NCBI GenBank assembly: GCA_038106525.1
Contig: JAYOEC010000001.1
Span: forward strand, 24,876 to 88,875
From: Minisyncoccota bacterium
Lineage (GTDB): Bacteria > Patescibacteriota > Minisyncoccia > Phycocordibacterales > Phycocordibacteraceae
Length of the DNA: 64,000 nt
Direction: 5' to 3'
Below, piece after piece: positions 1 through 64,000 of the stretch (the first letter of the stretch is position 1; each line of letters begins with the position of its first letter). Position numbers and translations under genes: made by a program. The notes beneath the pieces are model-generated. The model saw only the letters and a list, made by a program, of their open reading frames with translations. It searched no databases and was not told the origin of the DNA.

Positions 1-782
1 ACGACTGAACAAAACAATCAGCATGCTGATAAAATGGCCGAGGATCCTGTACCCACCCAAGAAAGTGAACACGGCCGCCAAGACGAAGATTGAATGAAAG
101 AGATTCGAGCCTCTTGCGGAGCGGGCCGTCGCCAAGAATGTAAAGATGTGCATCCGGAATCTCTGCCATCGTTCGTAAGACACGATCAAGGCGTTTTTCT
201 TTTGTGAGCCGTGAGACAACAAGCACCGCAGGCGCAGCTACGAGCTCCTTGGGGCGAGGCATCCCAGCAACAAACGGTGGCGGAGCAATGGGGAGTACGG
301 TGACGGGTCTTTTGGTATACTTCTGCACTTCGATTCGCAATTCCTCGCTGACCGTTCGAACACAATCAGCACCGCGAAGCGCAACGAGCGCGATCAGGAA
401 CTCGACCATCCGCTGCAACGATTCTGTCCGATATGCGGGGGAAAAAATGCTGGTGTGTATCTGCATTTCGAGCCGCGCCCGAGCTGCTCGCGCCGCAAGG
501 ATTCCAGCACAGCCAACAAAAGCAGGATCTTGTGCTGACACGACTTGAACCGCATGCTCCGTAGCAAGTCGGCGCGCAAGGCGGATGTATGCGATGTATG
601 CATGAAGGCGCCCGATACCGCCAGCCATATGCACCGTGCATGATGGGCCAAGAACAATCTCGCGCCCCTCGCCAGCGCCATAGACTACAATATGCAACCA
701 CCCCAACCTCGATGCATATCTCTGCATCCGCTCAGCCGCGCGCGAAGTCGGATCCAGGATGGTTCGATCGGTTGAGAGCATT
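1..782 (-). CDS. GT4-family glycosyltransferase, partial: start codon at ~782, runs off the window start. The ORF track does not list it because there is no stop in the window.
   Basis: Manual minus-strand translation gives a continuous frame MLSTDRTILDPTSRAAERMQRYASRLGWLHIVVYGAGEGREIVLGPS...RVHFLGWVQDPRPFYQHADCFVQS with a GT-B fold and GT4-like C-terminal motif. The short + and - ORFs at 204-795 in the track are other frames of this gene. Confidence 0.6.
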
Positions 783-789
783 AGCACCT

Positions 790-1893
790 TCATAGTGTGT
801 GCAGCACTGCTGCGGTACGATCCAACATCACGGCGTCGGTGAAGGAATGCATCCGCTCGAGCCCCGTTGCTGCATACTGCCGCGCCAGTTCAGGTTTTAG
901 AAGAAGCGCGCCAATGCGCGACTCAAGTGCGCTCAAATCATTCGGCGCTACGAGTGAACCATTTTCACCGTCAATGATTATCTCCGGATTACCGCCAACT
1001 GTTGTGGTTATTACCGGAGTCCCAACCGCAAGTGCTTCAAGAATAAGATGCGAAAATCCTTCGTAAGAAGTATTGAGCACAAACAAGTCCGCAGCACGCA
1101 GGTATCGAAGCAGCGCATCACGGTCAACCGCACCAGCAAAAATAACGGAAGATGAAAGTCGTTCTTCAGCAACGATTCGCTCAAGGCGTTCAAGGTCGGG
1201 GCCACTCCCCACAATGAAAAGAGTAAGGTCGGGGTGTTTCTTTTTCAGACGGCGACACACCCTAATGAGCACCTCAAACCCCTTCCACGGAACCAGCCGC
1301 CCAACAGATATCACCAGCTTTCCTGAAAAATGGAGCACGCCGCGGATGGTCTTTGGGTCGCCAACATCGCCAACTGAAACGCCATTGTAAATGACGGTGA
1401 TACGATCCGCCCGGATCCCCCACGCAGCAATAATGTTACCAAGGTATCGCGAAGGAACAATAACCGCCGCCGCGCTCCGTGCAACAAGCCGTTCAAGTGT
1501 ACGAAATGCAGACGGAACGAATGGCAGCGACGCCTGCTGAAATGTCTCGATCGTGCCCTGATACCCAAACCGCTGCGTCGACTGCTCCCACGCGTAATCG
1601 CCGACAATCTTGAGCAAAAACTTTTTCCGCAAGACTGTTGCAGCGAGAACCGCAGGAATACCGACGGAAAACGGATCAAGTGCGAGGACTGCGTCCGCGC
1701 GTCGGAGCGCGCGGAGCAGCATAAAGAAAAATATGAGATGTCTCAACCCTCGCGGGTACCGTCGCACCAAAGCAAACGGCACCACGACCACTTCAATCCC
1801 CCGCTCAGGCAGCCCATCCTCAATGCTACGAGCATAGGTCGCCGGCCCCCCGATGTCGGGCGGATACAGACCGGTAGCAACAAGAAGGCGCAT
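790..1893 (-). CDS. Glycosyltransferase family 1/4 (GT-B)
   Basis: C-terminal motif ...SYEGFSHLILEALAVGTPVITTTVGGNPEIIIDGENGSLV typical of GT4. Start moved to MRLLVATGLYPPDIGG (M44 of the track ORF) to remove a 122-nt overlap with the upstream GT. Confidence 0.8.
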   Translation of the reverse strand: MRLLVATGLYPPDIGGPATYARSIEDGLPERGIEVVVVPFALVRRYPRGLRHLIFFFMLLRALRRADAVLALDPFSVGIPAVLAATVLRKKFLLKIVGDYAWEQSTQRFGYQGTIETFQQASLPFVPSAFRTLERLVARSAAAVIVPSRYLGNIIAAWGIRADRITVIYNGVSVGDVGDPKTIRGVLHFSGKLVISVGRLVPWKGFEVLIRVCRRLKKKHPDLTLFIVGSGPDLERLERIVAEERLSSSVIFAGAVDRDALLRYLRAADLFVLNTSYEGFSHLILEALAVGTPVITTTVGGNPEIIIDGENGSLVAPNDLSALESRIGALLLKPELARQYAATGLERMHSFTDAVMLDRTAAVLHTL

Positions 1894-1900
1894 GAGCGAA

Positions 1901-3049
1901 CTATAGCAAAGCAAAGACTTTCTCGCGCATTTCACTTGCAATCGTTCCCCATTCATACTGACGAAGCGCAAGTGCACGGGCACGAGTTGTAACTTCATTG
2001 ATAATGTCAGGATTCGCCACAATGTCTAGAACCGCAGAAACAATATCCTCGGGGGCATCTGGCCGCACCACCCACCCGGTCCCGCGCAGACCATCCAAAC
2101 GGACATCGGTCAAAAAATCAGTAATCCCGCCCACCCCGGTGCCGATGACCGGTAGACCAGCGGCAAACGCCTCAATAAACGCGTTCCCCATTCCTTCGGA
2201 ACGCGAGGGACGGACAAAAATACTCGAACTTCGCAAAAGCTCTCCAAGAGCACGGTGCGGGATGTATCCAAGAAACTGAACACGATCAGCGACTTTAAGT
2301 AAAGACGCAAGCATCTTCAATTCTGACTCATCAGGACCAACCCCAGCAATGACGAGAGAAACGCCCTGAAGTGCAGGAAGCGCGCGAATAATCGTGTCGA
2401 TGCCATTTTTATGCACCAACCGCGATGCGGTGACTAGCCTGATCGCATCCGGCGGATGCGTCGGACCGACAAACAGTGATGCATCCACCCCATTCGGAAC
2501 AACGACTACCCGTTCAGCACCCATCGAACGGGCCCATGACGCCAGGTACTGCGAGATACACTGCACCACTGCGGCCTTTCGAAATGCAATGCGGAGCAAA
2601 AGATAGAAAGGAAGAATGTGTGGACGAAGAAATACATGACGGTACGAATCCCCTTCTTGAAGAGTAATCGAAAACGGTAGCACCACACCAAGCATCCTCA
2701 AAAGCAGTATCGGAAAGGTCATATATGCCATCATCGCCCACAGCGCATCGAAAGGTCGTTCGGTATGCGCGGCGAATGCAGCAAGTGCAGCTCGCGGTAC
2801 AAATAACACCTTATCAACATACCGATCACCAAGCCCTACCCGTCGCACGGTAACCGATCCGATTTGCTCAACTGGTGCATCAGCCACACGGCGGCGCATG
2901 GTAATCATTTCGAAGTGGTATGCGCTCTTCGGCAGTCGGTCAGTAATCTCCTTAAGTGCAACCTCGGCACCGCCAACATCGGGGAAGTATGAGAGAGAAA
3001 AAATAAGAACCCGCTTTGCTGCAGGAGCGACTTTTGATGCCGATGTCAT
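1901..3049 (-). CDS. Glycosyltransferase family 1/4 (GT-B)
   Basis: RSEGMGNAFIEAFAAGLPVIGTGVGGITDFL... GT4 signature; N-terminus MTSASKVAPAAKRVLIFSLSYFPDVGGAEV. Confidence 0.8.
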   Translation of the reverse strand: MTSASKVAPAAKRVLIFSLSYFPDVGGAEVALKEITDRLPKSAYHFEMITMRRRVADAPVEQIGSVTVRRVGLGDRYVDKVLFVPRAALAAFAAHTERPFDALWAMMAYMTFPILLLRMLGVVLPFSITLQEGDSYRHVFLRPHILPFYLLLRIAFRKAAVVQCISQYLASWARSMGAERVVVVPNGVDASLFVGPTHPPDAIRLVTASRLVHKNGIDTIIRALPALQGVSLVIAGVGPDESELKMLASLLKVADRVQFLGYIPHRALGELLRSSSIFVRPSRSEGMGNAFIEAFAAGLPVIGTGVGGITDFLTDVRLDGLRGTGWVVRPDAPEDIVSAVLDIVANPDIINEVTTRARALALRQYEWGTIASEMREKVFALL

Positions 3050-3648
3050 TGTGGTATGTCCTCTACTATCTCATACTCGGACCCGGTACGATTCGGTACA
3101 CTCCTCAGCACCAGAAAGACGCAAGCCGAAAGGGCCGCAAGCAGTCCGGCCCAGAGAAACGAGAGCGACGGTCCCTGCAAAGGTCCCTGCCCTTCTGTCG
3201 CAACCGCCGCAAGAAGAAGTGCCTTCTCGTTACCTCCACTCTTCGGCTTCATGCCCTGATATCGAATCTGAGCAACAGTTGCCCCAGAGCGGTCTCTCAA
3301 CTCTAAAAGCTCTCCGGAATTTGAAAGAGAAAATGTGCTATCGAAAACTACTTCCGTCGAGTTTGGATGTTCGCTCAAAAAGGTCGCTGCGTCGGCAGCA
3401 ATAATCGCACTCGCGCCTGGAGCAAGTTCGGAACTGCCCAATGCAGTAATGCGATGGACACTACCTCCTTCAAAAAGCCTGAGGTCGGTAACAATAACAG
3501 GAACCGGAGATGTATTGAGGATTCGGACCCACTCACGGTTGTGGTCGCTGCCGTCCGGGTTGTACTCAATATGCGCAAACGACATCGCACTTGCTGTAAG
3601 AGGCATGAGAAGTGCGAATGTACTGTTACGCAGGAATCGGGGCAACAT
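3046..3648 (-). CDS. Lamin-tail-domain (LTD) protein with signal peptide and C-terminal TM anchor
   Basis: Start re-assigned to MLPRFLRNSTFALLMPLTASAMSFA (signal-peptide-like). LTD-like core FAHIEYNPDGSDHNREWVRILNTSPVPVIVTDLRLFEGG...SNSGELLELRDRSGATVAQIRY. Hydrophobic C-terminal helix LSFLWAGLLAALSACVFLVL. Confidence 0.65.
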   Translation of the reverse strand: MLPRFLRNSTFALLMPLTASAMSFAHIEYNPDGSDHNREWVRILNTSPVPVIVTDLRLFEGGSVHRITALGSSELAPGASAIIAADAATFLSEHPNSTEVVFDSTFSLSNSGELLELRDRSGATVAQIRYQGMKPKSGGNEKALLLAAVATEGQGPLQGPSLSFLWAGLLAALSACVFLVLRSVPNRTGSEYEIVEDIPQ

Positions 3649-5062
3649 ACATAAGGTCGCGCAGCTCACGCTCAGGAACTTCTTTTGGACTTTGTGATGG
3701 TGCGCCAGAAGCTTGGGGTGATGCAGCAGGAGGAGCGGTTGGAGGCCGCGGCTGTTTTTCCTCGCGAGGAACCGACGCCTGAGGCGGCGGTGCTTGTCCA
3801 GCCTTCTTTGCGAACATAGAACGAAATGCATCTGAAAATCCGGGCCCTCCAGATGCCGCCGGCGGCGCAGGCCGAGATCGCTCGGAACGGAATGATTCGT
3901 CAACCTCCGTGCGCGGTGTTGCATACTCGCGCCTCGATGTGAGGGCAATATCCTGCGGCGAGATCACCGTCCGCTCCGGAAGCTGCAGTGCCGATGCAAT
4001 AAATGGTTTTGAGCGGATGCCGTCGATCATCAGAGACACGGCGCACTCTCCGGGCTCAAACTGCTCGAGCTCAGCTTCCGTAAGATACGGATACACCACA
4101 CTGCCAGCCAACTTGAGATCAGCAGGGTGCGGCTGGAACGAAATGATTGATCCTGAGCGCGCAATCGCCTGCTCGCGGATTGGGAGATCGCCTTCTCGAT
4201 ACGCAGTGTCGGCAATCTGCACAGCAATGCTGCGGTCACTCAGCATCCGTTCGACATCAACCACACTAAGATACCTCAGACAATCGTGCAGGTACAATGC
4301 GTGGGGGCCACTCGCGGCTGCTGCAACTCGCGCTGCATATACTCCGAGCCTGACGAGCGGCGTAATTCGAGTAGGAAAGATCCTAATCCTCGAAACATCA
4401 AGAATGATACTGCGCCCAGCGCGAAGCGAGTCAAACGAAAATTTTCCGGATCGCTGCCCGATAAGATTTCGGACCATGGTGTCCTTGGCAAGGTATCGTC
4501 CAGTATCGGCAATAATGTTTGCGGCATCAGCATCCTCAGTTACCAGAGCAGAAAAATCGCGGTCGCTGTCCTTAAGATCGGACCGGAATCCTGCATCAGT
4601 CACAACCGAGTGCAGCATGAGCGGGGTTGTGTGGGGATTTTCCATCGTATAGGTGGCAGCAGCTGAGACGAGCGGACCCTCAGGAACACCATAGAGGGAC
4701 GCGAGAAGTTCGCGATATAATTCGCGACCACGCGCAGTAGTGCGAAAATCTCCTGCAACATCCCACGAAAACGGATACTCGGCATCCGCAGCATCAAGGT
4801 ATATGACTCGTTCTTCCGCTCCGCTTGGGAGTCGCTCAAGGATAAGTTGTGTAAGCACTCCGGTAGCATCAACAATAACCGTACCGATGCCCCGCTCAAT
4901 ATCCTGAAGCGCCATGCGCGCAAGCATGTGCGCGCGGCCGGATCCGACTTTCCCAGATACCAAGAGATGTTGCAACCGATCAGCATCCCGTATCCCGAAC
5001 GGAGTTACTCGTCCTTTAAATGAGGTTGCTGCAAGGTAGGTGATGCGTGAACCCCAATCCAT
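3626..5062 (-). CDS. HerA/FtsK-superfamily (DUF87/AAA_10-like) P-loop NTPase with a degenerate Walker A and a Pro/Ala-rich low-complexity C-terminal tail
   Basis: RLQHLLVSGKVGSGRAHMLARMALQDIERGIGTVIVDATGVL resembles the h-l-i-G-x-T-G-S-G-K-S...iDpkGe pattern of HerA/TraD/FtsK ATPases, but reads GSGRA (K to R, S/T to A). Walker-B-like RSIILDVSR. C-terminal tail PAPPAASGGPG...PPPQASVPREEKQPRPPTAPPAASPQASGAPSQSP. Confidence 0.6.
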   Translation of the reverse strand: MDWGSRITYLAATSFKGRVTPFGIRDADRLQHLLVSGKVGSGRAHMLARMALQDIERGIGTVIVDATGVLTQLILERLPSGAEERVIYLDAADAEYPFSWDVAGDFRTTARGRELYRELLASLYGVPEGPLVSAAATYTMENPHTTPLMLHSVVTDAGFRSDLKDSDRDFSALVTEDADAANIIADTGRYLAKDTMVRNLIGQRSGKFSFDSLRAGRSIILDVSRIRIFPTRITPLVRLGVYAARVAAAASGPHALYLHDCLRYLSVVDVERMLSDRSIAVQIADTAYREGDLPIREQAIARSGSIISFQPHPADLKLAGSVVYPYLTEAELEQFEPGECAVSLMIDGIRSKPFIASALQLPERTVISPQDIALTSRREYATPRTEVDESFRSERSRPAPPAASGGPGFSDAFRSMFAKKAGQAPPPQASVPREEKQPRPPTAPPAASPQASGAPSQSPKEVPERELRDLMYVAPIPA

Positions 5063-5099
5063 AGCGACAGCTTACAGGTTCTCGGCAGTCGATTCCAGT

Positions 5100-6308
5100 T
5101 CATTCCGCCGCACCTGAGGACGACAGTACCTCGCGCAAGTTTGCATACTTGTTCGCAGGATCCCAAAAAATCCACGAAGTCAATCCTGCCATTTCTGCCC
5201 CCCTGATCTGCGCTTGGATATCTTCTGGCCGATAATCTTTTCCGTAGTCAAAGTCCTGAAGCCACGGTCGCAGTATCCGCGCCGGATAGACGGACTTCGT
5301 ATAGCGTTGCGGCGAAGTAGACGCAACCGGAATCCCCGCAAGGGTTTGCACTAAAGTCGATGTCGCAAGCGCACGATCTACCGCCGCACTCATCGAAATG
5401 CGAATAATCTCAAGCGGATGCTGGTTCGGATTTCCGAGATCTCTGAAATTTTTTGGATAGTGCGACGGATAGACCATGGGCATGATGTAATCAAAGTACG
5501 GCATTGCTCGTTCAAGCTGCTGCCCGATATTAAGGTCATCGGTGTTTGTAGTCGTCATGCCGAATAGGTCAGCGGACATTACTGCCCCTGTCGGCTTGAC
5601 CGCCGCATGAAGGTACGCGAAAAATTGTTCAACCGCGTCAGGCTTGTTTGGGTTCTGATATCGAGCATCCGCCATCGGGCCATCGGATGGGTAGCGGATG
5701 TAATCGTAATTAAGTTCATCAAAGCCGATCTCTGTATGCGCGACACGCGAGAGTTCGGTTACATAGTCCCAGTATGGACGATACGACACATCAATAAACG
5801 AAAGTCCTTTAAAATCCTTCCACGGACCGCCTTTGGATGCGCTCTGAACTGCGGACTCCGGATGTTTTGAAGTGTAGTATGGGTCCTGAAACACAGTAAT
5901 CCGCCCAATCACATACACCCCCTTCTCATGCAATGCTGCAACAAATGAACGCATATCTACGGCGCCGCACGCATCCGAAACCGAATCAGCAAGAGTTGGA
6001 TTGTCGGTAGGGAAAGCAATCTTCCCCGTGTAGTCCTTTATGTCAATAACCACCGCATTCAAGGATGTCGACTCGATGAGGCGTACCAGGTCGTCCCGGA
6101 AACTCGGCGTACCAACGACGCACTGCGACATGTAGATTCCTCGCAACGGATCAGGAGTTTGTATGTATGCGTGCTGAGGAGCGGCTGGTTCAGTGAGGCG
6201 AGGTTCAAAAGCCTCTGCGGCACTATCCCACTTTCCCGGCACCAGATATCCAAGCGCACAGATGCCCAAAAAAAGCGCGAGGAGGAGCGCGCCGTATAGA
6301 TTACGCAT
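5100..6308 (-). CDS. Putative glycoside hydrolase (TIM-barrel, GHL10/DUF4015-like), secreted or membrane-anchored
   Basis: Start moved to MRNLYGALLLALFLGICALGYLVPG (signal/TM). Conserved block GRITVFQDPYYTSKHPESA...GFDELNYDYIRYPSDG typical of the uncharacterised hypothetical glycosyl hydrolase family. Confidence 0.6.
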   Translation of the reverse strand: MRNLYGALLLALFLGICALGYLVPGKWDSAAEAFEPRLTEPAAPQHAYIQTPDPLRGIYMSQCVVGTPSFRDDLVRLIESTSLNAVVIDIKDYTGKIAFPTDNPTLADSVSDACGAVDMRSFVAALHEKGVYVIGRITVFQDPYYTSKHPESAVQSASKGGPWKDFKGLSFIDVSYRPYWDYVTELSRVAHTEIGFDELNYDYIRYPSDGPMADARYQNPNKPDAVEQFFAYLHAAVKPTGAVMSADLFGMTTTNTDDLNIGQQLERAMPYFDYIMPMVYPSHYPKNFRDLGNPNQHPLEIIRISMSAAVDRALATSTLVQTLAGIPVASTSPQRYTKSVYPARILRPWLQDFDYGKDYRPEDIQAQIRGAEMAGLTSWIFWDPANKYANLREVLSSSGAAE

Positions 6309-6549
6309 CTGAACCATGCGGCACTTGGGGCTGTGGAGCATTTTCAGCATAGGCATCGGTGACGCGGCCGCCACCGAGCGCACGAAGCATCCACAGTCGC
6401 TCAACACGCATCAGCAATCCGAGAACGATGAGCGCAGCGCCAGCGCCGACCGCAATCCATGTTTTTGCCACGAGCGGCAGTCCGGTAAACGGCAAAAATG
6501 CAACGATGACACCGACACATACCACGAGCATCGCTTTTGACATGCACAC
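6301..6549 (-). CDS. Small two-TM membrane protein (hypothetical)
   Basis: 82 aa with two hydrophobic helices (MLVVCVGVIVAFLPFTGLPLV; WIAVGAGAALIVLGLLM). Same strand and tightly packed between rsmI and the GH gene. No homology assignable. Confidence 0.35.
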   Translation of the reverse strand: MCMSKAMLVVCVGVIVAFLPFTGLPLVAKTWIAVGAGAALIVLGLLMRVERLWMLRALGGGRVTDAYAENAPQPQVPHGSDA

Positions 6550-6552
6550 ATT

Positions 6553-7251
6553 CTAGCAAGCGCTCAGAACCACGACAAACTCGCCCCGAACGGGGATATC
6601 GTGTCCAATTCGTTCAGAAAGCTCTCTCACGGAACCAACCGCAACCTGCTCGTATAGCTTCGTCAGCTCCCTTGCAATAACTGCGTGCCGATCGGGAGCC
6701 TTGTCTACAAGTTCCAAAAAAAGTTTCTGAATCCGGTGCGGAGATTCGTAGCACACCAGTGCATAGCCACTCGCGAGTGCCTGATCAAGCTTCTTTTGCC
6801 TCCCCTTCTTATGCGGCAAAAACCCGACAAAGAGAAATTCTGAAAATGGTAGACCTGAAACCGAAAGCGCAGCGGTCAGTGCAGACGGTCCCGGGATGGG
6901 AACAATTGCGCCCTCGCCGCACCGCTCGCGCACCAGCTGCACCAACAGTCCACCAGGATCAGAAATACCCGGCGTCCCCGCGTCAGTAACATATGCAACT
7001 GACTTCCCTGACGCAACCAGCATTGCAACTCGCTCAAATGCCGCGCGCGGCGACCGCGCGCGAAGTGACAGTAGCGGCTTCTTAATCGCATACCGCGCGA
7101 GGAGTTTTGCGGTTACTCGAGTATCCTCTGCCACTACAGAGTCGACTTCCTTCAAAACTTCAAGCGCGCGGTTAGTAATATCCCCGAGGTTGCCAATCGG
7201 GGTAGCGAGGACGAACAACACATTGCCCTTCATACCAGTACTTAACCACAC
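6553..7251 (-). CDS. rsmI: 16S rRNA (cytidine1402-2'-O)-methyltransferase RsmI
   Basis: NVLFVLATPIGNLGDITNRALEVLKEVDSVVAEDTRVTAKLL... tetrapyrrole-methylase-fold RsmI signature; 232 aa. Confidence 0.85.
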   Translation of the reverse strand: MWLSTGMKGNVLFVLATPIGNLGDITNRALEVLKEVDSVVAEDTRVTAKLLARYAIKKPLLSLRARSPRAAFERVAMLVASGKSVAYVTDAGTPGISDPGGLLVQLVRERCGEGAIVPIPGPSALTAALSVSGLPFSEFLFVGFLPHKKGRQKKLDQALASGYALVCYESPHRIQKLFLELVDKAPDRHAVIARELTKLYEQVAVGSVRELSERIGHDIPVRGEFVVVLSAC

Positions 7252-7285
7252 CCTGAAGGAAGTACAAATCAGGTACTATGGACTG

Positions 7286-8698
7286 ATGCAAAGAGTCCAC
7301 TGCATCGGAATTGCAGGCATGGGTATGAGCGCTATTGCTGTACTGCTCAAAGAGGCCGGATACCATGTTACCGGATCGGACGAGGGTCTGTACCCGCCTG
7401 CGAGCGAGTACCTGCGCGAATCCGGGATTACTGTATTTGAAGGATACACGCCGCAGCATATCCCCGATGATACTGACTGGTTCATCATCGGCAGAAATGC
7501 GAAACTTGATCCAAGTACCAATGCCGAGGTGCGCGCCGCACTCGAGAGCGGGAAGCCGGTGCGGACCTTCCCCGAAGTGCTCGGTGAGCTTGGAAAAAAA
7601 TCACGCGTGCTCGTGGTCGCAGGGAGCTACGGAAAATCAACCAGTACCACACTCATCGCATGGTGCCTAGCCAGCGCAGGAAAAGATCCTTCGTATTTCA
7701 TAGGAGCTTTCCCGTTCGACCTCCCAAGAACCGCACGGCTCGGATCTGGAAATTTTTTCGTCATGGAGGGCGACGAGTACCCAACCTCCCATCAGGACCC
7801 GCGGTCAAAATTTTTGCACCTCGGCGCGCACGATGTACTGCTCACTGGAGCAGTACACGACCATGTAAATGTCTTTCCGACCGCGGACGACTACGAACGC
7901 GCATTTGTACCACTCATTGCAGGTCTGCCTGAGCAGGGGGTTATCGTCGCTGCGCGCGGAGAGGAAACGGAGCGGATACTTGCGCATGCCGGAAGGTCAG
8001 CAGTTATGTACGGGATTGGCGCATCTTCCGCTGGCTATGCTGCCACAGATATCCGCTTTGCTGAGCGAAGCTCCTTTGTTCTCAGAAAAGATGGCGCTGC
8101 TCTCGGAACACTTGAGACGGTCCTCCTCGGATCGCATAATATTGAAAACATCGTCGGAGCGGCGGCGATGCTGCTTGAGACTGGCGCACTGAGTTTTGAC
8201 GAAATAAGCACCGCAGTCGCCACATGCACCGGCGTCCGCCGCCGCCTTGATCTTTTGACTCCTGATTCGTCCGTACGCACCTATGAGGGGTTCGGTTCAT
8301 CGTATGAAAAAGCACGCGCCGCGATCAAAGCAATGAGGCTGCACTTCCCTGAGCGACGATTGGTAATTATATTTGAACCGCACACCTTCAGTTGGAGGAA
8401 TCGTAACTCCATACACTGGTACGATACGGTCTTTGCAGAAGCGAGCCGCGTGCTGGTATACGAACCCGCGAGACAAGGAAGCGAGACGCACGCGCAGCTG
8501 AATCAGGCAGAGATTGTTAATCGACTTCATCTTGCCGGAGTTCGTGCAGAGGCGTTGGATGAAGCTGCAGGAAATGCGCATATCCTTCAAAGCCTCGAAC
8601 CAGGAGATGTCGCGCTTATCTTAAGCTCCGGTAACTTAGGAGGGATTCTTGACACACTCCCAGCTGCCATCACTGCAGCATTTCCAAAATCCGCATGA
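7286..8698 (+). CDS. mpl: UDP-N-acetylmuramate:L-alanyl-gamma-D-glutamyl-meso-diaminopimelate ligase (Mpl-type Mur ligase)
   Basis: True start MQRVHCIGIAGMGMSAIAVLLKEAGYHVTGSD at 7286; the track's 5' extension overlaps rsmI on the opposite strand. Mpl-specific blocks: YPPASEYLRESGI, FFVMEGDEYPTSHQDPRSKF (vs E. coli Mpl FFVIEADEYDCAFFDKRSKF), GSHNIENIVGAAAM, VRRRLDLL, IFEPHTFSW, ILSSGNLGGI. Confidence 0.8.
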   Translation: MQRVHCIGIAGMGMSAIAVLLKEAGYHVTGSDEGLYPPASEYLRESGITVFEGYTPQHIPDDTDWFIIGRNAKLDPSTNAEVRAALESGKPVRTFPEVLGELGKKSRVLVVAGSYGKSTSTTLIAWCLASAGKDPSYFIGAFPFDLPRTARLGSGNFFVMEGDEYPTSHQDPRSKFLHLGAHDVLLTGAVHDHVNVFPTADDYERAFVPLIAGLPEQGVIVAARGEETERILAHAGRSAVMYGIGASSAGYAATDIRFAERSSFVLRKDGAALGTLETVLLGSHNIENIVGAAAMLLETGALSFDEISTAVATCTGVRRRLDLLTPDSSVRTYEGFGSSYEKARAAIKAMRLHFPERRLVIIFEPHTFSWRNRNSIHWYDTVFAEASRVLVYEPARQGSETHAQLNQAEIVNRLHLAGVRAEALDEAAGNAHILQSLEPGDVALILSSGNLGGILDTLPAAITAAFPKSA

Positions 8699-9366
8699 AA
8701 GTAATCCGCGAGGAATTCGGAGAGGACTATGGTAACTACCGCTTTGGATACTGCGTGTGGTGCCACCTGGAGCAGGATGATGAGCTTCGAGATATCTATG
8801 CAGGCGGATTTCTCCCATACTCAAAAAACCCAGAAGAGAAGAACACATTTTATATGGCACGGAGTGCTCGCGTCACGCTTAGCCAATTTGAGCCGTCGAG
8901 CGAAAATAGGAGGATTGCAAAAAGGTTCGATGGACAGGCCAGGCGCGAACTGCTTACTCCGGCAGAAGCAAAGACGGACCCGGAGTGCATCCCGATGGTG
9001 CTTGAGTACTTTTCAAAAAAACACGGCGCTATTGTCATGCCGGAAAATCGGCTTATCGGAATACTTGACACACCGCTCCCACTCAGAGTCGTACGGTATG
9101 TGGGCGACGCAGTGCTTGGGTATACATTTGAAATCGTAGCGGAGGGGGTGATGCACTTTTGGTATTCAGCGTACGATATGCGGTACGCGCAAAAATCTCT
9201 AGGCGCATGGCTTATGCTTGACTCAATTCGAAATGCAAAATCAGAGGGCAGAGCGCACGCGTATCTTGGCACCGTCTACGGCGAAAAGGGAAAATACAAA
9301 ATGAACTTTCAGCCGCTCGAATACTGGAACGGCACTGAATGGATTGGTGGGCGCGAGAGGACTTGA
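8695..9366 (+). CDS. ATE/Bpt-family aminoacyl-tRNA--protein transferase (arginyl/leucyl-tRNA protein transferase-like)
   Basis: N-terminal Cys motif FGYCVWC (ATE_N-like CGYC). C-terminal block HFWYSAYDMRYAQKSLGAWLMLDSIRNAKSEGRAHAYLGTVYGEKGKYKMNFQPLEYWNGTEW aligns with the Bpt/ATE_C pattern YSFYDP..SLG..L..I..AK..G...YLGY...C.KM.YK.NF.P.E...G.W. Start ATG overlaps the mpl stop (ATGA). Confidence 0.6.
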   Translation: MKVIREEFGEDYGNYRFGYCVWCHLEQDDELRDIYAGGFLPYSKNPEEKNTFYMARSARVTLSQFEPSSENRRIAKRFDGQARRELLTPAEAKTDPECIPMVLEYFSKKHGAIVMPENRLIGILDTPLPLRVVRYVGDAVLGYTFEIVAEGVMHFWYSAYDMRYAQKSLGAWLMLDSIRNAKSEGRAHAYLGTVYGEKGKYKMNFQPLEYWNGTEWIGGRERT

Positions 9367-9430
9367 ACCTCCACCCCCTTGCGGGGACTACGACCTGAAC
9401 GTAGCGTGTCTGCCATTTCACCACGCGCCC
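9345..9430 (-). tRNA. tRNA-Leu(CAG), long variable arm, CCA encoded
   Basis: Reverse complement: GGGCGCGTGGTGAAATGGCAGACACGCTACGTTCAGGTCGTAGTCCCCGCAAGGGGGTGGAGGTTCAAGTCCTCTCGCGCCCACCA. 7-bp acceptor, anticodon loop TTCAGGT (CAG), T-loop GGTTCAAGTCC. Its 3' end overlaps the last ~20 nt of the convergent Bpt-like CDS. Confidence 0.8.
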
Positions 9431-9470
9431 ATGTGGCTTAGTGCCTAGGATACTATAACAAAAAACCGAG

Positions 9471-9543
9471 TGCGCACTCTAGGATTCGAACCTAGGACCG
9501 CTCGAGTATCAGTCGAGTGCTCTACCAACTGAGCTAAGTGCGC
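9471..9543 (-). tRNA. tRNA-Ile(GAT), CCA not encoded
   Basis: Reverse complement: GCGCACTTAGCTCAGTTGGTAGAGCACTCGACTGATACTCGAGCGGTCCTAGGTTCGAATCCTAGAGTGCGCA. Anticodon loop CTGATAC (GAT). Immediately downstream of the 16S 3' end, as in rrn spacers. Confidence 0.8.
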
Positions 9544-9756
9544 ATGCTCATCCTATATACCAAAAAAAGCATTGCCCGTCGAGCGCCAAAACGCGACGAG
9601 CATCCAGATCCAAAGAGCTTTTCTTTCTTCTGCCCCGATCCACCCCCGTTTCGTGTATCGGGGTACCGAGCGCCAGTTTAGAGTTGTGCGCCAATACTCT
9701 GTGTCGTTAGACAATCGACCGGTAAGTCATCCCAAATTGTGGGACGACCTTTCCGT

Positions 9757-11215
<1,459 letters not shown>

Positions 11216-11572
11216 ATCTCGTGCCGCCAATTGGAAGGCGCGAGATCGGTAGTCGGAGCAGAAGAAAAACAAGCTCTTTGGTTACTACTTATTCTGGTTT
11301 GTATGCTTTGGTCCAAATTGTCAACGAACACCGGAAACAAAAAAGCCGAAGCTTTGCTCCGGCACCCCTTGAAAGATTTCTTCTAATGAAATTAGATGAA
11401 TGTCTTCATAGGTGTAAGAGCACCATGCAGCCGGAACTGTATGGCTCTGCCATTCTACCCCCCCGGATACCCCTTTGTCAACACCAAGCTGCTGAAAGCT
11501 TGTATGTAAAGAGTGGCTTTATACAGAGCTTTTTCCACACTTTCGTCCACACCCGTGTGATAGCATGAAGGT

Positions 11573-12256
11573 ATGCTGCAGTCCTCATGGGCCGTGATAT
11601 CGCTCGGCGGATCTGTTATTGTCCCGGACACCATTGATACTGAGTTTCTAAAGGCATTTGCTGCCCTTATCCGGGCGCACCTCGCTGCTGGAATGCGATT
11701 TATCATCATCGCTGGCGGAGGCAGTACGGCACGGAACTATCAAAACGCCGCCCGGGAGTTGGGGGAAACCTTCCCAGACGACCTCGATTGGCTTGGAATA
11801 CATGCAACTCGACTAAACGGCCACCTCCTCCGTTCTGTCTTCCGTGCCGAAGCACACCCAAAACTTATAGCAGACCCATCGCTGCCGATACCCGACGCAA
11901 AGATCATCATTTCAGCTGGATGGAAACCGGGAGCATCAACAGACCATGTTGCAGTCCAGCTAGCAAAGAATGCTGGAGCAAAAAAACTGATAAATCTTTC
12001 GAACATTGAGTATGTCTACAGCGCAGATCCGCACACCGATCCGACGGCACAAAAAATTGAACGCGCCACCTGGGCAGAGTTTATTGCGCTACTCCCCGAC
12101 CACTGGGATCCGGGGCTGCATGCGCCGTTTGATCCTGTTGCGGCGCGAGATGCTGCGGCACTTGGTATGGAAGTTGCAGTCATTAAGGGCGGGTACAGTA
12201 CGGAAATCGACAACTATCTCCGCAACAAAGCCTTTGTTGGGACTCTTATTGCATGA
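11573..12256 (+). CDS. pyrH: UMP kinase (amino-acid kinase family, archaeal-type)
   Basis: WAVISLGGSVIVPDTIDTEFLKAFAALIRAHLAAGMRFIIIAGGGSTARNYQ... aspartokinase/UMPK fold; 227 aa. Confidence 0.75.
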   Translation: MLQSSWAVISLGGSVIVPDTIDTEFLKAFAALIRAHLAAGMRFIIIAGGGSTARNYQNAARELGETFPDDLDWLGIHATRLNGHLLRSVFRAEAHPKLIADPSLPIPDAKIIISAGWKPGASTDHVAVQLAKNAGAKKLINLSNIEYVYSADPHTDPTAQKIERATWAEFIALLPDHWDPGLHAPFDPVAARDAAALGMEVAVIKGGYSTEIDNYLRNKAFVGTLIA

Positions 12257-12797
12257 ACTCGACAAGGGCGCGATCTACAGAATCGCGGAGCGCATCGAGA
12301 GACCCATTGTTCATAATAATTATGTCAGCACTTTGAATTACTGAGCGAATATTACTACTAATATCGCGCCTCCCTTCCTCCTCTCGCGCAACGCTTTCCT
12401 TAAATTGATCAAAAGTCACGGCATCCTTCAAACCTTCCTTGCGCAGTAGTGCGCGACGATATCTCACCTCAAGATCAGCATCCACCCCAATAATCTTCCC
12501 GCCCTTACTCCGCACAAAGTCTGCCTCACTCATGCGATGTATTGCCTCGAACACGCTATGCACCGTCCCGTCAGCAAGAGCGCGTTCAAAGTTAATCCCC
12601 AACACTCCACCAGTGTGTGTCGCAGACAACTCCTCGGCGAGCTCTGAGAGATGTTCACGATTGGGCAGCAGTCCACGCTCGTTCGAAATCTGCTTGAGGG
12701 TTTCAGAACTTGAGTAATGCTGGAACCCCTTTGATTTCAAAAACTCGACTACGGCGCCCTTTCCTGACGCCAGAGTGCCTGCGACCCCGATAATCAT
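12246..12797 (-). CDS. P-loop nucleoside/nucleotide kinase-like protein (dephospho-CoA kinase / NMP-kinase-like); Walker A ends GKG
   Basis: Start moved to MIIGVAGTLASGKGAVVEFLKSKGFQHYSSSETL (4-nt overlap with the secF stop). Small kinase-like fold (~184 aa). Specific substrate not assignable from sequence. Confidence 0.5.
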   Translation of the reverse strand: MIIGVAGTLASGKGAVVEFLKSKGFQHYSSSETLKQISNERGLLPNREHLSELAEELSATHTGGVLGINFERALADGTVHSVFEAIHRMSEADFVRSKGGKIIGVDADLEVRYRRALLRKEGLKDAVTFDQFKESVAREEEGRRDISSNIRSVIQSADIIIMNNGSLDALRDSVDRALVEFMQ

Positions 12798-13699
12798 TGC
12801 TTCTTCTGTACTTCTGGTATGCCCAAAAGTGCATGCCAGGTAACCAAGAGGGGTGATGCAAGAAAGATTGAAGAATAGGTACCAGCTACAATACCAATGA
12901 GCAGAGTGAGCGAAAAGAGTCGGATGGATTCCGGACCCCATACCATAAGTGCCACAAGCGCAAGCGCAGTGGTCAACGAAGTGTTGATCGAGCGACCCAA
13001 GGTCTGCATAATTGATCGTCCGACAGTGGTTTCAAATGGTTCCGCCATCCCCTTCTCTGCAAGAATCCTAAGATTCTCTCTCGTCCGGTCAAAAACTACA
13101 ATGGTATCGTGGATAGAAAATCCTAAAATTACCAAGAGTGCAGTAACAAACAAAGTATCTATCTCGGCTCCAAAAAAATGTCCGAGGAGTGCAAATGCAC
13201 CGACCGGAAGTATGACATCATGTGCAAGCGCAAGAAGTGCGACCACGCCGTACTTCCAACTCGATACTGGCTTGGATACCTTCCGAAATGCAAAGGCAAT
13301 AAATAGGGTAATCATAAGGAGGACCAGTCCGATTGCAAAAAACGCTCGTGCAGTTAACTCCTGACCTATGGTCGGCCCAATTGATACATACTGAACCTCA
13401 GTGCCACCAACGGCTGCGCGAACCGACTGATACTGATCCGGAGTCATAAATGGGGTGCGAATCAGATATCCAGACTCTCCGGTTGGACGAACTGATGCAC
13501 CAGATACTCCGGCTGCCTCGAGCGCTGCCGCAATACTTTCAGAACTTGGCCTCCCATCAGAAAAAGATACTTCGAGGAGTGATCCTCCAGTAAAATCAAT
13601 ACCGAGTCTAAGCCCAAACACCACACTGCAGACCAACGACAATACAATAAGAACGACGGAGAGACCGTACCAAATGCGCCGATGCGTGACAATGTACAT
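12794..13699 (-). CDS. secF: Protein translocase subunit SecF
   Basis: MYIVTHRRIWYGLSVVLIVLSLVCSVVFGLRLGIDFTGGSLLEV..., 6-TM SecF architecture. Directly downstream of secD. Confidence 0.9.
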   Translation of the reverse strand: MYIVTHRRIWYGLSVVLIVLSLVCSVVFGLRLGIDFTGGSLLEVSFSDGRPSSESIAAALEAAGVSGASVRPTGESGYLIRTPFMTPDQYQSVRAAVGGTEVQYVSIGPTIGQELTARAFFAIGLVLLMITLFIAFAFRKVSKPVSSWKYGVVALLALAHDVILPVGAFALLGHFFGAEIDTLFVTALLVILGFSIHDTIVVFDRTRENLRILAEKGMAEPFETTVGRSIMQTLGRSINTSLTTALALVALMVWGPESIRLFSLTLLIGIVAGTYSSIFLASPLLVTWHALLGIPEVQKKQ

Positions 13700-13707
13700 A
13701 GATCAGA

Positions 13708-15000
13708 TTATGACAATCCGCTCATAAATAAAGCCCGCCCCCATTTCGAGTCCCGTAAACCAATCGCGATCAGCATCGTGCGGGAAACGGTAATCGCTGA
13801 AAACATCGACAATAAAACGCCGATAATGAACACCAGCGCGAACCCCTTAATCACTGGGGTGCCTCCCATCCAAAACAAGATACAGCCCGTAATAATGGAT
13901 GATAGATTCGAATCGCGAATGGATAGCCATGCACGGCTAAACCCCTCGCTGATTGCAGCGCTCAGCTGCTTCCCAGCAGCGAGCTCCTCTTTCATTCTCT
14001 CAAAAATGAGGATATTCGCGTCGACAGCCATGCCAATCGAAAGAATAAATGCGGCGAGGCCCGCGACCGTAAGCGTGACAGGAATCAGCTGGAACACGGC
14101 GAGCGAAAGCGCAACATACAACCCGAGTGCAACAACAGCAACGAGCCCGGGAAGTCGGTACCAAAGCACCAAAAATGCCGAGACTAATATGATTCCCCAA
14201 AAACCAGCAAGCAGTGTCGCATCCAGTGCTGCAGCTCCGAGTGACGCACCAATGGATTGCGACGAGACCAATTCAATGGGGACCGGAAGCGCTCCAAAAT
14301 TCAAATTTCGTACCAAATTCCGTGCTTCGTCTGGGGTAAAGTTGCCCGTAATGGTTGCTTCGCCGTTTGGGATCATCTCCTGGATGACCGGTTCAGAAAT
14401 GGGGCGACCATCAAGAAATATCCCGAGCACTGAACCCACATGTGACTCAGTAATATTCCTAAATCGCTCAGCGCCTTCGGTGGTAAACGAGAGCACGATG
14501 AGCGGCTCGTTTGACAACCCTCCTGTTCTTGAGCTTGCAAACTGCAGCTGCGCTCGAGAAAGATACTGTCCAGTAAGACCGGTCGACTCGTAAACCGTGG
14601 TAGTGCCAACTTCGGTCCGGAGCTTGAAATCAAGTGTTGGTGTCTCGCCAATTGCAGCAACCGCATCAGAAATATTCGTGACACCCGGAAGTTCGACAAT
14701 CAGCCGTTGTTCCCCATCAGTACCAATCCCTCCTCGTTGCACTTGGATAAGCGGCTCAGATACGCCAAACACATTTATTCGGCGTTCAATCACATCCCTA
14801 AGTGCGGCCATTGCCCCACCAACCTCACCAGAAGCAATGTGGGAGGTATCTGCCCGATATACCAGATGCGTCCCACCCGCAAGATCAAGACCGAACTGAA
14901 ACGGAAATTGGGCAGCTGCTCCTGTTCCGCTATATACAAAATAGGCGAGAAGCGCGCCAAAAATCAGAAGTCCCGCTGCAGCAAGCCGCCGTAAAACCAT
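13708..15000 (-). CDS. secD: Protein translocase subunit SecD
   Basis: FGLDLAGGTHLVYRADTS... periplasmic domain, then C-terminal RND-like TM bundle LAGFWGIILVSAFLVLWYRLPGLVAV... Confidence 0.9.
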   Translation of the reverse strand: MVLRRLAAAGLLIFGALLAYFVYSGTGAAAQFPFQFGLDLAGGTHLVYRADTSHIASGEVGGAMAALRDVIERRINVFGVSEPLIQVQRGGIGTDGEQRLIVELPGVTNISDAVAAIGETPTLDFKLRTEVGTTTVYESTGLTGQYLSRAQLQFASSRTGGLSNEPLIVLSFTTEGAERFRNITESHVGSVLGIFLDGRPISEPVIQEMIPNGEATITGNFTPDEARNLVRNLNFGALPVPIELVSSQSIGASLGAAALDATLLAGFWGIILVSAFLVLWYRLPGLVAVVALGLYVALSLAVFQLIPVTLTVAGLAAFILSIGMAVDANILIFERMKEELAAGKQLSAAISEGFSRAWLSIRDSNLSSIITGCILFWMGGTPVIKGFALVFIIGVLLSMFSAITVSRTMLIAIGLRDSKWGRALFMSGLS

Positions 15001-15019
15001 ATGGGGCAGTATGCCACAA

Positions 15020-15784
15020 CTAAAGTCGTCGCGCTAACTCAAAAAGGTTTGCAAAAATTTCGACGACTGCAATTGGTCCGATACCGCCAGGGACGGGAGT
15101 GTAGATACTTGCCTTCTCTGCACATCGTGGGTCAGCGTCACCCACCAGCGCGCCATTCGATTCAGAGGTGCCGGCGTCAAGGATAATTGCACCTGTCCGG
15201 ATTATATTCGGAGTAAGGAGTCCCGGCTCTCCCGCACCAAGTACTACAATGTCAGCGTTCTCTGTCACAGCGGCAATATCGTCTCCTTTGGCGACACTGA
15301 ACACCGTTGCGCCAAGCCTTTCAAATAAAACCGCTGCGGGCTTACCCACCAGTCGCCCTTGTCCGACAATCGCAACTCGTTTTCCTGCAGGATCGACTCG
15401 ATGCATTCGAAGCACATACTCCATTGCGCGAGAAACCGGCGGTGGCGGGAACCTCCCCTCACTGAACGCACGGAATGCAGTATCAGAGAGCACATCGACA
15501 TCTTTCTCAAGCGGTATGGCGTTCCGCGCCGCGTCGATGTCCGTCCCTCCCGGCAGTGGGAGTTGAAGAACAATTCCATCACCACGCGCTTCTGCAACAG
15601 AACTTGAGTACGAAACAGTTACTCCAAGCCGCTCGGCAACACGGCTCTTGATCTTAAGGAACGACCGGGTGACCCTATCCTCATGCATGACAACCAAAGA
15701 CAGTTCGAGCGGCCCAAACTGTGTGCGCTCCCGCATGAGCTCTTGAATCCGCTTCTCTGCAAGCGCCCTACCGTCTACCATCAT
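15020..15784 (-). CDS. folD: Bifunctional methylenetetrahydrofolate dehydrogenase/cyclohydrolase FolD
   Basis: MMVDGRALAEKRIQELMRERTQFG...LSLVVMHEDRVTRSFLKIKSRVAERLG...KRVAIVGQGRLVGKPAAVLFERLGATV... FolD NAD(P)-binding motif. Confidence 0.8.
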   Translation of the reverse strand: MMVDGRALAEKRIQELMRERTQFGPLELSLVVMHEDRVTRSFLKIKSRVAERLGVTVSYSSSVAEARGDGIVLQLPLPGGTDIDAARNAIPLEKDVDVLSDTAFRAFSEGRFPPPPVSRAMEYVLRMHRVDPAGKRVAIVGQGRLVGKPAAVLFERLGATVFSVAKGDDIAAVTENADIVVLGAGEPGLLTPNIIRTGAIILDAGTSESNGALVGDADPRCAEKASIYTPVPGGIGPIAVVEIFANLFELARRL

Positions 15785-16845
15785 GAACTGCGCTCAGATA
15801 GTGGAACCACCGACTCGTACCTCCCCTTCGTCGTCGTAAACGCCTCGAGCGATGGCAATCGATATCGGTACCCATACAATCGTTCGATTTTTGATCCATC
15901 CATGACGATGGGGTAAGAATAGAAACGCCACACTCCAGGCGAAGTTGGGACCTTGCCGCGAGTAAGATGCCAAAAAATGAAGTATGCAAATCGGATGAAT
16001 GAAACCGGAATCAAGAGCACTCGCTTACCAACCGCTCGAGCCATATCCTTTGCAAACACCGGCGCCCCAGGCGGGGCAAGATTAAAAATCTCCTTTCGGC
16101 TCCCCTGCCACGAATCAAACGCAAGGAGTGCAACGATATCGCAGACATCATCCTCGTGGACGAACTGCCGAACCCACCATGGAGTCGCGGGAACAAAGGA
16201 AACCATAAGAGAGATAAGCCCGTACACGCCGCCGCGCAACTGACCAGAAAGCGCTGATTGGAGTCCGAATCGTATGCGGGCAAACCTGCCTCTCGGTCCG
16301 GTAATTGCCGCGGGACGCACCACACCAACTTTCGGTCCCTGCGGATACTTTGAAACAAACTCTGAAAGAATTTCCTCAACTCTCTTTTTCTCAACCCCAT
16401 AGAGATACTGCTCCTCTCGCATCGGCTCATCCTCAGTAAATCGATGCTGAACGGTGTTTGAACGGTACGCACCATAAATCGATGCGGTAGAAAAATGAAT
16501 CAGGCGTTCAACTGATGGGTGCAGAAACGCAAACTCAAACACCGCATGCGAGCCGTCGACATTCCACTTCCAGGTCGTCTCTGCTGCACCATAGAGCATC
16601 CTGATCTGCCATGCGGTATGCACTACAATGTCAGGATTTTCGGCACGGACGCGCTCTTGCCATGAACCATCTGCAGTATTTGCACTGATCCACAGCACTT
16701 TGCTGTTCCCAGAAAGAAATTCCGGCATTGATTCCTTATCGAGCGCAATAATTCGCTCTACATCGTCTCGTTTTGAAAACTGGTCGACCAGCATCGCACC
16801 GACATACCCGGCTGCACCAGTGATATATACTCTGTGTTGTTTCAT
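15781..16845 (-). CDS. NAD-dependent epimerase/dehydratase (SDR family)
   Basis: N-terminal Rossmann motif VYITGAAGYVGAMLVDQF, catalytic YGVEK (YxxxK). 4-nt overlap with the upstream sugar-transferase gene. Confidence 0.8.
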   Translation of the reverse strand: MKQHRVYITGAAGYVGAMLVDQFSKRDDVERIIALDKESMPEFLSGNSKVLWISANTADGSWQERVRAENPDIVVHTAWQIRMLYGAAETTWKWNVDGSHAVFEFAFLHPSVERLIHFSTASIYGAYRSNTVQHRFTEDEPMREEQYLYGVEKKRVEEILSEFVSKYPQGPKVGVVRPAAITGPRGRFARIRFGLQSALSGQLRGGVYGLISLMVSFVPATPWWVRQFVHEDDVCDIVALLAFDSWQGSRKEIFNLAPPGAPVFAKDMARAVGKRVLLIPVSFIRFAYFIFWHLTRGKVPTSPGVWRFYSYPIVMDGSKIERLYGYRYRLPSLEAFTTTKGRYESVVPLSERSS

Positions 16846-18173
16846 GCAGTAAGTAAGCGCCGCGCTATCGTACGCGCAGTCTTTAGTGTAATCGACAGAT
16901 CAAGAAGAAGCGAGCGATGCCGCACATAGTACAAGTCATACTGCAGGCGGATGCGCGATTCTTCAAGCGACTGAGGGCTGATATTGCCTGGCGCATACTT
17001 TTGATTCACTTGAGCCCATCCAGAGATTCCCGGGGTAACCGCGTACCGGAGACGATACAATGGGAGCGCATCCTGGAGTCGTTCTCCAAGCCCTACAATA
17101 TCGCTGCGCGGACCGATGAGCGACAACGCACCGGTAAGTACCGAAATCACCTGCGGCAGCTCATCAATCGAAGCCTTACGAAGCAATGCACCGACTCGCG
17201 TAACACGATTTTCACTCTCCCCGATCCAGGAACTCGAGGCGGATTCATTTCTTATCATGGTCCTGAATTTGTATACGCGGATACGAGTCCACCCCTTTCC
17301 AATCCGTTCTTGCGCAATAAAAAGAGGACCGGGGCCTTCAATCCGCTGGAAAAAGTACACAATTGGCGCACAGGAGATAAGAACACAGAGAAGAAACACC
17401 GATATGACACTATCAATCACTCGCTTAATCGCATACGAAACTATCGAAGCCGGAGAAGTGCGTGTCAGTGCGCTCGGATCAATGAGCGTAAGAGCCACCC
17501 GATCAAAAAGTGACTCATACATATATGCAGCGTCAAGCACTGGCACGCGCGGAGTATACGAACATCTGCGATCTACTACCGCAAGATCTGGGGTCTGCTG
17601 TGAAATATATCGGTCGACTGAACCTGCCGTGCCTGCCCCTTCGCAGGAAACAACCCCAAGGAGCTCGAACCGCGCGCGGGGTGTAGAGCGGATCTCCTTT
17701 GCAAGCTCATCGATATCAGGACCGTCGCCAACAATAACAACGCGCAGCGATGGGCGAAGTTCCTGAATGGCACGAAACACACCGAACCGCCACACGATAA
17801 TGAGCGCGGTAGAAAAAACAAAATACAACGCAAGTATCGTTTTGGGCTGCACGCTCACCGGCGCAAAGAAAAAGAAAGCTACCGCAATGCAGAAAATAAT
17901 GATCTGCGCATCAAGAACTGATTCGGCAATTGATTTTTCAAATAGTGCTGTTCGACGATCGTACAAACCAACACTAATAAAAATGAGTATGGAACATGCG
18001 AAAAGAAACAAAAATGGGAGGTGCAGTATCGCGTCATCAATACTCGGGAGCGTGAAGTGCCGGATGAAAAGCGCAAGCCACAAGGCACCAAAGAGCGCCG
18101 CGCAATCGCCCACAAAAAGGAGGAGTTGGTCTCGCCAGTAGGCAACGCGCATCGGTATACCATACCTTACCAT
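16842..18173 (-). CDS. Polyprenyl-phosphate glycosyl-1-phosphate transferase (bacterial sugar transferase, WbaP/PssY-like)
   Basis: Multi-TM N-terminus plus C-terminal Bac_transf domain: VYKFRTM...DELPQVISVLTGALSLIGPR. Confidence 0.85.
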   Translation of the reverse strand: MVRYGIPMRVAYWRDQLLLFVGDCAALFGALWLALFIRHFTLPSIDDAILHLPFLFLFACSILIFISVGLYDRRTALFEKSIAESVLDAQIIIFCIAVAFFFFAPVSVQPKTILALYFVFSTALIIVWRFGVFRAIQELRPSLRVVIVGDGPDIDELAKEIRSTPRARFELLGVVSCEGAGTAGSVDRYISQQTPDLAVVDRRCSYTPRVPVLDAAYMYESLFDRVALTLIDPSALTRTSPASIVSYAIKRVIDSVISVFLLCVLISCAPIVYFFQRIEGPGPLFIAQERIGKGWTRIRVYKFRTMIRNESASSSWIGESENRVTRVGALLRKASIDELPQVISVLTGALSLIGPRSDIVGLGERLQDALPLYRLRYAVTPGISGWAQVNQKYAPGNISPQSLEESRIRLQYDLYYVRHRSLLLDLSITLKTARTIARRLLTA

Positions 18174-18220
18174 GCAGCAAGAAAATGAGGTACGGGTACC
18201 GAGATCGTGTCGGTGCTAGT

Positions 18221-19297
18221 ATGTCATCTATGCGGACAAAGGTCCTTTTTATTGTTACCAAGTCAAACTGGGGAGGTGCTCAGCGTTATGTATTTGACCT
18301 TGCCACCAACCTACCGCAACACTACGACCCAGCAGTAGCATGCGGCGGTACAGGCCTCTTAACCGAGAAGCTCCGCGCGCACGGAGTGCGGGTGCACAGC
18401 ATCGAAGCGATGCAACGAGACATGAGCATGCTGCGTGAGATTTCAGCATTCGTATCGCTGCTCTCAGTGATACGCCGCGAGCGACCACATATTGTACACC
18501 TCAACTCTTCAAAAGCTGGCGTGCTGGGGGCCGTTGCTGCCCGGCTTCTTGGAGTCCCTAAAATTGTATTTAGCGCGCACGGCTGGGCATACCATGAAAA
18601 GCGGCTTTTATTTATTCAATGGCTCTGGTGGCTTGGTCACGCAGCAACGCTGGCACTCGCAACAGATTCTATTGCGGTTTCTGAACACATATTTCGCACT
18701 GCCCCATTTCGACGACGGATGCGCATTATACTGCACGGTATCGAGCTTTATCCGCCCAAGCAGCAGCACGCGCCTAACGATCCGATCGAAATTCTCACTA
18801 TTGCAGAATTGCATCGCAACAAGGGCATCGATGTGCTCCTGCGCGCGCTTGCCCTCCTCAAGCCAGGGTCGTATCGCGCCACAGTTATTGGTGAAGGGCA
18901 GGAACGGGAGAATCTCGAATCGCTTGCATCATTATTGCAGGTTGCCGTTCATCTACCAGGTTTTATTGAAAATGCCTCAGACAAGATCGATGCCTGTGAC
19001 CTTTTTGTGCTCCCATCGCGGACCGAGGCGCTCGGGTATGTGCTTCTTGAAGCTGGGAGGGCGGCTTGCGCCGCCATTGGCACAAGAGTCGGCGGCATAC
19101 CGGAAGTTATTGAGGATGGGGTAAGCGGCCGTACGGTGGAACCCGAAAATCCTGAGGCACTCGCAGCAGCACTACGATCACTCGTTGAAGATAGCGCGCT
19201 CAGAAATCAGTATGCGGCAGCACTTCGGGCCCGGGTTGAAAGTGTATTTAGACTTGACCGTATGGTGGCAGAGACTGCTGCGGTATATGTAGCTTAG
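18221..19297 (+). CDS. Glycosyltransferase family 1/4
   Basis: MRTKVLFIVTKSNWGGAQRYVFDLA... (start uncertain among M1/M13/M16). C-terminal VLPSRTEALGYVLLEAGRAACAAIGTRVGGIPEVIEDGVSG. Confidence 0.8.
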   Translation: MSSMRTKVLFIVTKSNWGGAQRYVFDLATNLPQHYDPAVACGGTGLLTEKLRAHGVRVHSIEAMQRDMSMLREISAFVSLLSVIRRERPHIVHLNSSKAGVLGAVAARLLGVPKIVFSAHGWAYHEKRLLFIQWLWWLGHAATLALATDSIAVSEHIFRTAPFRRRMRIILHGIELYPPKQQHAPNDPIEILTIAELHRNKGIDVLLRALALLKPGSYRATVIGEGQERENLESLASLLQVAVHLPGFIENASDKIDACDLFVLPSRTEALGYVLLEAGRAACAAIGTRVGGIPEVIEDGVSGRTVEPENPEALAAALRSLVEDSALRNQYAAALRARVESVFRLDRMVAETAAVYVA

Positions 19298-20409
19298 GGC
19301 AACCCAACAAGCTCGCGGTCTGCGCCGCTGCGGACTGACTTTCCGTACCGTTGCATTGCATTCACCATTCCAAGCATTGAATACCCAATAAGCAGGTGCG
19401 AACCCCCGTAGCTCATGAATGGCAAGGTGGTCCCCGTCACTGGCAATAGTCCGACATTCGAACCGATATGAATGCCTGCATGTGCAAGCACCAGCGATGC
19501 AACACCAAGCGCAAATAATGATTCAAAATTTGTCTCTCCACGCCGTGCGCACGCAACCAATCGCCATATGAGTATTCCAAACGCTGCAAGAAGGATACAC
19601 ACACCGACAAACCCCCACTCCTCTGCAAACGATGCAAAGATAAAATCCGTCTCATGCTCAGGCAGAAACTGTAACCGCGATTGCGTTCCGTACCCAATTC
19701 CCTTCCCCAGCAGCCCTCCTGAACCGATCGCGACGGTCGACTGAAATGCATTGTAACCGGCGCCTTGTATGTCTGCGAGCGGGTGGAGAAAGGTTATGAT
19801 GCGATCTTTCTGGTATTCGGCAAAGCCAAAGTTCCATAAGAGCACCCCTGCAATTACCGCTGCGCCGACCAACACTGCAAGGTGCCTAAATGGGATCCCC
19901 GCAATCAGCACCATTGCCCCCCAGAGCGCGGCAACAATCGCAGCAGAGCCAAAATCCGGCTGAAAAAACAGCAAGCACATGAGAAGCCCCGCGTATGCAC
20001 CAGACACTACAATGTGTCTGAATCGTGCAATTTCGATATGTCTCCGCGAAAAGTACTTTGCAAGCACAAGAATCAGTGCAAGTTTTGCAGGATCAGCTGG
20101 TTGTACCGCAAACGCTCCAAGATTAAACCACCCCTGCGCGCCACCAAAAACCGACCCGGCCACGAACAGCAGCGCGAGCAATAGAACTGCGACGCCATAC
20201 AATGCAACAATAATGCTCGTTCGCCTCAGGACTCTTAAATCGAAGGATGAGAGAATAAAAAAAGAGCTGAGGCTGAGTCCTATCCACACCATTTGTCGAT
20301 CTGCAAACGCGCTTGATACAGAAAAACTCTCCATCGATACAAGTCCAGCGAGCGAGATGCACACCGCTGAACCGAGGAGCAACCAATCAGTATTACGGAC
20401 GAACTGCAT
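19294..20409 (-). CDS. SEDS-family peptidoglycan polymerase (FtsW/RodA)
   Basis: 10-TM protein; GGAQGWFNLGAFAVQPADPAKLALILVLAKY and C-terminal ...LPFMSYGGSHLLIGYSMLGMV are SEDS hallmarks. Confidence 0.85.
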   Translation of the reverse strand: MQFVRNTDWLLLGSAVCISLAGLVSMESFSVSSAFADRQMVWIGLSLSSFFILSSFDLRVLRRTSIIVALYGVAVLLLALLFVAGSVFGGAQGWFNLGAFAVQPADPAKLALILVLAKYFSRRHIEIARFRHIVVSGAYAGLLMCLLFFQPDFGSAAIVAALWGAMVLIAGIPFRHLAVLVGAAVIAGVLLWNFGFAEYQKDRIITFLHPLADIQGAGYNAFQSTVAIGSGGLLGKGIGYGTQSRLQFLPEHETDFIFASFAEEWGFVGVCILLAAFGILIWRLVACARRGETNFESLFALGVASLVLAHAGIHIGSNVGLLPVTGTTLPFMSYGGSHLLIGYSMLGMVNAMQRYGKSVRSGADRELVGLP

Positions 20410-21147
20410 GCGGAAGCACGATGTGTATGTCCGCCCTGCCTACCGTCGAGGCAAATGGAACGGCCCACGAAAATACTGCCTCGCGTTCGCCTCGTGGCGG
20501 AATACTATCGAGGAAAGTTTGCGATGCCGCAATCAGCGAATCTGACTGATCGTACACAAGCGCGATAAGAAGCGCGCCAGACACCGGCGCCGCGCTGCTG
20601 TTTGCGATGCGGGCCGTAAGTCGTGCGGCAGTGCTGTCGAGACTTTGCGAAGTAATGTTGAGCGGATGCTGCTCGCGCACTGTGCGGGTCCACACACCAC
20701 CCTCAAGTTCGGTCGATGCGCGGACGGGTATGCGGGCCCCAGTTACGATATTCGGTTCAAAAAGCGGCCGCGACTCACCCGGACCAAGATCAAAACTGCC
20801 GCGCCGTGTAGCCACCAGTATTCCTGATGCATCATAGAGCGACATGGTGTACTGAATAGCAGTACCACCAACTTCAAGAAGTGGATTCTGCACAAATGCA
20901 GCAACATGGTACACGCCTGCGGCTGCCTGAACTGGCCTGGTCCACACAGCGTCAACTCGAGGCGCCGTGCACTGGAGCGCGCACACGCCTCCACAATCAA
21001 CGCCACCTTCATCCTGATTTTGAATGGCGTCAAAACAAGACGGTGGTGTATATAAGAAGAAATACCACCCGAGCGTTGCAAGCGCCGCAAGGCTGACAAA
21101 CACGCCTGCCCCCAGCTGCAATCGTTTTCGTGCGGCCCACTGCATAC
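20393..21147 (-). CDS. Membrane-anchored hypothetical protein with Cys cluster (CFDAIQNQDEGGVDCGGVCALQC)
   Basis: Start moved to MQWAARKRLQLGAGVFVSLAALATLGWYFF (TM), preceded by GAGG. The track's longer frame (to 21298) runs through the 5S rRNA gene. Confidence 0.5.
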
Positions 21148-21159
21148 CTCTGTAGTGTA

Positions 21160-21188
21160 GCAAAAACCGGCACCTCATGGTGCCGGTG
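21160..21188 (-). terminator. Intrinsic terminator downstream of 5S rRNA
   Basis: Minus strand reads CCGGCACC-ATGA-GGTGCCGG followed by TTTTTG. Confidence 0.6.
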
Positions 21189-21204
21189 TGCATCGTATCG
21201 AGTG

Positions 21205-21320
21205 CTCTGTTCTGGCGACTAGCTACTCTCCCCTTGCGAGTACCATCGCTACTACCGCGCTTAACTGCCAAGTTCGGAATGGGATTGGGTGTGACCACGG
21301 CGTCGAATCACCAGAACAGA
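21205..21320 (-). rRNA. rrf: 5S ribosomal RNA (compact, ~105-115 nt)
   Basis: Reverse complement CTGGTGATTCGACGCCGTGGTCACACCCAATCCCATTCCGAACTTGGCAGTTAAGCGCGGTAGTAGCGATGGTACTCGCAAGGGGAGAGTAGCTAGTCGCCAG. Flanked by 16-nt inverted repeats (21190-21205 and 21312-21327), a likely processing stem. Confidence 0.8.
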
Positions 21321-21401
21321 GCACTCGGCTCTGCGTACACTGACTCTTGCATCACAGCAACAACACCGAGCGGTACAATTGACTCGCTCATGGCGTTCAT
21401 A

Positions 21402-24398
<2,997 letters not shown>

Positions 24399-24494
24399 GA
24401 AGTCTGAAAACCACTTACGAATTCAATTACTTAACACTTGCTCAGTGTTGCTTGTGTTGTGATGCAAGTTGTCAATGAACTGTTTATAAGGATC

Positions 24495-24520
24495 AAAAAA
24501 GGCCGCTGGTGGCGGCCTTC
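24495..24520 (-). terminator. Intrinsic terminator (second of a tandem pair) upstream of the 23S gene
   Basis: Minus strand: AGGCCGC-CACCA-GCGGCCT followed by TTTTTT. Confidence 0.55.
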
Positions 24521-24693
24521 GCTGTACCCAACACGAGTTACCGCGATTTCCGCCTGGTGCCTCTAGTGATCGTACTCATAAACTTTACTTAGTATACTCC
24601 CCTCCTCAAATACTGTCAAGATGGAGCGCCGCGGCTCTATTGAGCCACAGCGCTCCATGAACTGCCTGGAAATCCACCGAAATATCCCCAAAT

Positions 24694-24720
24694 AAAAACC
24701 CCCGCAAAGCGGGGGTTTTT
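24694..24720 (-). terminator. Intrinsic terminator after gene 24734..25420 (bidirectional hairpin with A-tract and T-tract)
   Basis: AAAAACCCCCGC-AAA-GCGGGGGTTTTT. Confidence 0.7.
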
Positions 24721-24733
24721 GAGTCGAGGACTG

Positions 24734-25420
24734 CTACTTGTGTCCGATATCGCCACGGATCTTCTCGATATAGCGAGCGGCTGCATCCTGGCCACCGAGG
24801 CCGAACGCAAGACCAAGCGCAAGCGAGATTGCCACAACAACGCCGGTGAACAATGTCTGGATAAACCCAGACGCAACCTGCAGTTGATCCAACGCCGCAA
24901 GGACTGCAAAAATCCAGATCGCCCACTTGGCTACCGAACCTGCAAGACCAGCTGACTTGACCTCTGCAGCGCGCGCCGCACCTGCAACCACATCGCGCGC
25001 AAGCTCTGCGAGCACTGCGCCGACAAGGATAAAGAGCACCGCGACAATCACCTGCGGGAGGTACGAGAGCACTACATCGCTCAAGAACGCGTTTACTTGA
25101 TTCAAGCCAAGTACATCAAGCGACGCGACCAAAAATCCAATAATCACAAACCACTTCACCAACATACCGACGAACGCACCCGAGTTCATCGAGAACCCGG
25201 CCCGCTCGACCACATCATTAAGACCAGTCGATTTAAGTGCACTATCAAGCTTCAAAGACTTGAGTACCTGCTCGATCACCTTTTGCAGTGCGGCGCCAAT
25301 GAGCCAACCGACAACAAAGATGATTACTGCGACAATAATGTTGGGGATGTATGCGACAATGCCGAACCAGAGGCTCTGGAACGACCCCGTCAGCACATCC
25401 GCCCATGTTTGTATAAGCAT
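24734..25420 (-). CDS. Multi-TM membrane protein with conserved-TM-helix repeats (mechanosensitive-channel-associated type)
   Basis: Repeated amphipathic/TM segments (IVAVIIFVVGWLIGAALQKVIEQVL; VAISLALGLAFGLGGQDAAARYIEK). The antisense ORF 25097..25876 is rejected. Confidence 0.55.
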   Translation of the reverse strand: MLIQTWADVLTGSFQSLWFGIVAYIPNIIVAVIIFVVGWLIGAALQKVIEQVLKSLKLDSALKSTGLNDVVERAGFSMNSGAFVGMLVKWFVIIGFLVASLDVLGLNQVNAFLSDVVLSYLPQVIVAVLFILVGAVLAELARDVVAGAARAAEVKSAGLAGSVAKWAIWIFAVLAALDQLQVASGFIQTLFTGVVVAISLALGLAFGLGGQDAAARYIEKIRGDIGHK

Positions 25421-25534
25421 TGCTGTACGAATTACTTTACTAAAAACTTGCTAAGGAGCCCTCGGGGGGCTGCTACCACCATAGCACTTCTGTGCAAAAC
25501 ACGGTGGAGATGCTGTGGAGTACGGATTCCTCTG

Positions 25535-26110
25535 CTAGAGGGTTGGCATCCTACCAAACGCGATGCGGTGTTTAAAATCAAGTACATCTCGAATAAGGCG
25601 GTCGTATGCCTCCTTTCGAGACGCAAACTCTGCAGGCTCAAGGATTGCATAGCGGATGGGGATCACGGTCATTGCTTCAAGCTTGCGAACTGCAAGTGCA
25701 ATCTTTGGATCCCGAGGCTTGCGCGCGATAATAATGAGCTCCGCGGAACTGCGCGGCTCACCAACAAGGTGCCCAGCGGTAATTACCGCGACAACAGAGG
25801 ACACTCGACGAAATGCGTCTGCAACAACCCGATCAGTAGGAGCCGTGGTGGTTTCAAGGAATTCAGACAATCCTGAAGAAAATGGATGCGAGGAATCCCA
25901 CTCGTATTGCACGCCGCCTCTCCCTGCAGTTGACCGGAGCACTTCGAGCTTCGCAAGTGCTGCCATTTCTCGCTGCACCTCAATCCGCGGGGCACTGATG
26001 AGCCCCGCAACCTCGCGCGAAGTGTATGTATGTTCCGGCTGAAGTGCAAAAAATTTGATGATCCTGATGCGGAGCGGCGAGCTAAATAGTCTCGCAAGAT
26101 TTCTGAACAT
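25535..26110 (-). CDS. Winged-helix (ArsR-like) HTH transcriptional regulator, hypothetical
   Basis: N-terminal LRIRIIKFFALQPEHTYTSREVAGLISAPRIEVQREMAALAKLEVL resembles an ArsR/MarR wHTH. C-terminal part unknown. Confidence 0.45.
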   Translation of the reverse strand: MFRNLARLFSSPLRIRIIKFFALQPEHTYTSREVAGLISAPRIEVQREMAALAKLEVLRSTAGRGGVQYEWDSSHPFSSGLSEFLETTTAPTDRVVADAFRRVSSVVAVITAGHLVGEPRSSAELIIIARKPRDPKIALAVRKLEAMTVIPIRYAILEPAEFASRKEAYDRLIRDVLDFKHRIAFGRMPTL

Positions 26111-26135
26111 AGCCTCGCTATTCTACCCGAGAGCC

Positions 26136-26170
26136 GCCACAGAATCAAAAAAACGCCCCAGCATCAGCTG
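26136..26170 (-). terminator. Intrinsic terminator after rplL
   Basis: ACGCCCCAGC-ATCA-GCTGGGGCGT flanked by an A-run and a T-run. Confidence 0.7.
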
Positions 26171-26195
26171 GGGCGTTTTTGAAACACATACCTGG

Positions 26196-26561
26196 CTACG
26201 CGAGCTCAACTTTTCCGCCCGCTGCCTCGACTGATGCCTTTAGGGCCTCAGCATCCTCCTTCTTCACTCCCTCCTTGAGGACCGCTGGAGCACCGTCAAC
26301 AAGGTCCTTTGCTTCCTTAAGACCGAGCGCAAGTGCCTCCTTAACTACCTTAATAACTGCAATTTTTTGTGCGCCACCATCAACTAGCTTTACGGTAAAG
26401 GTGGACTTTGCTTCGCCTGCATCCGCTGCAGCACCCGCCGCAGGAGCTGCTGCAACGGCAGTTGCTGAGACGCCCCATTTCTCCTCAATTGCTTTCACGA
26501 GCTGATTGAGCTCGATAACGGTCATCTTTTCAACTGCTGCAATAATTTCGTCTTGTGACAT
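26196..26561 (-). CDS. rplL: 50S ribosomal protein L7/L12
   Basis: [33 protein letters not shown]...[39 protein letters not shown]. Confidence 0.92.
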
Positions 26562-26567
26562 ACTGCA

Positions 26568-27068
26568 CTATTTAATTTTTATTACCTCACCAAGCGCTAT
26601 CGCAAAGCGCTGGATCGGTGAATTGATAACATTCACGAACATGCCGCGCAGAATCGGAGTCGGTGGAATCGTAGCAACCGATTTCGTATCTTGTTCGGAA
26701 AGAAATGAACCCTCGATAATACCTCCTACTAAGGACAGCTTGTCCTTAAACTTTTTAACGAACGCATGGACCCCGCGCGCAGGTGCGGTGACATCTACGC
26801 CATCACTCTTCGGGACAATGGCGATCGCAATCTCGCCGGGCATCGCGGGCGTATCGCCAGTAACTGATGCCGCCGCAAACGCGCGTTCGAGCAATGTCTT
26901 TTTTATGACAGTGAACTTTACCTGCTCTTTGCGAAGTTCAGCTCGAAGTTCAGCTGCTTCGGCTACCGTTAACCTGCTGAAGCTCACGATGGCCGCTGCT
27001 GCGGCATGCTTCAAAAGCTCGGTCATCGATTCGATTTGCGTTGCTTTTTTCTGTTTAGTAATTGCCAT
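26568..27068 (-). CDS. rplJ: 50S ribosomal protein L10
   Basis: Start moved to MAITKQKKATQIESMTELLKHAAAAAIVSFSRLTVAEAAELRAELRKEQVKFTVIKKTL. The track's N-terminal extension is non-coding leader. Confidence 0.85.
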   Translation of the reverse strand: MAITKQKKATQIESMTELLKHAAAAAIVSFSRLTVAEAAELRAELRKEQVKFTVIKKTLLERAFAAASVTGDTPAMPGEIAIAIVPKSDGVDVTAPARGVHAFVKKFKDKLSLVGGIIEGSFLSEQDTKSVATIPPTPILRGMFVNVINSPIQRFAIALGEVIKIK

Positions 27069-27320
27069 GATGTATCGTGTTACTCGATATATCCAAACCA
27101 GCTTGCTGGTTTGGGGGTGCGCACGATGGGGAGAGCGACCTCGGCAGGTCTTGTATCCAGCTTGAGCCAGATTGCCTGCTGTCTCTAGTCGTGCGTACCG
27201 CAACAATACCAGAGGAACACCTTTTATGCAACTCCGCCGAGCGCGACAAGCGCCCCGAAGGCGCACAATATGATGAACGCAAAGGCAATCAAAAAACGGT
27301 AAAATCCTGGGCCGACCATA
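27069..27320 (-). promoter_or_regulatory. rplJ 5' leader (~250 nt); candidate L10(L12)4 autoregulatory leader
   Basis: Unusually long untranslated gap between the TPR gene stop and the rplJ start. GC-rich stem-forming segments (GGGGTGCGCACGATGGGGAGAGCGACCTCGGCAGG...). Assignment by analogy to known L10 leaders only. Confidence 0.25.
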
Positions 27321-28100
27321 CTAGAGTTTCGCGAGCTCGACATTGATCTGCGATACTAGCTCGATGTTCCCAGCTGCGCGCGCAGTATCAAGCGCCCGCA
27401 AAAAAGCCTCGCGCGCGCCTGCAGGGCGATTCGTGTCGCGGAAGTATGCCCCAAGCGTAAAGGCAAATCCAGCATCACCTGGGAAATGAGCTTCGGCCTC
27501 TGCCATGGTGGCAAATGCCTTCTGCTCATTCTTCAGCGACAGTGTGTACAGCTGAAAGAGTTCAACATACGGCACAGTTGATTCTGGATTGATTTTTTTT
27601 GATTCAAGAAAGTACTGCTCCGCTTTGGAGAAATCCCTAAGGGCAAAGTGGTACAACTTCCCGAGATTATCGAATGCGGTGGTGTCATTCGGCGCGACGC
27701 GGGTCATGAACTCCCACACTGCCCGCGCTCCATCATAATCATTTGCCGCATGGTACCAGAGCGCAAGATTCAGCCATGCGCCCGCATCGGTCTTGTCCGC
27801 GCGAAGAATGACCCGTGCTTCTTCGGCGCGCTGCTCGATGGTCACGCGGATCTCCGGAGGAACTGTTGGTGAAAATTGGACTGGGCGTTCAATGTCTGGG
27901 ATCGCATCGCTCTCATCGATGGCAACCTGCTCAATGGTGTAACCAGGTCCGCGGACAACTCCGTCTTCAGCATCAACCGATACTGCTGCCGGCAAAGCAC
28001 CGCCCTGGAACCAGTACCAACCGCCGAGAATCGCAAGGATACACACCGCCCCTGCGCCGAGCATGTATTTCTTGTACATATCGAGCAGTGTACCAAACAT
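27321..28100 (-). CDS. TPR-repeat protein with N-terminal TM anchor
   Basis: MFGTLLDMYKKYMLGAGAVCILAILGGWYWF (TM), then TPR-like helices (AWLNLALWYHAANDYDGARAVWEF...; AEQYFLESKKINPES...). Confidence 0.6.
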   Translation of the reverse strand: MFGTLLDMYKKYMLGAGAVCILAILGGWYWFQGGALPAAVSVDAEDGVVRGPGYTIEQVAIDESDAIPDIERPVQFSPTVPPEIRVTIEQRAEEARVILRADKTDAGAWLNLALWYHAANDYDGARAVWEFMTRVAPNDTTAFDNLGKLYHFALRDFSKAEQYFLESKKINPESTVPYVELFQLYTLSLKNEQKAFATMAEAEAHFPGDAGFAFTLGAYFRDTNRPAGAREAFLRALDTARAAGNIELVSQINVELAKL

Positions 28101-28107
28101 CAGGCAA

Positions 28108-28138
28108 ACAAAAAATCCCGCCGAAGCGGGATTTTTTG
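28108..28138 (-). terminator. Intrinsic terminator after the 1157-aa surface-protein gene
   Basis: ATCCCGC-CGAA-GCGGGAT with flanking A-run and T-run. Confidence 0.65.
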
Positions 28139-28181
28139 CGTTGGGTCTTCAATCCCAACCGAACTCGGGTAATCCGAAGGA

Positions 28182-31100
28182 TTACTGCGAGCGGGTCTGG
28201 GTCAGGCCGCCTGATGGGAGGCCGAGGACACCATAACCACTGGTCCAGTCCTGATCACCGCGGATAGCCGTCGTGGTCGAGTTAGGCGACCAGATGAAGC
28301 TTTCTGTGGTGAGTGAGGCTGCAGCAAGGAGCGGGTTAGCCGACACGCCTGCTGAAGTCGACGGGAATGTAGAGTCGCCAAGGAGCTTGGTGGTTGCCGA
28401 TGCGCCTGATGTAGCGCCTGCAACTGAACCGCGAACCTCGAAGTATCTCGTCTGTCCTGCCGGAACCTGGATAACTGTAGCCGCAGCCGCCGAGGTCTGT
28501 ACAGCTACCTCGACATTGCCAGACGCCGGAACTGCGTTATCCGATGCCTCAAGCTGGCCGTTTGACGACACGCCTGAGATCGGTACCGAGTATCCAGAGT
28601 CGGTAAAGCCGTAGATGTTGACATTGGTGACATTGAGGGTCGTGGTCGCGAGGTTCACATTGAACTCCGTGATTCCGATCGAGCCCTTAGCGTCAGCCGT
28701 AACCTTGAAGCGGAGAAGCTTGCCGTCGTTAACGCCAGTACCCGAAAGGGTGTCAAGCGCAACGGTCGGGAACGACTTCATGACGCGCGTGCCGGAGACC
28801 GAAGTCGAGCCGGACGGGAAGATGGTGGTACCAGATGACTGACCAACACCCTCTGCATTCAAGAAGTTGACCGCAACCAAGTGGCCCGAGAAGGTCACTG
28901 ACTGCGATGTACCGACATCAGCAAGATCAAGCTTGACCGTGAGCGTCTTGTCCACATCCTTGGTGAGTGTCACCGGGGTTGTGAAGGTCGAAGTCGCGGT
29001 AGTAGCCGAACCGACGAAGTACGCCTCGCCAACCTTGGTTGCGCCGTCGTAGATCGACGCCTTAACCAGATCGCCTGCCGAAGACGAAGCGGTGTTCGTC
29101 AAGGTAAGGCCGAGCTTGGTGAGCGAAATGTTCTCGTTCGATGCGCGAAGGCGGAAGACGCCGTTCGTAACATCGGTCGATCCTGCAGAAGCGATTGCGT
29201 ACGAAGGCGATGAAGCATCCGTTGCAATAGTTGCTGATGCAGAACCGATGGTGACCGTAATCGTGCTGTCCGAAGCATCTGAACCGGTGATGGTCGTGCC
29301 TGAGGTTGCACCCGTAAAGGTGTATGCCGAAGCAGAACCCTCATCCCATGCCCAGGTGCCGTTGTTCGTTGCCGAGCCCGAGATATTGCAGCGGACGCCG
29401 AGCGTCTTTACCGTACCCTTGGCAACCGTTACCGGATTGTCAAGCGTAAAGGTCTGCGTCGAGCCGGTCGAGCCGGACGGATTGACCGTGTTTGAACCAG
29501 TGTTCAACGCGGTTGCGCCGTCAAAGATCTGGCAGCCCGTAAGTTCAGTGACAGCTGCGCCGCCGCCGAACGAAAGTGTTGCTGGGATCGAAGAGAAGCG
29601 CACATCCTCACCAGACTGCGTTGCATCGAACTGGAAGTTGGTGAAGAGCACCGATGAACCGCCAGAAACGATGGTCTGCGAAGCCGGAGATGATGCGTTG
29701 CCGATCGAGACCGAGCCGGCCTTGATCGTCATGGTGTTCATCGTCACTGCCGACGAGAATGTCGAGAGCGAGATGGTGTTACCCGAGACATCGCCGCGGA
29801 TGTTCGACCAGTCCGAAGACGGAGTCGTTGACGCGATGATGGTCACACCGCCAGAGACAGTCGACGGCAGCTTACCCTTCAGGGTATAGACGCCGCGGCC
29901 AGTCTTGTAGGTGACCGAGTCAGTAAAGGTAACTTTCTGTGCAACACCGCTGACATTGACGCCGTCAACAGGGCCCGCAACAACTGTTCCGTTCTGGTCG
30001 ACCAAAGTCACATTCGTGAGAAGGTTCGATGAAGCCGAGCCAGATGAGTAGTTGAAGTAGAAGACCTGCGACTGGACCGTCATTGCCTCGCCCTTCAAGT
30101 CAACAACAAACCCGCCGAGCGGCTGGTTCGGGACATTGATGGCGACATTCTGTGCAGGCACCTCGTTAGCCTTCGAGATGGTCGTGACCGACGCACCCGA
30201 AACAGTAACCTGTGCTGCATAGATGTACGGAGTACCAGTGGTCTCAGTACCAGTGCCACGCGAGCCCGGAACTGACGATGCGCCCGTGGTTGACGGCGAG
30301 ATGCCGTAACCATAAGTCTCGCCGGTGCCGAAGATATCCGTTGTCTTGTCGACATCGAAGATCACCGTGCGGCCAGATGCGTTCGAGCCGATGATGTCGG
30401 CCTGAACATAGACATCGATCTGATTACCCTTTCCGATAACCACGCCATTGCCGAAGGTTGAAGTGTAGTACTTGCCATCTGCAGAGAGGGTGGTCGGGTA
30501 CGAAACGCCGTTCACCACGGTGACGACATTCGCAAGATCGGTCGACGACACAGAACCGGTCTGGTTCCAGGTGATCGACTTCAAGCGGACATCCTCAGCC
30601 GAGCCTGCCGTGAGGCGGAAGCCGGTGAACTTGTGATTCGTAGTGCCGATCTCCTTGGTCGAGTTCGAGTTCGAAGCGAACGCGTTCGACATATCAAGTG
30701 AGAGCGTACCAACTGCAAGCGTTGCGTTGTTGACATTGTACGCACCCGTAATTGGGAGCGAGCCGGTTACGGTTGCTGATGTGTTAACACCAATCACCGC
30801 AATTGCCGGAGCTTCACCCGCGTACGAGTTAAGCGACGATGCCATGTTGCCCGCGACCAAGAAGGTCTTCGAGGTTCCCCTCGGGATCGTCATGGTCTGA
30901 CCGATAGCTGCTTGGTTGTTCGAGTTGAACGACTTTGCAGTACCGATCTGAACGCCCGTAGCCTCGTCAACAAGGACGACGCCAGCGAACGCTGCGTTTG
31001 AGCCAAGACCAACGCGCTGCACCTGGATCGAGCTCACCGTAACATCTCCGTCATTGCCCGCAGTCAAGATGAAGCGGGTGAACGGAACGCGCGATGCGCC

Positions 31101-31655
31101 CTCAGGCGAGAGTGCGTTTGCCGGCTGCGTACCTGCAGTAACCGAAAGGCCAGTGCCTGCCGGAGTCGGGGTCGACGGAGTCGACGGACTTGATGCTGCG
31201 AACGCTGCCTGCGAAATCGGGCCGAAGTAGCCAGCCGCAGGAGAAACTCCCTTAGCTGCCTGCCATGCCTTCACTGCAGATTGCGTCTGAGCACCGAAGT
31301 AGCCCGTTGCGCCTGCCGGAATCGAGTAGCCCATCGAGATGAGAGCGTTCTGGAGGCAGGTCACATCGGCTCCTGAAGAACCGAGAGTCAAGCTGCGCGT
31401 AAAGGTGCACGAGCTTGACGGGGTTGACGGCGTAGACGGAACTGACGGGGTTGAACCCGTGAGCGACGCCTGGACATTTGCAATCGTGGTCGAATCAGCC
31501 CCGAAAGACTGAAGGAGCGACACGATCGCATCAATCTGGCTCTGCGTAAGCGCTGCTGCCTCTGCGCGAGGAGCTGCTACGAAAGCCACCGCAACCATGA
31601 GCGAGAGAGCAACGAATGCCGCTGCAATCTTCGCCGTAGATTGTGTAAGAGTCAT
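28182..31655 (-). CDS. Very large secreted cell-surface protein: signal peptide, peptidoglycan-binding-like domain, long Ser/Thr/Gly-rich beta-repeat region
   Basis: Signal peptide MTLTQSTAKIAAAFVALSLMVAVAFVAAPRAEA. PG_binding_1-like segment LTLGSSGADVTCLQNALISMGYSIPAGATGYFGAQTQSAVKAWQAAKGV. About 950 aa rich in T/S/G/V with repeated VT.SG motifs. The antisense ORF 29092..29889 is rejected. Confidence 0.8.
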   Translation of the reverse strand: MTLTQSTAKIAAAFVALSLMVAVAFVAAPRAEAAALTQSQIDAIVSLLQSFGADSTTIANVQASLTGSTPSVPSTPSTPSSSCTFTRSLTLGSSGADVTCLQNALISMGYSIPAGATGYFGAQTQSAVKAWQAAKGVSPAAGYFGPISQAAFAASSPSTPSTPTPAGTGLSVTAGTQPANALSPEGASRVPFTRFILTAGNDGDVTVSSIQVQRVGLGSNAAFAGVVLVDEATGVQIGTAKSFNSNNQAAIGQTMTIPRGTSKTFLVAGNMASSLNSYAGEAPAIAVIGVNTSATVTGSLPITGAYNVNNATLAVGTLSLDMSNAFASNSNSTKEIGTTNHKFTGFRLTAGSAEDVRLKSITWNQTGSVSSTDLANVVTVVNGVSYPTTLSADGKYYTSTFGNGVVIGKGNQIDVYVQADIIGSNASGRTVIFDVDKTTDIFGTGETYGYGISPSTTGASSVPGSRGTGTETTGTPYIYAAQVTVSGASVTTISKANEVPAQNVAINVPNQPLGGFVVDLKGEAMTVQSQVFYFNYSSGSASSNLLTNVTLVDQNGTVVAGPVDGVNVSGVAQKVTFTDSVTYKTGRGVYTLKGKLPSTVSGGVTIIASTTPSSDWSNIRGDVSGNTISLSTFSSAVTMNTMTIKAGSVSIGNASSPASQTIVSGGSSVLFTNFQFDATQSGEDVRFSSIPATLSFGGGAAVTELTGCQIFDGATALNTGSNTVNPSGSTGSTQTFTLDNPVTVAKGTVKTLGVRCNISGSATNNGTWAWDEGSASAYTFTGATSGTTITGSDASDSTITVTIGSASATIATDASSPSYAIASAGSTDVTNGVFRLRASNENISLTKLGLTLTNTASSSAGDLVKASIYDGATKVGEAYFVGSATTATSTFTTPVTLTKDVDKTLTVKLDLADVGTSQSVTFSGHLVAVNFLNAEGVGQSSGTTIFPSGSTSVSGTRVMKSFPTVALDTLSGTGVNDGKLLRFKVTADAKGSIGITEFNVNLATTTLNVTNVNIYGFTDSGYSVPISGVSSNGQLEASDNAVPASGNVEVAVQTSAAAATVIQVPAGQTRYFEVRGSVAGATSGASATTKLLGDSTFPSTSAGVSANPLLAAASLTTESFIWSPNSTTTAIRGDQDWTSGYGVLGLPSGGLTQTRSQ

Positions 31656-31979
31656 ACCGTGAATAACAACTTAGTAATTACTAATCTAATAAGATGCACA
31701 ACTAATTCCATTCCCTCGCGGCGCGCACAACACTACTAATGCGCAGCAAGGTCGAATGGCTAAGAAATGTAAGGTTCGGCTATCGTCCAATCATTGCAGA
31801 ACATTGCTTCCGAAACAGGAATTCAAAACCCAAAACCAAGAATACTTTTCTTCCGTATATGAAACTGTCAAAGTGCAACACCGCAGTACCCTGTGGGGAA
31901 CCGCAGTACCTCTCAGTATACCGAAGCCGAAGCCCATGGGCTGAGGTCTTGGTACCCTGAGGTGTGGATTACACGCAGT

Positions 31980-32003
31980 ACAAAACGACCGCACCGCGGT
32001 CGC
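31980..32003 (-). terminator. Candidate terminator after regulator gene 32071..32820
   Basis: CGACCGC-GGT-GCGGTCG followed by TTTTG on the minus strand (short T-run). Confidence 0.4.
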
Positions 32004-32070
32004 TAGACCTTATTGAGGCGTGTTGTGCCACAGGGAGCATCGTATCTCAAAATAGCGCAAAAAGCAACGG

Positions 32071-32820
32071 CTATCGCTCCACCCTTCGATAAGTACTCCA
32101 CCGGCGCTCGCCCTCCTTTAGTAAGATCCCACTCTCAACCATTGCAAGAAGTTCGCGCTGAATGGTCTTTGAGGAAACCCCGTTCGCTGCCTGCATGGCG
32201 TCCTGAATACTGATACGGTCCTTCGTTTCGAAAAGCTTCAATATTTCAGCCCTCCTTCCTTGGTCTGCCCCATGTCCGATACTAACACGGTCTATAGATG
32301 TCCTTTTGACTGTCCTAAATATACTTCTGTCCTTTTGTCCTTTATGTTCAGTTCCTCCAAGGACGGTAGTTGGCGGTAAAAGGACATCTGCTACCGGTAC
32401 GATTCCGTGCACATAAGTTGCAAGTTTCGCATACTCTTCCCCAATCAAATTAGCGTTCATTGACGAGACCAACCCAGCGTCTCTTGCCGCCTGAAGAAGT
32501 GCGGTCATTTGGATGGTGAGCTGCTCGAACTCCCGACCCCCCGCCTCCTCCTCAATCGAAGGCGCCACCGATAGTTTAAGAATCGCAAGCGCAGTGGACC
32601 GAATCTCGACCCGAAGGGGTTCAGCCTGCTGAATAAAATTCGTTACCACATGTACTGCCGCAAGGAGTCGTTCTGACTTCCGGATTGCGAAGATCCTCCC
32701 AGGACTGAGTCGAAGAGATATCTGTTCAATGAGGTCCTTCTTGTCATCCCCATTCGCTAAAGCGTCTTTTATGTTGTCTGTCATGTGACTCATACACGCT
32801 GGTGCGGATCTATAGGACAC
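32071..32820 (-). CDS. Hypothetical transcriptional regulator with C-terminal winged HTH
   Basis: C-terminus ISIQDAMQAANGVSSKTIQRELLAMVESGILLKEGERRWSTY (DeoR/GntR-like wHTH). N-terminal two-thirds without recognisable motif. Start uncertain (MSHMTDNIKD alternative). Confidence 0.5.
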   Translation of the reverse strand: MSYRSAPACMSHMTDNIKDALANGDDKKDLIEQISLRLSPGRIFAIRKSERLLAAVHVVTNFIQQAEPLRVEIRSTALAILKLSVAPSIEEEAGGREFEQLTIQMTALLQAARDAGLVSSMNANLIGEEYAKLATYVHGIVPVADVLLPPTTVLGGTEHKGQKDRSIFRTVKRTSIDRVSIGHGADQGRRAEILKLFETKDRISIQDAMQAANGVSSKTIQRELLAMVESGILLKEGERRWSTYRRVER

Positions 32821-32909
32821 AAGGTACTCTTGCCCGCCCGGTAGGTCAAATAAGGCGCAATCAACACAAGCTGAGGAGTTAAGCGGTTCACCGATGCTAC
32901 ACTACAGTT

Positions 32910-35099
32910 ATGGCAAAAAAGCGAGGGAGGCCGCCAAAAAATGAATCGGCATGGAAGCATGTCCCGCGACCGAGACTGCAAATAAAGGACGAGACCAAAA
33001 AGAGCATCTGGGCGATACTTGCACTGGTAATCGCTGGCCTATGCATCGCCGCACCGTTCGGTGCGGGAGGGTTGGTGGGTACAGCACTGTACCAGTGGCT
33101 ACAGACATCGTTTGGGGTCGGATACTTTCTGTTGCCGCTGGTTTCGCTGGCAGTTGCAATTGGACTCTTTGACTTGCTTCGAAAGGAAGAGGGGGACGAT
33201 GAGGCACAGCCTGTGGGCGGAAGATTGCTAGGTGCACTGGTCATCTTTACTTCAGGGACTGCCCTTCTTTCAATCTTGGGCAACTGGGGAGGTGTTGTGG
33301 GGGTGTGGCTCTCAAAGCCGTTCGTACTTCTTTTTGATTACACATTCGGCACCATACTTCTTGCCGCCTTCTTTATCATCGGAACTCTTTTTACACTCGA
33401 CACTCCGCTAAGGCTCCCTACCCTTTTTAGCCGACAGCGGCAGCCAAAAAACTCTGCCGACCAGGACCGCGACGACTCGCCGCATGAGGATGTGGAGATA
33501 GCAGTCGCCACATACGAGGACCCTCAACCTAAAGTTGCCGCGCCATTTGCGGTTAAAAAACAGGAAAAAAAGCCGGAACCGCTCCCCGAGGTCGAAGTGC
33601 CGCAAACACAAGGGTTTCAACTCCGTGACTCTGCATACAATGCACCACCGCTCTCCCTACTTGAACGAGAAAAAGGCAAGCCAGAAACTGGAGACATCAA
33701 AGCGAACGCGAATATCATCAAACGAACGCTGCAAAACTTCGGGATTATGGTTGAAATGGACGAAGTTGCCATCGGTCCGACCGTCACTCGATTTGCGCTG
33801 AAGCCGGCCGAGGGAGTCCGGCTACAAAAAATTGTGTCACTCCAAAATAACCTTGAGTTGGCACTCGCAGCATCCCCGGTGCGCATTGAAGCTCCGATAC
33901 CCGGAAAATCACTAGTGGGTATCGAGGTTCCAAACCAAAAAAAGGCGACCGTCGCCCTTGCGTCACTCCTCGCAGATCATAAGTTCTCTGACGAAAAGCG
34001 ACCCCTGTACGCGGCTCTCGGCAGAGATATTGCCGGAGCTCCGCACTACATCAACCTCGCCAAAATGCCGCACCTTTTGGTAGCTGGCGCAACGGGTTCT
34101 GGCAAATCGGTCACCATACACACCATGATCGCCTCGCTCCTCTATCGAAACGGACCAGGAACACTCCGGTTCATCATGATTGATCCAAAGCGCGTCGAAC
34201 TCACCTTATACAACGGCATCCCGCACCTCCTCACGCCAGTAATTACCGATCCGAAAAAGGCAATTCTCTCGCTCAAGTGGGCAGCCAAAGAAATGGAGCG
34301 ACGGTACAACCTGCTTGAAACACACGCGGTCCGCGACATCAGTTCATATCATGAAAATGTGGTCGCGGGGTGGACTGGCGACGCGTCGAGTGAGGCAGCT
34401 CCTGACCAGATGCCATACATAGTTGTCATTATTGATGAGCTTGCTGACATCATGCAGAGTTACCCCCGCGAGCTTGAAGCCTCGATCGTGCGACTAGCAC
34501 AGATGTCGCGCGCCGTCGGCATACACCTCATCCTATCAACGCAGCGGCCGAGCGTTAATGTGATTACCGGCCTCATCAAGGCAAATGTGCCTGCGCGCAT
34601 TGCGCTCCAGGTTGCGTCGCAGATCGACTCGCGCACCATCCTTGATGCCCCCGGCGCTGAGAACCTGCTTGGCGCTGGAGATATGCTTTTTCAGTCTGCC
34701 GATATGGCAAAACCGCACCGCATTCAAACCGCATTTGTTTCTGAGGCGGAGGTTAAGGAGGTGGCACGGTATATACAGAAAAACAACGATCCGTCAGTCG
34801 ATGATATTGCTATCACCGCAACAGGAAACGATGCGAGCCCGAATGCGCTGTTCGGAGCAAGTATGGAGGATGGTGCGGATGATGACCTCTTTGACGATGC
34901 TCGAGCAACTGTTGAGGAGGCAGGCAAGGCGTCGACCTCGCTCTTGCAGCGGAAGCTTCGGGTCGGCTATGCTCGAGCAGCCCGTCTCATGGATATCCTC
35001 GAGCAGAAAGGCATTATTGGTCCAGCCGACGGCGCAAGACCCCGTGAGGTTCTGACTGTCTCACGAAGTGCCGGAGGTGAGCAAGAGACTGAAGCATGA
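32910..35099 (+). CDS. ftsK: DNA translocase FtsK/SpoIIIE
   Basis: N-terminal TMs, linker, motor domain LLVAGATGSGKSVTIHTMIASLLYRN...RFIMIDPKRVEL...IVVIIDELADIM, and gamma domain (KLRVGYARAARLMDILEQKGIIG). Confidence 0.92.
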   Translation: MAKKRGRPPKNESAWKHVPRPRLQIKDETKKSIWAILALVIAGLCIAAPFGAGGLVGTALYQWLQTSFGVGYFLLPLVSLAVAIGLFDLLRKEEGDDEAQPVGGRLLGALVIFTSGTALLSILGNWGGVVGVWLSKPFVLLFDYTFGTILLAAFFIIGTLFTLDTPLRLPTLFSRQRQPKNSADQDRDDSPHEDVEIAVATYEDPQPKVAAPFAVKKQEKKPEPLPEVEVPQTQGFQLRDSAYNAPPLSLLEREKGKPETGDIKANANIIKRTLQNFGIMVEMDEVAIGPTVTRFALKPAEGVRLQKIVSLQNNLELALAASPVRIEAPIPGKSLVGIEVPNQKKATVALASLLADHKFSDEKRPLYAALGRDIAGAPHYINLAKMPHLLVAGATGSGKSVTIHTMIASLLYRNGPGTLRFIMIDPKRVELTLYNGIPHLLTPVITDPKKAILSLKWAAKEMERRYNLLETHAVRDISSYHENVVAGWTGDASSEAAPDQMPYIVVIIDELADIMQSYPRELEASIVRLAQMSRAVGIHLILSTQRPSVNVITGLIKANVPARIALQVASQIDSRTILDAPGAENLLGAGDMLFQSADMAKPHRIQTAFVSEAEVKEVARYIQKNNDPSVDDIAITATGNDASPNALFGASMEDGADDDLFDDARATVEEAGKASTSLLQRKLRVGYARAARLMDILEQKGIIGPADGARPREVLTVSRSAGGEQETEA

Positions 35100-35500
35100 G
35101 CCCCTACGGCTCGTTCGCAGATAACCGACTCCCTTTCCTCATCGGGGTCGCGGCCCTTGTTTTTGTTGCCGGATACGCCTTTTATGCAGCTCTTCCCATA
35201 CTCGCTGGCCCAAGCCTCTCGATGGAAAGCCCGGTACCCTATCAGGCAACCTCGAGTAGTCGGGTCCTCGTGAGCGGCTCGACCGAACGGGTCCAATTTC
35301 TGTGGATAAATGGCAACCCTGTCGCCCTCTCCGAGAACGGATCATTCGCCGTGCTGCGGAGCATCCCTGCAGGGTATACTGAGTTCGTCATCAAAGCTGA
35401 TGACCGCTTTGGTCGGAGTACTGAAGCGCACATCCCAGTACTCGCGTTACATACCAACCTAAGTACTACCACTCATGACAAAGAACAAGAAGCAGAGTGA
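35096..35500 (+). CDS. Small membrane-anchored hypothetical protein
   Basis: ATGA overlap with the ftsK stop. [29 protein letters not shown], then ~90-aa extracytoplasmic segment. Confidence 0.5.
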
Positions 35501-36500
35501 GAAGGAGTCTCCCGCAGCAGATCGGCGAGCTTCAATATCGGACGCGATTGCATCTATAAAGACGAAATTTGGCGAGGAAGCAATTATGACCCTCGGCTCA
35601 GCGCCGAAGGTTGGCGTAGACGCGGTACCAACCGGGTCGATTGGACTTGATTGGGCACTTGGCATCGGTGGCGTCCCACGGGGCCGCATTATTGAGATCT
35701 TCGGACCTGAATCATCTGGAAAGACAACGCTCTCACTGCACATCATTGCAGAGGCCCAAAAAAAAGGTGGGATTTGTGCGTTTGTTGATGCAGAGCATGC
35801 GCTTGACCCGGAGTACGCGAAACGCCTCGGCGTGAAGACTGAGGATCTTTTGGTATCGCAGCCAGATACCGGAGAGCAGGCGCTCGAGATCACCGAGTCA
35901 CTGGTTCGCTCGGGGAAGATTGATGTTGTAGTAGTAGACTCGGTTGCGGCCCTCACCCCGAAAGACGAGATCGAGGGAGAAATGGGGCAAGCACATGTCG
36001 GCAAGCAAGCACGACTTATGTCGCAGGCGCTCCGCAAACTTACCGCCATTGTTGCAAAATCAAAGACCGTGGTGATTTTCATCAACCAGATCCGTATGCA
36101 GATCGGCGTGATGTTCGGAAATCCTGAGACAACTCCGGGCGGTAAGGCACTCAAATTCTACACCTCCGTCCGAATGGATATCCGCCGCATTGCACAAATC
36201 AAGAAAGGTGAGGAGGTTGTCGGAGGTCGTGTCAGGGTTAAGGTCGTCAAGAACAAAGTCGCTGCTCCATTCAAGCAGACTGAGTTCGACCTCATGTACA
36301 ATGAGGGCATCAGCCGAGAGGGCGAGCTTATCGCGCTCGGCGAAAAGTACAACCTGGTACAAAAGAGCGGTGCGTCATACAAATTCGGAGCTGAACAGCT
36401 TGGCCGTGGCTATGATGCAACGCGGCAGTTTTTGAAGGAAAATCCAAAAATCGCCACAGAACTTCTGAAAGCGATCCAAACAAAATTTAAGGAGGGCTAG
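35475..36500 (+). CDS. recA: Recombinase RecA
   Basis: [63 protein letters not shown]... canonical RecA; 341 aa. Confidence 0.95.
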
Positions 36501-36826
36501 AGGGGCTCCGAATATGTGACAAGCTTTGTGTTCCGGGCGATATCCATTCCTGCCCACCCCAGCATCGCAACGAGCGCAAGTGCGAGCGCTTGCACCAGCA
36601 CTTCTGCCTCAGTGAATGCAGTAACGAGGAAACGAACGAGGCCGGTAACGCTCCCCGTATTGAGAAGATTTGCGGCAATATTCAAAATTGATACGGAGCC
36701 AACAATCGCAAGAAGGAGGACCAACGAGATAATGATGCGTGGTATTGGCTTGCAAACCTGCCTGCCGCAGTACATCAGGTACACGCGGCGCATGACTCGT
36801 TTCCTTTGTTGAGGTGAGAGTTGCAT
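36497..36826 (-). CDS. Small membrane protein (hypothetical)
   Basis: Two hydrophobic helices ([24 protein letters not shown]; [17 protein letters not shown]). Convergent with recA. No homology. Confidence 0.35.
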
Positions 36827-36839
36827 AGGTAGGTAACGA

Positions 36840-37454
36840 TTATTCTGGCGCAGCAGCGCGGACTGCCGTCTTGGCGCGATGTATCCGCGCCTTTATCGCC
36901 CCAACAGTAGTCCCCTCCTCGCTCGCAATTTGCACATACGGGATGCCGTCAATGTATGCTCTCCTTAAGAGTCGGGCTGTATCAGAATCAACGCGGCCAA
37001 GTGCCCGCACTACCTCGTCAGTAGCAAGGTAATCTTCGTGCTCACCGGACTGATCCGCAAGCGACTCGTAGTGTGTGTCTTCGAGATGCACCGTTGCGCT
37101 GCGTTCTTTAACCTGCCTCTGGTATCGTGTCCGGGCGACATTCATAAGGATCGTAAGCGCCCAGGTGCGGAAGGAGCCGTTTTTTGGATCAAACTTAGGA
37201 CCAAATCGGTACATGCGGATAAATGCCTCCTGCGCCACATCCTCAGCGTCGTCTGTGCTTTTTACCACTGCGCGAGCGCGAGAGAGAAACTCTCGCTGGT
37301 ATCGAAGCATCAGGAGTTCAAATAGAGCCGGCGAGTCAAGCGACTGGCGCAAGAGCTCTTCGTCTGAGAGTTCGGATCCGACCGCCTCCATACCACTCAC
37401 TATCCTCCTTTGGAGCGCTTCGTCAACCCCTGAAAGCGTTTGCAATGCATACAT
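36840..37454 (-). CDS. RNA polymerase sigma-70 family factor (ECF-type)
   Basis: Region 2 FELLMLRYQREFLSRARAVV...DAEDVAQEAFIRMYRF and region 4 LLRRAYIDGIPYVQIASEEGTTVGAIKARIHRAKTAV. Confidence 0.8.
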   Translation of the reverse strand: MYALQTLSGVDEALQRRIVSGMEAVGSELSDEELLRQSLDSPALFELLMLRYQREFLSRARAVVKSTDDAEDVAQEAFIRMYRFGPKFDPKNGSFRTWALTILMNVARTRYQRQVKERSATVHLEDTHYESLADQSGEHEDYLATDEVVRALGRVDSDTARLLRRAYIDGIPYVQIASEEGTTVGAIKARIHRAKTAVRAAAPE

Positions 37455-37517
37455 GAATTGATGTATGGTATACCGTGTCAGTATTCATACTTTCTTACTC
37501 ATCAAACGGTTACACTT

Positions 37518-38093
37518 ATGGCAGTCCTCACATACAGCGAAATAACTTCAGGAAAAGTTATCACTTTCGACGGAAACATTTACCAGGTGCTTGCATCGCA
37601 TGTGATGCGCAAGGATATGGGCAAGCCCTCGAATCGAACCAAACTCAGAAACCTGAAAACGGGCAAGGTTGCCGAGGTGATGTTCCATGCTGCCGAAACC
37701 GTCAGTGAAGCAGATATTGAATCAAAAGAGGCGAAATTCGTCTATGCAAACCGTGGTGAGGCGTGGTTTTGCGACCCAGAAAATCCGCGGGACAGATTTT
37801 CTCTTCCCGAATCGCACATCGCCGAACAGCTCCCCTACATGAAGCAGGATATGTTGGTTGAAATGCGTCGTTGGGAAGGAGAGCTCCTCGGGGTGCACCT
37901 CCCGATAAAGATGGATTTTATAATTAAAGACGCCCCACCTGCAGTCAAAGGCAACACGGTATCTGGCGGCTCGAAACAGGCAACGCTTGAAACCGGCGCG
38001 GTAGTGAGTGTCCCTTTGTTTATAAACCCGGGCGACACGGTACGCGTCAATACGGAGACCGGCGAGTATGTCGAGAGGGTTGAGAAAGCCTAA
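37518..38093 (+). CDS. efp: Elongation factor P
   Basis: Start moved to MAVLTYSEITSGKVITFDGNIYQVLASHVMRKDMGKPSNRTKLRNLKTGKVAEVMF. Three-domain EF-P length (191 aa). Confidence 0.85.
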   Translation: MAVLTYSEITSGKVITFDGNIYQVLASHVMRKDMGKPSNRTKLRNLKTGKVAEVMFHAAETVSEADIESKEAKFVYANRGEAWFCDPENPRDRFSLPESHIAEQLPYMKQDMLVEMRRWEGELLGVHLPIKMDFIIKDAPPAVKGNTVSGGSKQATLETGAVVSVPLFINPGDTVRVNTETGEYVERVEKA

Positions 38094-38275
38094 TTCGAAG
38101 TGTACGGAAGAAGCGCCATAAAACGCGCGCGCTTGATCGCCTGATCAATCTTGCGCTGGTGTGCAGCAGGCACATTGGTGCGGCGCTTGCCCATGATTCG
38201 CGCATGCGGCGTCAAAAATGACGACAGGTACTTAGTGTCTTTATAGTTTACAAAAAGCGGAACTGGATTTTGCAT
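38090..38275 (-). CDS. rpsR: 30S ribosomal protein S18
   Basis: FVNYKDTKYLSSFLTPHARIMGKRRTNVPAAHQRKIDQAIKRARFMALLPYT matches the S18 core. Confidence 0.85.
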   Translation of the reverse strand: MQNPVPLFVNYKDTKYLSSFLTPHARIMGKRRTNVPAAHQRKIDQAIKRARFMALLPYTSN

Positions 38276-38320
38276 GGTGTGTAGACTATATACGGAATCA
38301 GTGGTTTCTGCAACTGCTGG

Positions 38321-38749
38321 TTAAAATGGAATATCGTCCGGGCTCACGGTCTCCTCAGGATACTCGACCTCCTCGCGGTGCTGTTCCTTCCCGCTGCTGC
38401 GCTCGGCCCCTTGCCCTGCACCGCCTGCCTTCGCGCCAAACTGAACGCGGTCGGCGACAATCTCAGTGCGGTACTGCTTTTGACCATCTTTTTCCCACCC
38501 GCGAGTCTGGATCCTACCCTCAACCAATACTTGCTGCCCCTTCTTCAAATACTGCGCGCAAGTATCCGCCTGGCGCCCAAACACAACGATGTTATGAAAC
38601 TCGGTTGCCTCCTTCTTTTCTCCGCTCTGATCGCGCCACACCCTATTGGTTGCAACACCAAAGGTGCACACCTGCGCCCCAGACGGAAGCGCCCGCAACT
38701 CTGGGTCTCGGGTGAGGTTGCCTGCAATGAAAGCTTTGTTGAGGTACAT
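38321..38749 (-). CDS. ssb: Single-stranded DNA-binding protein
   Basis: OB-fold NKAFIAGNLTRDPELRALPSGAQVCTFGVATNRVWRDQSGEKKEATEFHNIVVFG...; acidic tail ending DDIPF. Confidence 0.9.
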   Translation of the reverse strand: MYLNKAFIAGNLTRDPELRALPSGAQVCTFGVATNRVWRDQSGEKKEATEFHNIVVFGRQADTCAQYLKKGQQVLVEGRIQTRGWEKDGQKQYRTEIVADRVQFGAKAGGAGQGAERSSGKEQHREEVEYPEETVSPDDIPF

Positions 38750-38751
38750 GG

Positions 38752-39312
38752 CTACTCTTTCATCGTAGCATCCTCTTTCTCAAGGGACTCGAGCGCATCG
38801 GAGAGTGCCTCGTCAGAGACTTGCGCTGATTCCTCCTGTGCTCGCTTCGGGGCCTGAATAGCAGCGGTCGGCGCTTGGGCTGTCGGAACAATAACCGCTC
38901 CCTCCATCACCGCCCTTACCTCATCCTTCGAAGTCAAAACAACAAGATACCTGAGGACGGAGTCATTCCGATCAAGTGCAGCTTTCAGTTCCGCAAGCCT
39001 GTGGGGGGCAATCTCAAACGCTACCCAGCCAAAGTAGGTAGCAGTAAAGCTTGTTAACTTCCCTTCAATCTTTTTCTCAAGCGCATAGGCAAGATCTGTT
39101 TTTTCGGGAACCTTTTCACCGACAAGAGAAGCACCAGCATCTGCGAGCATTTTTGTGAGCGCGGCTACTTGCTGCGCTACCTCTACTTCGCTGAGTGTTG
39201 GAATCAGGTGGTACCCAACCTCGTACACATTCAGCGCACCCTCCTTCTCTCCAGCAGCGTCAAAAACGCCGGCTTCCCCAGCCTCAAGATCCAATGTCAT
39301 ATCATCTGCCAT
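38752..39312 (-). CDS. rpsF: 30S ribosomal protein S6 with extended acidic C-terminal tail
   Basis: YEVGYHLIPTLSEVEVAQQVAALTKMLADAGASLVGEKVPEKTDLAYALEKK... S6 fold. Conserved rpsF-ssb-rpsR order. Start moved to MADDM. Confidence 0.75.
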   Translation of the reverse strand: MADDMTLDLEAGEAGVFDAAGEKEGALNVYEVGYHLIPTLSEVEVAQQVAALTKMLADAGASLVGEKVPEKTDLAYALEKKIEGKLTSFTATYFGWVAFEIAPHRLAELKAALDRNDSVLRYLVVLTSKDEVRAVMEGAVIVPTAQAPTAAIQAPKRAQEESAQVSDEALSDALESLEKEDATMKE

Positions 39313-39337
39313 AGTGCCAGGAATGGTATCACGGCCT

Positions 39338-40141
39338 CTAGGAAATGGCAAAAACCCGCTTTGCATTCTCTAAGATCTGCGCAGCCACCGCGGCCTCTGG
39401 CTCGCCCCTAATGCGCGCTATAGCCCGAACAACATATTGAACATTCACGGGTTCGTTGCGCTTGCCTCGATGCGGAACAGGGGCTGCGTATGGCGAATCA
39501 GTCTCGGTAAGGAGCATGGCAAGCGGTGCAAACTTGACGACATCATGGTACTCGTCGGCGAATGTCAAAACCCCTGTAAATGAAGTAGTGAAGCCGATCT
39601 GATAGAAGCGGCGCGCAAGTGCGACATTCCCCACAAAAAAATGAATGTTCCCGCGGAGCAACTCTCCCACCTGTCGATGCTCCGCCTCAAGACGGTCAGC
39701 CAAATCTGCATACGCGTCCATCGAGCCCTTCGAAGGCCGACAATGGATCATTAGTGGTTTTTTATGGAGCATGGCAAATGCAAGTTGCGCCTCAAACTCC
39801 TCCCACTGGCGCTTCTTTTTAAGTGCTGCGTTGTCCTCTATCCGATGGTAGTCTAAACCGCACTCACCAACCCCTACAACCTTTGAGTTGGAAACAAGCT
39901 CAGCAAATGCTGCACCAGTAAACTGTTCGTTCGGTGTGTTGTTTGGGTGGAGACCAATGGTCGCGTAGAATCCGTCGTTCTTTTCAGCAAAATTTATTGC
40001 CTCCTTGCTCGTCGCAAAGTCCACGCCGACCGTAATAGTCCCGACCCCCGCTTTACGCATTCGCTCAATAACTGCGCCGCGGTCGTGGTCGTATTCTGGA
40101 AACGATACATGCGAGTGCACATCAAAATACTGAAGGTCCAT
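39338..40141 (-). CDS. tatD: TatD-family metal-dependent hydrolase/DNase
   Basis: Start MDLQYFDVHSHVSFPEYDHDRGAVIERMRKAGVGTITVGVDFATSKEAINFAEKNDGFYATIGLHPN. TIM-barrel TatD motifs. Confidence 0.8.
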   Translation of the reverse strand: MDLQYFDVHSHVSFPEYDHDRGAVIERMRKAGVGTITVGVDFATSKEAINFAEKNDGFYATIGLHPNNTPNEQFTGAAFAELVSNSKVVGVGECGLDYHRIEDNAALKKKRQWEEFEAQLAFAMLHKKPLMIHCRPSKGSMDAYADLADRLEAEHRQVGELLRGNIHFFVGNVALARRFYQIGFTTSFTGVLTFADEYHDVVKFAPLAMLLTETDSPYAAPVPHRGKRNEPVNVQYVVRAIARIRGEPEAAVAAQILENAKRVFAIS

Positions 40142-40142
40142 A

Positions 40143-40730
40143 TCAGTAGTTGTCTGAATTCCGTTCAGATACCAGTCCAAGTCTTTGAAGGCCCTCAAGT
40201 GCTGCAGGGAGTGCAAACACTCCTTGCGAACCCGTCAGATGCTTGCCATCTTGTAATGTCACGAGTTCGACACCAAGCTCCCGAGCAAGAAGGACCCCCT
40301 CTTCATATGGCACCATATCGTCGTTTGTTGCGTGTATAATCACAAAGCTTTTGCACTGGTTCTTAATTTTTTCAAAATCAAACGCCTGATAAAAGCCAGC
40401 GGTTGCAAGGTTTTCTGATGGATGAGTCTTCCCAGAGACAAGCACTGCGCCTGCTACCGCCCGTGCATTCTCTGACTGCAGGTAGTCTAAGATGGCAGCG
40501 ACCCCGAGAGAGTGCCCCACAAGGTATACCGTGCCTGCAACATGCCGATCAACGGCACGCGCAATCTCTGCCACCCATTCCTCCTGCTTCGGGGTCGCGG
40601 GGGTCGGCATATCAAGTGCGCATGCATACACGGCTTGTTTCTTAAGTTCGCCCATCAGCCAGGGGAACCACGAACCGTTCGGGGTGGTCTTGAATCCGTG
40701 CACAAGCAGTACTCGCTGCGTGCTAATCAT
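40143..40730 (-). CDS. Alpha/beta-hydrolase (serine hydrolase, YdeN/RBBP9-like)
   Basis: RVLLVHGFKTTPNGSWFPW...VYLVGHSLGVAAIL (GxSxG nucleophile elbow); ~195 aa. Confidence 0.6.
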   Translation of the reverse strand: MISTQRVLLVHGFKTTPNGSWFPWLMGELKKQAVYACALDMPTPATPKQEEWVAEIARAVDRHVAGTVYLVGHSLGVAAILDYLQSENARAVAGAVLVSGKTHPSENLATAGFYQAFDFEKIKNQCKSFVIIHATNDDMVPYEEGVLLARELGVELVTLQDGKHLTGSQGVFALPAALEGLQRLGLVSERNSDNY

Positions 40731-42160
40731 GGTTCGATGCGCTTAAAGAGCGATTCGGGCTTCGTATTTGTTCGCACCGCAATGCCGATTTTCTCTGCTG
40801 TCTCTGGCATGAAGGGCGCTATCATATATGATAGCAACGCAAGTCTCTGTACCAGCTCTGTAATTAAATGTTTTCCAGCCTCGGGATGAATTTTGATCAG
40901 CTTGAAAGGGGCCTCGGCGTTAATGCGCTGATCCAGTGCTTGTATCTCAGCCCACACCACATCCATTGCCTTAGTAAACTCAAACGCATCAAGCGCATCA
41001 GATACCCCTTTCGGAAATGCGTGATTCCTAACTGCAACTGGCGCATCAAGGTTATCCTCGGCAAGCTTCATCACGCGTGCAACAAGGTTGCCAAGGCCGT
41101 TTGCAAGATTGCCATTGTACGCGTCATTAAAACCCTCTTCGGTCATATCACCGTCGGTAAAAGGTGATATGTGGCGCAGCAAATAGTAGCGCACCGCCTC
41201 AGCGCCGTACTTTTCGGCAAGCACAATAGGGTCGATGACATTTCCGAGAGTTTTACTCATCTTTCTTCCTCCAGAAAGAATGAGCCCGTGTGCGAGTATC
41301 ACTCTCGGAAGCTGCATACCCGCCGAAAGAAGCATCGCGGGCCAAATTGCCGCATGAAATCGTAAAATATCCTTGCCAATTACATGCACATCGGCTGGCC
41401 ACCATCGTGCAAACCCTTCCTTATCGCGGCCATACCCTACTGCAGTTGCATAGTTCGCGAGAGCATCGCACCATACATACATTATCTGTGACGGATCTCC
41501 AGGCACGGGGACTCCAAGACTCTCAGGCCAATTGGCCCTCCGAGGGCGCGAAAAACTCACATCCTCAAGCCCCTCGTTGAGAAGCGATACTATTTCATTC
41601 CTACGGGTCTCTGGAAGCACCAGCAGCTCTCCCGACTCAATCTTCCCTTTTATTTGAGAGGTGTACTTGGAAAGCCTAAAAAAATAATTCTCCTCTTTAA
41701 GGTGCTGTGGTTCTGTATCGTGGTCCGGACACTTGCCATTAACCAACTCCTTCTCAGTTACAAACGCTTCGTGTCCAACGCAGTACAAACCCTCATATTC
41801 CTTTTTATAGATATCACCGGACGCAACCAACTCTTTCCACAGAGCTGTAGAGCCGGGCCAGTGAACCCGTTGGTCGGTCGTGCGAATAAATTGATCGTAA
41901 GAAATTCCAAAATCATTAAAAGTCTTTTTGAATTGCTGTACTGTCTCATCAAGAAACGCCATCGGCTCCCGGTGAAGCTTTGTGGCGGAGTCGACCATCT
42001 TTTGCGTGTTCTCATCAGTACCGGTCAAAAAGTGTGTAGCGTCACCAATAAGCCGATGGTACCGTGCAAGGACATCAGCCAACACAGTTGGATACAGGTT
42101 CCCAAGATGAGGACGCGCATTAGGATAGAATATCGGCGTTGTGGTGTAGAACTTCCCCAT
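40727..42160 (-). CDS. metG: Methionyl-tRNA synthetase (short form, no C-terminal tRNA-binding domain)
   Basis: Start MGKFYTTTPIFYPNARPHLGNLYPTVLADVLARYHRLIG (HIGH-type motif). KMSKTLGNVIDP (KMSKS). The track's N-terminal extension overlaps the upstream gene. Confidence 0.9.
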   Translation of the reverse strand: MGKFYTTTPIFYPNARPHLGNLYPTVLADVLARYHRLIGDATHFLTGTDENTQKMVDSATKLHREPMAFLDETVQQFKKTFNDFGISYDQFIRTTDQRVHWPGSTALWKELVASGDIYKKEYEGLYCVGHEAFVTEKELVNGKCPDHDTEPQHLKEENYFFRLSKYTSQIKGKIESGELLVLPETRRNEIVSLLNEGLEDVSFSRPRRANWPESLGVPVPGDPSQIMYVWCDALANYATAVGYGRDKEGFARWWPADVHVIGKDILRFHAAIWPAMLLSAGMQLPRVILAHGLILSGGRKMSKTLGNVIDPIVLAEKYGAEAVRYYLLRHISPFTDGDMTEEGFNDAYNGNLANGLGNLVARVMKLAEDNLDAPVAVRNHAFPKGVSDALDAFEFTKAMDVVWAEIQALDQRINAEAPFKLIKIHPEAGKHLITELVQRLALLSYMIAPFMPETAEKIGIAVRTNTKPESLFKRIEP

Positions 42161-42161
42161 C

Positions 42162-43229
42162 CTAGTGTTCCATTTCGGCAAGTTGGCGTTCTTTTGAACG
42201 CTGGATGTCGCCGACAAATTCTGATATCGCCGCTGCAATCGGGACCGAGAGCAGGACCCCCAAAAAGCCTGCAAGCTGGCCTCCGGCAATCAGTGCGATG
42301 ATGACGAGGAGCGGCGGCACTCCGATCACCTTTTTCACCACCAGCGGGTAGATGAGATTTGACTGCAGCTGATTGATGACGATAAATCCGCCAATAACGG
42401 CAAGCAGCATCGGGAGCCCGCCGACAGTAAAACCGATTGCGACCGATGGCGCAGCGGCTATGTAGGTGCCAAATACCGGAATCAGCTCGGTAAGTGCAGC
42501 AAATACGGCGAGGAGAAATGCATACGGAACCCCAAGAATAGCAAGCCACAGATACACAAGGACACCGGCAATGAGGGACAAAAGGAGCTGCCCTTGCATC
42601 CAGAGCCCAATCTTGCGTTGCGAGCGCTTCCACAGATCTACGCCATACTTCTGATGCTCGACGGGCAGAATGACGCGCAGAAAGTCGTCGACACCAGTCT
42701 CCTGAATTGCGAAGTAGATTGAGAGCACCACAATGAGGACAAACGAGACTACGCCACCAAAGACCCCTGCAAGCGCCTTAAACGCACCGACCGAAGTCTC
42801 AGTAAAGATCCCCTGTACTTGCGTTATGTACTCTTGAAAGGTTGGAACCCCGCCGACCACCTCGCGCGCGGAGTCAACAATGCGATTGTTCAAGATATCA
42901 TCAATATTTACCGCCTCTAGGTACTGCGGCAAATCGGAGGAAAGGTTTGCAGTCTCCTTCAGGAGCGGCGGAAAGAACGAGTATGCAACACCGAATATCG
43001 TCCCAAAAATAATGGTGTATACCAGTGCCACCGCGAGAATGCGCGGCGCCCGATGCCGCATAAACCACTGCACACCTGGCTCAACCGCACTCGCAAGAAC
43101 AACCGCGGTTAAAATAATCAGTACCAGATCCTTGAGGAAAAAGAGCAACCATACTAAGAGCCCGACTCCAAAAATCGTAAGTACAGTCCCAGTGGTGATA
43201 TGGATCGAGAGTGGCCCGCGCTCTGCCAT
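42162..43229 (-). CDS. AI-2E family transporter (UPF0118/PerM)
   Basis: 8-TM profile with conserved ...LIILTAVVLASAVEPGVQWFMRHRAPR... and C-terminal GVLLSVPIAAAISEFV. Confidence 0.8.
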   Translation of the reverse strand: MAERGPLSIHITTGTVLTIFGVGLLVWLLFFLKDLVLIILTAVVLASAVEPGVQWFMRHRAPRILAVALVYTIIFGTIFGVAYSFFPPLLKETANLSSDLPQYLEAVNIDDILNNRIVDSAREVVGGVPTFQEYITQVQGIFTETSVGAFKALAGVFGGVVSFVLIVVLSIYFAIQETGVDDFLRVILPVEHQKYGVDLWKRSQRKIGLWMQGQLLLSLIAGVLVYLWLAILGVPYAFLLAVFAALTELIPVFGTYIAAAPSVAIGFTVGGLPMLLAVIGGFIVINQLQSNLIYPLVVKKVIGVPPLLVIIALIAGGQLAGFLGVLLSVPIAAAISEFVGDIQRSKERQLAEMEH

Positions 43230-43233
43230 GGTG

Positions 43234-44634
43234 CTATCGTAGCACCGATGCATCACGGACGCGAGCAATGGCGTCTGAAATCGAAAGTCGTTCCTGCTCG
43301 CCAGTATCGCGGTGACGGAGCGTTACCGTGTCTTTGAGTTCCGGTCTCTCACCCAAGGTATCAAAGTCGATAACAATACAGTATGGCGTGCCAATCTCGT
43401 CCTGGCGGCGATAGCGTTTACCGATATTGCCGTTATCGTCCCACACCACCTGCGGGACTTCCTTTTTAAGCGCCGCATACACCTCGCGCGCTTTTGCCAC
43501 GAGCTCTGGCTTGTTCTTAAGAAGTGGCGAGACCGCTGCTTTGACTGGCGCGAGATGCGGCGCGAGTTTTAAGACGACGCGCGTTTCGCCGTCCATCTCA
43601 TCTTCATGATACGCGTCAGCAAGAACTGCAAGAAATACACGGCCCACACCCATCGATGTCTCAAGGATCCACGGTACATACTTCTCCCCTGTTTCCGGGT
43701 CGGTGTAGCGCAAGTCAACGCCCGAGAACTTTTGGTGCTGCGTGAGATCGTAGTCAGTACGGTCGTGGATTCCCTCTATTTCATCAAATCCTCCCGGGAA
43801 CTCGTACTCGATGTCCCATGCATCTTTTGCATAAAAAACGAGGTTGTCGTGCTGCTTCCACCTAAGTTTTGCTTCGGCAATGCCTAGGGAAAGGTACCAG
43901 TCCCAGCGATCCTTCTTGATCTGCTCGTATGCCTCTCTATTCTCATTCGGCCTTATAAAGTACTGGGTGTCCGCCTGCTCAAACTCGCGAGTGCGGAACA
44001 GGAAGTTGCGCGGGCTGATCTCGTTACGAAATGCTTTACCTATCTGCGCGACACCAAACGGCACTTTCGGATTCATGGAGTCGACAATGTTTTTATAGTC
44101 GAGATAGATCCCCTGGCATGCCTCACCAGGTAGGTACACCAGGTCTGCTCCTTCAGATGTAAAGTCGCCCAGATTCGACTTCACCAACAGGTTAAACGGC
44201 TTCACGCGACTAAAATCCTTTTTGCCGCACATCGGACATTTAATTTTGTCTCGGTTCTGGTCGAAGAGGTCGTTGAGCTCGGCTTCCGACATCTTTTCGT
44301 CCGCCGTCACACCGACCCTCCCGAGCTCCTTATCGACACGAATGCGCGTGTTGCAGTTCTTGCACTCAGCCAGGGGGTCCGAAAATCCCCCGACATGGCC
44401 AGACGCTTCCCAAGTTTTTGGGTGGCGGAACATCCCGCTGTCCAGTCCGTAATAGTTCTCGCGGTCATATACATTCGCCTTCCACCACGAGCGCTTAATG
44501 TTATTCAGAAGCTCGACGCCTCGCGGACCAAAGTCGTAGACACCTGCAAGTCCGCCGTAAATCTCTGATCCCGGGTACACAAACCCGCGGCGTTTTGCGA
44601 GCGACACTATTTTTTCCATGAGGTCACCTGCCAT
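43234..44634 (-). CDS. glyQS: Glycyl-tRNA synthetase (class II, alpha2 type)
   Basis: MEKIVSLAKRRGFVYPGSEIYGGLAGVYDFGPRGVELLNNIKRSWW... class II motifs; anticodon-binding C-terminus. Confidence 0.9.
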   Translation of the reverse strand: MAGDLMEKIVSLAKRRGFVYPGSEIYGGLAGVYDFGPRGVELLNNIKRSWWKANVYDRENYYGLDSGMFRHPKTWEASGHVGGFSDPLAECKNCNTRIRVDKELGRVGVTADEKMSEAELNDLFDQNRDKIKCPMCGKKDFSRVKPFNLLVKSNLGDFTSEGADLVYLPGEACQGIYLDYKNIVDSMNPKVPFGVAQIGKAFRNEISPRNFLFRTREFEQADTQYFIRPNENREAYEQIKKDRWDWYLSLGIAEAKLRWKQHDNLVFYAKDAWDIEYEFPGGFDEIEGIHDRTDYDLTQHQKFSGVDLRYTDPETGEKYVPWILETSMGVGRVFLAVLADAYHEDEMDGETRVVLKLAPHLAPVKAAVSPLLKNKPELVAKAREVYAALKKEVPQVVWDDNGNIGKRYRRQDEIGTPYCIVIDFDTLGERPELKDTVTLRHRDTGEQERLSISDAIARVRDASVLR

Positions 44635-44641
44635 AACTTGC

Positions 44642-46477
44642 TTACGGTACCACAGTACCCTGCTGCGATGAAACTCCGGTGCCAGTAGTAAGCGAGCCCG
44701 AAGATCGCTCGACTGTGGCTCGAATAAAGCGATCAAATGCTGACACGCGCTGATCAACGACAAGAGAGGGCATACTGTTTACCTGCGAGAGCGAGGGTAC
44801 TGCACCGATAGCAAAAGCTGCTGTCCGCTGTTCGCCTGGCGCAAGATCGCCAATCTCCCATGATATTGATCTGCCGTTCTCATGGTATGAAACCGCCCCT
44901 GACACTGCAGACTTCCACTCAACATAGTTCGGCAAAAGCGCAGTAACCACAGTATCAGCAACCGCGTTTGATGAGTTCGTGACCGTCCAAGAAACAATGT
45001 AGAGTGTCTCTTGCTCAACCTTTGGGGGTTGCGGACCGGAGCTGCGGGCAAGTGTTGCCGAAAGCGCAAGGTCAGTCGATACGAGCGCGACTGCCTTTGC
45101 GCTCGAGCCTACTTCTTCCTGTACATTGCCCTCGGCAGTTCTCTTCCCGCGGACTGTAGCAGCGAGCGTGATCTGTGGACTGCGGAACGACCCCGCATTC
45201 TGCGGGAGTGCCGCAAACTCGAAAGTTGCAAATTGAGACTCGCCAGGAGAAACATCTTCGAGCCTGCGATCAGTCTCCGGTGAAAAGATAATAGTGGTAT
45301 CTGAAGAACGATAGAAACCCTGTTCGGACTTAACTGAACTTTTGTCGAGAACCGCGCCGTTCAATCGCAGCTGTATCTCGACATCCTGAATGCGAGTCGG
45401 AAGATTGTTAGTCCACCGAATCTCTCCTCGAACCGGAACTCCCCGCTGTATGTTTTTTTCTGGTGCAGAATCGCCATTGAGCGATAGCTGTACCGATACG
45501 AACGGCTTTGCAACGAGCAACGAGATATCGGTCGCCGCAAGCGGTGCCTGGATGGTATCGGTGCCTTGCTTTTGAGAACCCGTAGTAAAGTGGACTACCC
45601 GATCCGAACCATCCTCGCCAACAAACGAACCGCGGATCACAATCTCCCGCTCTCCCGAAGGGAGTACGGTACCAAGATCCCACACATTGGAACCGGCACG
45701 AGGAGCTGGCGAAGAAGAGATAAAAGTAAACCCTGGGGGATAGGTGGCAACAAGCAGCATCCCCAGAAGCGGTTCAGTGGCATTTGAAGCGACCCGAACG
45801 CGGATCTCTGCGGGCTCTCCAGACACTACCTCGGACAGTGAGACAACACTAATTGATGCTGGAGACTGACTGATGGTTGTATGATACTCGCCCTCGCTAC
45901 GAAATACTGCATTCGAAGATGGCACCCGGTATTCTGCCGAAACAGCAACAGTAAGTTCTGTTCCTCGCTCGCCAAACAAGACTGCCTGAACGGTGCGCGT
46001 CACCGTTTCTCCGGGCTGGATAGTGCCGAGTGACTCGCGGATGCGCGGCAAGTCGAGCGACACATCAGCAGCAGACCGGGTTCCCGTCGGGTATTCAACC
46101 AAAAGGTCGGTGAGGTTCATCGGTGCAGGATTGTTATTGGTAATGAGAATTTGAAGCGACACCTCGTCTCCGGCACGAACCGCCGTTGGTCCCTGGATAT
46201 CGATCCTGACATTCTTCGTCGAAACTGTAGTGTCACCGGAGAAAATAATGAGACCGGCAACCGTCGCCGCAACGATAAAAAAGACGACTGACCCCGCAAA
46301 GAGATATTCGAGTACGGAAAATCTTCCAAGAAGCGACGGCGCGCGCGGTGGTGGCACCCGCCCCCACGCAGCAGGTGCCGGTGGGGGTGTGGTGCCGAGC
46401 GGTCGCCGTTGGAGCGGCTCTGAGCCAGGGCGCATTTCGACACGGGCGCTGAGCCGATCCAGCGATTCTTGATCCAT
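44642..46477 (-). CDS. Membrane-anchored hypothetical protein with extracytoplasmic beta-rich repeat domains
   Basis: Cytoplasmic Pro-rich N-terminus, single TM (FAGSVVFFIVAATVAGLIIF), then ~500 aa of repeated Ig-like/DUF11-like segments. No catalytic motif seen. Confidence 0.55.
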   Translation of the reverse strand: MDQESLDRLSARVEMRPGSEPLQRRPLGTTPPPAPAAWGRVPPPRAPSLLGRFSVLEYLFAGSVVFFIVAATVAGLIIFSGDTTVSTKNVRIDIQGPTAVRAGDEVSLQILITNNNPAPMNLTDLLVEYPTGTRSAADVSLDLPRIRESLGTIQPGETVTRTVQAVLFGERGTELTVAVSAEYRVPSSNAVFRSEGEYHTTISQSPASISVVSLSEVVSGEPAEIRVRVASNATEPLLGMLLVATYPPGFTFISSSPAPRAGSNVWDLGTVLPSGEREIVIRGSFVGEDGSDRVVHFTTGSQKQGTDTIQAPLAATDISLLVAKPFVSVQLSLNGDSAPEKNIQRGVPVRGEIRWTNNLPTRIQDVEIQLRLNGAVLDKSSVKSEQGFYRSSDTTIIFSPETDRRLEDVSPGESQFATFEFAALPQNAGSFRSPQITLAATVRGKRTAEGNVQEEVGSSAKAVALVSTDLALSATLARSSGPQPPKVEQETLYIVSWTVTNSSNAVADTVVTALLPNYVEWKSAVSGAVSYHENGRSISWEIGDLAPGEQRTAAFAIGAVPSLSQVNSMPSLVVDQRVSAFDRFIRATVERSSGSLTTGTGVSSQQGTVVP

Positions 46478-46495
46478 TCCTGTATAGTACCAAGC

Positions 46496-47080
46496 CTACA
46501 GGCCGGAGGCGCTCATACCGCGGTGTATGTGGCGGACTAACGCTCCGGTGCGCGCACCGGCGCGCATCAAAAGTGCGGCAGTAAGCGGAGAAGCGATGAA
46601 GTCGTGCTCGTCGTCGGATGGCGCAACATATCCAAGTGCCGCAAGGGTCCGTAGCACAACAAGGTATTCAAGCGTACGGATATCTTTGGCCGAAACATCG
46701 TGAAGGGCACCACAGTACTCCCAGAGCCGCCCAAAGAGCTCGTCATTCTTGCCTTCCCCACGGACAAATTGTCGTACAAACGAAATAACTCTGGCGAACG
46801 ATTTCTGAACTTCCTCCTGTTGCACTGCAAAATACTCGTTTACCGTCCGCACAGCGCCCGTAACGCGCCACTGATCTCTTCCTCGAACCAGCGAGTAGGT
46901 GCCGCGCGTCCCCGGTACCAGATGTGCCCGGAGCTTTGAGCGTTCCTCGCGAGCAGAAGTGGCGAGTGCAGTTACCAACCCCAACTCTTCGGTAAAGAGC
47001 ATAATCCTGAGCGATCCCTCGCCCGCCTGACGGCGGCTCAGTACAAGTCCGCGTGTATGCACCTCACGCTTTGTGAACAT
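46496..47080 (-). CDS. recO: DNA repair protein RecO (short form lacking Zn finger)
   Basis: MFTKREVHTRGLVLSRRQAGEGSLRIMLFTEELGLVTALATSAREERSKLRAHLVPGTRGTYSLV... N-terminal OB-fold pattern of RecO. Start chosen to avoid overlap with ileS. Confidence 0.6.
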   Translation of the reverse strand: MFTKREVHTRGLVLSRRQAGEGSLRIMLFTEELGLVTALATSAREERSKLRAHLVPGTRGTYSLVRGRDQWRVTGAVRTVNEYFAVQQEEVQKSFARVISFVRQFVRGEGKNDELFGRLWEYCGALHDVSAKDIRTLEYLVVLRTLAALGYVAPSDDEHDFIASPLTAALLMRAGARTGALVRHIHRGMSASGL

Positions 47081-50000
47081 TGAAATCTCCTTCACGAACT
47101 TCACTGATTGATGCTGCCCTCTCTAGACTCTCGAAGTGCTGCTGAGCAAATACCAACCGCTCGGCCGGAACGGACAGCACCGCACGGTCTTTTGGATTAA
47201 GCCCTGCAATTTTCCGCGCCTCCTGCACTTCACGAATAAGCTCGCGCACTTCTCCCTCCTCCCTAAGCGCATCGGTCAAGGTGGTATCAAGTTCAACCAT
47301 TTCGGGTATTCCCTCTTGCACCACCACCTCCTTTACATTCAATTCATCGCGGATCAGGTCGAGCAGGTCGTTTTTATTCGCAAGTGACGGCGCATTAATT
47401 TTGAGCCTAGAGAGCGGCTGACGAACCTTGATGCCCTCTTTCTGTCTTGCCTCGAGCGCCAAGGACACCAACTCGCGCACCTTTTGCATATCTAATACAA
47501 GTTCAGATGAGTTAAGGCGCAAAAGACTCTTCCAATCGAATATCTTGCGAGCAACAGTCGGCCAGGCTGCAAGGTGCACGGATACCGGATCCTGTTCATC
47601 TCGAACGCCGCGGTACACAGCCTCAGCAAGAAACGGAGCAAACGGTGCTAAGAGGCGTGCTGAAACATGCAATGTCTTTCGCAGCGTCTGTAGTGCAGCG
47701 CGGTCGCCGTCCCGAACCCGATCACGGATGCGGCGCACATACCATTGCGAAATATCTTCGAAAAGGGCTGCAAGCGCTCGTGTCGCTGCGGTGAGATTAT
47801 ATGCGTCGAGCGCCGAGGTCACCTCAACTATAACTTGTTCCGTCCGTCGCTGCATCCACTGATCGATACTCATCACACGCATATCAGGCCCGCCTTCGTT
47901 CTTAAAAATCTCATAAAACTTTGCGCTGTTATCAAACCAACCAAGAGCTCGAGCCGCCTCACGGACGGTCTTTTCGTCAAAATTCTTTGGATCCCCGGCA
48001 TCATTGACACTAAACATCCAAAATCTCAGTGCATCCGCTCCCCACTGTTCAATAGCATCCCAAGGGTTTACCACATTGCCGCGACTCTTCGACATTTTTT
48101 TTCCTTCCGCATCAAGCAGATGACCCAGTGATACTACATGGTTATATGGAGCCCCCTTTCCCATGAGAACACCGACCGCAAGAAGTGTATAAAACCACCC
48201 GCGTGTCTGATCAATTGCTTCAGCAATGTAGTCCGCAGGATATGGTGACTCGGTGCCGAATGGCATTCCTCCAGAATCAAACCACACATCGACCACATCC
48301 GGAACGCGATGGAGTTCTTTGCCTGTCGGGGACTCGAGCACCACTGAATCGATAAATGGGCGGTGTAGGTCAAGCTCGTAATCAGCATTGTGCGGCAACC
48401 GAACAAACTGGAACTCGCGCACCTCGCCAGTGGTGTAGTATTCCTCGCGATCCTTCATGGCGACCGTCCCAGCAACATCAGCCCCTCTGGCAATTGCCTC
48501 GGCTAACCAAACGGCGTACTCGTGCGTCACGATCAAAATAGTCTCTCCATGATGTTTCTCCTCAAGTTCGTAGAGGAACGCGCCAATCCGGCGTCGCATG
48601 TCCATCAAATTTTCTCCGCCAGGGGGCGTCTTGTAAAACCGTTCTTGGTACGAAGAAAAGAAATGATGGTACGCCTCGACCGACTTTCCATCAAATTCTC
48701 CCGTATCTATTTCTTGAATTCGATCATCAAATCGTATTTCTGATTTCGGAAATCCGCATGCGTCGGCAACGATCTCTGCAGTCTCTCTGGTACGGATGAA
48801 TGGGGAGGCATAGATCGCATCAAATCTCTTCCATTTCAGAGTCTGTGCGGACTTTGCAACCTGTGCCCTGCCGGAGTCTGTCAGATGATTTTCGTCACCC
48901 GCATGAGAACTGACCACGGACCCAACATTGCTCATTGCCTGCCCATGCCGCATCAAAAAGTAAGTGTTGCCGCTCTTTTTACTATAGCGTTTCAGCTCAT
49001 CAACGGAACCGATGACCATGTGCTCACCCTCTCCTTCCCACACCGGGAGTGGTGTTGCCCAGTATCGTTCGCGAGAAATTGCCCAGTCCTTTATGCCTCG
49101 CAGCCACTCGCCCATGCGCCCATCACGCAAGTGTGCGGGAACCCAAGCAACCGTCGCATTCTCCCGCTGCAGAGTATCAGCCAATTCGGACATACGGATG
49201 TACCAAGAATCGCGCGCATAGTAGATGAGTGCAGTTTTACATCTCCAGCAAAATGGGTAGGAATGTGCATGCTTCCCTTTTGAGAACAAGTGTCCGCGGT
49301 GCGCGAGGTCCTTAATGATGTCGACCGCAACACCCTCATCCCGTACAAATCTGCCAGCCAAAAATCCGACCCCATCCATAAAACGCCCGGACGGCTCGAC
49401 CACATGTACACGGGGTAAATCGTTTTTTTGACCAAGCAAAAAATCATCCGCCCCATACATGACCGCGGTATGCACCACTCCCGTGCCATCTTCAGTAGTT
49501 ACAAAATCAGCCTCGTACACCTTAAAGGCACTCGCAAACCGCTCGCGCTCACTTTCAGGAGCCAAATCCCGTGCAAATGGGTACAGAGGTTCATATGTCT
49601 GACCAACGAGCTGCTCGCCGGACAAGGATTCAGCTCCTTCCGCAGAAAGGCCGAGGGACGATGCCCGATCTTTAGCAACAATCAGGGTTTCTCCATCATT
49701 GCGGACCTTTAGGTACTGAATGCCACCACCAACCGCGAGAGCAACATTCCCTGGTAATGTCCATGGAGTGGTGGTCCACGCGAGAATAAAGGTCGGCTGC
49801 TGCTCGCCGACCTGTTCCGGAGTGCGAAGGCGAAACTTTGCAACAACCGCAAGGTCGCTTACTTCCTCATACCCTTGTGCAACCTCATGTGATGAAAGAG
49901 CGGTGCCACATCGAGGACACCATGGAACCACCTTGTAATCCTTATACAACCGCCGATCTCGGTGCACCTTGGCAAGAATGCCCCAGAGCCGTTCCATGTA

Positions 50001-50468
50001 TGTTGGAGTGTAAGTGTAGTATGCATCCGCCTGATCAACCCAATACCCAATGCGTTCAGTAAAACGCCACCACTCGTCTATGTACCGTAAGACACTCTCC
50101 CGGCACTTCTGATTAAAGGCTGCGACACCGTACGCCTCAATCTCCGGCTTTCCTGAAAATCCTAGCTGCTTCTCAACCTCGAGCTCCACCGGAAGTCCGT
50201 GCGTATCCCACCCTGCACGGCGCTTCACACGATACCCCTGCATTGTCTTATACCGAGGAATTGCATCCTTAAACGCTCGCGCTTCGAGGTGGTGCAAGCC
50301 AGGTTTACCATTTGCTGTAGGCGGCCCCTCATAAAATACAAACTCGCCCTTCGGGGCTGGCTTCTCCAACGACCGTTCAAAAATCTTGTGTTCTTTCCAA
50401 AATGCAAGCACCTCCTCCTCGCGGAGTGCGGCATCCGACTTTTGACGCTGCTGCGCATCGTCGTGCAT
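47064..50468 (-). CDS. ileS: Isoleucyl-tRNA synthetase carrying an internal histidine-phosphatase (PGAM-like) domain insertion
   Basis: YEGPPTANGKPGLHHLEARAFKDAIPRYKTMQG (HIGH region), WCPRCGTALSSHEVAQGY, CP1 editing domain TTPWTLPGNVALAV, DVWFDSG, KMSKSRGNVV. Between WATPLPVW (aa ~471) and DVWFDSG (aa ~727) sits ~190 aa with LMRHGQAMSN and ILIVTHEYAVWL. Confidence 0.9.
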   Translation of the reverse strand: MHDDAQQRQKSDAALREEEVLAFWKEHKIFERSLEKPAPKGEFVFYEGPPTANGKPGLHHLEARAFKDAIPRYKTMQGYRVKRRAGWDTHGLPVELEVEKQLGFSGKPEIEAYGVAAFNQKCRESVLRYIDEWWRFTERIGYWVDQADAYYTYTPTYMERLWGILAKVHRDRRLYKDYKVVPWCPRCGTALSSHEVAQGYEEVSDLAVVAKFRLRTPEQVGEQQPTFILAWTTTPWTLPGNVALAVGGGIQYLKVRNDGETLIVAKDRASSLGLSAEGAESLSGEQLVGQTYEPLYPFARDLAPESERERFASAFKVYEADFVTTEDGTGVVHTAVMYGADDFLLGQKNDLPRVHVVEPSGRFMDGVGFLAGRFVRDEGVAVDIIKDLAHRGHLFSKGKHAHSYPFCWRCKTALIYYARDSWYIRMSELADTLQRENATVAWVPAHLRDGRMGEWLRGIKDWAISRERYWATPLPVWEGEGEHMVIGSVDELKRYSKKSGNTYFLMRHGQAMSNVGSVVSSHAGDENHLTDSGRAQVAKSAQTLKWKRFDAIYASPFIRTRETAEIVADACGFPKSEIRFDDRIQEIDTGEFDGKSVEAYHHFFSSYQERFYKTPPGGENLMDMRRRIGAFLYELEEKHHGETILIVTHEYAVWLAEAIARGADVAGTVAMKDREEYYTTGEVREFQFVRLPHNADYELDLHRPFIDSVVLESPTGKELHRVPDVVDVWFDSGGMPFGTESPYPADYIAEAIDQTRGWFYTLLAVGVLMGKGAPYNHVVSLGHLLDAEGKKMSKSRGNVVNPWDAIEQWGADALRFWMFSVNDAGDPKNFDEKTVREAARALGWFDNSAKFYEIFKNEGGPDMRVMSIDQWMQRRTEQVIVEVTSALDAYNLTAATRALAALFEDISQWYVRRIRDRVRDGDRAALQTLRKTLHVSARLLAPFAPFLAEAVYRGVRDEQDPVSVHLAAWPTVARKIFDWKSLLRLNSSELVLDMQKVRELVSLALEARQKEGIKVRQPLSRLKINAPSLANKNDLLDLIRDELNVKEVVVQEGIPEMVELDTTLTDALREEGEVRELIREVQEARKIAGLNPKDRAVLSVPAERLVFAQQHFESLERAASISEVREGDFNVHKA

Positions 50469-50494
50469 TTTTTAATCCTAGCACGGCAGCACTT

Positions 50495-51862
50495 TCAAGG
50501 CGCAGCGGTCTTTGAATGGGACACGAGTAGGTACGCTCCAGCACCAGCAGTACCCAAAAGCCCAGCCATAAAAACGAAAACCCAATACGGGAGCGGCCTC
50601 CTTGGTGAGGCAGTTGTTGTTGCCTCAACAATGTCGCGAGAACCATCCGATGACCCGGCTGACGCACCAAGCACCAACCCACTCGCGGCCGCCATCGATT
50701 GTTGCTCTTGTTCTGCTCTCGGGATGCTTTTAGCTGAGAGCATGAGCTGCGCCGTATAGGTCACTGCGGGCATGCCATTTGGGTACTGAAGCAGTACTGT
50801 GCTCGGAACACTTGGGCGCACCCCTGTTACCGCACCGGCAAATGCAACAAGGGTCTGAGGGCGCACTATGGTGCGTGGAGGAAAGACGAATCGTGATCCG
50901 TCCGCACTCAAAATCCATCCACCAAGGTCAACCTCGTGAGAGGAGTGGTTCTTAATTTCTACCAGTTCTGGAGACACCGTACCGAACGAAAGATCCGCGG
51001 GCACCGCTGCAACCAGCACTCTGTCGGCAGCACTATATGCACCACTTGCAGCATCAGCAACCACCGTGTAACTCCCTGGATAGAGAAAAGTGTGCGCTAC
51101 CGATTGTCCTTCGGCGCTTGTTCCATCACCAAAACTCCACACCACGCGAGCACTCTCAATCCGCTCGCCGGCGAGGCCATAGACTACCGAGGAGAATATG
51201 AGCGGAGCCCCAACAATCGCGGTCCGATCATCGCCAGCTGTGATGCGGATCTTCGGGTCGACAGGAAACGAGCTGGTGCTTGGACTGCTCGACGCCGAAA
51301 CAGACGATGGTGTTGATGTCTCAGGAACCTCCGTTTCCTCTGAAGCAGCACCGGGCCCGCCACCGGGTGTTGGTTGAAGTGCTACCCAGCTTGAGCCGTT
51401 TTTCTGAAGTGATGTGCCGTCTCCTGCTCCGCCCATCCCTGGTGTATAGGTCACCGAGTCGATATCTGCTCCGGCGTTGTCACGCACAGCAATGCTTTCG
51501 CCATTCGTATTATTAAGCCCGCTGGTAAACGCAACATCGAAAAGAGTCCCTGAAAATCCAGGATAATCAGCAAGAAATGTAGTCGGGTCGTCTGCAATGA
51601 CTACATATGTTCCGGATGGAATAGTCTCGGCACCCGCAACAAGATTGAGTGAGTGATTAACGCCTCCCTCAAAAAGCTTCCAGTCGGAAAGAACTATCGG
51701 CTCGCCCGAATTCATAACCTCTATCCACTCGTGTTTCGTATCGGTACCGCTTGGATCATACATAATCTCCGAAATAAAAACTGCCGCAGAGGCGGCAGTG
51801 GGAGCTACAAAAACGGTCAGGAAGACGAGGAGCGGGATCGAGGCCCGATACATGCCTACCAC
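50495..51862 (-). CDS. Surface protein with two lamin-tail domains, signal peptide and C-terminal TM anchor
   Basis: Signal MVGMYRASIPLLVFLTVFVAPTAASAAVFISEIMYDPSGTDTKHEWIEVMNSGEPIVLSDWKLFEGG (LTD1). Second LTD VSPELVEIKNHSSHEVDLGGWILSADGSRFVFPPRTIVRPQTLVAFAG. C-terminal PYWVFVFMAGLLGTAGAGAYLLV. Confidence 0.7.
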   Translation of the reverse strand: MVGMYRASIPLLVFLTVFVAPTAASAAVFISEIMYDPSGTDTKHEWIEVMNSGEPIVLSDWKLFEGGVNHSLNLVAGAETIPSGTYVVIADDPTTFLADYPGFSGTLFDVAFTSGLNNTNGESIAVRDNAGADIDSVTYTPGMGGAGDGTSLQKNGSSWVALQPTPGGGPGAASEETEVPETSTPSSVSASSSPSTSSFPVDPKIRITAGDDRTAIVGAPLIFSSVVYGLAGERIESARVVWSFGDGTSAEGQSVAHTFLYPGSYTVVADAASGAYSAADRVLVAAVPADLSFGTVSPELVEIKNHSSHEVDLGGWILSADGSRFVFPPRTIVRPQTLVAFAGAVTGVRPSVPSTVLLQYPNGMPAVTYTAQLMLSAKSIPRAEQEQQSMAAASGLVLGASAGSSDGSRDIVEATTTASPRRPLPYWVFVFMAGLLGTAGAGAYLLVSHSKTAAP

Positions 51863-51890
51863 CGTACACTAGCGCAGCAAGCTGTCAACA

Positions 51891-53585
51891 TTACATCCGA
51901 TCCGGAGCTTGGATCCCGAGTAGCCAGAGACCGTTTTTCATCGTGTGCAGAAATGCTTCGGTAATTGCAATTTTGTACGGCGAGTAAGGATCGGATGGAT
52001 CAACAATCTTGGTCCCCGCATACCAACTATTAAATGCGCCTGCGAGCTCGGTTAAAAATGTGGTGACATAGTGTGGCTCGTATTCAACCATTGCGCGCTC
52101 CACCACCTCTGGGAATCGATACAACAACCGCTCAAGCACCGTGATGCCGTCCGGTAGCATGGCGGACGATGGCTGGATCCGCTCCGCGCGCGCGCGTTCG
52201 AGGACGGAGCGCGCGCGCGTATGCGCGTACTGGAGGTACGGACCCGAGTCTCCCTCAAGAGAAAGCGACTGCGTCGGATCAAAAATGATATTCTTCCCGG
52301 TTCCCTGCTTCAAAATCGAAAATTTGATTGCGGCAACGGCGACCGCATCAGCGATCAATTCCTTTTCGTCACCAAGGTCGCGCTCCTGCATCCTCTCAAG
52401 CGCCTTTACACGCATCGTCTCAATCAGCGATTCGCCGGTGATAACATTCCCCTTTCGGGACGACATCTTGCCTGTGGTGAGGAGGAGCATTCCGAACGGC
52501 ACATGCAGATACGCAGATCCGATATCCGGTCTCAGTTCCGAAAGTGCGGCACGAACAACCGTAAAGTATCCATCCTGCTCAGAAGCTACTGTCGTAACAT
52601 TTAAGTCGAACGGAAAAGTTGCATACTTTGCCTCAGCAAGCCCAAGCTCCTTTGCTTCGTAAGTGGGCGTTCCGTTTTTGGTGATAAATACCCTGGTGTG
52701 CAAGCCGCACTTCTCTCCGCGGTACACGATCGCACCATCACTCTCTTCAAAGATGCCGGCAGCAAGTCCGTCTGCAACCATCTGGGCACCACGCCCAGCA
52801 ACCATGCTCTCAAAAAATAATCCGTCAAATGTCGTGCCGAGCAGCCGATACAATGCGTCAAACTTCTGCAGCGACGCCGTGCGCCCAATATCGTACACCG
52901 TCTGGTACTGCGAGCTCCCTTTGTAGAGTTCGGCGTTGATGAAATCAATTTCTGATCGCGCACTTTCATCGGATTCATACGCCTCGTGCCCAAATGCATA
53001 CGCTTCGCCAAGAGCAATAACATCATGCGGATCCTTTCCTGTCCGCTCGATGCCCCACAAACACTTCGCAACATGCGGACCGATATCTCCTTGATAATTT
53101 GCCCTAAAGAGCTCTGGACCGGACCACTCGATCAACCGAGAAATCGACTCGCCGACTGTCGTCGACATAAGGTGACCGATATGAAAGGGCTTGAACGGAT
53201 TGGGCTGCGAGTACTCAACCATCACCTTCTTGCCTTTCAAAAGGGCATTTTTGCCCCAATCCTTTCCTATCGCGGCAATGTCCGCAATCGAATTTCCGAA
53301 ATAGGCCCGCGATAAATAAAAGTTGATGAACCCTGGCCCTGCGACCTCGAGCTTTGCAACACCTGCCTGTGCGAGAAGATTATCCTTCAAAAGCACTGCG
53401 ACAACTTCTTCCGCAAGCGCCTTTGGGCTTTTCTTCGCTGCCTTTGCTGCGGCGAGAGCAACTGAAGTCGCATAATCGCCGTTCGACACATCTGCTGGAT
53501 GTTCGAGCACTGGTGCTACTCCCTCAATTCCAAGAGAGACAAGACTCCGCAACAGCGCATCATGAATGGCGCGTCGTACTTCCAT
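51891..53585 (-). CDS. argS: Arginyl-tRNA synthetase
   Basis: N-terminal Arg_tRNA_synt_N, VMVEYSQPNPFKPFHIGHLMSTTVGESI (HIGH), C-terminal DALR anticodon-binding region. Confidence 0.9.
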   Translation of the reverse strand: MEVRRAIHDALLRSLVSLGIEGVAPVLEHPADVSNGDYATSVALAAAKAAKKSPKALAEEVVAVLLKDNLLAQAGVAKLEVAGPGFINFYLSRAYFGNSIADIAAIGKDWGKNALLKGKKVMVEYSQPNPFKPFHIGHLMSTTVGESISRLIEWSGPELFRANYQGDIGPHVAKCLWGIERTGKDPHDVIALGEAYAFGHEAYESDESARSEIDFINAELYKGSSQYQTVYDIGRTASLQKFDALYRLLGTTFDGLFFESMVAGRGAQMVADGLAAGIFEESDGAIVYRGEKCGLHTRVFITKNGTPTYEAKELGLAEAKYATFPFDLNVTTVASEQDGYFTVVRAALSELRPDIGSAYLHVPFGMLLLTTGKMSSRKGNVITGESLIETMRVKALERMQERDLGDEKELIADAVAVAAIKFSILKQGTGKNIIFDPTQSLSLEGDSGPYLQYAHTRARSVLERARAERIQPSSAMLPDGITVLERLLYRFPEVVERAMVEYEPHYVTTFLTELAGAFNSWYAGTKIVDPSDPYSPYKIAITEAFLHTMKNGLWLLGIQAPDRM

Positions 53586-53593
53586 ACTTCACA

Positions 53594-53887
53594 CTATATA
53601 TGCTTCTTTATAAATCCGTTGCGAGCACCCCCTTTCTGCGATTGGTGATTTGCAGATAGAAAACAATCCTTACAAAGCCGAGGCGCCGAAGGACTCAATC
53701 TGCGAGTCTGTCCCATCTTTCTACAGTCTTTATTATTGCAAAAGTACAAAAGGCTTGCGCTTCGCGCAGCTTCGGTCCACAGATCCTCCTTCTTATCATT
53801 CCGCCTGCGTTCGCGCACAGCAAACGGCAACTTGAGCTTTCTGCGAGGGTCGCGGTGCGGACCCTTTACCCTGCCTTCTGACATCAC
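53594..53887 (-). CDS. Small basic protein with putative zinc ribbon (C-x4-C...C-x2-C), hypothetical
   Basis: 97 aa, Arg/Lys-rich, FCNNKDC...CKDCF. Only ORF of any length in the 330-bp glyA-argS gap. Could instead be non-coding. Confidence 0.3.
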   Translation of the reverse strand: MMSEGRVKGPHRDPRRKLKLPFAVRERRRNDKKEDLWTEAARSASLLYFCNNKDCRKMGQTRRLSPSAPRLCKDCFLSANHQSQKGGARNGFIKKHI

Positions 53888-53916
53888 TCTGTCATAGCAC
53901 AGAGACAGTGTAGACG

Positions 53917-55182
53917 CTAGACAAAGGATTCTGGGATTGGAAACGCCTCTGCAAGCGCCCGTATCTCTGTCTGTACCCGCGCCCCCGCATCACCTTTATG
54001 CTGCAGCACTTCAATCATGAGTTCTGCAACCCGTGCACACTCAGCCTCCTTGAAACCCCGTGTTGTCACGGCGGGCGTACCAAAACGAATGCCAGAGGGG
54101 TCCATAGGCTTTCTGGCATCGTCTGCAATCGCGTTTTTGTTGAGCGTGATCCCAACCTCGTCAAGCATGGTCTCCGCCTCGTGCCCCGATACGCCCAGCG
54201 AGCCGTACACATCAGCAAGAATCAGATGGTTCGAAGTGCCGCCACCAAGCATCCGCACCTGGTGCTTGGCAAACACTGCCTCCATTGCCTTTGCGTTTTT
54301 AAGGACCTGCGCCGCGTATGCCGCAAACGACGGATGGAGCGCCTCTCCAAATGCAATAGCCTTGGCAGCTACGGCATGCATGTGCGGCCCCCCTTGAAGA
54401 CCAGGAAACACTGCCTTATCTACCTTTTGAGCAAGCGCGGCGTCCTCACGAACCAAAATCATGCCGCCGCGCGGACCACGGAGCGTCTTATGGGTCGTGG
54501 TCGTCATGATATCGAAACCAAAGTCAAAGGGGTTCCGGACTGCTTTGCCGGCAATGAGTCCGGCGATATGCGCAATATCCATGACTGCGTATGCGCCGAC
54601 CTCGCGCGCGATTGAGACGAACTCGGCATAGTCGAGCTCGCGCGAGTATGCCGAGAAGCCCGCAAGCACTATCTTTGGTTTTTCTCTCTTTGCAATCTCA
54701 CGCATCTCGTCGTAGTCAATGTCGCCCGTGTCGGGATTCTTCATTTTGTACCGAACAAACCGGAATACCTTTGACGGAAAGGTAACCGGGTGGCCATGGG
54801 TCAGGTGCCCGCCATGCGAAAGATCCATACCAAGAACTGTGTCACCTGGCTCAAGAAGTGCGGCGTACATGGCAAGATTCGCCGGAGCGCCGGAGAGCGG
54901 CTGCACATTGGCATAGGCTGCACTGAATAGCTTCTTTGCCCGATCACGAGCAATGTCTTCGACCATATCGGTAAACTGCTGCCCGCCGTAATAGCGTTTG
55001 CCCGGGTATCCTTCCGAATACTTGTTGGTAAAGACGCTGCTACTTGCCTCGCGCACTGCGCGCGACACATAGTTTTCAGACGGAATAAGCTCGAGACCTT
55101 CTGACTCCCGCTTTTCTTCTCCGTATATCGCATTCGCAACTTCGGGATCCTGTTTCTCAATGAATGGATAGTCCATAGCCAT
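53917..55182 (-). CDS. glyA: Serine hydroxymethyltransferase
   Basis: LELIPSENYVSRAVREASSSVFTNKYSEGYPGKRYYGGQQF...THKTLRGPRGG (PLP lysine). Confidence 0.95.
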   Translation of the reverse strand: MAMDYPFIEKQDPEVANAIYGEEKRESEGLELIPSENYVSRAVREASSSVFTNKYSEGYPGKRYYGGQQFTDMVEDIARDRAKKLFSAAYANVQPLSGAPANLAMYAALLEPGDTVLGMDLSHGGHLTHGHPVTFPSKVFRFVRYKMKNPDTGDIDYDEMREIAKREKPKIVLAGFSAYSRELDYAEFVSIAREVGAYAVMDIAHIAGLIAGKAVRNPFDFGFDIMTTTTHKTLRGPRGGMILVREDAALAQKVDKAVFPGLQGGPHMHAVAAKAIAFGEALHPSFAAYAAQVLKNAKAMEAVFAKHQVRMLGGGTSNHLILADVYGSLGVSGHEAETMLDEVGITLNKNAIADDARKPMDPSGIRFGTPAVTTRGFKEAECARVAELMIEVLQHKGDAGARVQTEIRALAEAFPIPESFV

Positions 55183-55222
55183 GGTGTTAGTGTGGATAAT
55201 CGATCATGGCGTAGGTGTCAGA

Positions 55223-56188
55223 TCATGATTTCTTTAAATCTCGTTCTTTTACTCCCCCTGCTACTGTAAGTTCACCTTTAAGCGATTGATGCGACTGATA
55301 TCCCTCAAGCAAAACATGCTCGGGTCTAAAGTCATCGATAGACTTTACTGAATCTGCAATGCGGACTGTTGGGAGTTGAAGCGGAGTGCGTGCAATTTGT
55401 TCCTTAACTTGTTCAAGGTGATTTTCGTAGATATGCGCGTCGCCAAAGGAATGTATAAATTCGCCAGGAGGAAGTCCAAGTACCTTTGCAAAAACATGGA
55501 GGAGGAGTGCGTACGACGCGATATTAAACGGCACACCAAGAAACATATCTGCCGTCCTTTGATACATGTGTAAGTGCACCCGTCCTCCCTTTATCGAAGT
55601 CTGGTAAAAACCGTGACAAATTGGAAACCGAGACGCATCTTCAGGAAGCGCCATTGCGTACAAGTATTCTGGGTTCCATGAGGTAACAATGGCATTCCGT
55701 GCATTCGGATCCTGCCGTAACTCATTCAACACCCAGCTGATTTGATCTATTGTCCTCCCATTCTTTGCAGGCCACCTCCGCCACATCTCACTATAAATGC
55801 GCCTCAGCTCGCCATGTTCCACTGCAAATGTGGCGTCTTCCTGTATCTTTGTGATAAATTCCTCTTTCGAGAGTTCTGGGAATTCACCCTTCTTCGATTT
55901 CTCAGCATAGATTTTGTACGGATAGTCATCCCAAATGTGGACATTATTATCTACTAGATACCGGATGTTTGATTGCCCCGAGACGAACCAATAAAGTTCG
56001 TGGAGGATTCCGCTCCAGTACATCTTCTTGGTCGTAAGGAGCGGAAATCCGTCCGCCATATCAAAACGAATTTGTCTCCCAAATACCCCGTAGGATTTCG
56101 CACCGGTGCCCTCGTCCACATTCTCAGCTCCGTTTTTTAAGATATCGCGGAGGAGTTCAAGATATTGTTCTTCGGGATGTTGTTTCAT
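55223..56188 (-). CDS. thyA: Thymidylate synthase ThyA (long form with small-domain insert and 12-aa C-terminal extension)
   Basis: YLELLRDILKNGAENVDEGTGAKSYGVFGRQIRFDMADGFPLLTTKKMYWSGILHELYWFVSG...PICHGFYQ (catalytic Cys)...DAHIYENH. Confidence 0.9.
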   Translation of the reverse strand: MKQHPEEQYLELLRDILKNGAENVDEGTGAKSYGVFGRQIRFDMADGFPLLTTKKMYWSGILHELYWFVSGQSNIRYLVDNNVHIWDDYPYKIYAEKSKKGEFPELSKEEFITKIQEDATFAVEHGELRRIYSEMWRRWPAKNGRTIDQISWVLNELRQDPNARNAIVTSWNPEYLYAMALPEDASRFPICHGFYQTSIKGGRVHLHMYQRTADMFLGVPFNIASYALLLHVFAKVLGLPPGEFIHSFGDAHIYENHLEQVKEQIARTPLQLPTVRIADSVKSIDDFRPEHVLLEGYQSHQSLKGELTVAGGVKERDLKKS

Positions 56189-56733
56189 TTCTTTTTTCTT
56201 GGCGGAACATAGCCGCGGTTATTATCTTTACTATATCTGCCAACCTTATCGTAGGTGTGCCGTGGCGACGACGAAAGTTCAGAGAATGTAAGCTGTGCTA
56301 TCGACATCTTTGGTCTCAGCACTATGGGAACGACATTGGTATTAGAGAGTTCAAAAACAATCTGTAAAAAATGTCCTGGGTTAATAATCCCGGCAGTGTT
56401 GTGTACCATAAGACCAACACGAGCCAAAGACGACTTGCCAGAAAGCTGGATCAAGTACTTGTCCGATCCAAAAAAATCGTAAGAGAAACCGAGAACAACA
56501 ACTCCTGGATGGAGCACAAACTCGCCCCCGTCCTTTACAGTAATCTCGCGCGTTGCAGGAAGTAATTTCTTCACCGGATCGATGATGCCGCGTTCATGCC
56601 ACTCAGTAATCAAAAACTTATTTCCAAGCAAAATGTCGTAGCTCGCGGGATTAAGTCGTCTTTTGTCAAAGGGTTCAAGCTTGATGTTCCCCTCCTTGAC
56701 CTCTTTTTCTATATCAACATCAGAAAGGTACAT
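56185..56733 (-). CDS. dcd: dCTP deaminase
   Basis: MYLSDVDIEKEVKEGNIKLEPFDKRRLNPASYDILLGNKFL...GVVVLGFSYDFFGSDKYLIQLSGKSSLARVGLMVHNTAGIINPGH. Confidence 0.9.
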   Translation of the reverse strand: MYLSDVDIEKEVKEGNIKLEPFDKRRLNPASYDILLGNKFLITEWHERGIIDPVKKLLPATREITVKDGGEFVLHPGVVVLGFSYDFFGSDKYLIQLSGKSSLARVGLMVHNTAGIINPGHFLQIVFELSNTNVVPIVLRPKMSIAQLTFSELSSSPRHTYDKVGRYSKDNNRGYVPPRKKK

Positions 56734-56738
56734 GCCTT

Positions 56739-57422
56739 CTATTGGATAGTGAACACATTATTTGTACCGTAGTACTCTGCCCAGTGCTGATTGTAATGAG
56801 AAAACATGCGCTCGAGTCTGTCCTGCGCTAACTCCTCTACTCCGAGCTCCGTCATAAGCGAGCGCAGTTCTGCTTTAACTACTTCTGCCTGTGACGCATC
56901 GTCAATAACTCGCTCAAACTCAGCAATGTACCCATAACCAGCATTTTTATCTATACATACAGTCGTGTTTTTAGACGACATGCGATACTCGGTGCGCTCG
57001 CGCGACCACTTTGCCTGGCACTGGTACCCCGCACCTAAAACCAGTCTATCCAGGTCGTCGAGCGTCATTCCGGACATGGTCGACTCACACTCGATACGCG
57101 CGGTGCCGTTAGAACTTGTGGTGTCATCAACAGACGCCTTGAGCACGAGAATGACGGTTCCATTCATCTCACGCGTACGAACAGAAATTTTTTTACCCTC
57201 CTCGGCAATTTTCTTAAACTTTGCCGCGTCACTTTCCATAAGTTTTGGTAGCGCCGCTTCGTACAGTTTTCTAATATCACCACCTTCAAAATAGTGGTTG
57301 AGTTGTTTGTATGAGTCAGAAACCTTGATTGTGGGATCTGCGGCCTTCATCTTCTTAACCAAGGTATCCGCCGCGTCTTGCGGGCCAAGAAGAGATTTGA
57401 TTTCAATTTCGTATGAATGCAT
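56739..57422 (-). CDS. CYTH-domain protein (triphosphate tunnel metalloenzyme, CyaB/ThTPase-like)
   Basis: N-terminal YEIEIKSLL (EXEXK motif) and acidic patches typical of the CYTH beta-barrel; 227 aa. Confidence 0.55.
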   Translation of the reverse strand: MHSYEIEIKSLLGPQDAADTLVKKMKAADPTIKVSDSYKQLNHYFEGGDIRKLYEAALPKLMESDAAKFKKIAEEGKKISVRTREMNGTVILVLKASVDDTTSSNGTARIECESTMSGMTLDDLDRLVLGAGYQCQAKWSRERTEYRMSSKNTTVCIDKNAGYGYIAEFERVIDDASQAEVVKAELRSLMTELGVEELAQDRLERMFSHYNQHWAEYYGTNNVFTIQ

Positions 57423-57485
57423 TAAGGACAGTATAGCCCTCGGTGCTTATGTGGCCCAGTGGACAAAGGTGTGTAGAATGGCTGG

Positions 57486-57986
57486 ATGACTCGTATCTCA
57501 ATGATTGCTGCCCTTGGAGCCCGGAATCGAGGCATCGGCAAGGAGGGGGCGCTCTTATGGCACCTGCCCGAGGATCTGAGGCGCTTTAAAGCGCTAACCT
57601 GGGGACACCCGATGATCATGGGGAGAAAAACCTACGAGTCGATCGGGCGACCCCTTCCTGGCAGAACCTCGATAGTGGTAAGCAGAAATCAGGAGCTACG
57701 GCTCCCCGCAGGCGTACTGCGTGCGTCAACGGTAAGTGAGGCTCTCGAACAGGCAAAAAGGATCGATGCAGCAGAATTGTTTGTTATTGGCGGCGGCGAA
57801 CTCTATGCGCAGCTGCTCCCCTTTGCAGAACGGCTGTATCTCACTTTGGTTGATGCAGATGAGCCTGCGGATGCCTTTTTCCCCGAGTATGCCAACCATT
57901 TTACAGTGGTGGAAATGAAAAAAGGCGGGGGAATCCCCGCCTTTGAATGGCTCACACTAGACCGGAATCTGCCGACCCCTCCTTAA
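57486..57986 (+). CDS. folA: Dihydrofolate reductase
   Basis: [65 protein letters not shown]. Confidence 0.9.
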
Positions 57987-58402
57987 ACGATATCTATCCC
58001 CATGCTTCGGGCAGTGCCAGCAATGATCTTTTCTGCAGCCTCAAGAGAGTTTGCATTGAGGTCCGGCATTTTCTTTTCTGCAATCTCGCGGAGCTGTGCC
58101 TTTGTCAACTTGCCTGCCTTAACCGTACCAACTTTGCTAGACCCCTTTTCCAAACCTGAAACTTTCAGAATAAGGCGAGACGCCGGAGAGACCTTGAGAA
58201 TAAAGGAAAACGAACGATCATCCATCACTGAGAGCTCGACGGGGATAATGTCGCCACGCATATCCTTGGTGCGATCATTGAACTCCTTTACAAATTGTCC
58301 AATGTTGACGCCGGCAGGGCCGAGCGCAGTACCAACTGGAGGCGCAGGTGTTGCTGCGCCGCCGGGAATCTGAAGCTTGATTTTCTTTACAACCTTAGCC
58401 AT
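57983..58402 (-). CDS. rplK: 50S ribosomal protein L11
   Basis: [47 protein letters not shown]... Confidence 0.95.
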
Positions 58403-58419
58403 AGGTGTGCTTATTCTAC

Positions 58420-58962
58420 TTAAATCTTACGAATTTGCAAAAAGTCGAGCTCGACCGGCGTTTCGCGGCCAAACATCGACACCAGTACCTTGATCTTGCC
58501 TTTTTCCTCATCTATCTCGCCAACCTTGCCCTCAAGATCCTTAAACGGCCCGTCAGTAACCACCACCGGCTCACCCACCGAGTAGTCGATCTTGTGTTTT
58601 GCGGTCTCCGAAGACATCCGCTTGAAGAGTGAGTCGATCTCCTCTTTCGAGAGCGGAACCGGAACCGTGCCAGAACCAACAAAACCGGTTACGCGCGGTG
58701 TATTGCGCACCACGAACCACGATTCATCATCGACAACCATATCGACCAAAATGTATCCTGGGTAGATTTTTTCTTCCGTAGTGGTGCGCTTGCCTCCTAC
58801 CACCTTTATCTTTTTTTCTGTCGGCACAACGACATTAAAAATTTTGTTCCCCATCCCGAGCGAGTCTATGCGCTGCTTGAGGTTACGCAAGACCGCGTTT
58901 TCATACCCTGAGTAGGTGTGGACCGCATACCATGCTCGATCGCTGGTTGATTGTTTGCTCAT
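58420..58962 (-). CDS. nusG: Transcription termination/antitermination factor NusG
   Basis: [22 protein letters not shown]... NGN domain; C-terminal [51 protein letters not shown]. Confidence 0.9.
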
Positions 58963-58966
58963 ACGA

Positions 58967-59152
58967 TTAGCGAATGATGAGTTGTTCTAAACCAAACGCG
59001 AGGAAAAAGTCTGCCGCTCCGAGCACGAGTGCAACGATGAGCGAAATGCCGATAACGAGCGCTGTGTACCCGACCGCCTGCGCGTAGGTCGGCCAGGTAA
59101 CCTGTCCGAGCTCGGCGCGGACCGCTCGCAAGTAATTGATGAATGCGTTCAT
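58967..59152 (-). CDS. secE: Preprotein translocase subunit SecE
   Basis: 61 aa; [49 protein letters not shown]. Conserved secE-nusG-rplK order. Confidence 0.8.
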
Positions 59153-59173
59153 GATTGTGTCGCAGCCCCTCCT

Positions 59174-59203
59174 ATAAAAAAAGCCCTGCGGGGGCTTTTT
59201 TTA
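59174..59203 (-). terminator. Intrinsic terminator after gene 59237..60040 (bidirectional hairpin upstream of secE)
   Basis: AAAAAAAGCCC-TGCGG-GGGCTTTTTTT. Confidence 0.65.
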
Positions 59204-59236
59204 TCGTAGCATCTTCATGCTAACCGGTCAAGAATC

Positions 59237-60040
59237 CTAACGAATTTCGTAGGTAATTGATACATTTACCACCACCTCATTCTCTCCAACCGGTACTGTC
59301 GGAACCGCCCGCGACTCAACGGCACCACCAAAGCCAATTGCAGCATCCTTAGCGTAGTACGGAAGCGGGTATCCGCCAGTGTTCTCGTAGAAACTGACCA
59401 CCCTGACCAGACGGACATCCAATTGATCAGCGAGCTCTTCAGCCTTGGCGCGCGCCTTTTCAATGGCCTCTTTGCGCGCCTCAGCACGAACTGCATCTCC
59501 GTCCTCGTTCGTAAAGTTCGGGCCATACAGCTGCGATATGCCTGCGTCGCCGAGAGCGCTCAGGATATCTCCGACAGCTCCCGTGTCACGAACTTTAACT
59601 TCAGAAGTCTGGCTGACCTGATAGCCAACAATCCGCTGTTCATCGTAGATACACGGCGGCGTGTAGCATGGCTGCGGGTAACTGTACTTCGGGCTAACCG
59701 AGTAGCCGGTTGTTTTGATATCCTTCTCCTCGATCCCCTTTTCTTTCAGGAGCGCAAGAGCAACATTAATTTTTTTTGTTGCCTCTTCCTGTGCGAGCGA
59801 GGCGGTTTTCCCCTCACCCATCACTGAAAACGATATGGTCGCAATGTCAGGAATAATAGTGGCGCTTCCTTCGCCGTCGACGGTAATCACATTACCCATG
59901 CTTGGAGTTGCGCGCCACAGATCCATGAACGATCCGATTGCAAGAACCGCAACAAAAACTGAAGCGATGACTAAAAAGAGTGCGCCAAGCTTCTCGATCC
60001 GAGAGCTGTGCCAGACGCCGTGCATGCTTGGGGTATCCAT
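59237..60040 (-). CDS. SIMPL-domain (DUF541/YggE-like) periplasmic protein
   Basis: N-terminal TM/signal, then GEGKTASLAQEEATKKINVALALLKEKGIEEKDIKTTGYSVSPKYSY...VRAEARKEAIEKARAKAEELADQL typical of SIMPL proteins. Confidence 0.7.
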   Translation of the reverse strand: MDTPSMHGVWHSSRIEKLGALFLVIASVFVAVLAIGSFMDLWRATPSMGNVITVDGEGSATIIPDIATISFSVMGEGKTASLAQEEATKKINVALALLKEKGIEEKDIKTTGYSVSPKYSYPQPCYTPPCIYDEQRIVGYQVSQTSEVKVRDTGAVGDILSALGDAGISQLYGPNFTNEDGDAVRAEARKEAIEKARAKAEELADQLDVRLVRVVSFYENTGGYPLPYYAKDAAIGFGGAVESRAVPTVPVGENEVVVNVSITYEIR

Positions 60041-60102
60041 ACTGATAGACAGGTTTAGCTAAGTGATAAGTACGCTTCCTATTGTACTACGAGTCTCACG
60101 AT

Positions 60103-61284
60103 TCAAGTGTGACCGCCATGGCTATGCCCATGATGGGCCTGTGGTAAGCCATTTTTTGCAACAAGAACGCCGAACCATGTCGCGAGCGGGAGTACCGCTG
60201 CAAGCGCAACCCCGCCCACTGCCGCACGCAAAATCTCCACCGCAAGCACCTCGCTATTGATGAGGTAGAGCGGGTCGGATGGCGAGAGCGAAAAAAGTAG
60301 CATGAGCGGCAACGCTGACCCAACATATGCGAGAACGAGAGTGTTTACCACCGCGCCAAGATGCTCTCTTCCGACCCGCATTGCCCGTCGGTACAAGTCT
60401 CGCGCCGAGAGTGCTGCACTTGCAGCGCGGAGCTCTTGAACCGTGAGCACCTGCGTTACCGCAAGGTCATCAATAATACCCAAAATGCCGATGATGAAAG
60501 CACCCAACAGCAGCCCTTCCATATTCAGGGTGCCGCCAGTACTTAAGTTAAGTATGGTTGAAGTATCGTCAGTAAACCCAGAGAGGCGCGCCAAAGATAC
60601 AGACGCGCTGCCAAGAAATATCGCGCCAATGATGGTTACGACGCTGGCGCCAAATGCAGCGGCAGTGTGGCGATTTGCGCCGTGGGTCACCAGCATTGCA
60701 AGACCAAGGATTACCGCCGCACTGGTTGTTGCGGTGAGGACCGGTGACGCACCATGTGCAAGTTGAGGCAGCAGCACAAATACGATTACAACGATCGAGA
60801 TCCCGAGCGAAATAAGCGCGCGCACCCCTATCCATCCGCCGACCAAGATAGTCGAAAATGCAAACAGCAGCACCGCAATAAGGAGAACTGAACGGCGGTC
60901 AGCCTCACGCACCGTGTACAGTGGCCCGTCGGACCCTTCCTGCCAGGAGACAAAAAACGAATCGCCTTCGGCAAGCGGCACGCGGTCGTTTGTGATGAAG
61001 GCGCGCTCACCCTCATCGGTAATTGCCTCGAGAGTCTGTACGCGGGTGGTTGCCCCGGCCCCCGGGATCTCCACCACTTCGTCGCTGAGAACCCGCTCAA
61101 CCGTCGCTCGAATAATGCCCGAATCTATTGGGGCACCATCTACCGCCGCACTCGCCCAACTGGTTGACGATGCGAAACAGAAAAGCAAGAACGACACTGC
61201 CCAAAAAATTCGAGCTGGTGTTCGGACAGGTTCGCAAAACCGGACTGCTGCTGTGCCTGCTTGACTATCAAACCTGGTATACAT
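60103..61284 (-). CDS. YibE/F-family membrane protein
   Basis: N-terminal TM, extracytoplasmic domain, then multi-TM core ...LISLGISIVVIVFVLLPQLAHGASPVLTATTSAAVILG...GLLLGAFIIGILGIIDDLAVTQV. The first ATG overlaps the Fur-family CDS by ~145 nt. Confidence 0.7.
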   Translation of the reverse strand: MYTRFDSQAGTAAVRFCEPVRTPARIFWAVSFLLFCFASSTSWASAAVDGAPIDSGIIRATVERVLSDEVVEIPGAGATTRVQTLEAITDEGERAFITNDRVPLAEGDSFFVSWQEGSDGPLYTVREADRRSVLLIAVLLFAFSTILVGGWIGVRALISLGISIVVIVFVLLPQLAHGASPVLTATTSAAVILGLAMLVTHGANRHTAAAFGASVVTIIGAIFLGSASVSLARLSGFTDDTSTILNLSTGGTLNMEGLLLGAFIIGILGIIDDLAVTQVLTVQELRAASAALSARDLYRRAMRVGREHLGAVVNTLVLAYVGSALPLMLLFSLSPSDPLYLINSEVLAVEILRAAVGGVALAAVLPLATWFGVLVAKNGLPQAHHGHSHGGHT

Positions 61285-61553
61285 ACTGAGACATCCTCAA
61301 TGGTACCGCACTTCGTACAAACTACATGGTGATGGTGGCTTTTGCCACAAACTGACTCATACTGAAAAGCGCGCCTCCCAAGATCAATGCGTCGAACCTC
61401 GCCAGATGCAGTCATTTGTCCAAGAGCGCGGTACACGGTTGAAATATGAACCGACTGCCCAGCGCGATGCGCAATAGCAGAAGCAGAAAGTGGCACGGAG
61501 GCGCGCTCCAACACTGCCTTGATGCGTGCCCGATCTTTTGTTCTTCGATGCAT
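61140..61553 (-). CDS. Fur-family metal-responsive transcriptional regulator (Zur/Fur-like)
   Basis: wHTH LSASAIAHRAGQSVHISTVYRALGQMTASGEVRRI; metal sites HHHHVVCTKCG ... CRSCF (two CxxC pairs); 137 aa. Confidence 0.85.
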   Translation of the reverse strand: MHRRTKDRARIKAVLERASVPLSASAIAHRAGQSVHISTVYRALGQMTASGEVRRIDLGRRAFQYESVCGKSHHHHVVCTKCGTIEDVSVCIPGLIVKQAQQQSGFANLSEHQLEFFGQCRSCFSVSHRQPVGRVRR

Positions 61554-61582
61554 CTTCCTTACTCAAACACCCACACGGTAGT

Positions 61583-61610
61583 TTGACAAGCTTCGGCGCT
61601 CCCCTATACT
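61583..61610 (+). promoter_or_regulatory. Sigma-70-like promoter for the CooC-like/hypothetical/ZIP operon
   Basis: TTGACA (61583-61588) - 16 nt - TATACT (61605-61610), ~33 nt upstream of the ATG at 61643. Confidence 0.45.
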
Positions 61611-61617
61611 AATACTA

Positions 61618-61634
61618 TTGCGAATTAGTCGCAA
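61618..61634. promoter_or_regulatory. Palindromic candidate operator TTGCGA-ATTAG-TCGCAA between the -10 and the start codon
   Basis: Perfect 6-bp inverted repeat with 5-bp spacer overlapping the predicted transcription start. Adjacent divergent Fur-family gene suggests a metalloregulator operator. Confidence 0.35.
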
Positions 61635-61642
61635 CAAGATAT

Positions 61643-62473
61643 ATGATTATCGGATTCTTGGGTAAGGGCGGTAGCGGCAAGACGACTAGTGCGACACAAA
61701 CAGCACAGCGAGCGGCAGCGAGGGGGATGTCTGTGCTCGCAATTGACGCGGATCACAACATGGACCTGGCATTCAATCTTGGCTGTCAAGAGCCGTTCCC
61801 CTATTTCGGCGCGTCGATTGCAGAGCTTCGTAAGTGCTGTGGTCTTGCCCCAGGACAAAACTATCGCGACGCACTCGCAAAAGATTCTTCTCACTCATTC
61901 AGCATCACGCCGCCTGACCAGTACATTAAAAAGTATAGTCAAATTGTTCGTTCGAATATTAGGCTGATGGTTGCCGGCCCACACACAGATGAAATACTTT
62001 TTGATCAGAGCTGCAGCCACTCTCTAACGACGCCGCTCAAGGTATTGCTTCCCCTCTTCTCACTAAAAGAGAATGAAATTGTTATAGTTGACGAAAAAGC
62101 TGGATTAGACGGAGCCGGTACTGGGATACCTTCCGGATTTACCGCTGCAATAATTGTTTCTGAACCGACTGATCACAGCATCAAGGCTGCCTTGGGGATT
62201 AAGAAGCTTCTCGACTTTTTCGGAACGCCATATCGGTTCCTTCTTACAAAGGTCCGCTCCGAGGAGGAAGAAAAGAGAGGCAAGGAGGCGTTTCAGCATG
62301 ACCTGATTGGCAGTATCCCGGCAAACAACGAACCTCTTCGAGAGACGAGTGCGGCATACGATTCAATTATTGCGTTTGGGGGCGAGATAGTTCGATCTGG
62401 CGATGCCAGGCTCGAACGGTCTCGGTCTAAGGTCGAGCGAAATCGAGCCTTCCAAACGACACTTACACACTAA
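61643..62473 (+). CDS. MinD/ParA-superfamily P-loop ATPase, CooC-like (metal-insertion accessory ATPase type)
   Basis: Deviant Walker A MIIGFLGKGGSGKTTSATQTAQRAAARGMSVLAIDADHNMDLAFNLG closely parallels CooC (GKGGVGKST...AIDADPDANLA). Cys pair KCCG. Confidence 0.7.
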   Translation: MIIGFLGKGGSGKTTSATQTAQRAAARGMSVLAIDADHNMDLAFNLGCQEPFPYFGASIAELRKCCGLAPGQNYRDALAKDSSHSFSITPPDQYIKKYSQIVRSNIRLMVAGPHTDEILFDQSCSHSLTTPLKVLLPLFSLKENEIVIVDEKAGLDGAGTGIPSGFTAAIIVSEPTDHSIKAALGIKKLLDFFGTPYRFLLTKVRSEEEEKRGKEAFQHDLIGSIPANNEPLRETSAAYDSIIAFGGEIVRSGDARLERSRSKVERNRAFQTTLTH

Positions 62474-62486
62474 CTAACACCTTGAT

Positions 62487-63104
62487 ATGTCAATGGGTTC
62501 CCGTTCAATTGTATATGCCCCGATTACTAGAGGCGGCTTTGAATACATACTCAGCCAATACCCCAATGTTCCGAGGGAGCAAGCGGAGGTACTGTATTCA
62601 ATACTCACCGATCGGCTAACGACCGAGACGCTCCTCTTTGCTGCACTGATCGACCTCATCGATCGCTACCGGAAGAACGGAAGTGCTTCGTTCAAACTTT
62701 CAGCAATTCGCAAAGACAAAAAAGGTAAAGTGCAGACCTACGCGATGGAGCTACTTCATGATGTCATCGTTGAACTTCAAATGGCAGGAAGGGCTATGAA
62801 AAAAATTCAGACGGAACTTGGAAAAAACGGAACCATGCTCGCCTTTATGCACTCATGCGAGTCAGCGATTGTTGATACCCAACAAGTAGATTCGTGGCTT
62901 GAATCAAAGTCAGAAGAAGAGGCATTGAGAACCAGGCTTGACTGGGAGGGGACTTTTGAAAAGGGAGTCCCGGAAGCATACGCGCTTGAATACGCCGAGT
63001 ACTCCGAGGCCGATGCTGCGGATGCAGACCGATGCTATCGTATCGCACTTCATGCCGTCGAGCTTACAGGCCTTACAGCACACGAGCTCACGCCTCAGCG
63101 GTAG
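62487..63104 (+). CDS. Hypothetical protein co-transcribed with the CooC-like ATPase
   Basis: 205 aa, no recognisable motif, acidic C-terminal segment EYAEYSEADAADAD. 13-nt gap from the upstream gene and 15-nt gap to the ZIP gene. Confidence 0.5.
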   Translation: MSMGSRSIVYAPITRGGFEYILSQYPNVPREQAEVLYSILTDRLTTETLLFAALIDLIDRYRKNGSASFKLSAIRKDKKGKVQTYAMELLHDVIVELQMAGRAMKKIQTELGKNGTMLAFMHSCESAIVDTQQVDSWLESKSEEEALRTRLDWEGTFEKGVPEAYALEYAEYSEADAADADRCYRIALHAVELTGLTAHELTPQR

Positions 63105-63119
63105 TGTGATCATTGCCGG

Positions 63120-63893
63120 ATGGAATACTGGACAATGCCGCTGCTCGCAGTTTTTGCAGTATCGCTCGTGTCGCTGGTCGGCATCGCGGCCTTTTCGCTC
63201 CGCGAGGCGTGGCTCCGAAGCATGATTCCCGTGCTGGTCGGGCTTGCTGTGGGCGCGCTTCTTGGTGACGCATTCATCCACCTCATCCCCGAGTCGCTGG
63301 AGTATATCGGAGACGAGCTTGCGTTCGGAGTGACAGTACTCGCAGGTATCGGAACATTCTTTGTTCTTGAAAAGTACCTGCGCTGGCATCATGCGCACCA
63401 TGCACATGAGATTGAGCATGAGGGTCACACCTGTGAGAACCACGCACCTCGGCACCTTGCACCTCTCGTGCTAGTCTCGGACGCAGTCCATAATCTGGTA
63501 GATGGCGCGGTGATCGCTGGTGCGTTTCTCGTTTCTCCATCGCTTGGAATTGCAACCACCGTAGCGGTATTTCTTCATGAGATCCCGCAAGAAATCGCCG
63601 ATTATGGGCTCCTGCTCCACGCAGGCATGGGGCGCGGACGGGCGTTATTTTATAATTTTCTTTCGGGACTCACTGCCCTCGTTGGTGCACTGTTCGTTCT
63701 TGCGGCAGGAAGCGAGTTTCCTCAGCTTGGAGGATACGCGGCCGCATTCACTGCCGGAGCGTTCATATACATTGCGGCGGCGGACTTAGTTCCTGAACTT
63801 CAAAGGGCCCGCGGAGGAAAGGCTGCGCTCGCGCAGTCAGCAGCGATACTTTTCGGCGTTCTCAGCATGGTTCTACTGGCGCTGTCTGAATAG
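63120..63893 (+). CDS. zupT: ZIP-family divalent metal (Zn) transporter, ZupT-like
   Basis: 8 TM; His-rich loop HHAHHAHEIEHEGHTCENH; conserved TM4-5 LHEIPQEIADYGLLLHAGMG. Confidence 0.8.
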   Translation: MEYWTMPLLAVFAVSLVSLVGIAAFSLREAWLRSMIPVLVGLAVGALLGDAFIHLIPESLEYIGDELAFGVTVLAGIGTFFVLEKYLRWHHAHHAHEIEHEGHTCENHAPRHLAPLVLVSDAVHNLVDGAVIAGAFLVSPSLGIATTVAVFLHEIPQEIADYGLLLHAGMGRGRALFYNFLSGLTALVGALFVLAAGSEFPQLGGYAAAFTAGAFIYIAAADLVPELQRARGGKAALAQSAAILFGVLSMVLLALSE

Positions 63894-64000
63894 CTGAACA
63901 GGCCAGTAGATTAAAAGCGGGGTGAGCCAGGTGACACTATCCAACACTGACTTGAAGACCACCTCGTGAAGCCGCATCGGCTGATCAACAAACTCTATAA

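Follow-up and report, generated by a model that had tools for sequence, protein, structure and literature searches.

A recurrent Patescibacteria module of a CooC-like ATPase, a small partner protein and a Fur-family regulator looks like a zinc-shortage-induced metal-handling system

Organization and recurrence of the locus

The window analysed here is a 64-kb stretch of DNA from a Minisyncoccota bacterium. A gene for a Fur-family regulator (fur) lies divergent from the genes for a CooC-like ATPase, a 205-aa protein (hereafter X) and a ZIP importer (Table 1). This placement had been proposed in an earlier note on the same DNA; the list of open reading frames agrees with it, including the intergenic gaps of 13 nt (ATPase–X) and 15 nt (X–ZIP). 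All four genes of the unit described in that note are present, but there are five in total, since a gene for a YibE/F-family membrane protein had been overlooked. The start of the latter is uncertain (ATG at 61284, GTG at 61197 or TTG at 61188), and its longest open reading frame overlaps the 3' end of that of fur.

Table 1. Genes and regulatory features of the locus (positions in the window)
Feature	Position	Strand	Basis or remark
YibE/F-family membrane protein	60103–61284	−	Pfam YibE_F 8.3e-57; 3' of fur; His-rich C-terminus
Fur-family metalloregulator, Zur-like, 137 aa	61140–61553	−	Pfam FUR 2.8e-17
Sigma-70-type promoter of the ATPase–X–ZIP operon	61583–61610	+	Consensus scan, 11/12 matches
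Weak candidate fur–yibEF promoter	61606–61634	−	Scan, 8/12 matches; inference
Operator, 7-1-7 Fur-family box TGCGAATtAGTCGCA	61619–61633	.	Predicted; conserved consensus
CooC-like MinD-class P-loop ATPase, 276 aa	61643–62473	+	Pfam CbiA 1.1e-9; CooC1 3kje 8e-10
Protein X, 205 aa	62487–63104	+	No significant Pfam match
ZIP-family (ZupT-like) divalent-metal importer, 257 aa	63120–63893	+	Pfam Zip 4.5e-39

The module recurs, operator included, across dozens of Patescibacteria genomes. In 84 related loci the conserved core consists of the ATPase, a small Cys/His partner, a Fur-family gene and the operator box. A Fur-family gene is found within 3 kb of the ATPase gene in 51 of these loci, a YibE/F gene in 30 (mostly right after fur) and a ZIP gene in 17. 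Hence, of the ATPase, X and ZIP trio emphasized in the earlier note, the pairing of ATPase and X is conserved, whereas ZIP is less so. YibE/F is the fifth member of the module and, in many loci, forms a transcription unit with fur; its C-terminus is His-rich (AHHGHSHGGHT in the window), with at least three His among the last 25 residues in 29 of 31 homologues. The ZIP importer possesses a His-rich loop (HHAHHAHEIEHEGH) and matches the NCBIfam ZupT model below its cut-off (2.3e-16). No published account of the module was found in the searchable literature, in line with the novelty previously claimed for the pairing, and none of the observations that the earlier note had named as speaking against its reading was made. 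The module looks like a previously undescribed metal-handling system, seemingly induced by zinc shortage.

A conserved 7-1-7 box at the promoter

The near-consensus promoter noticed previously (TTGACA at 61583–61588, a 16-nt spacer and TATACT at 61605–61610) is followed by a perfect inverted repeat, TTGCGA-N5-TCGCAA (61618–61634), which does lie over the predicted transcription start and has no other exact copy in the 64 kb. When one mismatch was allowed, two sites were found in the window against 0.34 expected, and two were reached in 4 of 100 shuffles; by itself, the window repeat exceeds chance only weakly. It is significant because it is conserved in orthologous promoters, for example in loci L003 and L001, and the motif is recurrent in related loci. 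However, a 7-1-7 Fur-family box with the consensus TGCRAATnATTYGCA describes the operator better than the 6-5-6 repeat proposed earlier. The window copy of this box, a single site in the 64 kb, forms the core of the repeat; it begins 8 nt past the −10 hexamer and ends 9 nt 5' of the ATPase ATG.

Among 85 related sequences (1.13 Mb), 51 box sites with at most one mismatch were found versus 0.6 in shuffles, nearly all of them directly upstream of a module gene (ATPase, fur, ZIP or X). With up to two mismatches the number rose to 100, of which 83 are intergenic; 41 sites directly precede the ATPase gene, 27 fur, 10 ZIP and 8 X. The central base is unconstrained, as for 7-1-7 boxes. L003 displays the same promoter layout (TTGACA...TATAGT, then the box) and carries two copies that flank the promoter; the box is also present in L001. 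The 7-1-7 boxes of Bacillus subtilis are TGATAATnATTATCA for Fur, TCGTAATnATTACGA for Zur and TTATAATnATTATAA for PerR. The module box shares with them the 15-bp architecture, the AAT-n-ATT core and the overlap with a promoter, but differs by specificity positions of its own (TGCA/TGCG arms). Regulation of the module by this operator is well supported, and the idea of a Fur-family repressor divergent from a promoter- and palindrome-controlled operon stands, both for the layout and for the conserved box.

On the minus strand, a candidate fur–yibEF promoter (TTGCGA, 17 nt, TAGTAT) has its −35 hexamer inside the operator; it falls under the threshold of the standard scan and was taken from a separate one. 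As for known Zur/Fur-family repressors, the fur gene would then be autoregulated out of the shared intergenic region.

The ATPase is a relative of CooC

The motifs found to be invariant in family alignments A2 and A3 are, in the window protein, a deviant Walker A (G7-K-G-G-S-G-K-T14), D35-A-D-H-N-M-D41, C124-S-H126 and D150-E-K; the C-terminal helix is basic and also conserved (R256, R259 and K263). The closest characterised relative is CooC, rather than ParA/MinD or the G3E GTPases, as the earlier note had it. CooC1 of Carboxydothermus hydrogenoformans (PDB 3KJE), the ATP-dependent nickel insertase of CO dehydrogenase (CODH), is the top PDB sequence match (8e-10), the only one that spans most of the length, and also the best Foldseek match (3.3e-12, TM 0.63/0.68) of an AF2 model of the ATPase (pLDDT 93.5). 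The Pfam scan returned CbiA and no cobW or CobW_C domain.

CooC1 and the ATPase have in common the MinD-class fold, the deviant Walker A with its signature lysine and a two-residue metal motif at the equivalent alignment position, where C124 and H126 align with C112 and C114 of CooC1. They differ in the motif itself, since the metal-binding Cys-x-Cys of CooC1 is replaced by Cys-Ser-His, which is kept in 82 of the 84 loci. The ATPase family adds invariant DADHNMD and GPHT motifs and, at the C-terminus, a helical hairpin whose basic residues are conserved. Moreover, it has a different partner protein, no CODH/ACS nearby, and is instead placed under a Fur-family box beside zinc-type genes.

The deviant Walker A is equally common to ParA/MinD proteins, and MinD/ParA structures come next in the Foldseek results. 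The ATPase could accordingly be a positioning or partition ATPase with X as its ParB/MinE-like adaptor, the two merely neighbouring metal genes; a ParB-like gene does occur 2–4 kb away in six related loci, and N-terminal peptides are conserved within X subfamilies. We regard this as very improbable: ParA/MinD models match only the first ~50 residues of the ATPase, with 17–30 bits against cut-offs of 150–500, among solved structures only CooC matches most of the protein in sequence, X has no ParB or helix-turn-helix features, the ParB-like gene is adjacent in no locus, and the ATPase gene is the commonest one directly behind the metalloregulator box.

Protein X, a fast-evolving Cys/His protein

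X is a soluble alpha/beta protein of no known family or fold. In agreement with the earlier note, which had left it without a function, no relative was found in Pfam or the PDB, and the search for sequence or fold similarity to solved proteins, catalytic folds included, was negative; the predicted fold is confident and compact. The acidic tail reported for it exists as an acidic stretch near the C-terminus (about residues 166–181) but is not terminal. H91 is conserved, together with D92 and E96 among close relatives, and so is the H122-S-C124 motif. Over 43 members only about three residues are conserved, all of them His or Cys, with His/Cys exchange at position 122 ([H/C]-x-Cys). Cys-rich stretches (CSCC, CCC and N-terminal MCxxC) occur in the family, and 29 of the 43 members begin with Met-Cys, often as MCxxC.

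The co-occurrence of X homologues with the ATPase, which had been suggested for checking, was observed: X adjoins the ATPase gene in 42 of the 84 loci (63 with other small Cys-motif partners included); in 30 it follows the ATPase gene in the same orientation. The gaps between the ATPase gene and a downstream partner, whichever it is, are mostly below 110 nt. In other lineages the position of X is held by the small Cys-motif proteins X2, X3 and X4.

By analogy, X may be compared with CooT and CooJ, the nickel-binding partners of CooC, and with ArsD, the metallochaperone of ArsA, as a small, putatively metal-binding protein encoded beside a MinD-class ATPase with an interface metal site, itself putative here. 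X resembles no solved protein in sequence or fold, and the likeness is one of analogy only. The nickel ligand of CooT is Cys2; a Met-Cys start is frequent in the X family but absent from the window protein, which has no N-terminal Cys.

X may, instead of a chaperone, be a client, that is, a small metalloprotein made under limitation (a zinc-sparing substitute, storage protein or buffer), with the ATPase dedicated to its maturation in the way that CooC serves CODH. Genes for CooC-type maturases usually neighbour those of their clients (PMC13056359), and both the compact fold with a single conserved His/Cys cluster and the occupation of the same position by X2, X3 and X4 would suit such a role. 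However, X evolves very fast and is replaced elsewhere by much shorter proteins of 130–157 aa; therefore, an adaptor or metal-binding partner fits better than an enzyme. With so few residues conserved and no catalytic-fold similarity, the client reading appears quite unlikely.

Which metal?

The regulator shares with Zur/Fur-family repressors its protein family, the structural CxxC pairs (C78xxC81 and C120xxC123, as previously noticed) and a His run (H72–H75); residues E66 and C69 are candidate metal-sensing ligands. Its sensing-site residues match neither Zur nor Fur cleanly. The best PDB relatives are Zur of Mycobacterium tuberculosis (2o03, 2.4e-13) and then Zur of Streptomyces coelicolor (3mwm), whereas the best NCBIfam matches are PerR and Fur models, the protein scoring under all equivalog cut-offs. 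Most regulators of the clade have Y-E...HHHH as in Fur/Nur-type proteins, without the Zur-type Cys found in the window protein. Sequence features of the regulator alone do not settle the choice between Zn and Ni. Because clade regulators and NCBIfam matches look Fur/PerR-like, the identity of the metal rests on the content of the regulon.

Genes for COG0523 GTPases (cobW plus CobW_C) have the box in front of them in five loci (L023, L044, L066, L082 and L026), and so does a nicotianamine-synthase-like gene. L024 has ATPase-X-fur head-to-head with znuA-znuC-znuB, and two variant boxes lie between the two units; the ZnuA encoded there has no His-rich loop. COG0523 GTPases are known members of Zur regulons (PMC2770081). 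The box before COG0523 genes and its variant at znuACB therefore favour a regulon responding to zinc limitation. The metal-acquisition setting that had been recognized is supported, and of the two metals then left open, zinc is the one favoured.

The earlier note had also suggested that the ATPase and its partner stand in for the COG0523 metallochaperone. This does not hold in so simple a form, since a COG0523 gene lies beside the ATPase gene in 9 of the 84 loci, under the same operator in at least five; the two are therefore not simple substitutes for each other. COG0523 proteins (YciC, ZigA, YeiR and ZNG1) and the ATPase have in common nucleotide hydrolysis and a Cys/His metal motif. They would hold an equivalent place in the regulon, induced with zinc importers from a Zur-type operator (PMC2770081), but they belong to different NTPase classes, G3E and MinD/CooC respectively.

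The same architecture could serve another metal, with Fe, Ni, Co or Mn sensed by a Fur/Nur/Mur-type regulator, and with ATPase and X acting either in nickel insertion, like CooC with CooT/CooJ, or on an Fe-S cluster held at a Cys2His2 bridge, as Mrp/NBP35-type proteins do with CxxC. To our knowledge, the characterised CooC proteins, the closest relatives of the ATPase, are all nickel insertases. The Cys-rich X proteins would suit Fe-S or Ni binding too, and the Y-E...HHHH regulators and the PerR/Fur matches point the same way. Strict specificity for zinc is not a property of ZIP, ZnuA-family or COG0523 proteins, the first two of which can transport Fe or Mn. However, no CODH, hydrogenase, urease, feoB, ferritin or siderophore system recurs near the module; the absence of CODH and hydrogenase, already remarked on, extends over the ten large window open reading frames scanned and the recurrent neighbours of the 84 loci. 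The change from CxC to CxH yields a Cys2His2 set, classical for Zn, and the solved proteins most similar to the regulator are Zur proteins. Behind the same box stand COG0523 and a nicotianamine-synthase-like gene, a combination typical of Zur regulons, whose link to COG0523 is reviewed in PMC2770081. A metal other than zinc is considered rather unlikely.

Proposed mechanism

With moderate confidence, we consider that a metal-limitation regulon extends throughout the Patescibacteria, that this locus is its local copy and that the metal is most probably zinc; the regulon would operate as follows. The Zur-like repressor would bind the 7-1-7 box, which covers the transcription start of ATPase–X–ZIP and the −35 region of the weak candidate fur–yibEF promoter; when the metal becomes scarce it would leave, and both units would be transcribed. 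Metal import would fall to ZIP, probably with the His-tailed YibE/F also taking part in transport. On binding ATP, the ATPase is expected to dimerise through its deviant Walker A lysine, like CooC, MinD and NifH-type proteins, thereby joining two Cys124-x-His126 motifs across the subunit interface; the resulting putative Cys2His2 site, an extrapolation from CooC1, would suit Zn(II). The metal-binding partner of the ATPase would be X, which has a conserved His and [His/Cys]-x-Cys and would either supply the ATPase with metal or receive metal from it; ATP hydrolysis would then release the metal towards client proteins.

Alternatively, the pair might be part of a transporter rather than a cytosolic chaperone, the ATPase docking on YibE/F or ZIP as in ArsA/ArsD systems, so that ATP makes transport directional, and X feeding or receiving metal like ArsD. 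ArsA belongs to the same ATPase superclass and is among the weak N-terminal matches; the basic C-terminal helical hairpin absent from CooC1 and the His-rich YibE/F tails would be compatible with docking, and YibE/F or ZIP genes often adjoin the ATPase gene. However, these transporters accompany only a minority of the ATPase genes (see the counts above), the link of YibE/F is stronger with fur than with the ATPase, many loci have ATPase and X with no transporter nearby, and ArsA serves efflux while the regulon resembles an uptake or limitation response. A transporter-bound role is hence judged unlikely. As a separate observation, members of the ATPase family already carry the label 'CO dehydrogenase maturation factor', given automatically by annotation pipelines.

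Organization of the locus

The earlier note had described a Fur-family gene (fur) head-to-head with a plus-strand operon for a P-loop ATPase, a 205-aa protein (X) and a ZIP transporter. An ORF check of the window bore out its gene coordinates, and both the promoter and the perfect inverted repeat that it had placed ahead of the operon were found there, the latter without a second exact copy in the window (table). The YibE/F gene that adjoins fur, which the note did not mention, adds a fifth member to its module of four genes. Gaps of 13 and 15 nt lie between the three plus-strand genes. The 89-nt region between fur and the ATPase gene holds the operon promoter and the repeat; the 15-bp box at the core of the repeat starts 8 nt past the -10 hexamer and overlaps the -35 element of a weak candidate fur promoter on the other strand.

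Features of the module in the window
Feature	Position	Strand	Evidence and remarks
YibE/F-family membrane protein, C-terminus AHHGHSHGGHT	60103-61284	minus, directly downstream of fur	Pfam 8.3e-57
Fur-family gene, 137 aa	61140-61553	minus	Pfam FUR 2.8e-17; H72-H75; CxxC pairs C78/C81 and C120/C123
Operon promoter TTGACA-16-TATACT	61583-61610	plus	11/12 consensus positions matched
Perfect repeat TTGCGA-N5-TCGCAA	61618-61634		sole exact copy within window
7-1-7 box, 15 bp	61619-61633		core of the perfect repeat
Weak candidate fur promoter TTGCGA-17-TAGTAT		opposite to operon	8/12 matches; putative
P-loop ATPase, 276 aa	61643-62473	plus	Pfam CbiA 1.1e-9; first operon gene
X, 205 aa	62487-63104	plus	second operon gene; no significant Pfam/NCBIfam match
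ZIP transporter, 257 aa, His-rich loop	63120-63893	plus	Pfam Zip 4.5e-39; third operon gene

The longest YibE/F ORF overlaps that of fur by 145 nt (61140-61284) in a different frame; with the alternative starts GTG 61197 or TTG 61188 the overlap is only 58 or 49 nt. The corresponding ORFs in related loci range from abutting to overlapping by ~140 nt, most often by 20-60 nt. The closest relatives of the window are Patescibacteria (CPR) genomes.

Conservation of the module

A scan covering one genome per species yielded 289 relatives. The loci of the best 80 of these were fetched, ORFs were called and iterative HMM searches were run with the five window proteins; partners were counted as genes no more than 3 kb away from the ATPase in the 84 loci that carry it. 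A Fur-family gene was found in 51 of these loci (36 of the 54 flanked by 3 kb or more on each side), X in 42 (23 of 54), YibE/F in 30 (23 of 54) and ZIP in 17 (15 of 54). Together with COG0523 GTPases, these are the recurrent neighbours of the ATPase. Gene order varies: locus L001 reads YibE/F-ATPase-X-ZIP-Fur on a single strand, and L003 has YibE/F and Fur, the latter divergent, followed by ATPase and X. Conservation and regulation of the module are well supported by computation. With E <= 1e-5 as the limit, the ATPase family comprises 898 clusters, E staying below 1e-59 throughout the top 120, and those sources that name an organism point to Patescibacteria lineages. For X, a word-indexed search returned six homologues, and 61 clusters were retrieved when 1.84 billion representative proteins were searched with a profile. 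L001 and L003 each carry one of the X homologues.

At 12 loci a DsbA-like protein, and at 7 a DsbB-like one, is encoded no further than 3 kb from the ATPase (L040, L053, L055, L057, L067 and L068 are among the loci concerned); in L057 such genes share the strand of ATPase-ZIP and come directly after it. In L012 (1925-2446), a MauE-like membrane protein is encoded behind an operator box. Such neighbours hint at a link of the regulon to extracytoplasmic disulfide formation.

A MinD-class ATPase closest to CooC

When the ATPase was compared with all PDB sequences (phmmer), the best match was CooC1 (3kje, 8e-10), which was also the sole one spanning most of the protein (residues 3-230); MinD, ParA, ArsA and Get3 matched only over the first ~50 residues. 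The AlphaFold (AF2) model (pLDDT 93.5) gave the same top match in Foldseek (3kje, 3.3e-12, TM 0.63/0.68), MinD/ParA matches being two or more orders of magnitude weaker. ATPase and CooC (COG3640) have in common the MinD-class P-loop fold with a deviant Walker A, G7-K8-GGSGK13-T, which is invariant in the ATPase family and includes the signature Lys. DADHNMD, G-P-(H/Q)-T and DEKAG are likewise invariant, as are R256, R259 and K263 on a C-terminal helical hairpin that CooC1 does not possess.

The two proteins differ in their ligands and in their gene context. The Cys-x-Cys metal motif of CooC is not kept: C112-x-C114 of CooC1, its intersubunit metal site at the dimer interface, aligns with C124-S-H126 of the window ATPase. 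Family alignments show this CSH motif without variation, and 82 of the 84 loci have it, the two exceptions being fragments. By analogy with CooC1, a dimer interface that forms in a nucleotide-dependent way would bring two CxH motifs into one Cys2His2 site. The Ni-CODH/ACS context of CooC is absent too: no CODH/ACS gene turned up among the recurrent neighbours in the 84 loci, nor did a scan of ten large window ORFs detect one. The ATPase is predicted to work like CooC, yet it departs from CooC in two defining features, the CxC motif and the CODH context. Several sources annotate family members as 'CO dehydrogenase maturation factor', and hundreds of database entries so named are probably misnamed.

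A ParA-like positioning system appears extremely improbable. The ParA, MinD and RepA models of NCBIfam reach only residues ~2-50 of the ATPase, with 16-30 bits against cut-offs of 180-508, and X is without ParB features; the ParA/ParB reading was dropped. Six loci (L057, L062, L067, L068 and two others) do have a ParB-like gene at a distance of 2-4 kb from the ATPase, never adjacent to it and without an operator box, which we judged to be lineage-specific synteny.

X and other small Cys/His partners

X gave no significant match in Pfam or NCBIfam, and no similarity to ParB, HTH or MinE proteins was seen. All matches to its profile are single-domain proteins of ~100-440 aa (mostly ~200-260), with no fusion to a known domain among them. 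Strong side-chain conservation across 43 members is confined to H91 (42/43), on helix 85-98, C124 (43/43) and position 122, residues 122-124 being placed in a beta-hairpin turn; G115 is also conserved. Position 122 is always His or Cys (motif variants HSC, CSC, CCC, HCC and CSCC), an interchange that a metal ligand would be expected to show. The protein starts with Met-Cys in 29 of 43 members, often as MCxxC, and with MS(x)G in the subclade of the window.

Other small proteins fill the slot beside the ATPase in loci without X: X2 (8 loci, motif HGCGCGKC), X3 (8 loci, VHD...NVCCNGC) and X4 (5 loci, FYNCCGG). Counting these with X, a small Cys/His partner is present in 63 of the 84 loci. In hhalign comparisons X2, X3 and X4 matched X weakly (E 1e-4 to 4e-3) and always over the same helix-plus-hairpin motif, which is suggestive of homology. 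We favour a role of X as partner of the ATPase in metal handling; that X is instead the client of a dedicated maturase ATPase seems decidedly unlikely to us.

A 15-bp operator box

The earlier note had named absence of the palindrome from orthologous promoters as a refutation, but a 7-1-7 box does precede the ATPase gene in L001, L003 and further loci. In L003, two inverted copies of TGCGAATTATTTGCA flank a TTGACA...TATAGT promoter in the intergenic region; in L001, TGCAAATTAATTGCA lies 29 nt ahead of the ATPase gene. Because of these copies, a 15-bp 7-1-7 box is recognised as the core of the window's repeat, and the 6-5-6 palindrome was dropped as the operator unit after the same comparison. 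An initial consensus, TGCGAATnATTCGCA, proved too narrow, the clade consensus being TGCAAATnATTTGCA.

In 1.13 Mb (loci plus window), TGCRAATnATTYGCA with at most one mismatch occurred at 51 sites, compared with 0.6 in shuffled sequence. With two mismatches allowed there were 100 sites, 83 of them intergenic; the genes immediately behind the sites are the ATPase (41), fur (27), ZIP (10) and X (8). The central base is unconstrained (A14, C15, G13, T16), as expected of a Fur-family 7-1-7 box. These counts are lower bounds, since lineage variants such as TGCAATAnTATTGCA in L024 escape consensus scans; that locus carries two copies of a variant box, TGCAATATTATTGCA, at 7888-7902 and 7955-7969.

A second near-palindrome in the window, TCGCGACGCACTCGCAA at 61864-61880 inside the ATPase gene, differs from the pattern of the earlier note by one mismatch; read on the minus strand, it scores as a terminator-like hairpin too. 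As an operator it was set aside as probably due to chance, 4 of 100 shuffles yielding two sites.

Regulator and identity of the metal

The best solved relatives of the regulator are the Zur proteins of M. tuberculosis (2o03, 2.4e-13) and S. coelicolor, with Fur, Nur and PerR structures close behind; its best NCBIfam matches, all sub-threshold, are PerR and Fur models. It has the Fur-family fold with a structural Cys4 zinc site, C78xxC81 and C120xxC123 being kept in 47-54 of 54 clade members. C69 and the His run of the window protein align with the sensing Cys (C76) and HHHHH of Mtb Zur, the Asp position remaining unaligned. Most clade regulators are without this Zur-type Cys and keep Y-E...HHHH instead. 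The regulator sequence does not decide the identity of the metal.

The genes behind the boxes are more informative. COG0523 genes behind Zur sites are the classical signature of zinc-limitation regulons (PMC2770081). As for Zur operators, the box lies upstream of zinc-acquisition genes, with 10 sites before ZIP and COG0523 GTPases (cobW plus CobW_C) preceded by it in five loci (L023, L044, L066, L082 and L026), in several of which COG0523 is the first gene of an operon running on into the ATPase. In L026 (2486-7061) three further boxes stand before a nicotianamine-synthase-like gene, a 452-aa COG0523 paralogue and an ArsP_1-type permease, which hints that the regulon has a metallophore-type branch. 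In L024 (5211-7969), znuA-znuC-znuB and ATPase-X-fur diverge from a region that holds the variant boxes; the ZnuA of this locus is without a His-rich loop. BLAST clustering had indicated a ZnuC-like ABC system in 8 loci. This was withdrawn, as most are ABC-2 exporters by Pfam, and a ZnuA/ABC-3 system was found among the 8 only in L024. No nickel enzymes or iron-specific genes recur near the module in the 84 loci or occur in the ten large window ORFs. Among the metals, zinc thus has the best support, although it is inferred from gene content. The same architecture serving another metal or an Fe-S cluster is judged unlikely.

The earlier note had proposed that the ATPase and its partner stand in for COG0523. 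Neither protein has the cobW or CobW_C domain of COG0523 (Pfam), and no COG0523 gene was found in the window. COG0523 adjoins the ATPase as a separate gene in 9 loci, and replacement is rejected as a general statement because both are encoded together in some genomes. The ATPase/X pair and COG0523 may act in parallel or in series.

Transport and a proposed mechanism

The ZIP protein scores 135 bits with Pfam Zip (cut-off 35.1) and 59.9 with the NCBIfam ZupT equivalog, whose cut-off of 252 is not reached; it is therefore a member of the family rather than a demonstrated ZupT orthologue. The YibE/F protein scores 192.9 bits with YibE_F (PF07907; cut-off 27.2), and a His-rich C-terminus was present in 29 of 31 cases. 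We know of no function for the YibE/F family, and a literature search returned nothing relevant on it.

Our best reading as a whole, held with slightly better than even confidence, combines Zur-like zinc-limitation control, import and metal handling by ATPase and X. A Zur-like repressor would keep both divergent units off; upon zinc scarcity, ZIP would import the metal, and so, probably, would YibE/F with its His-rich C-termini. In the cytosol the ATPase/X pair would handle the metal in an ATP-dependent manner, analogous to CooC with CooT/CooJ. Coupling of the ATPase to a membrane carrier in the manner of ArsA/ArsD is quite unlikely in our estimation.

No description of the module was found in the searchable literature; the one 'CooC-like' paper retrieved deals with CODH operons (PMC13056359). 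In kind, the module is predicted to be a familiar one, in which a Fur-family regulator controls a nucleotide-dependent metallochaperone. What sets it apart is its ATPase class, its ligand set, its novel-fold partner and a previously unassigned membrane family.

To our knowledge, COG0523 GTPases are the sole nucleotide-dependent players known in Zur regulons, and the one role so far linked to the ATPase class found here is inserting nickel into CO dehydrogenase. Here this class appears under a Zur-like operator with a partner of novel fold, and its switch from CxC to CxH is such as a change of metal would lead one to expect. We tentatively propose, at somewhat less than an even chance, a second, unrecognised class of zinc metallochaperone: a CooC/MinD-type ATPase forming an ATP-driven dimer with a Cys2His2 Zn site, together with a novel-fold His/Cys partner. 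It would be the principal zinc-allocation device of zinc-starved Patescibacteria, acting in parallel with COG0523 and in some cases side by side with it, and it may be coupled to YibE/F as a new metal transporter.

The module is widespread in Patescibacteria (289 species-level genome matches, >890 protein clusters), whose genomes are tiny and whose nutrients come from hosts. It thus gives this almost unstudied phylum a defined operator and regulon, opens a first functional approach to the YibE/F family and, in ATPase/X, provides a compact two-protein system readily tested in vitro.

Other features of the window

The rRNA genes of the window are unlinked, on the minus strand at 9345-11214 and 21210-24396. 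After the 16S gene (9756-11214) come tRNA-Ile and tRNA-Leu; the 23S (21406-24396) and 5S (21210-21315) genes lie ~10 kb from it, with protein-coding ORFs between. A 1134-aa class-I aminoacyl-tRNA synthetase (tRNA-synt_1 plus Anticodon_1; 47064-50468, minus) contains an unusual insertion: its catalytic domain is interrupted midway, at residues 504-664, by a histidine-phosphatase domain (His_Phos_1, 1.9e-32). Between aminoacyl-tRNA synthetase genes lie those for two large predicted surface-type proteins (50495-51862 and 44642-46477, both minus), one with Lamin-tail and PKD domains and the other with DUF11 repeats.
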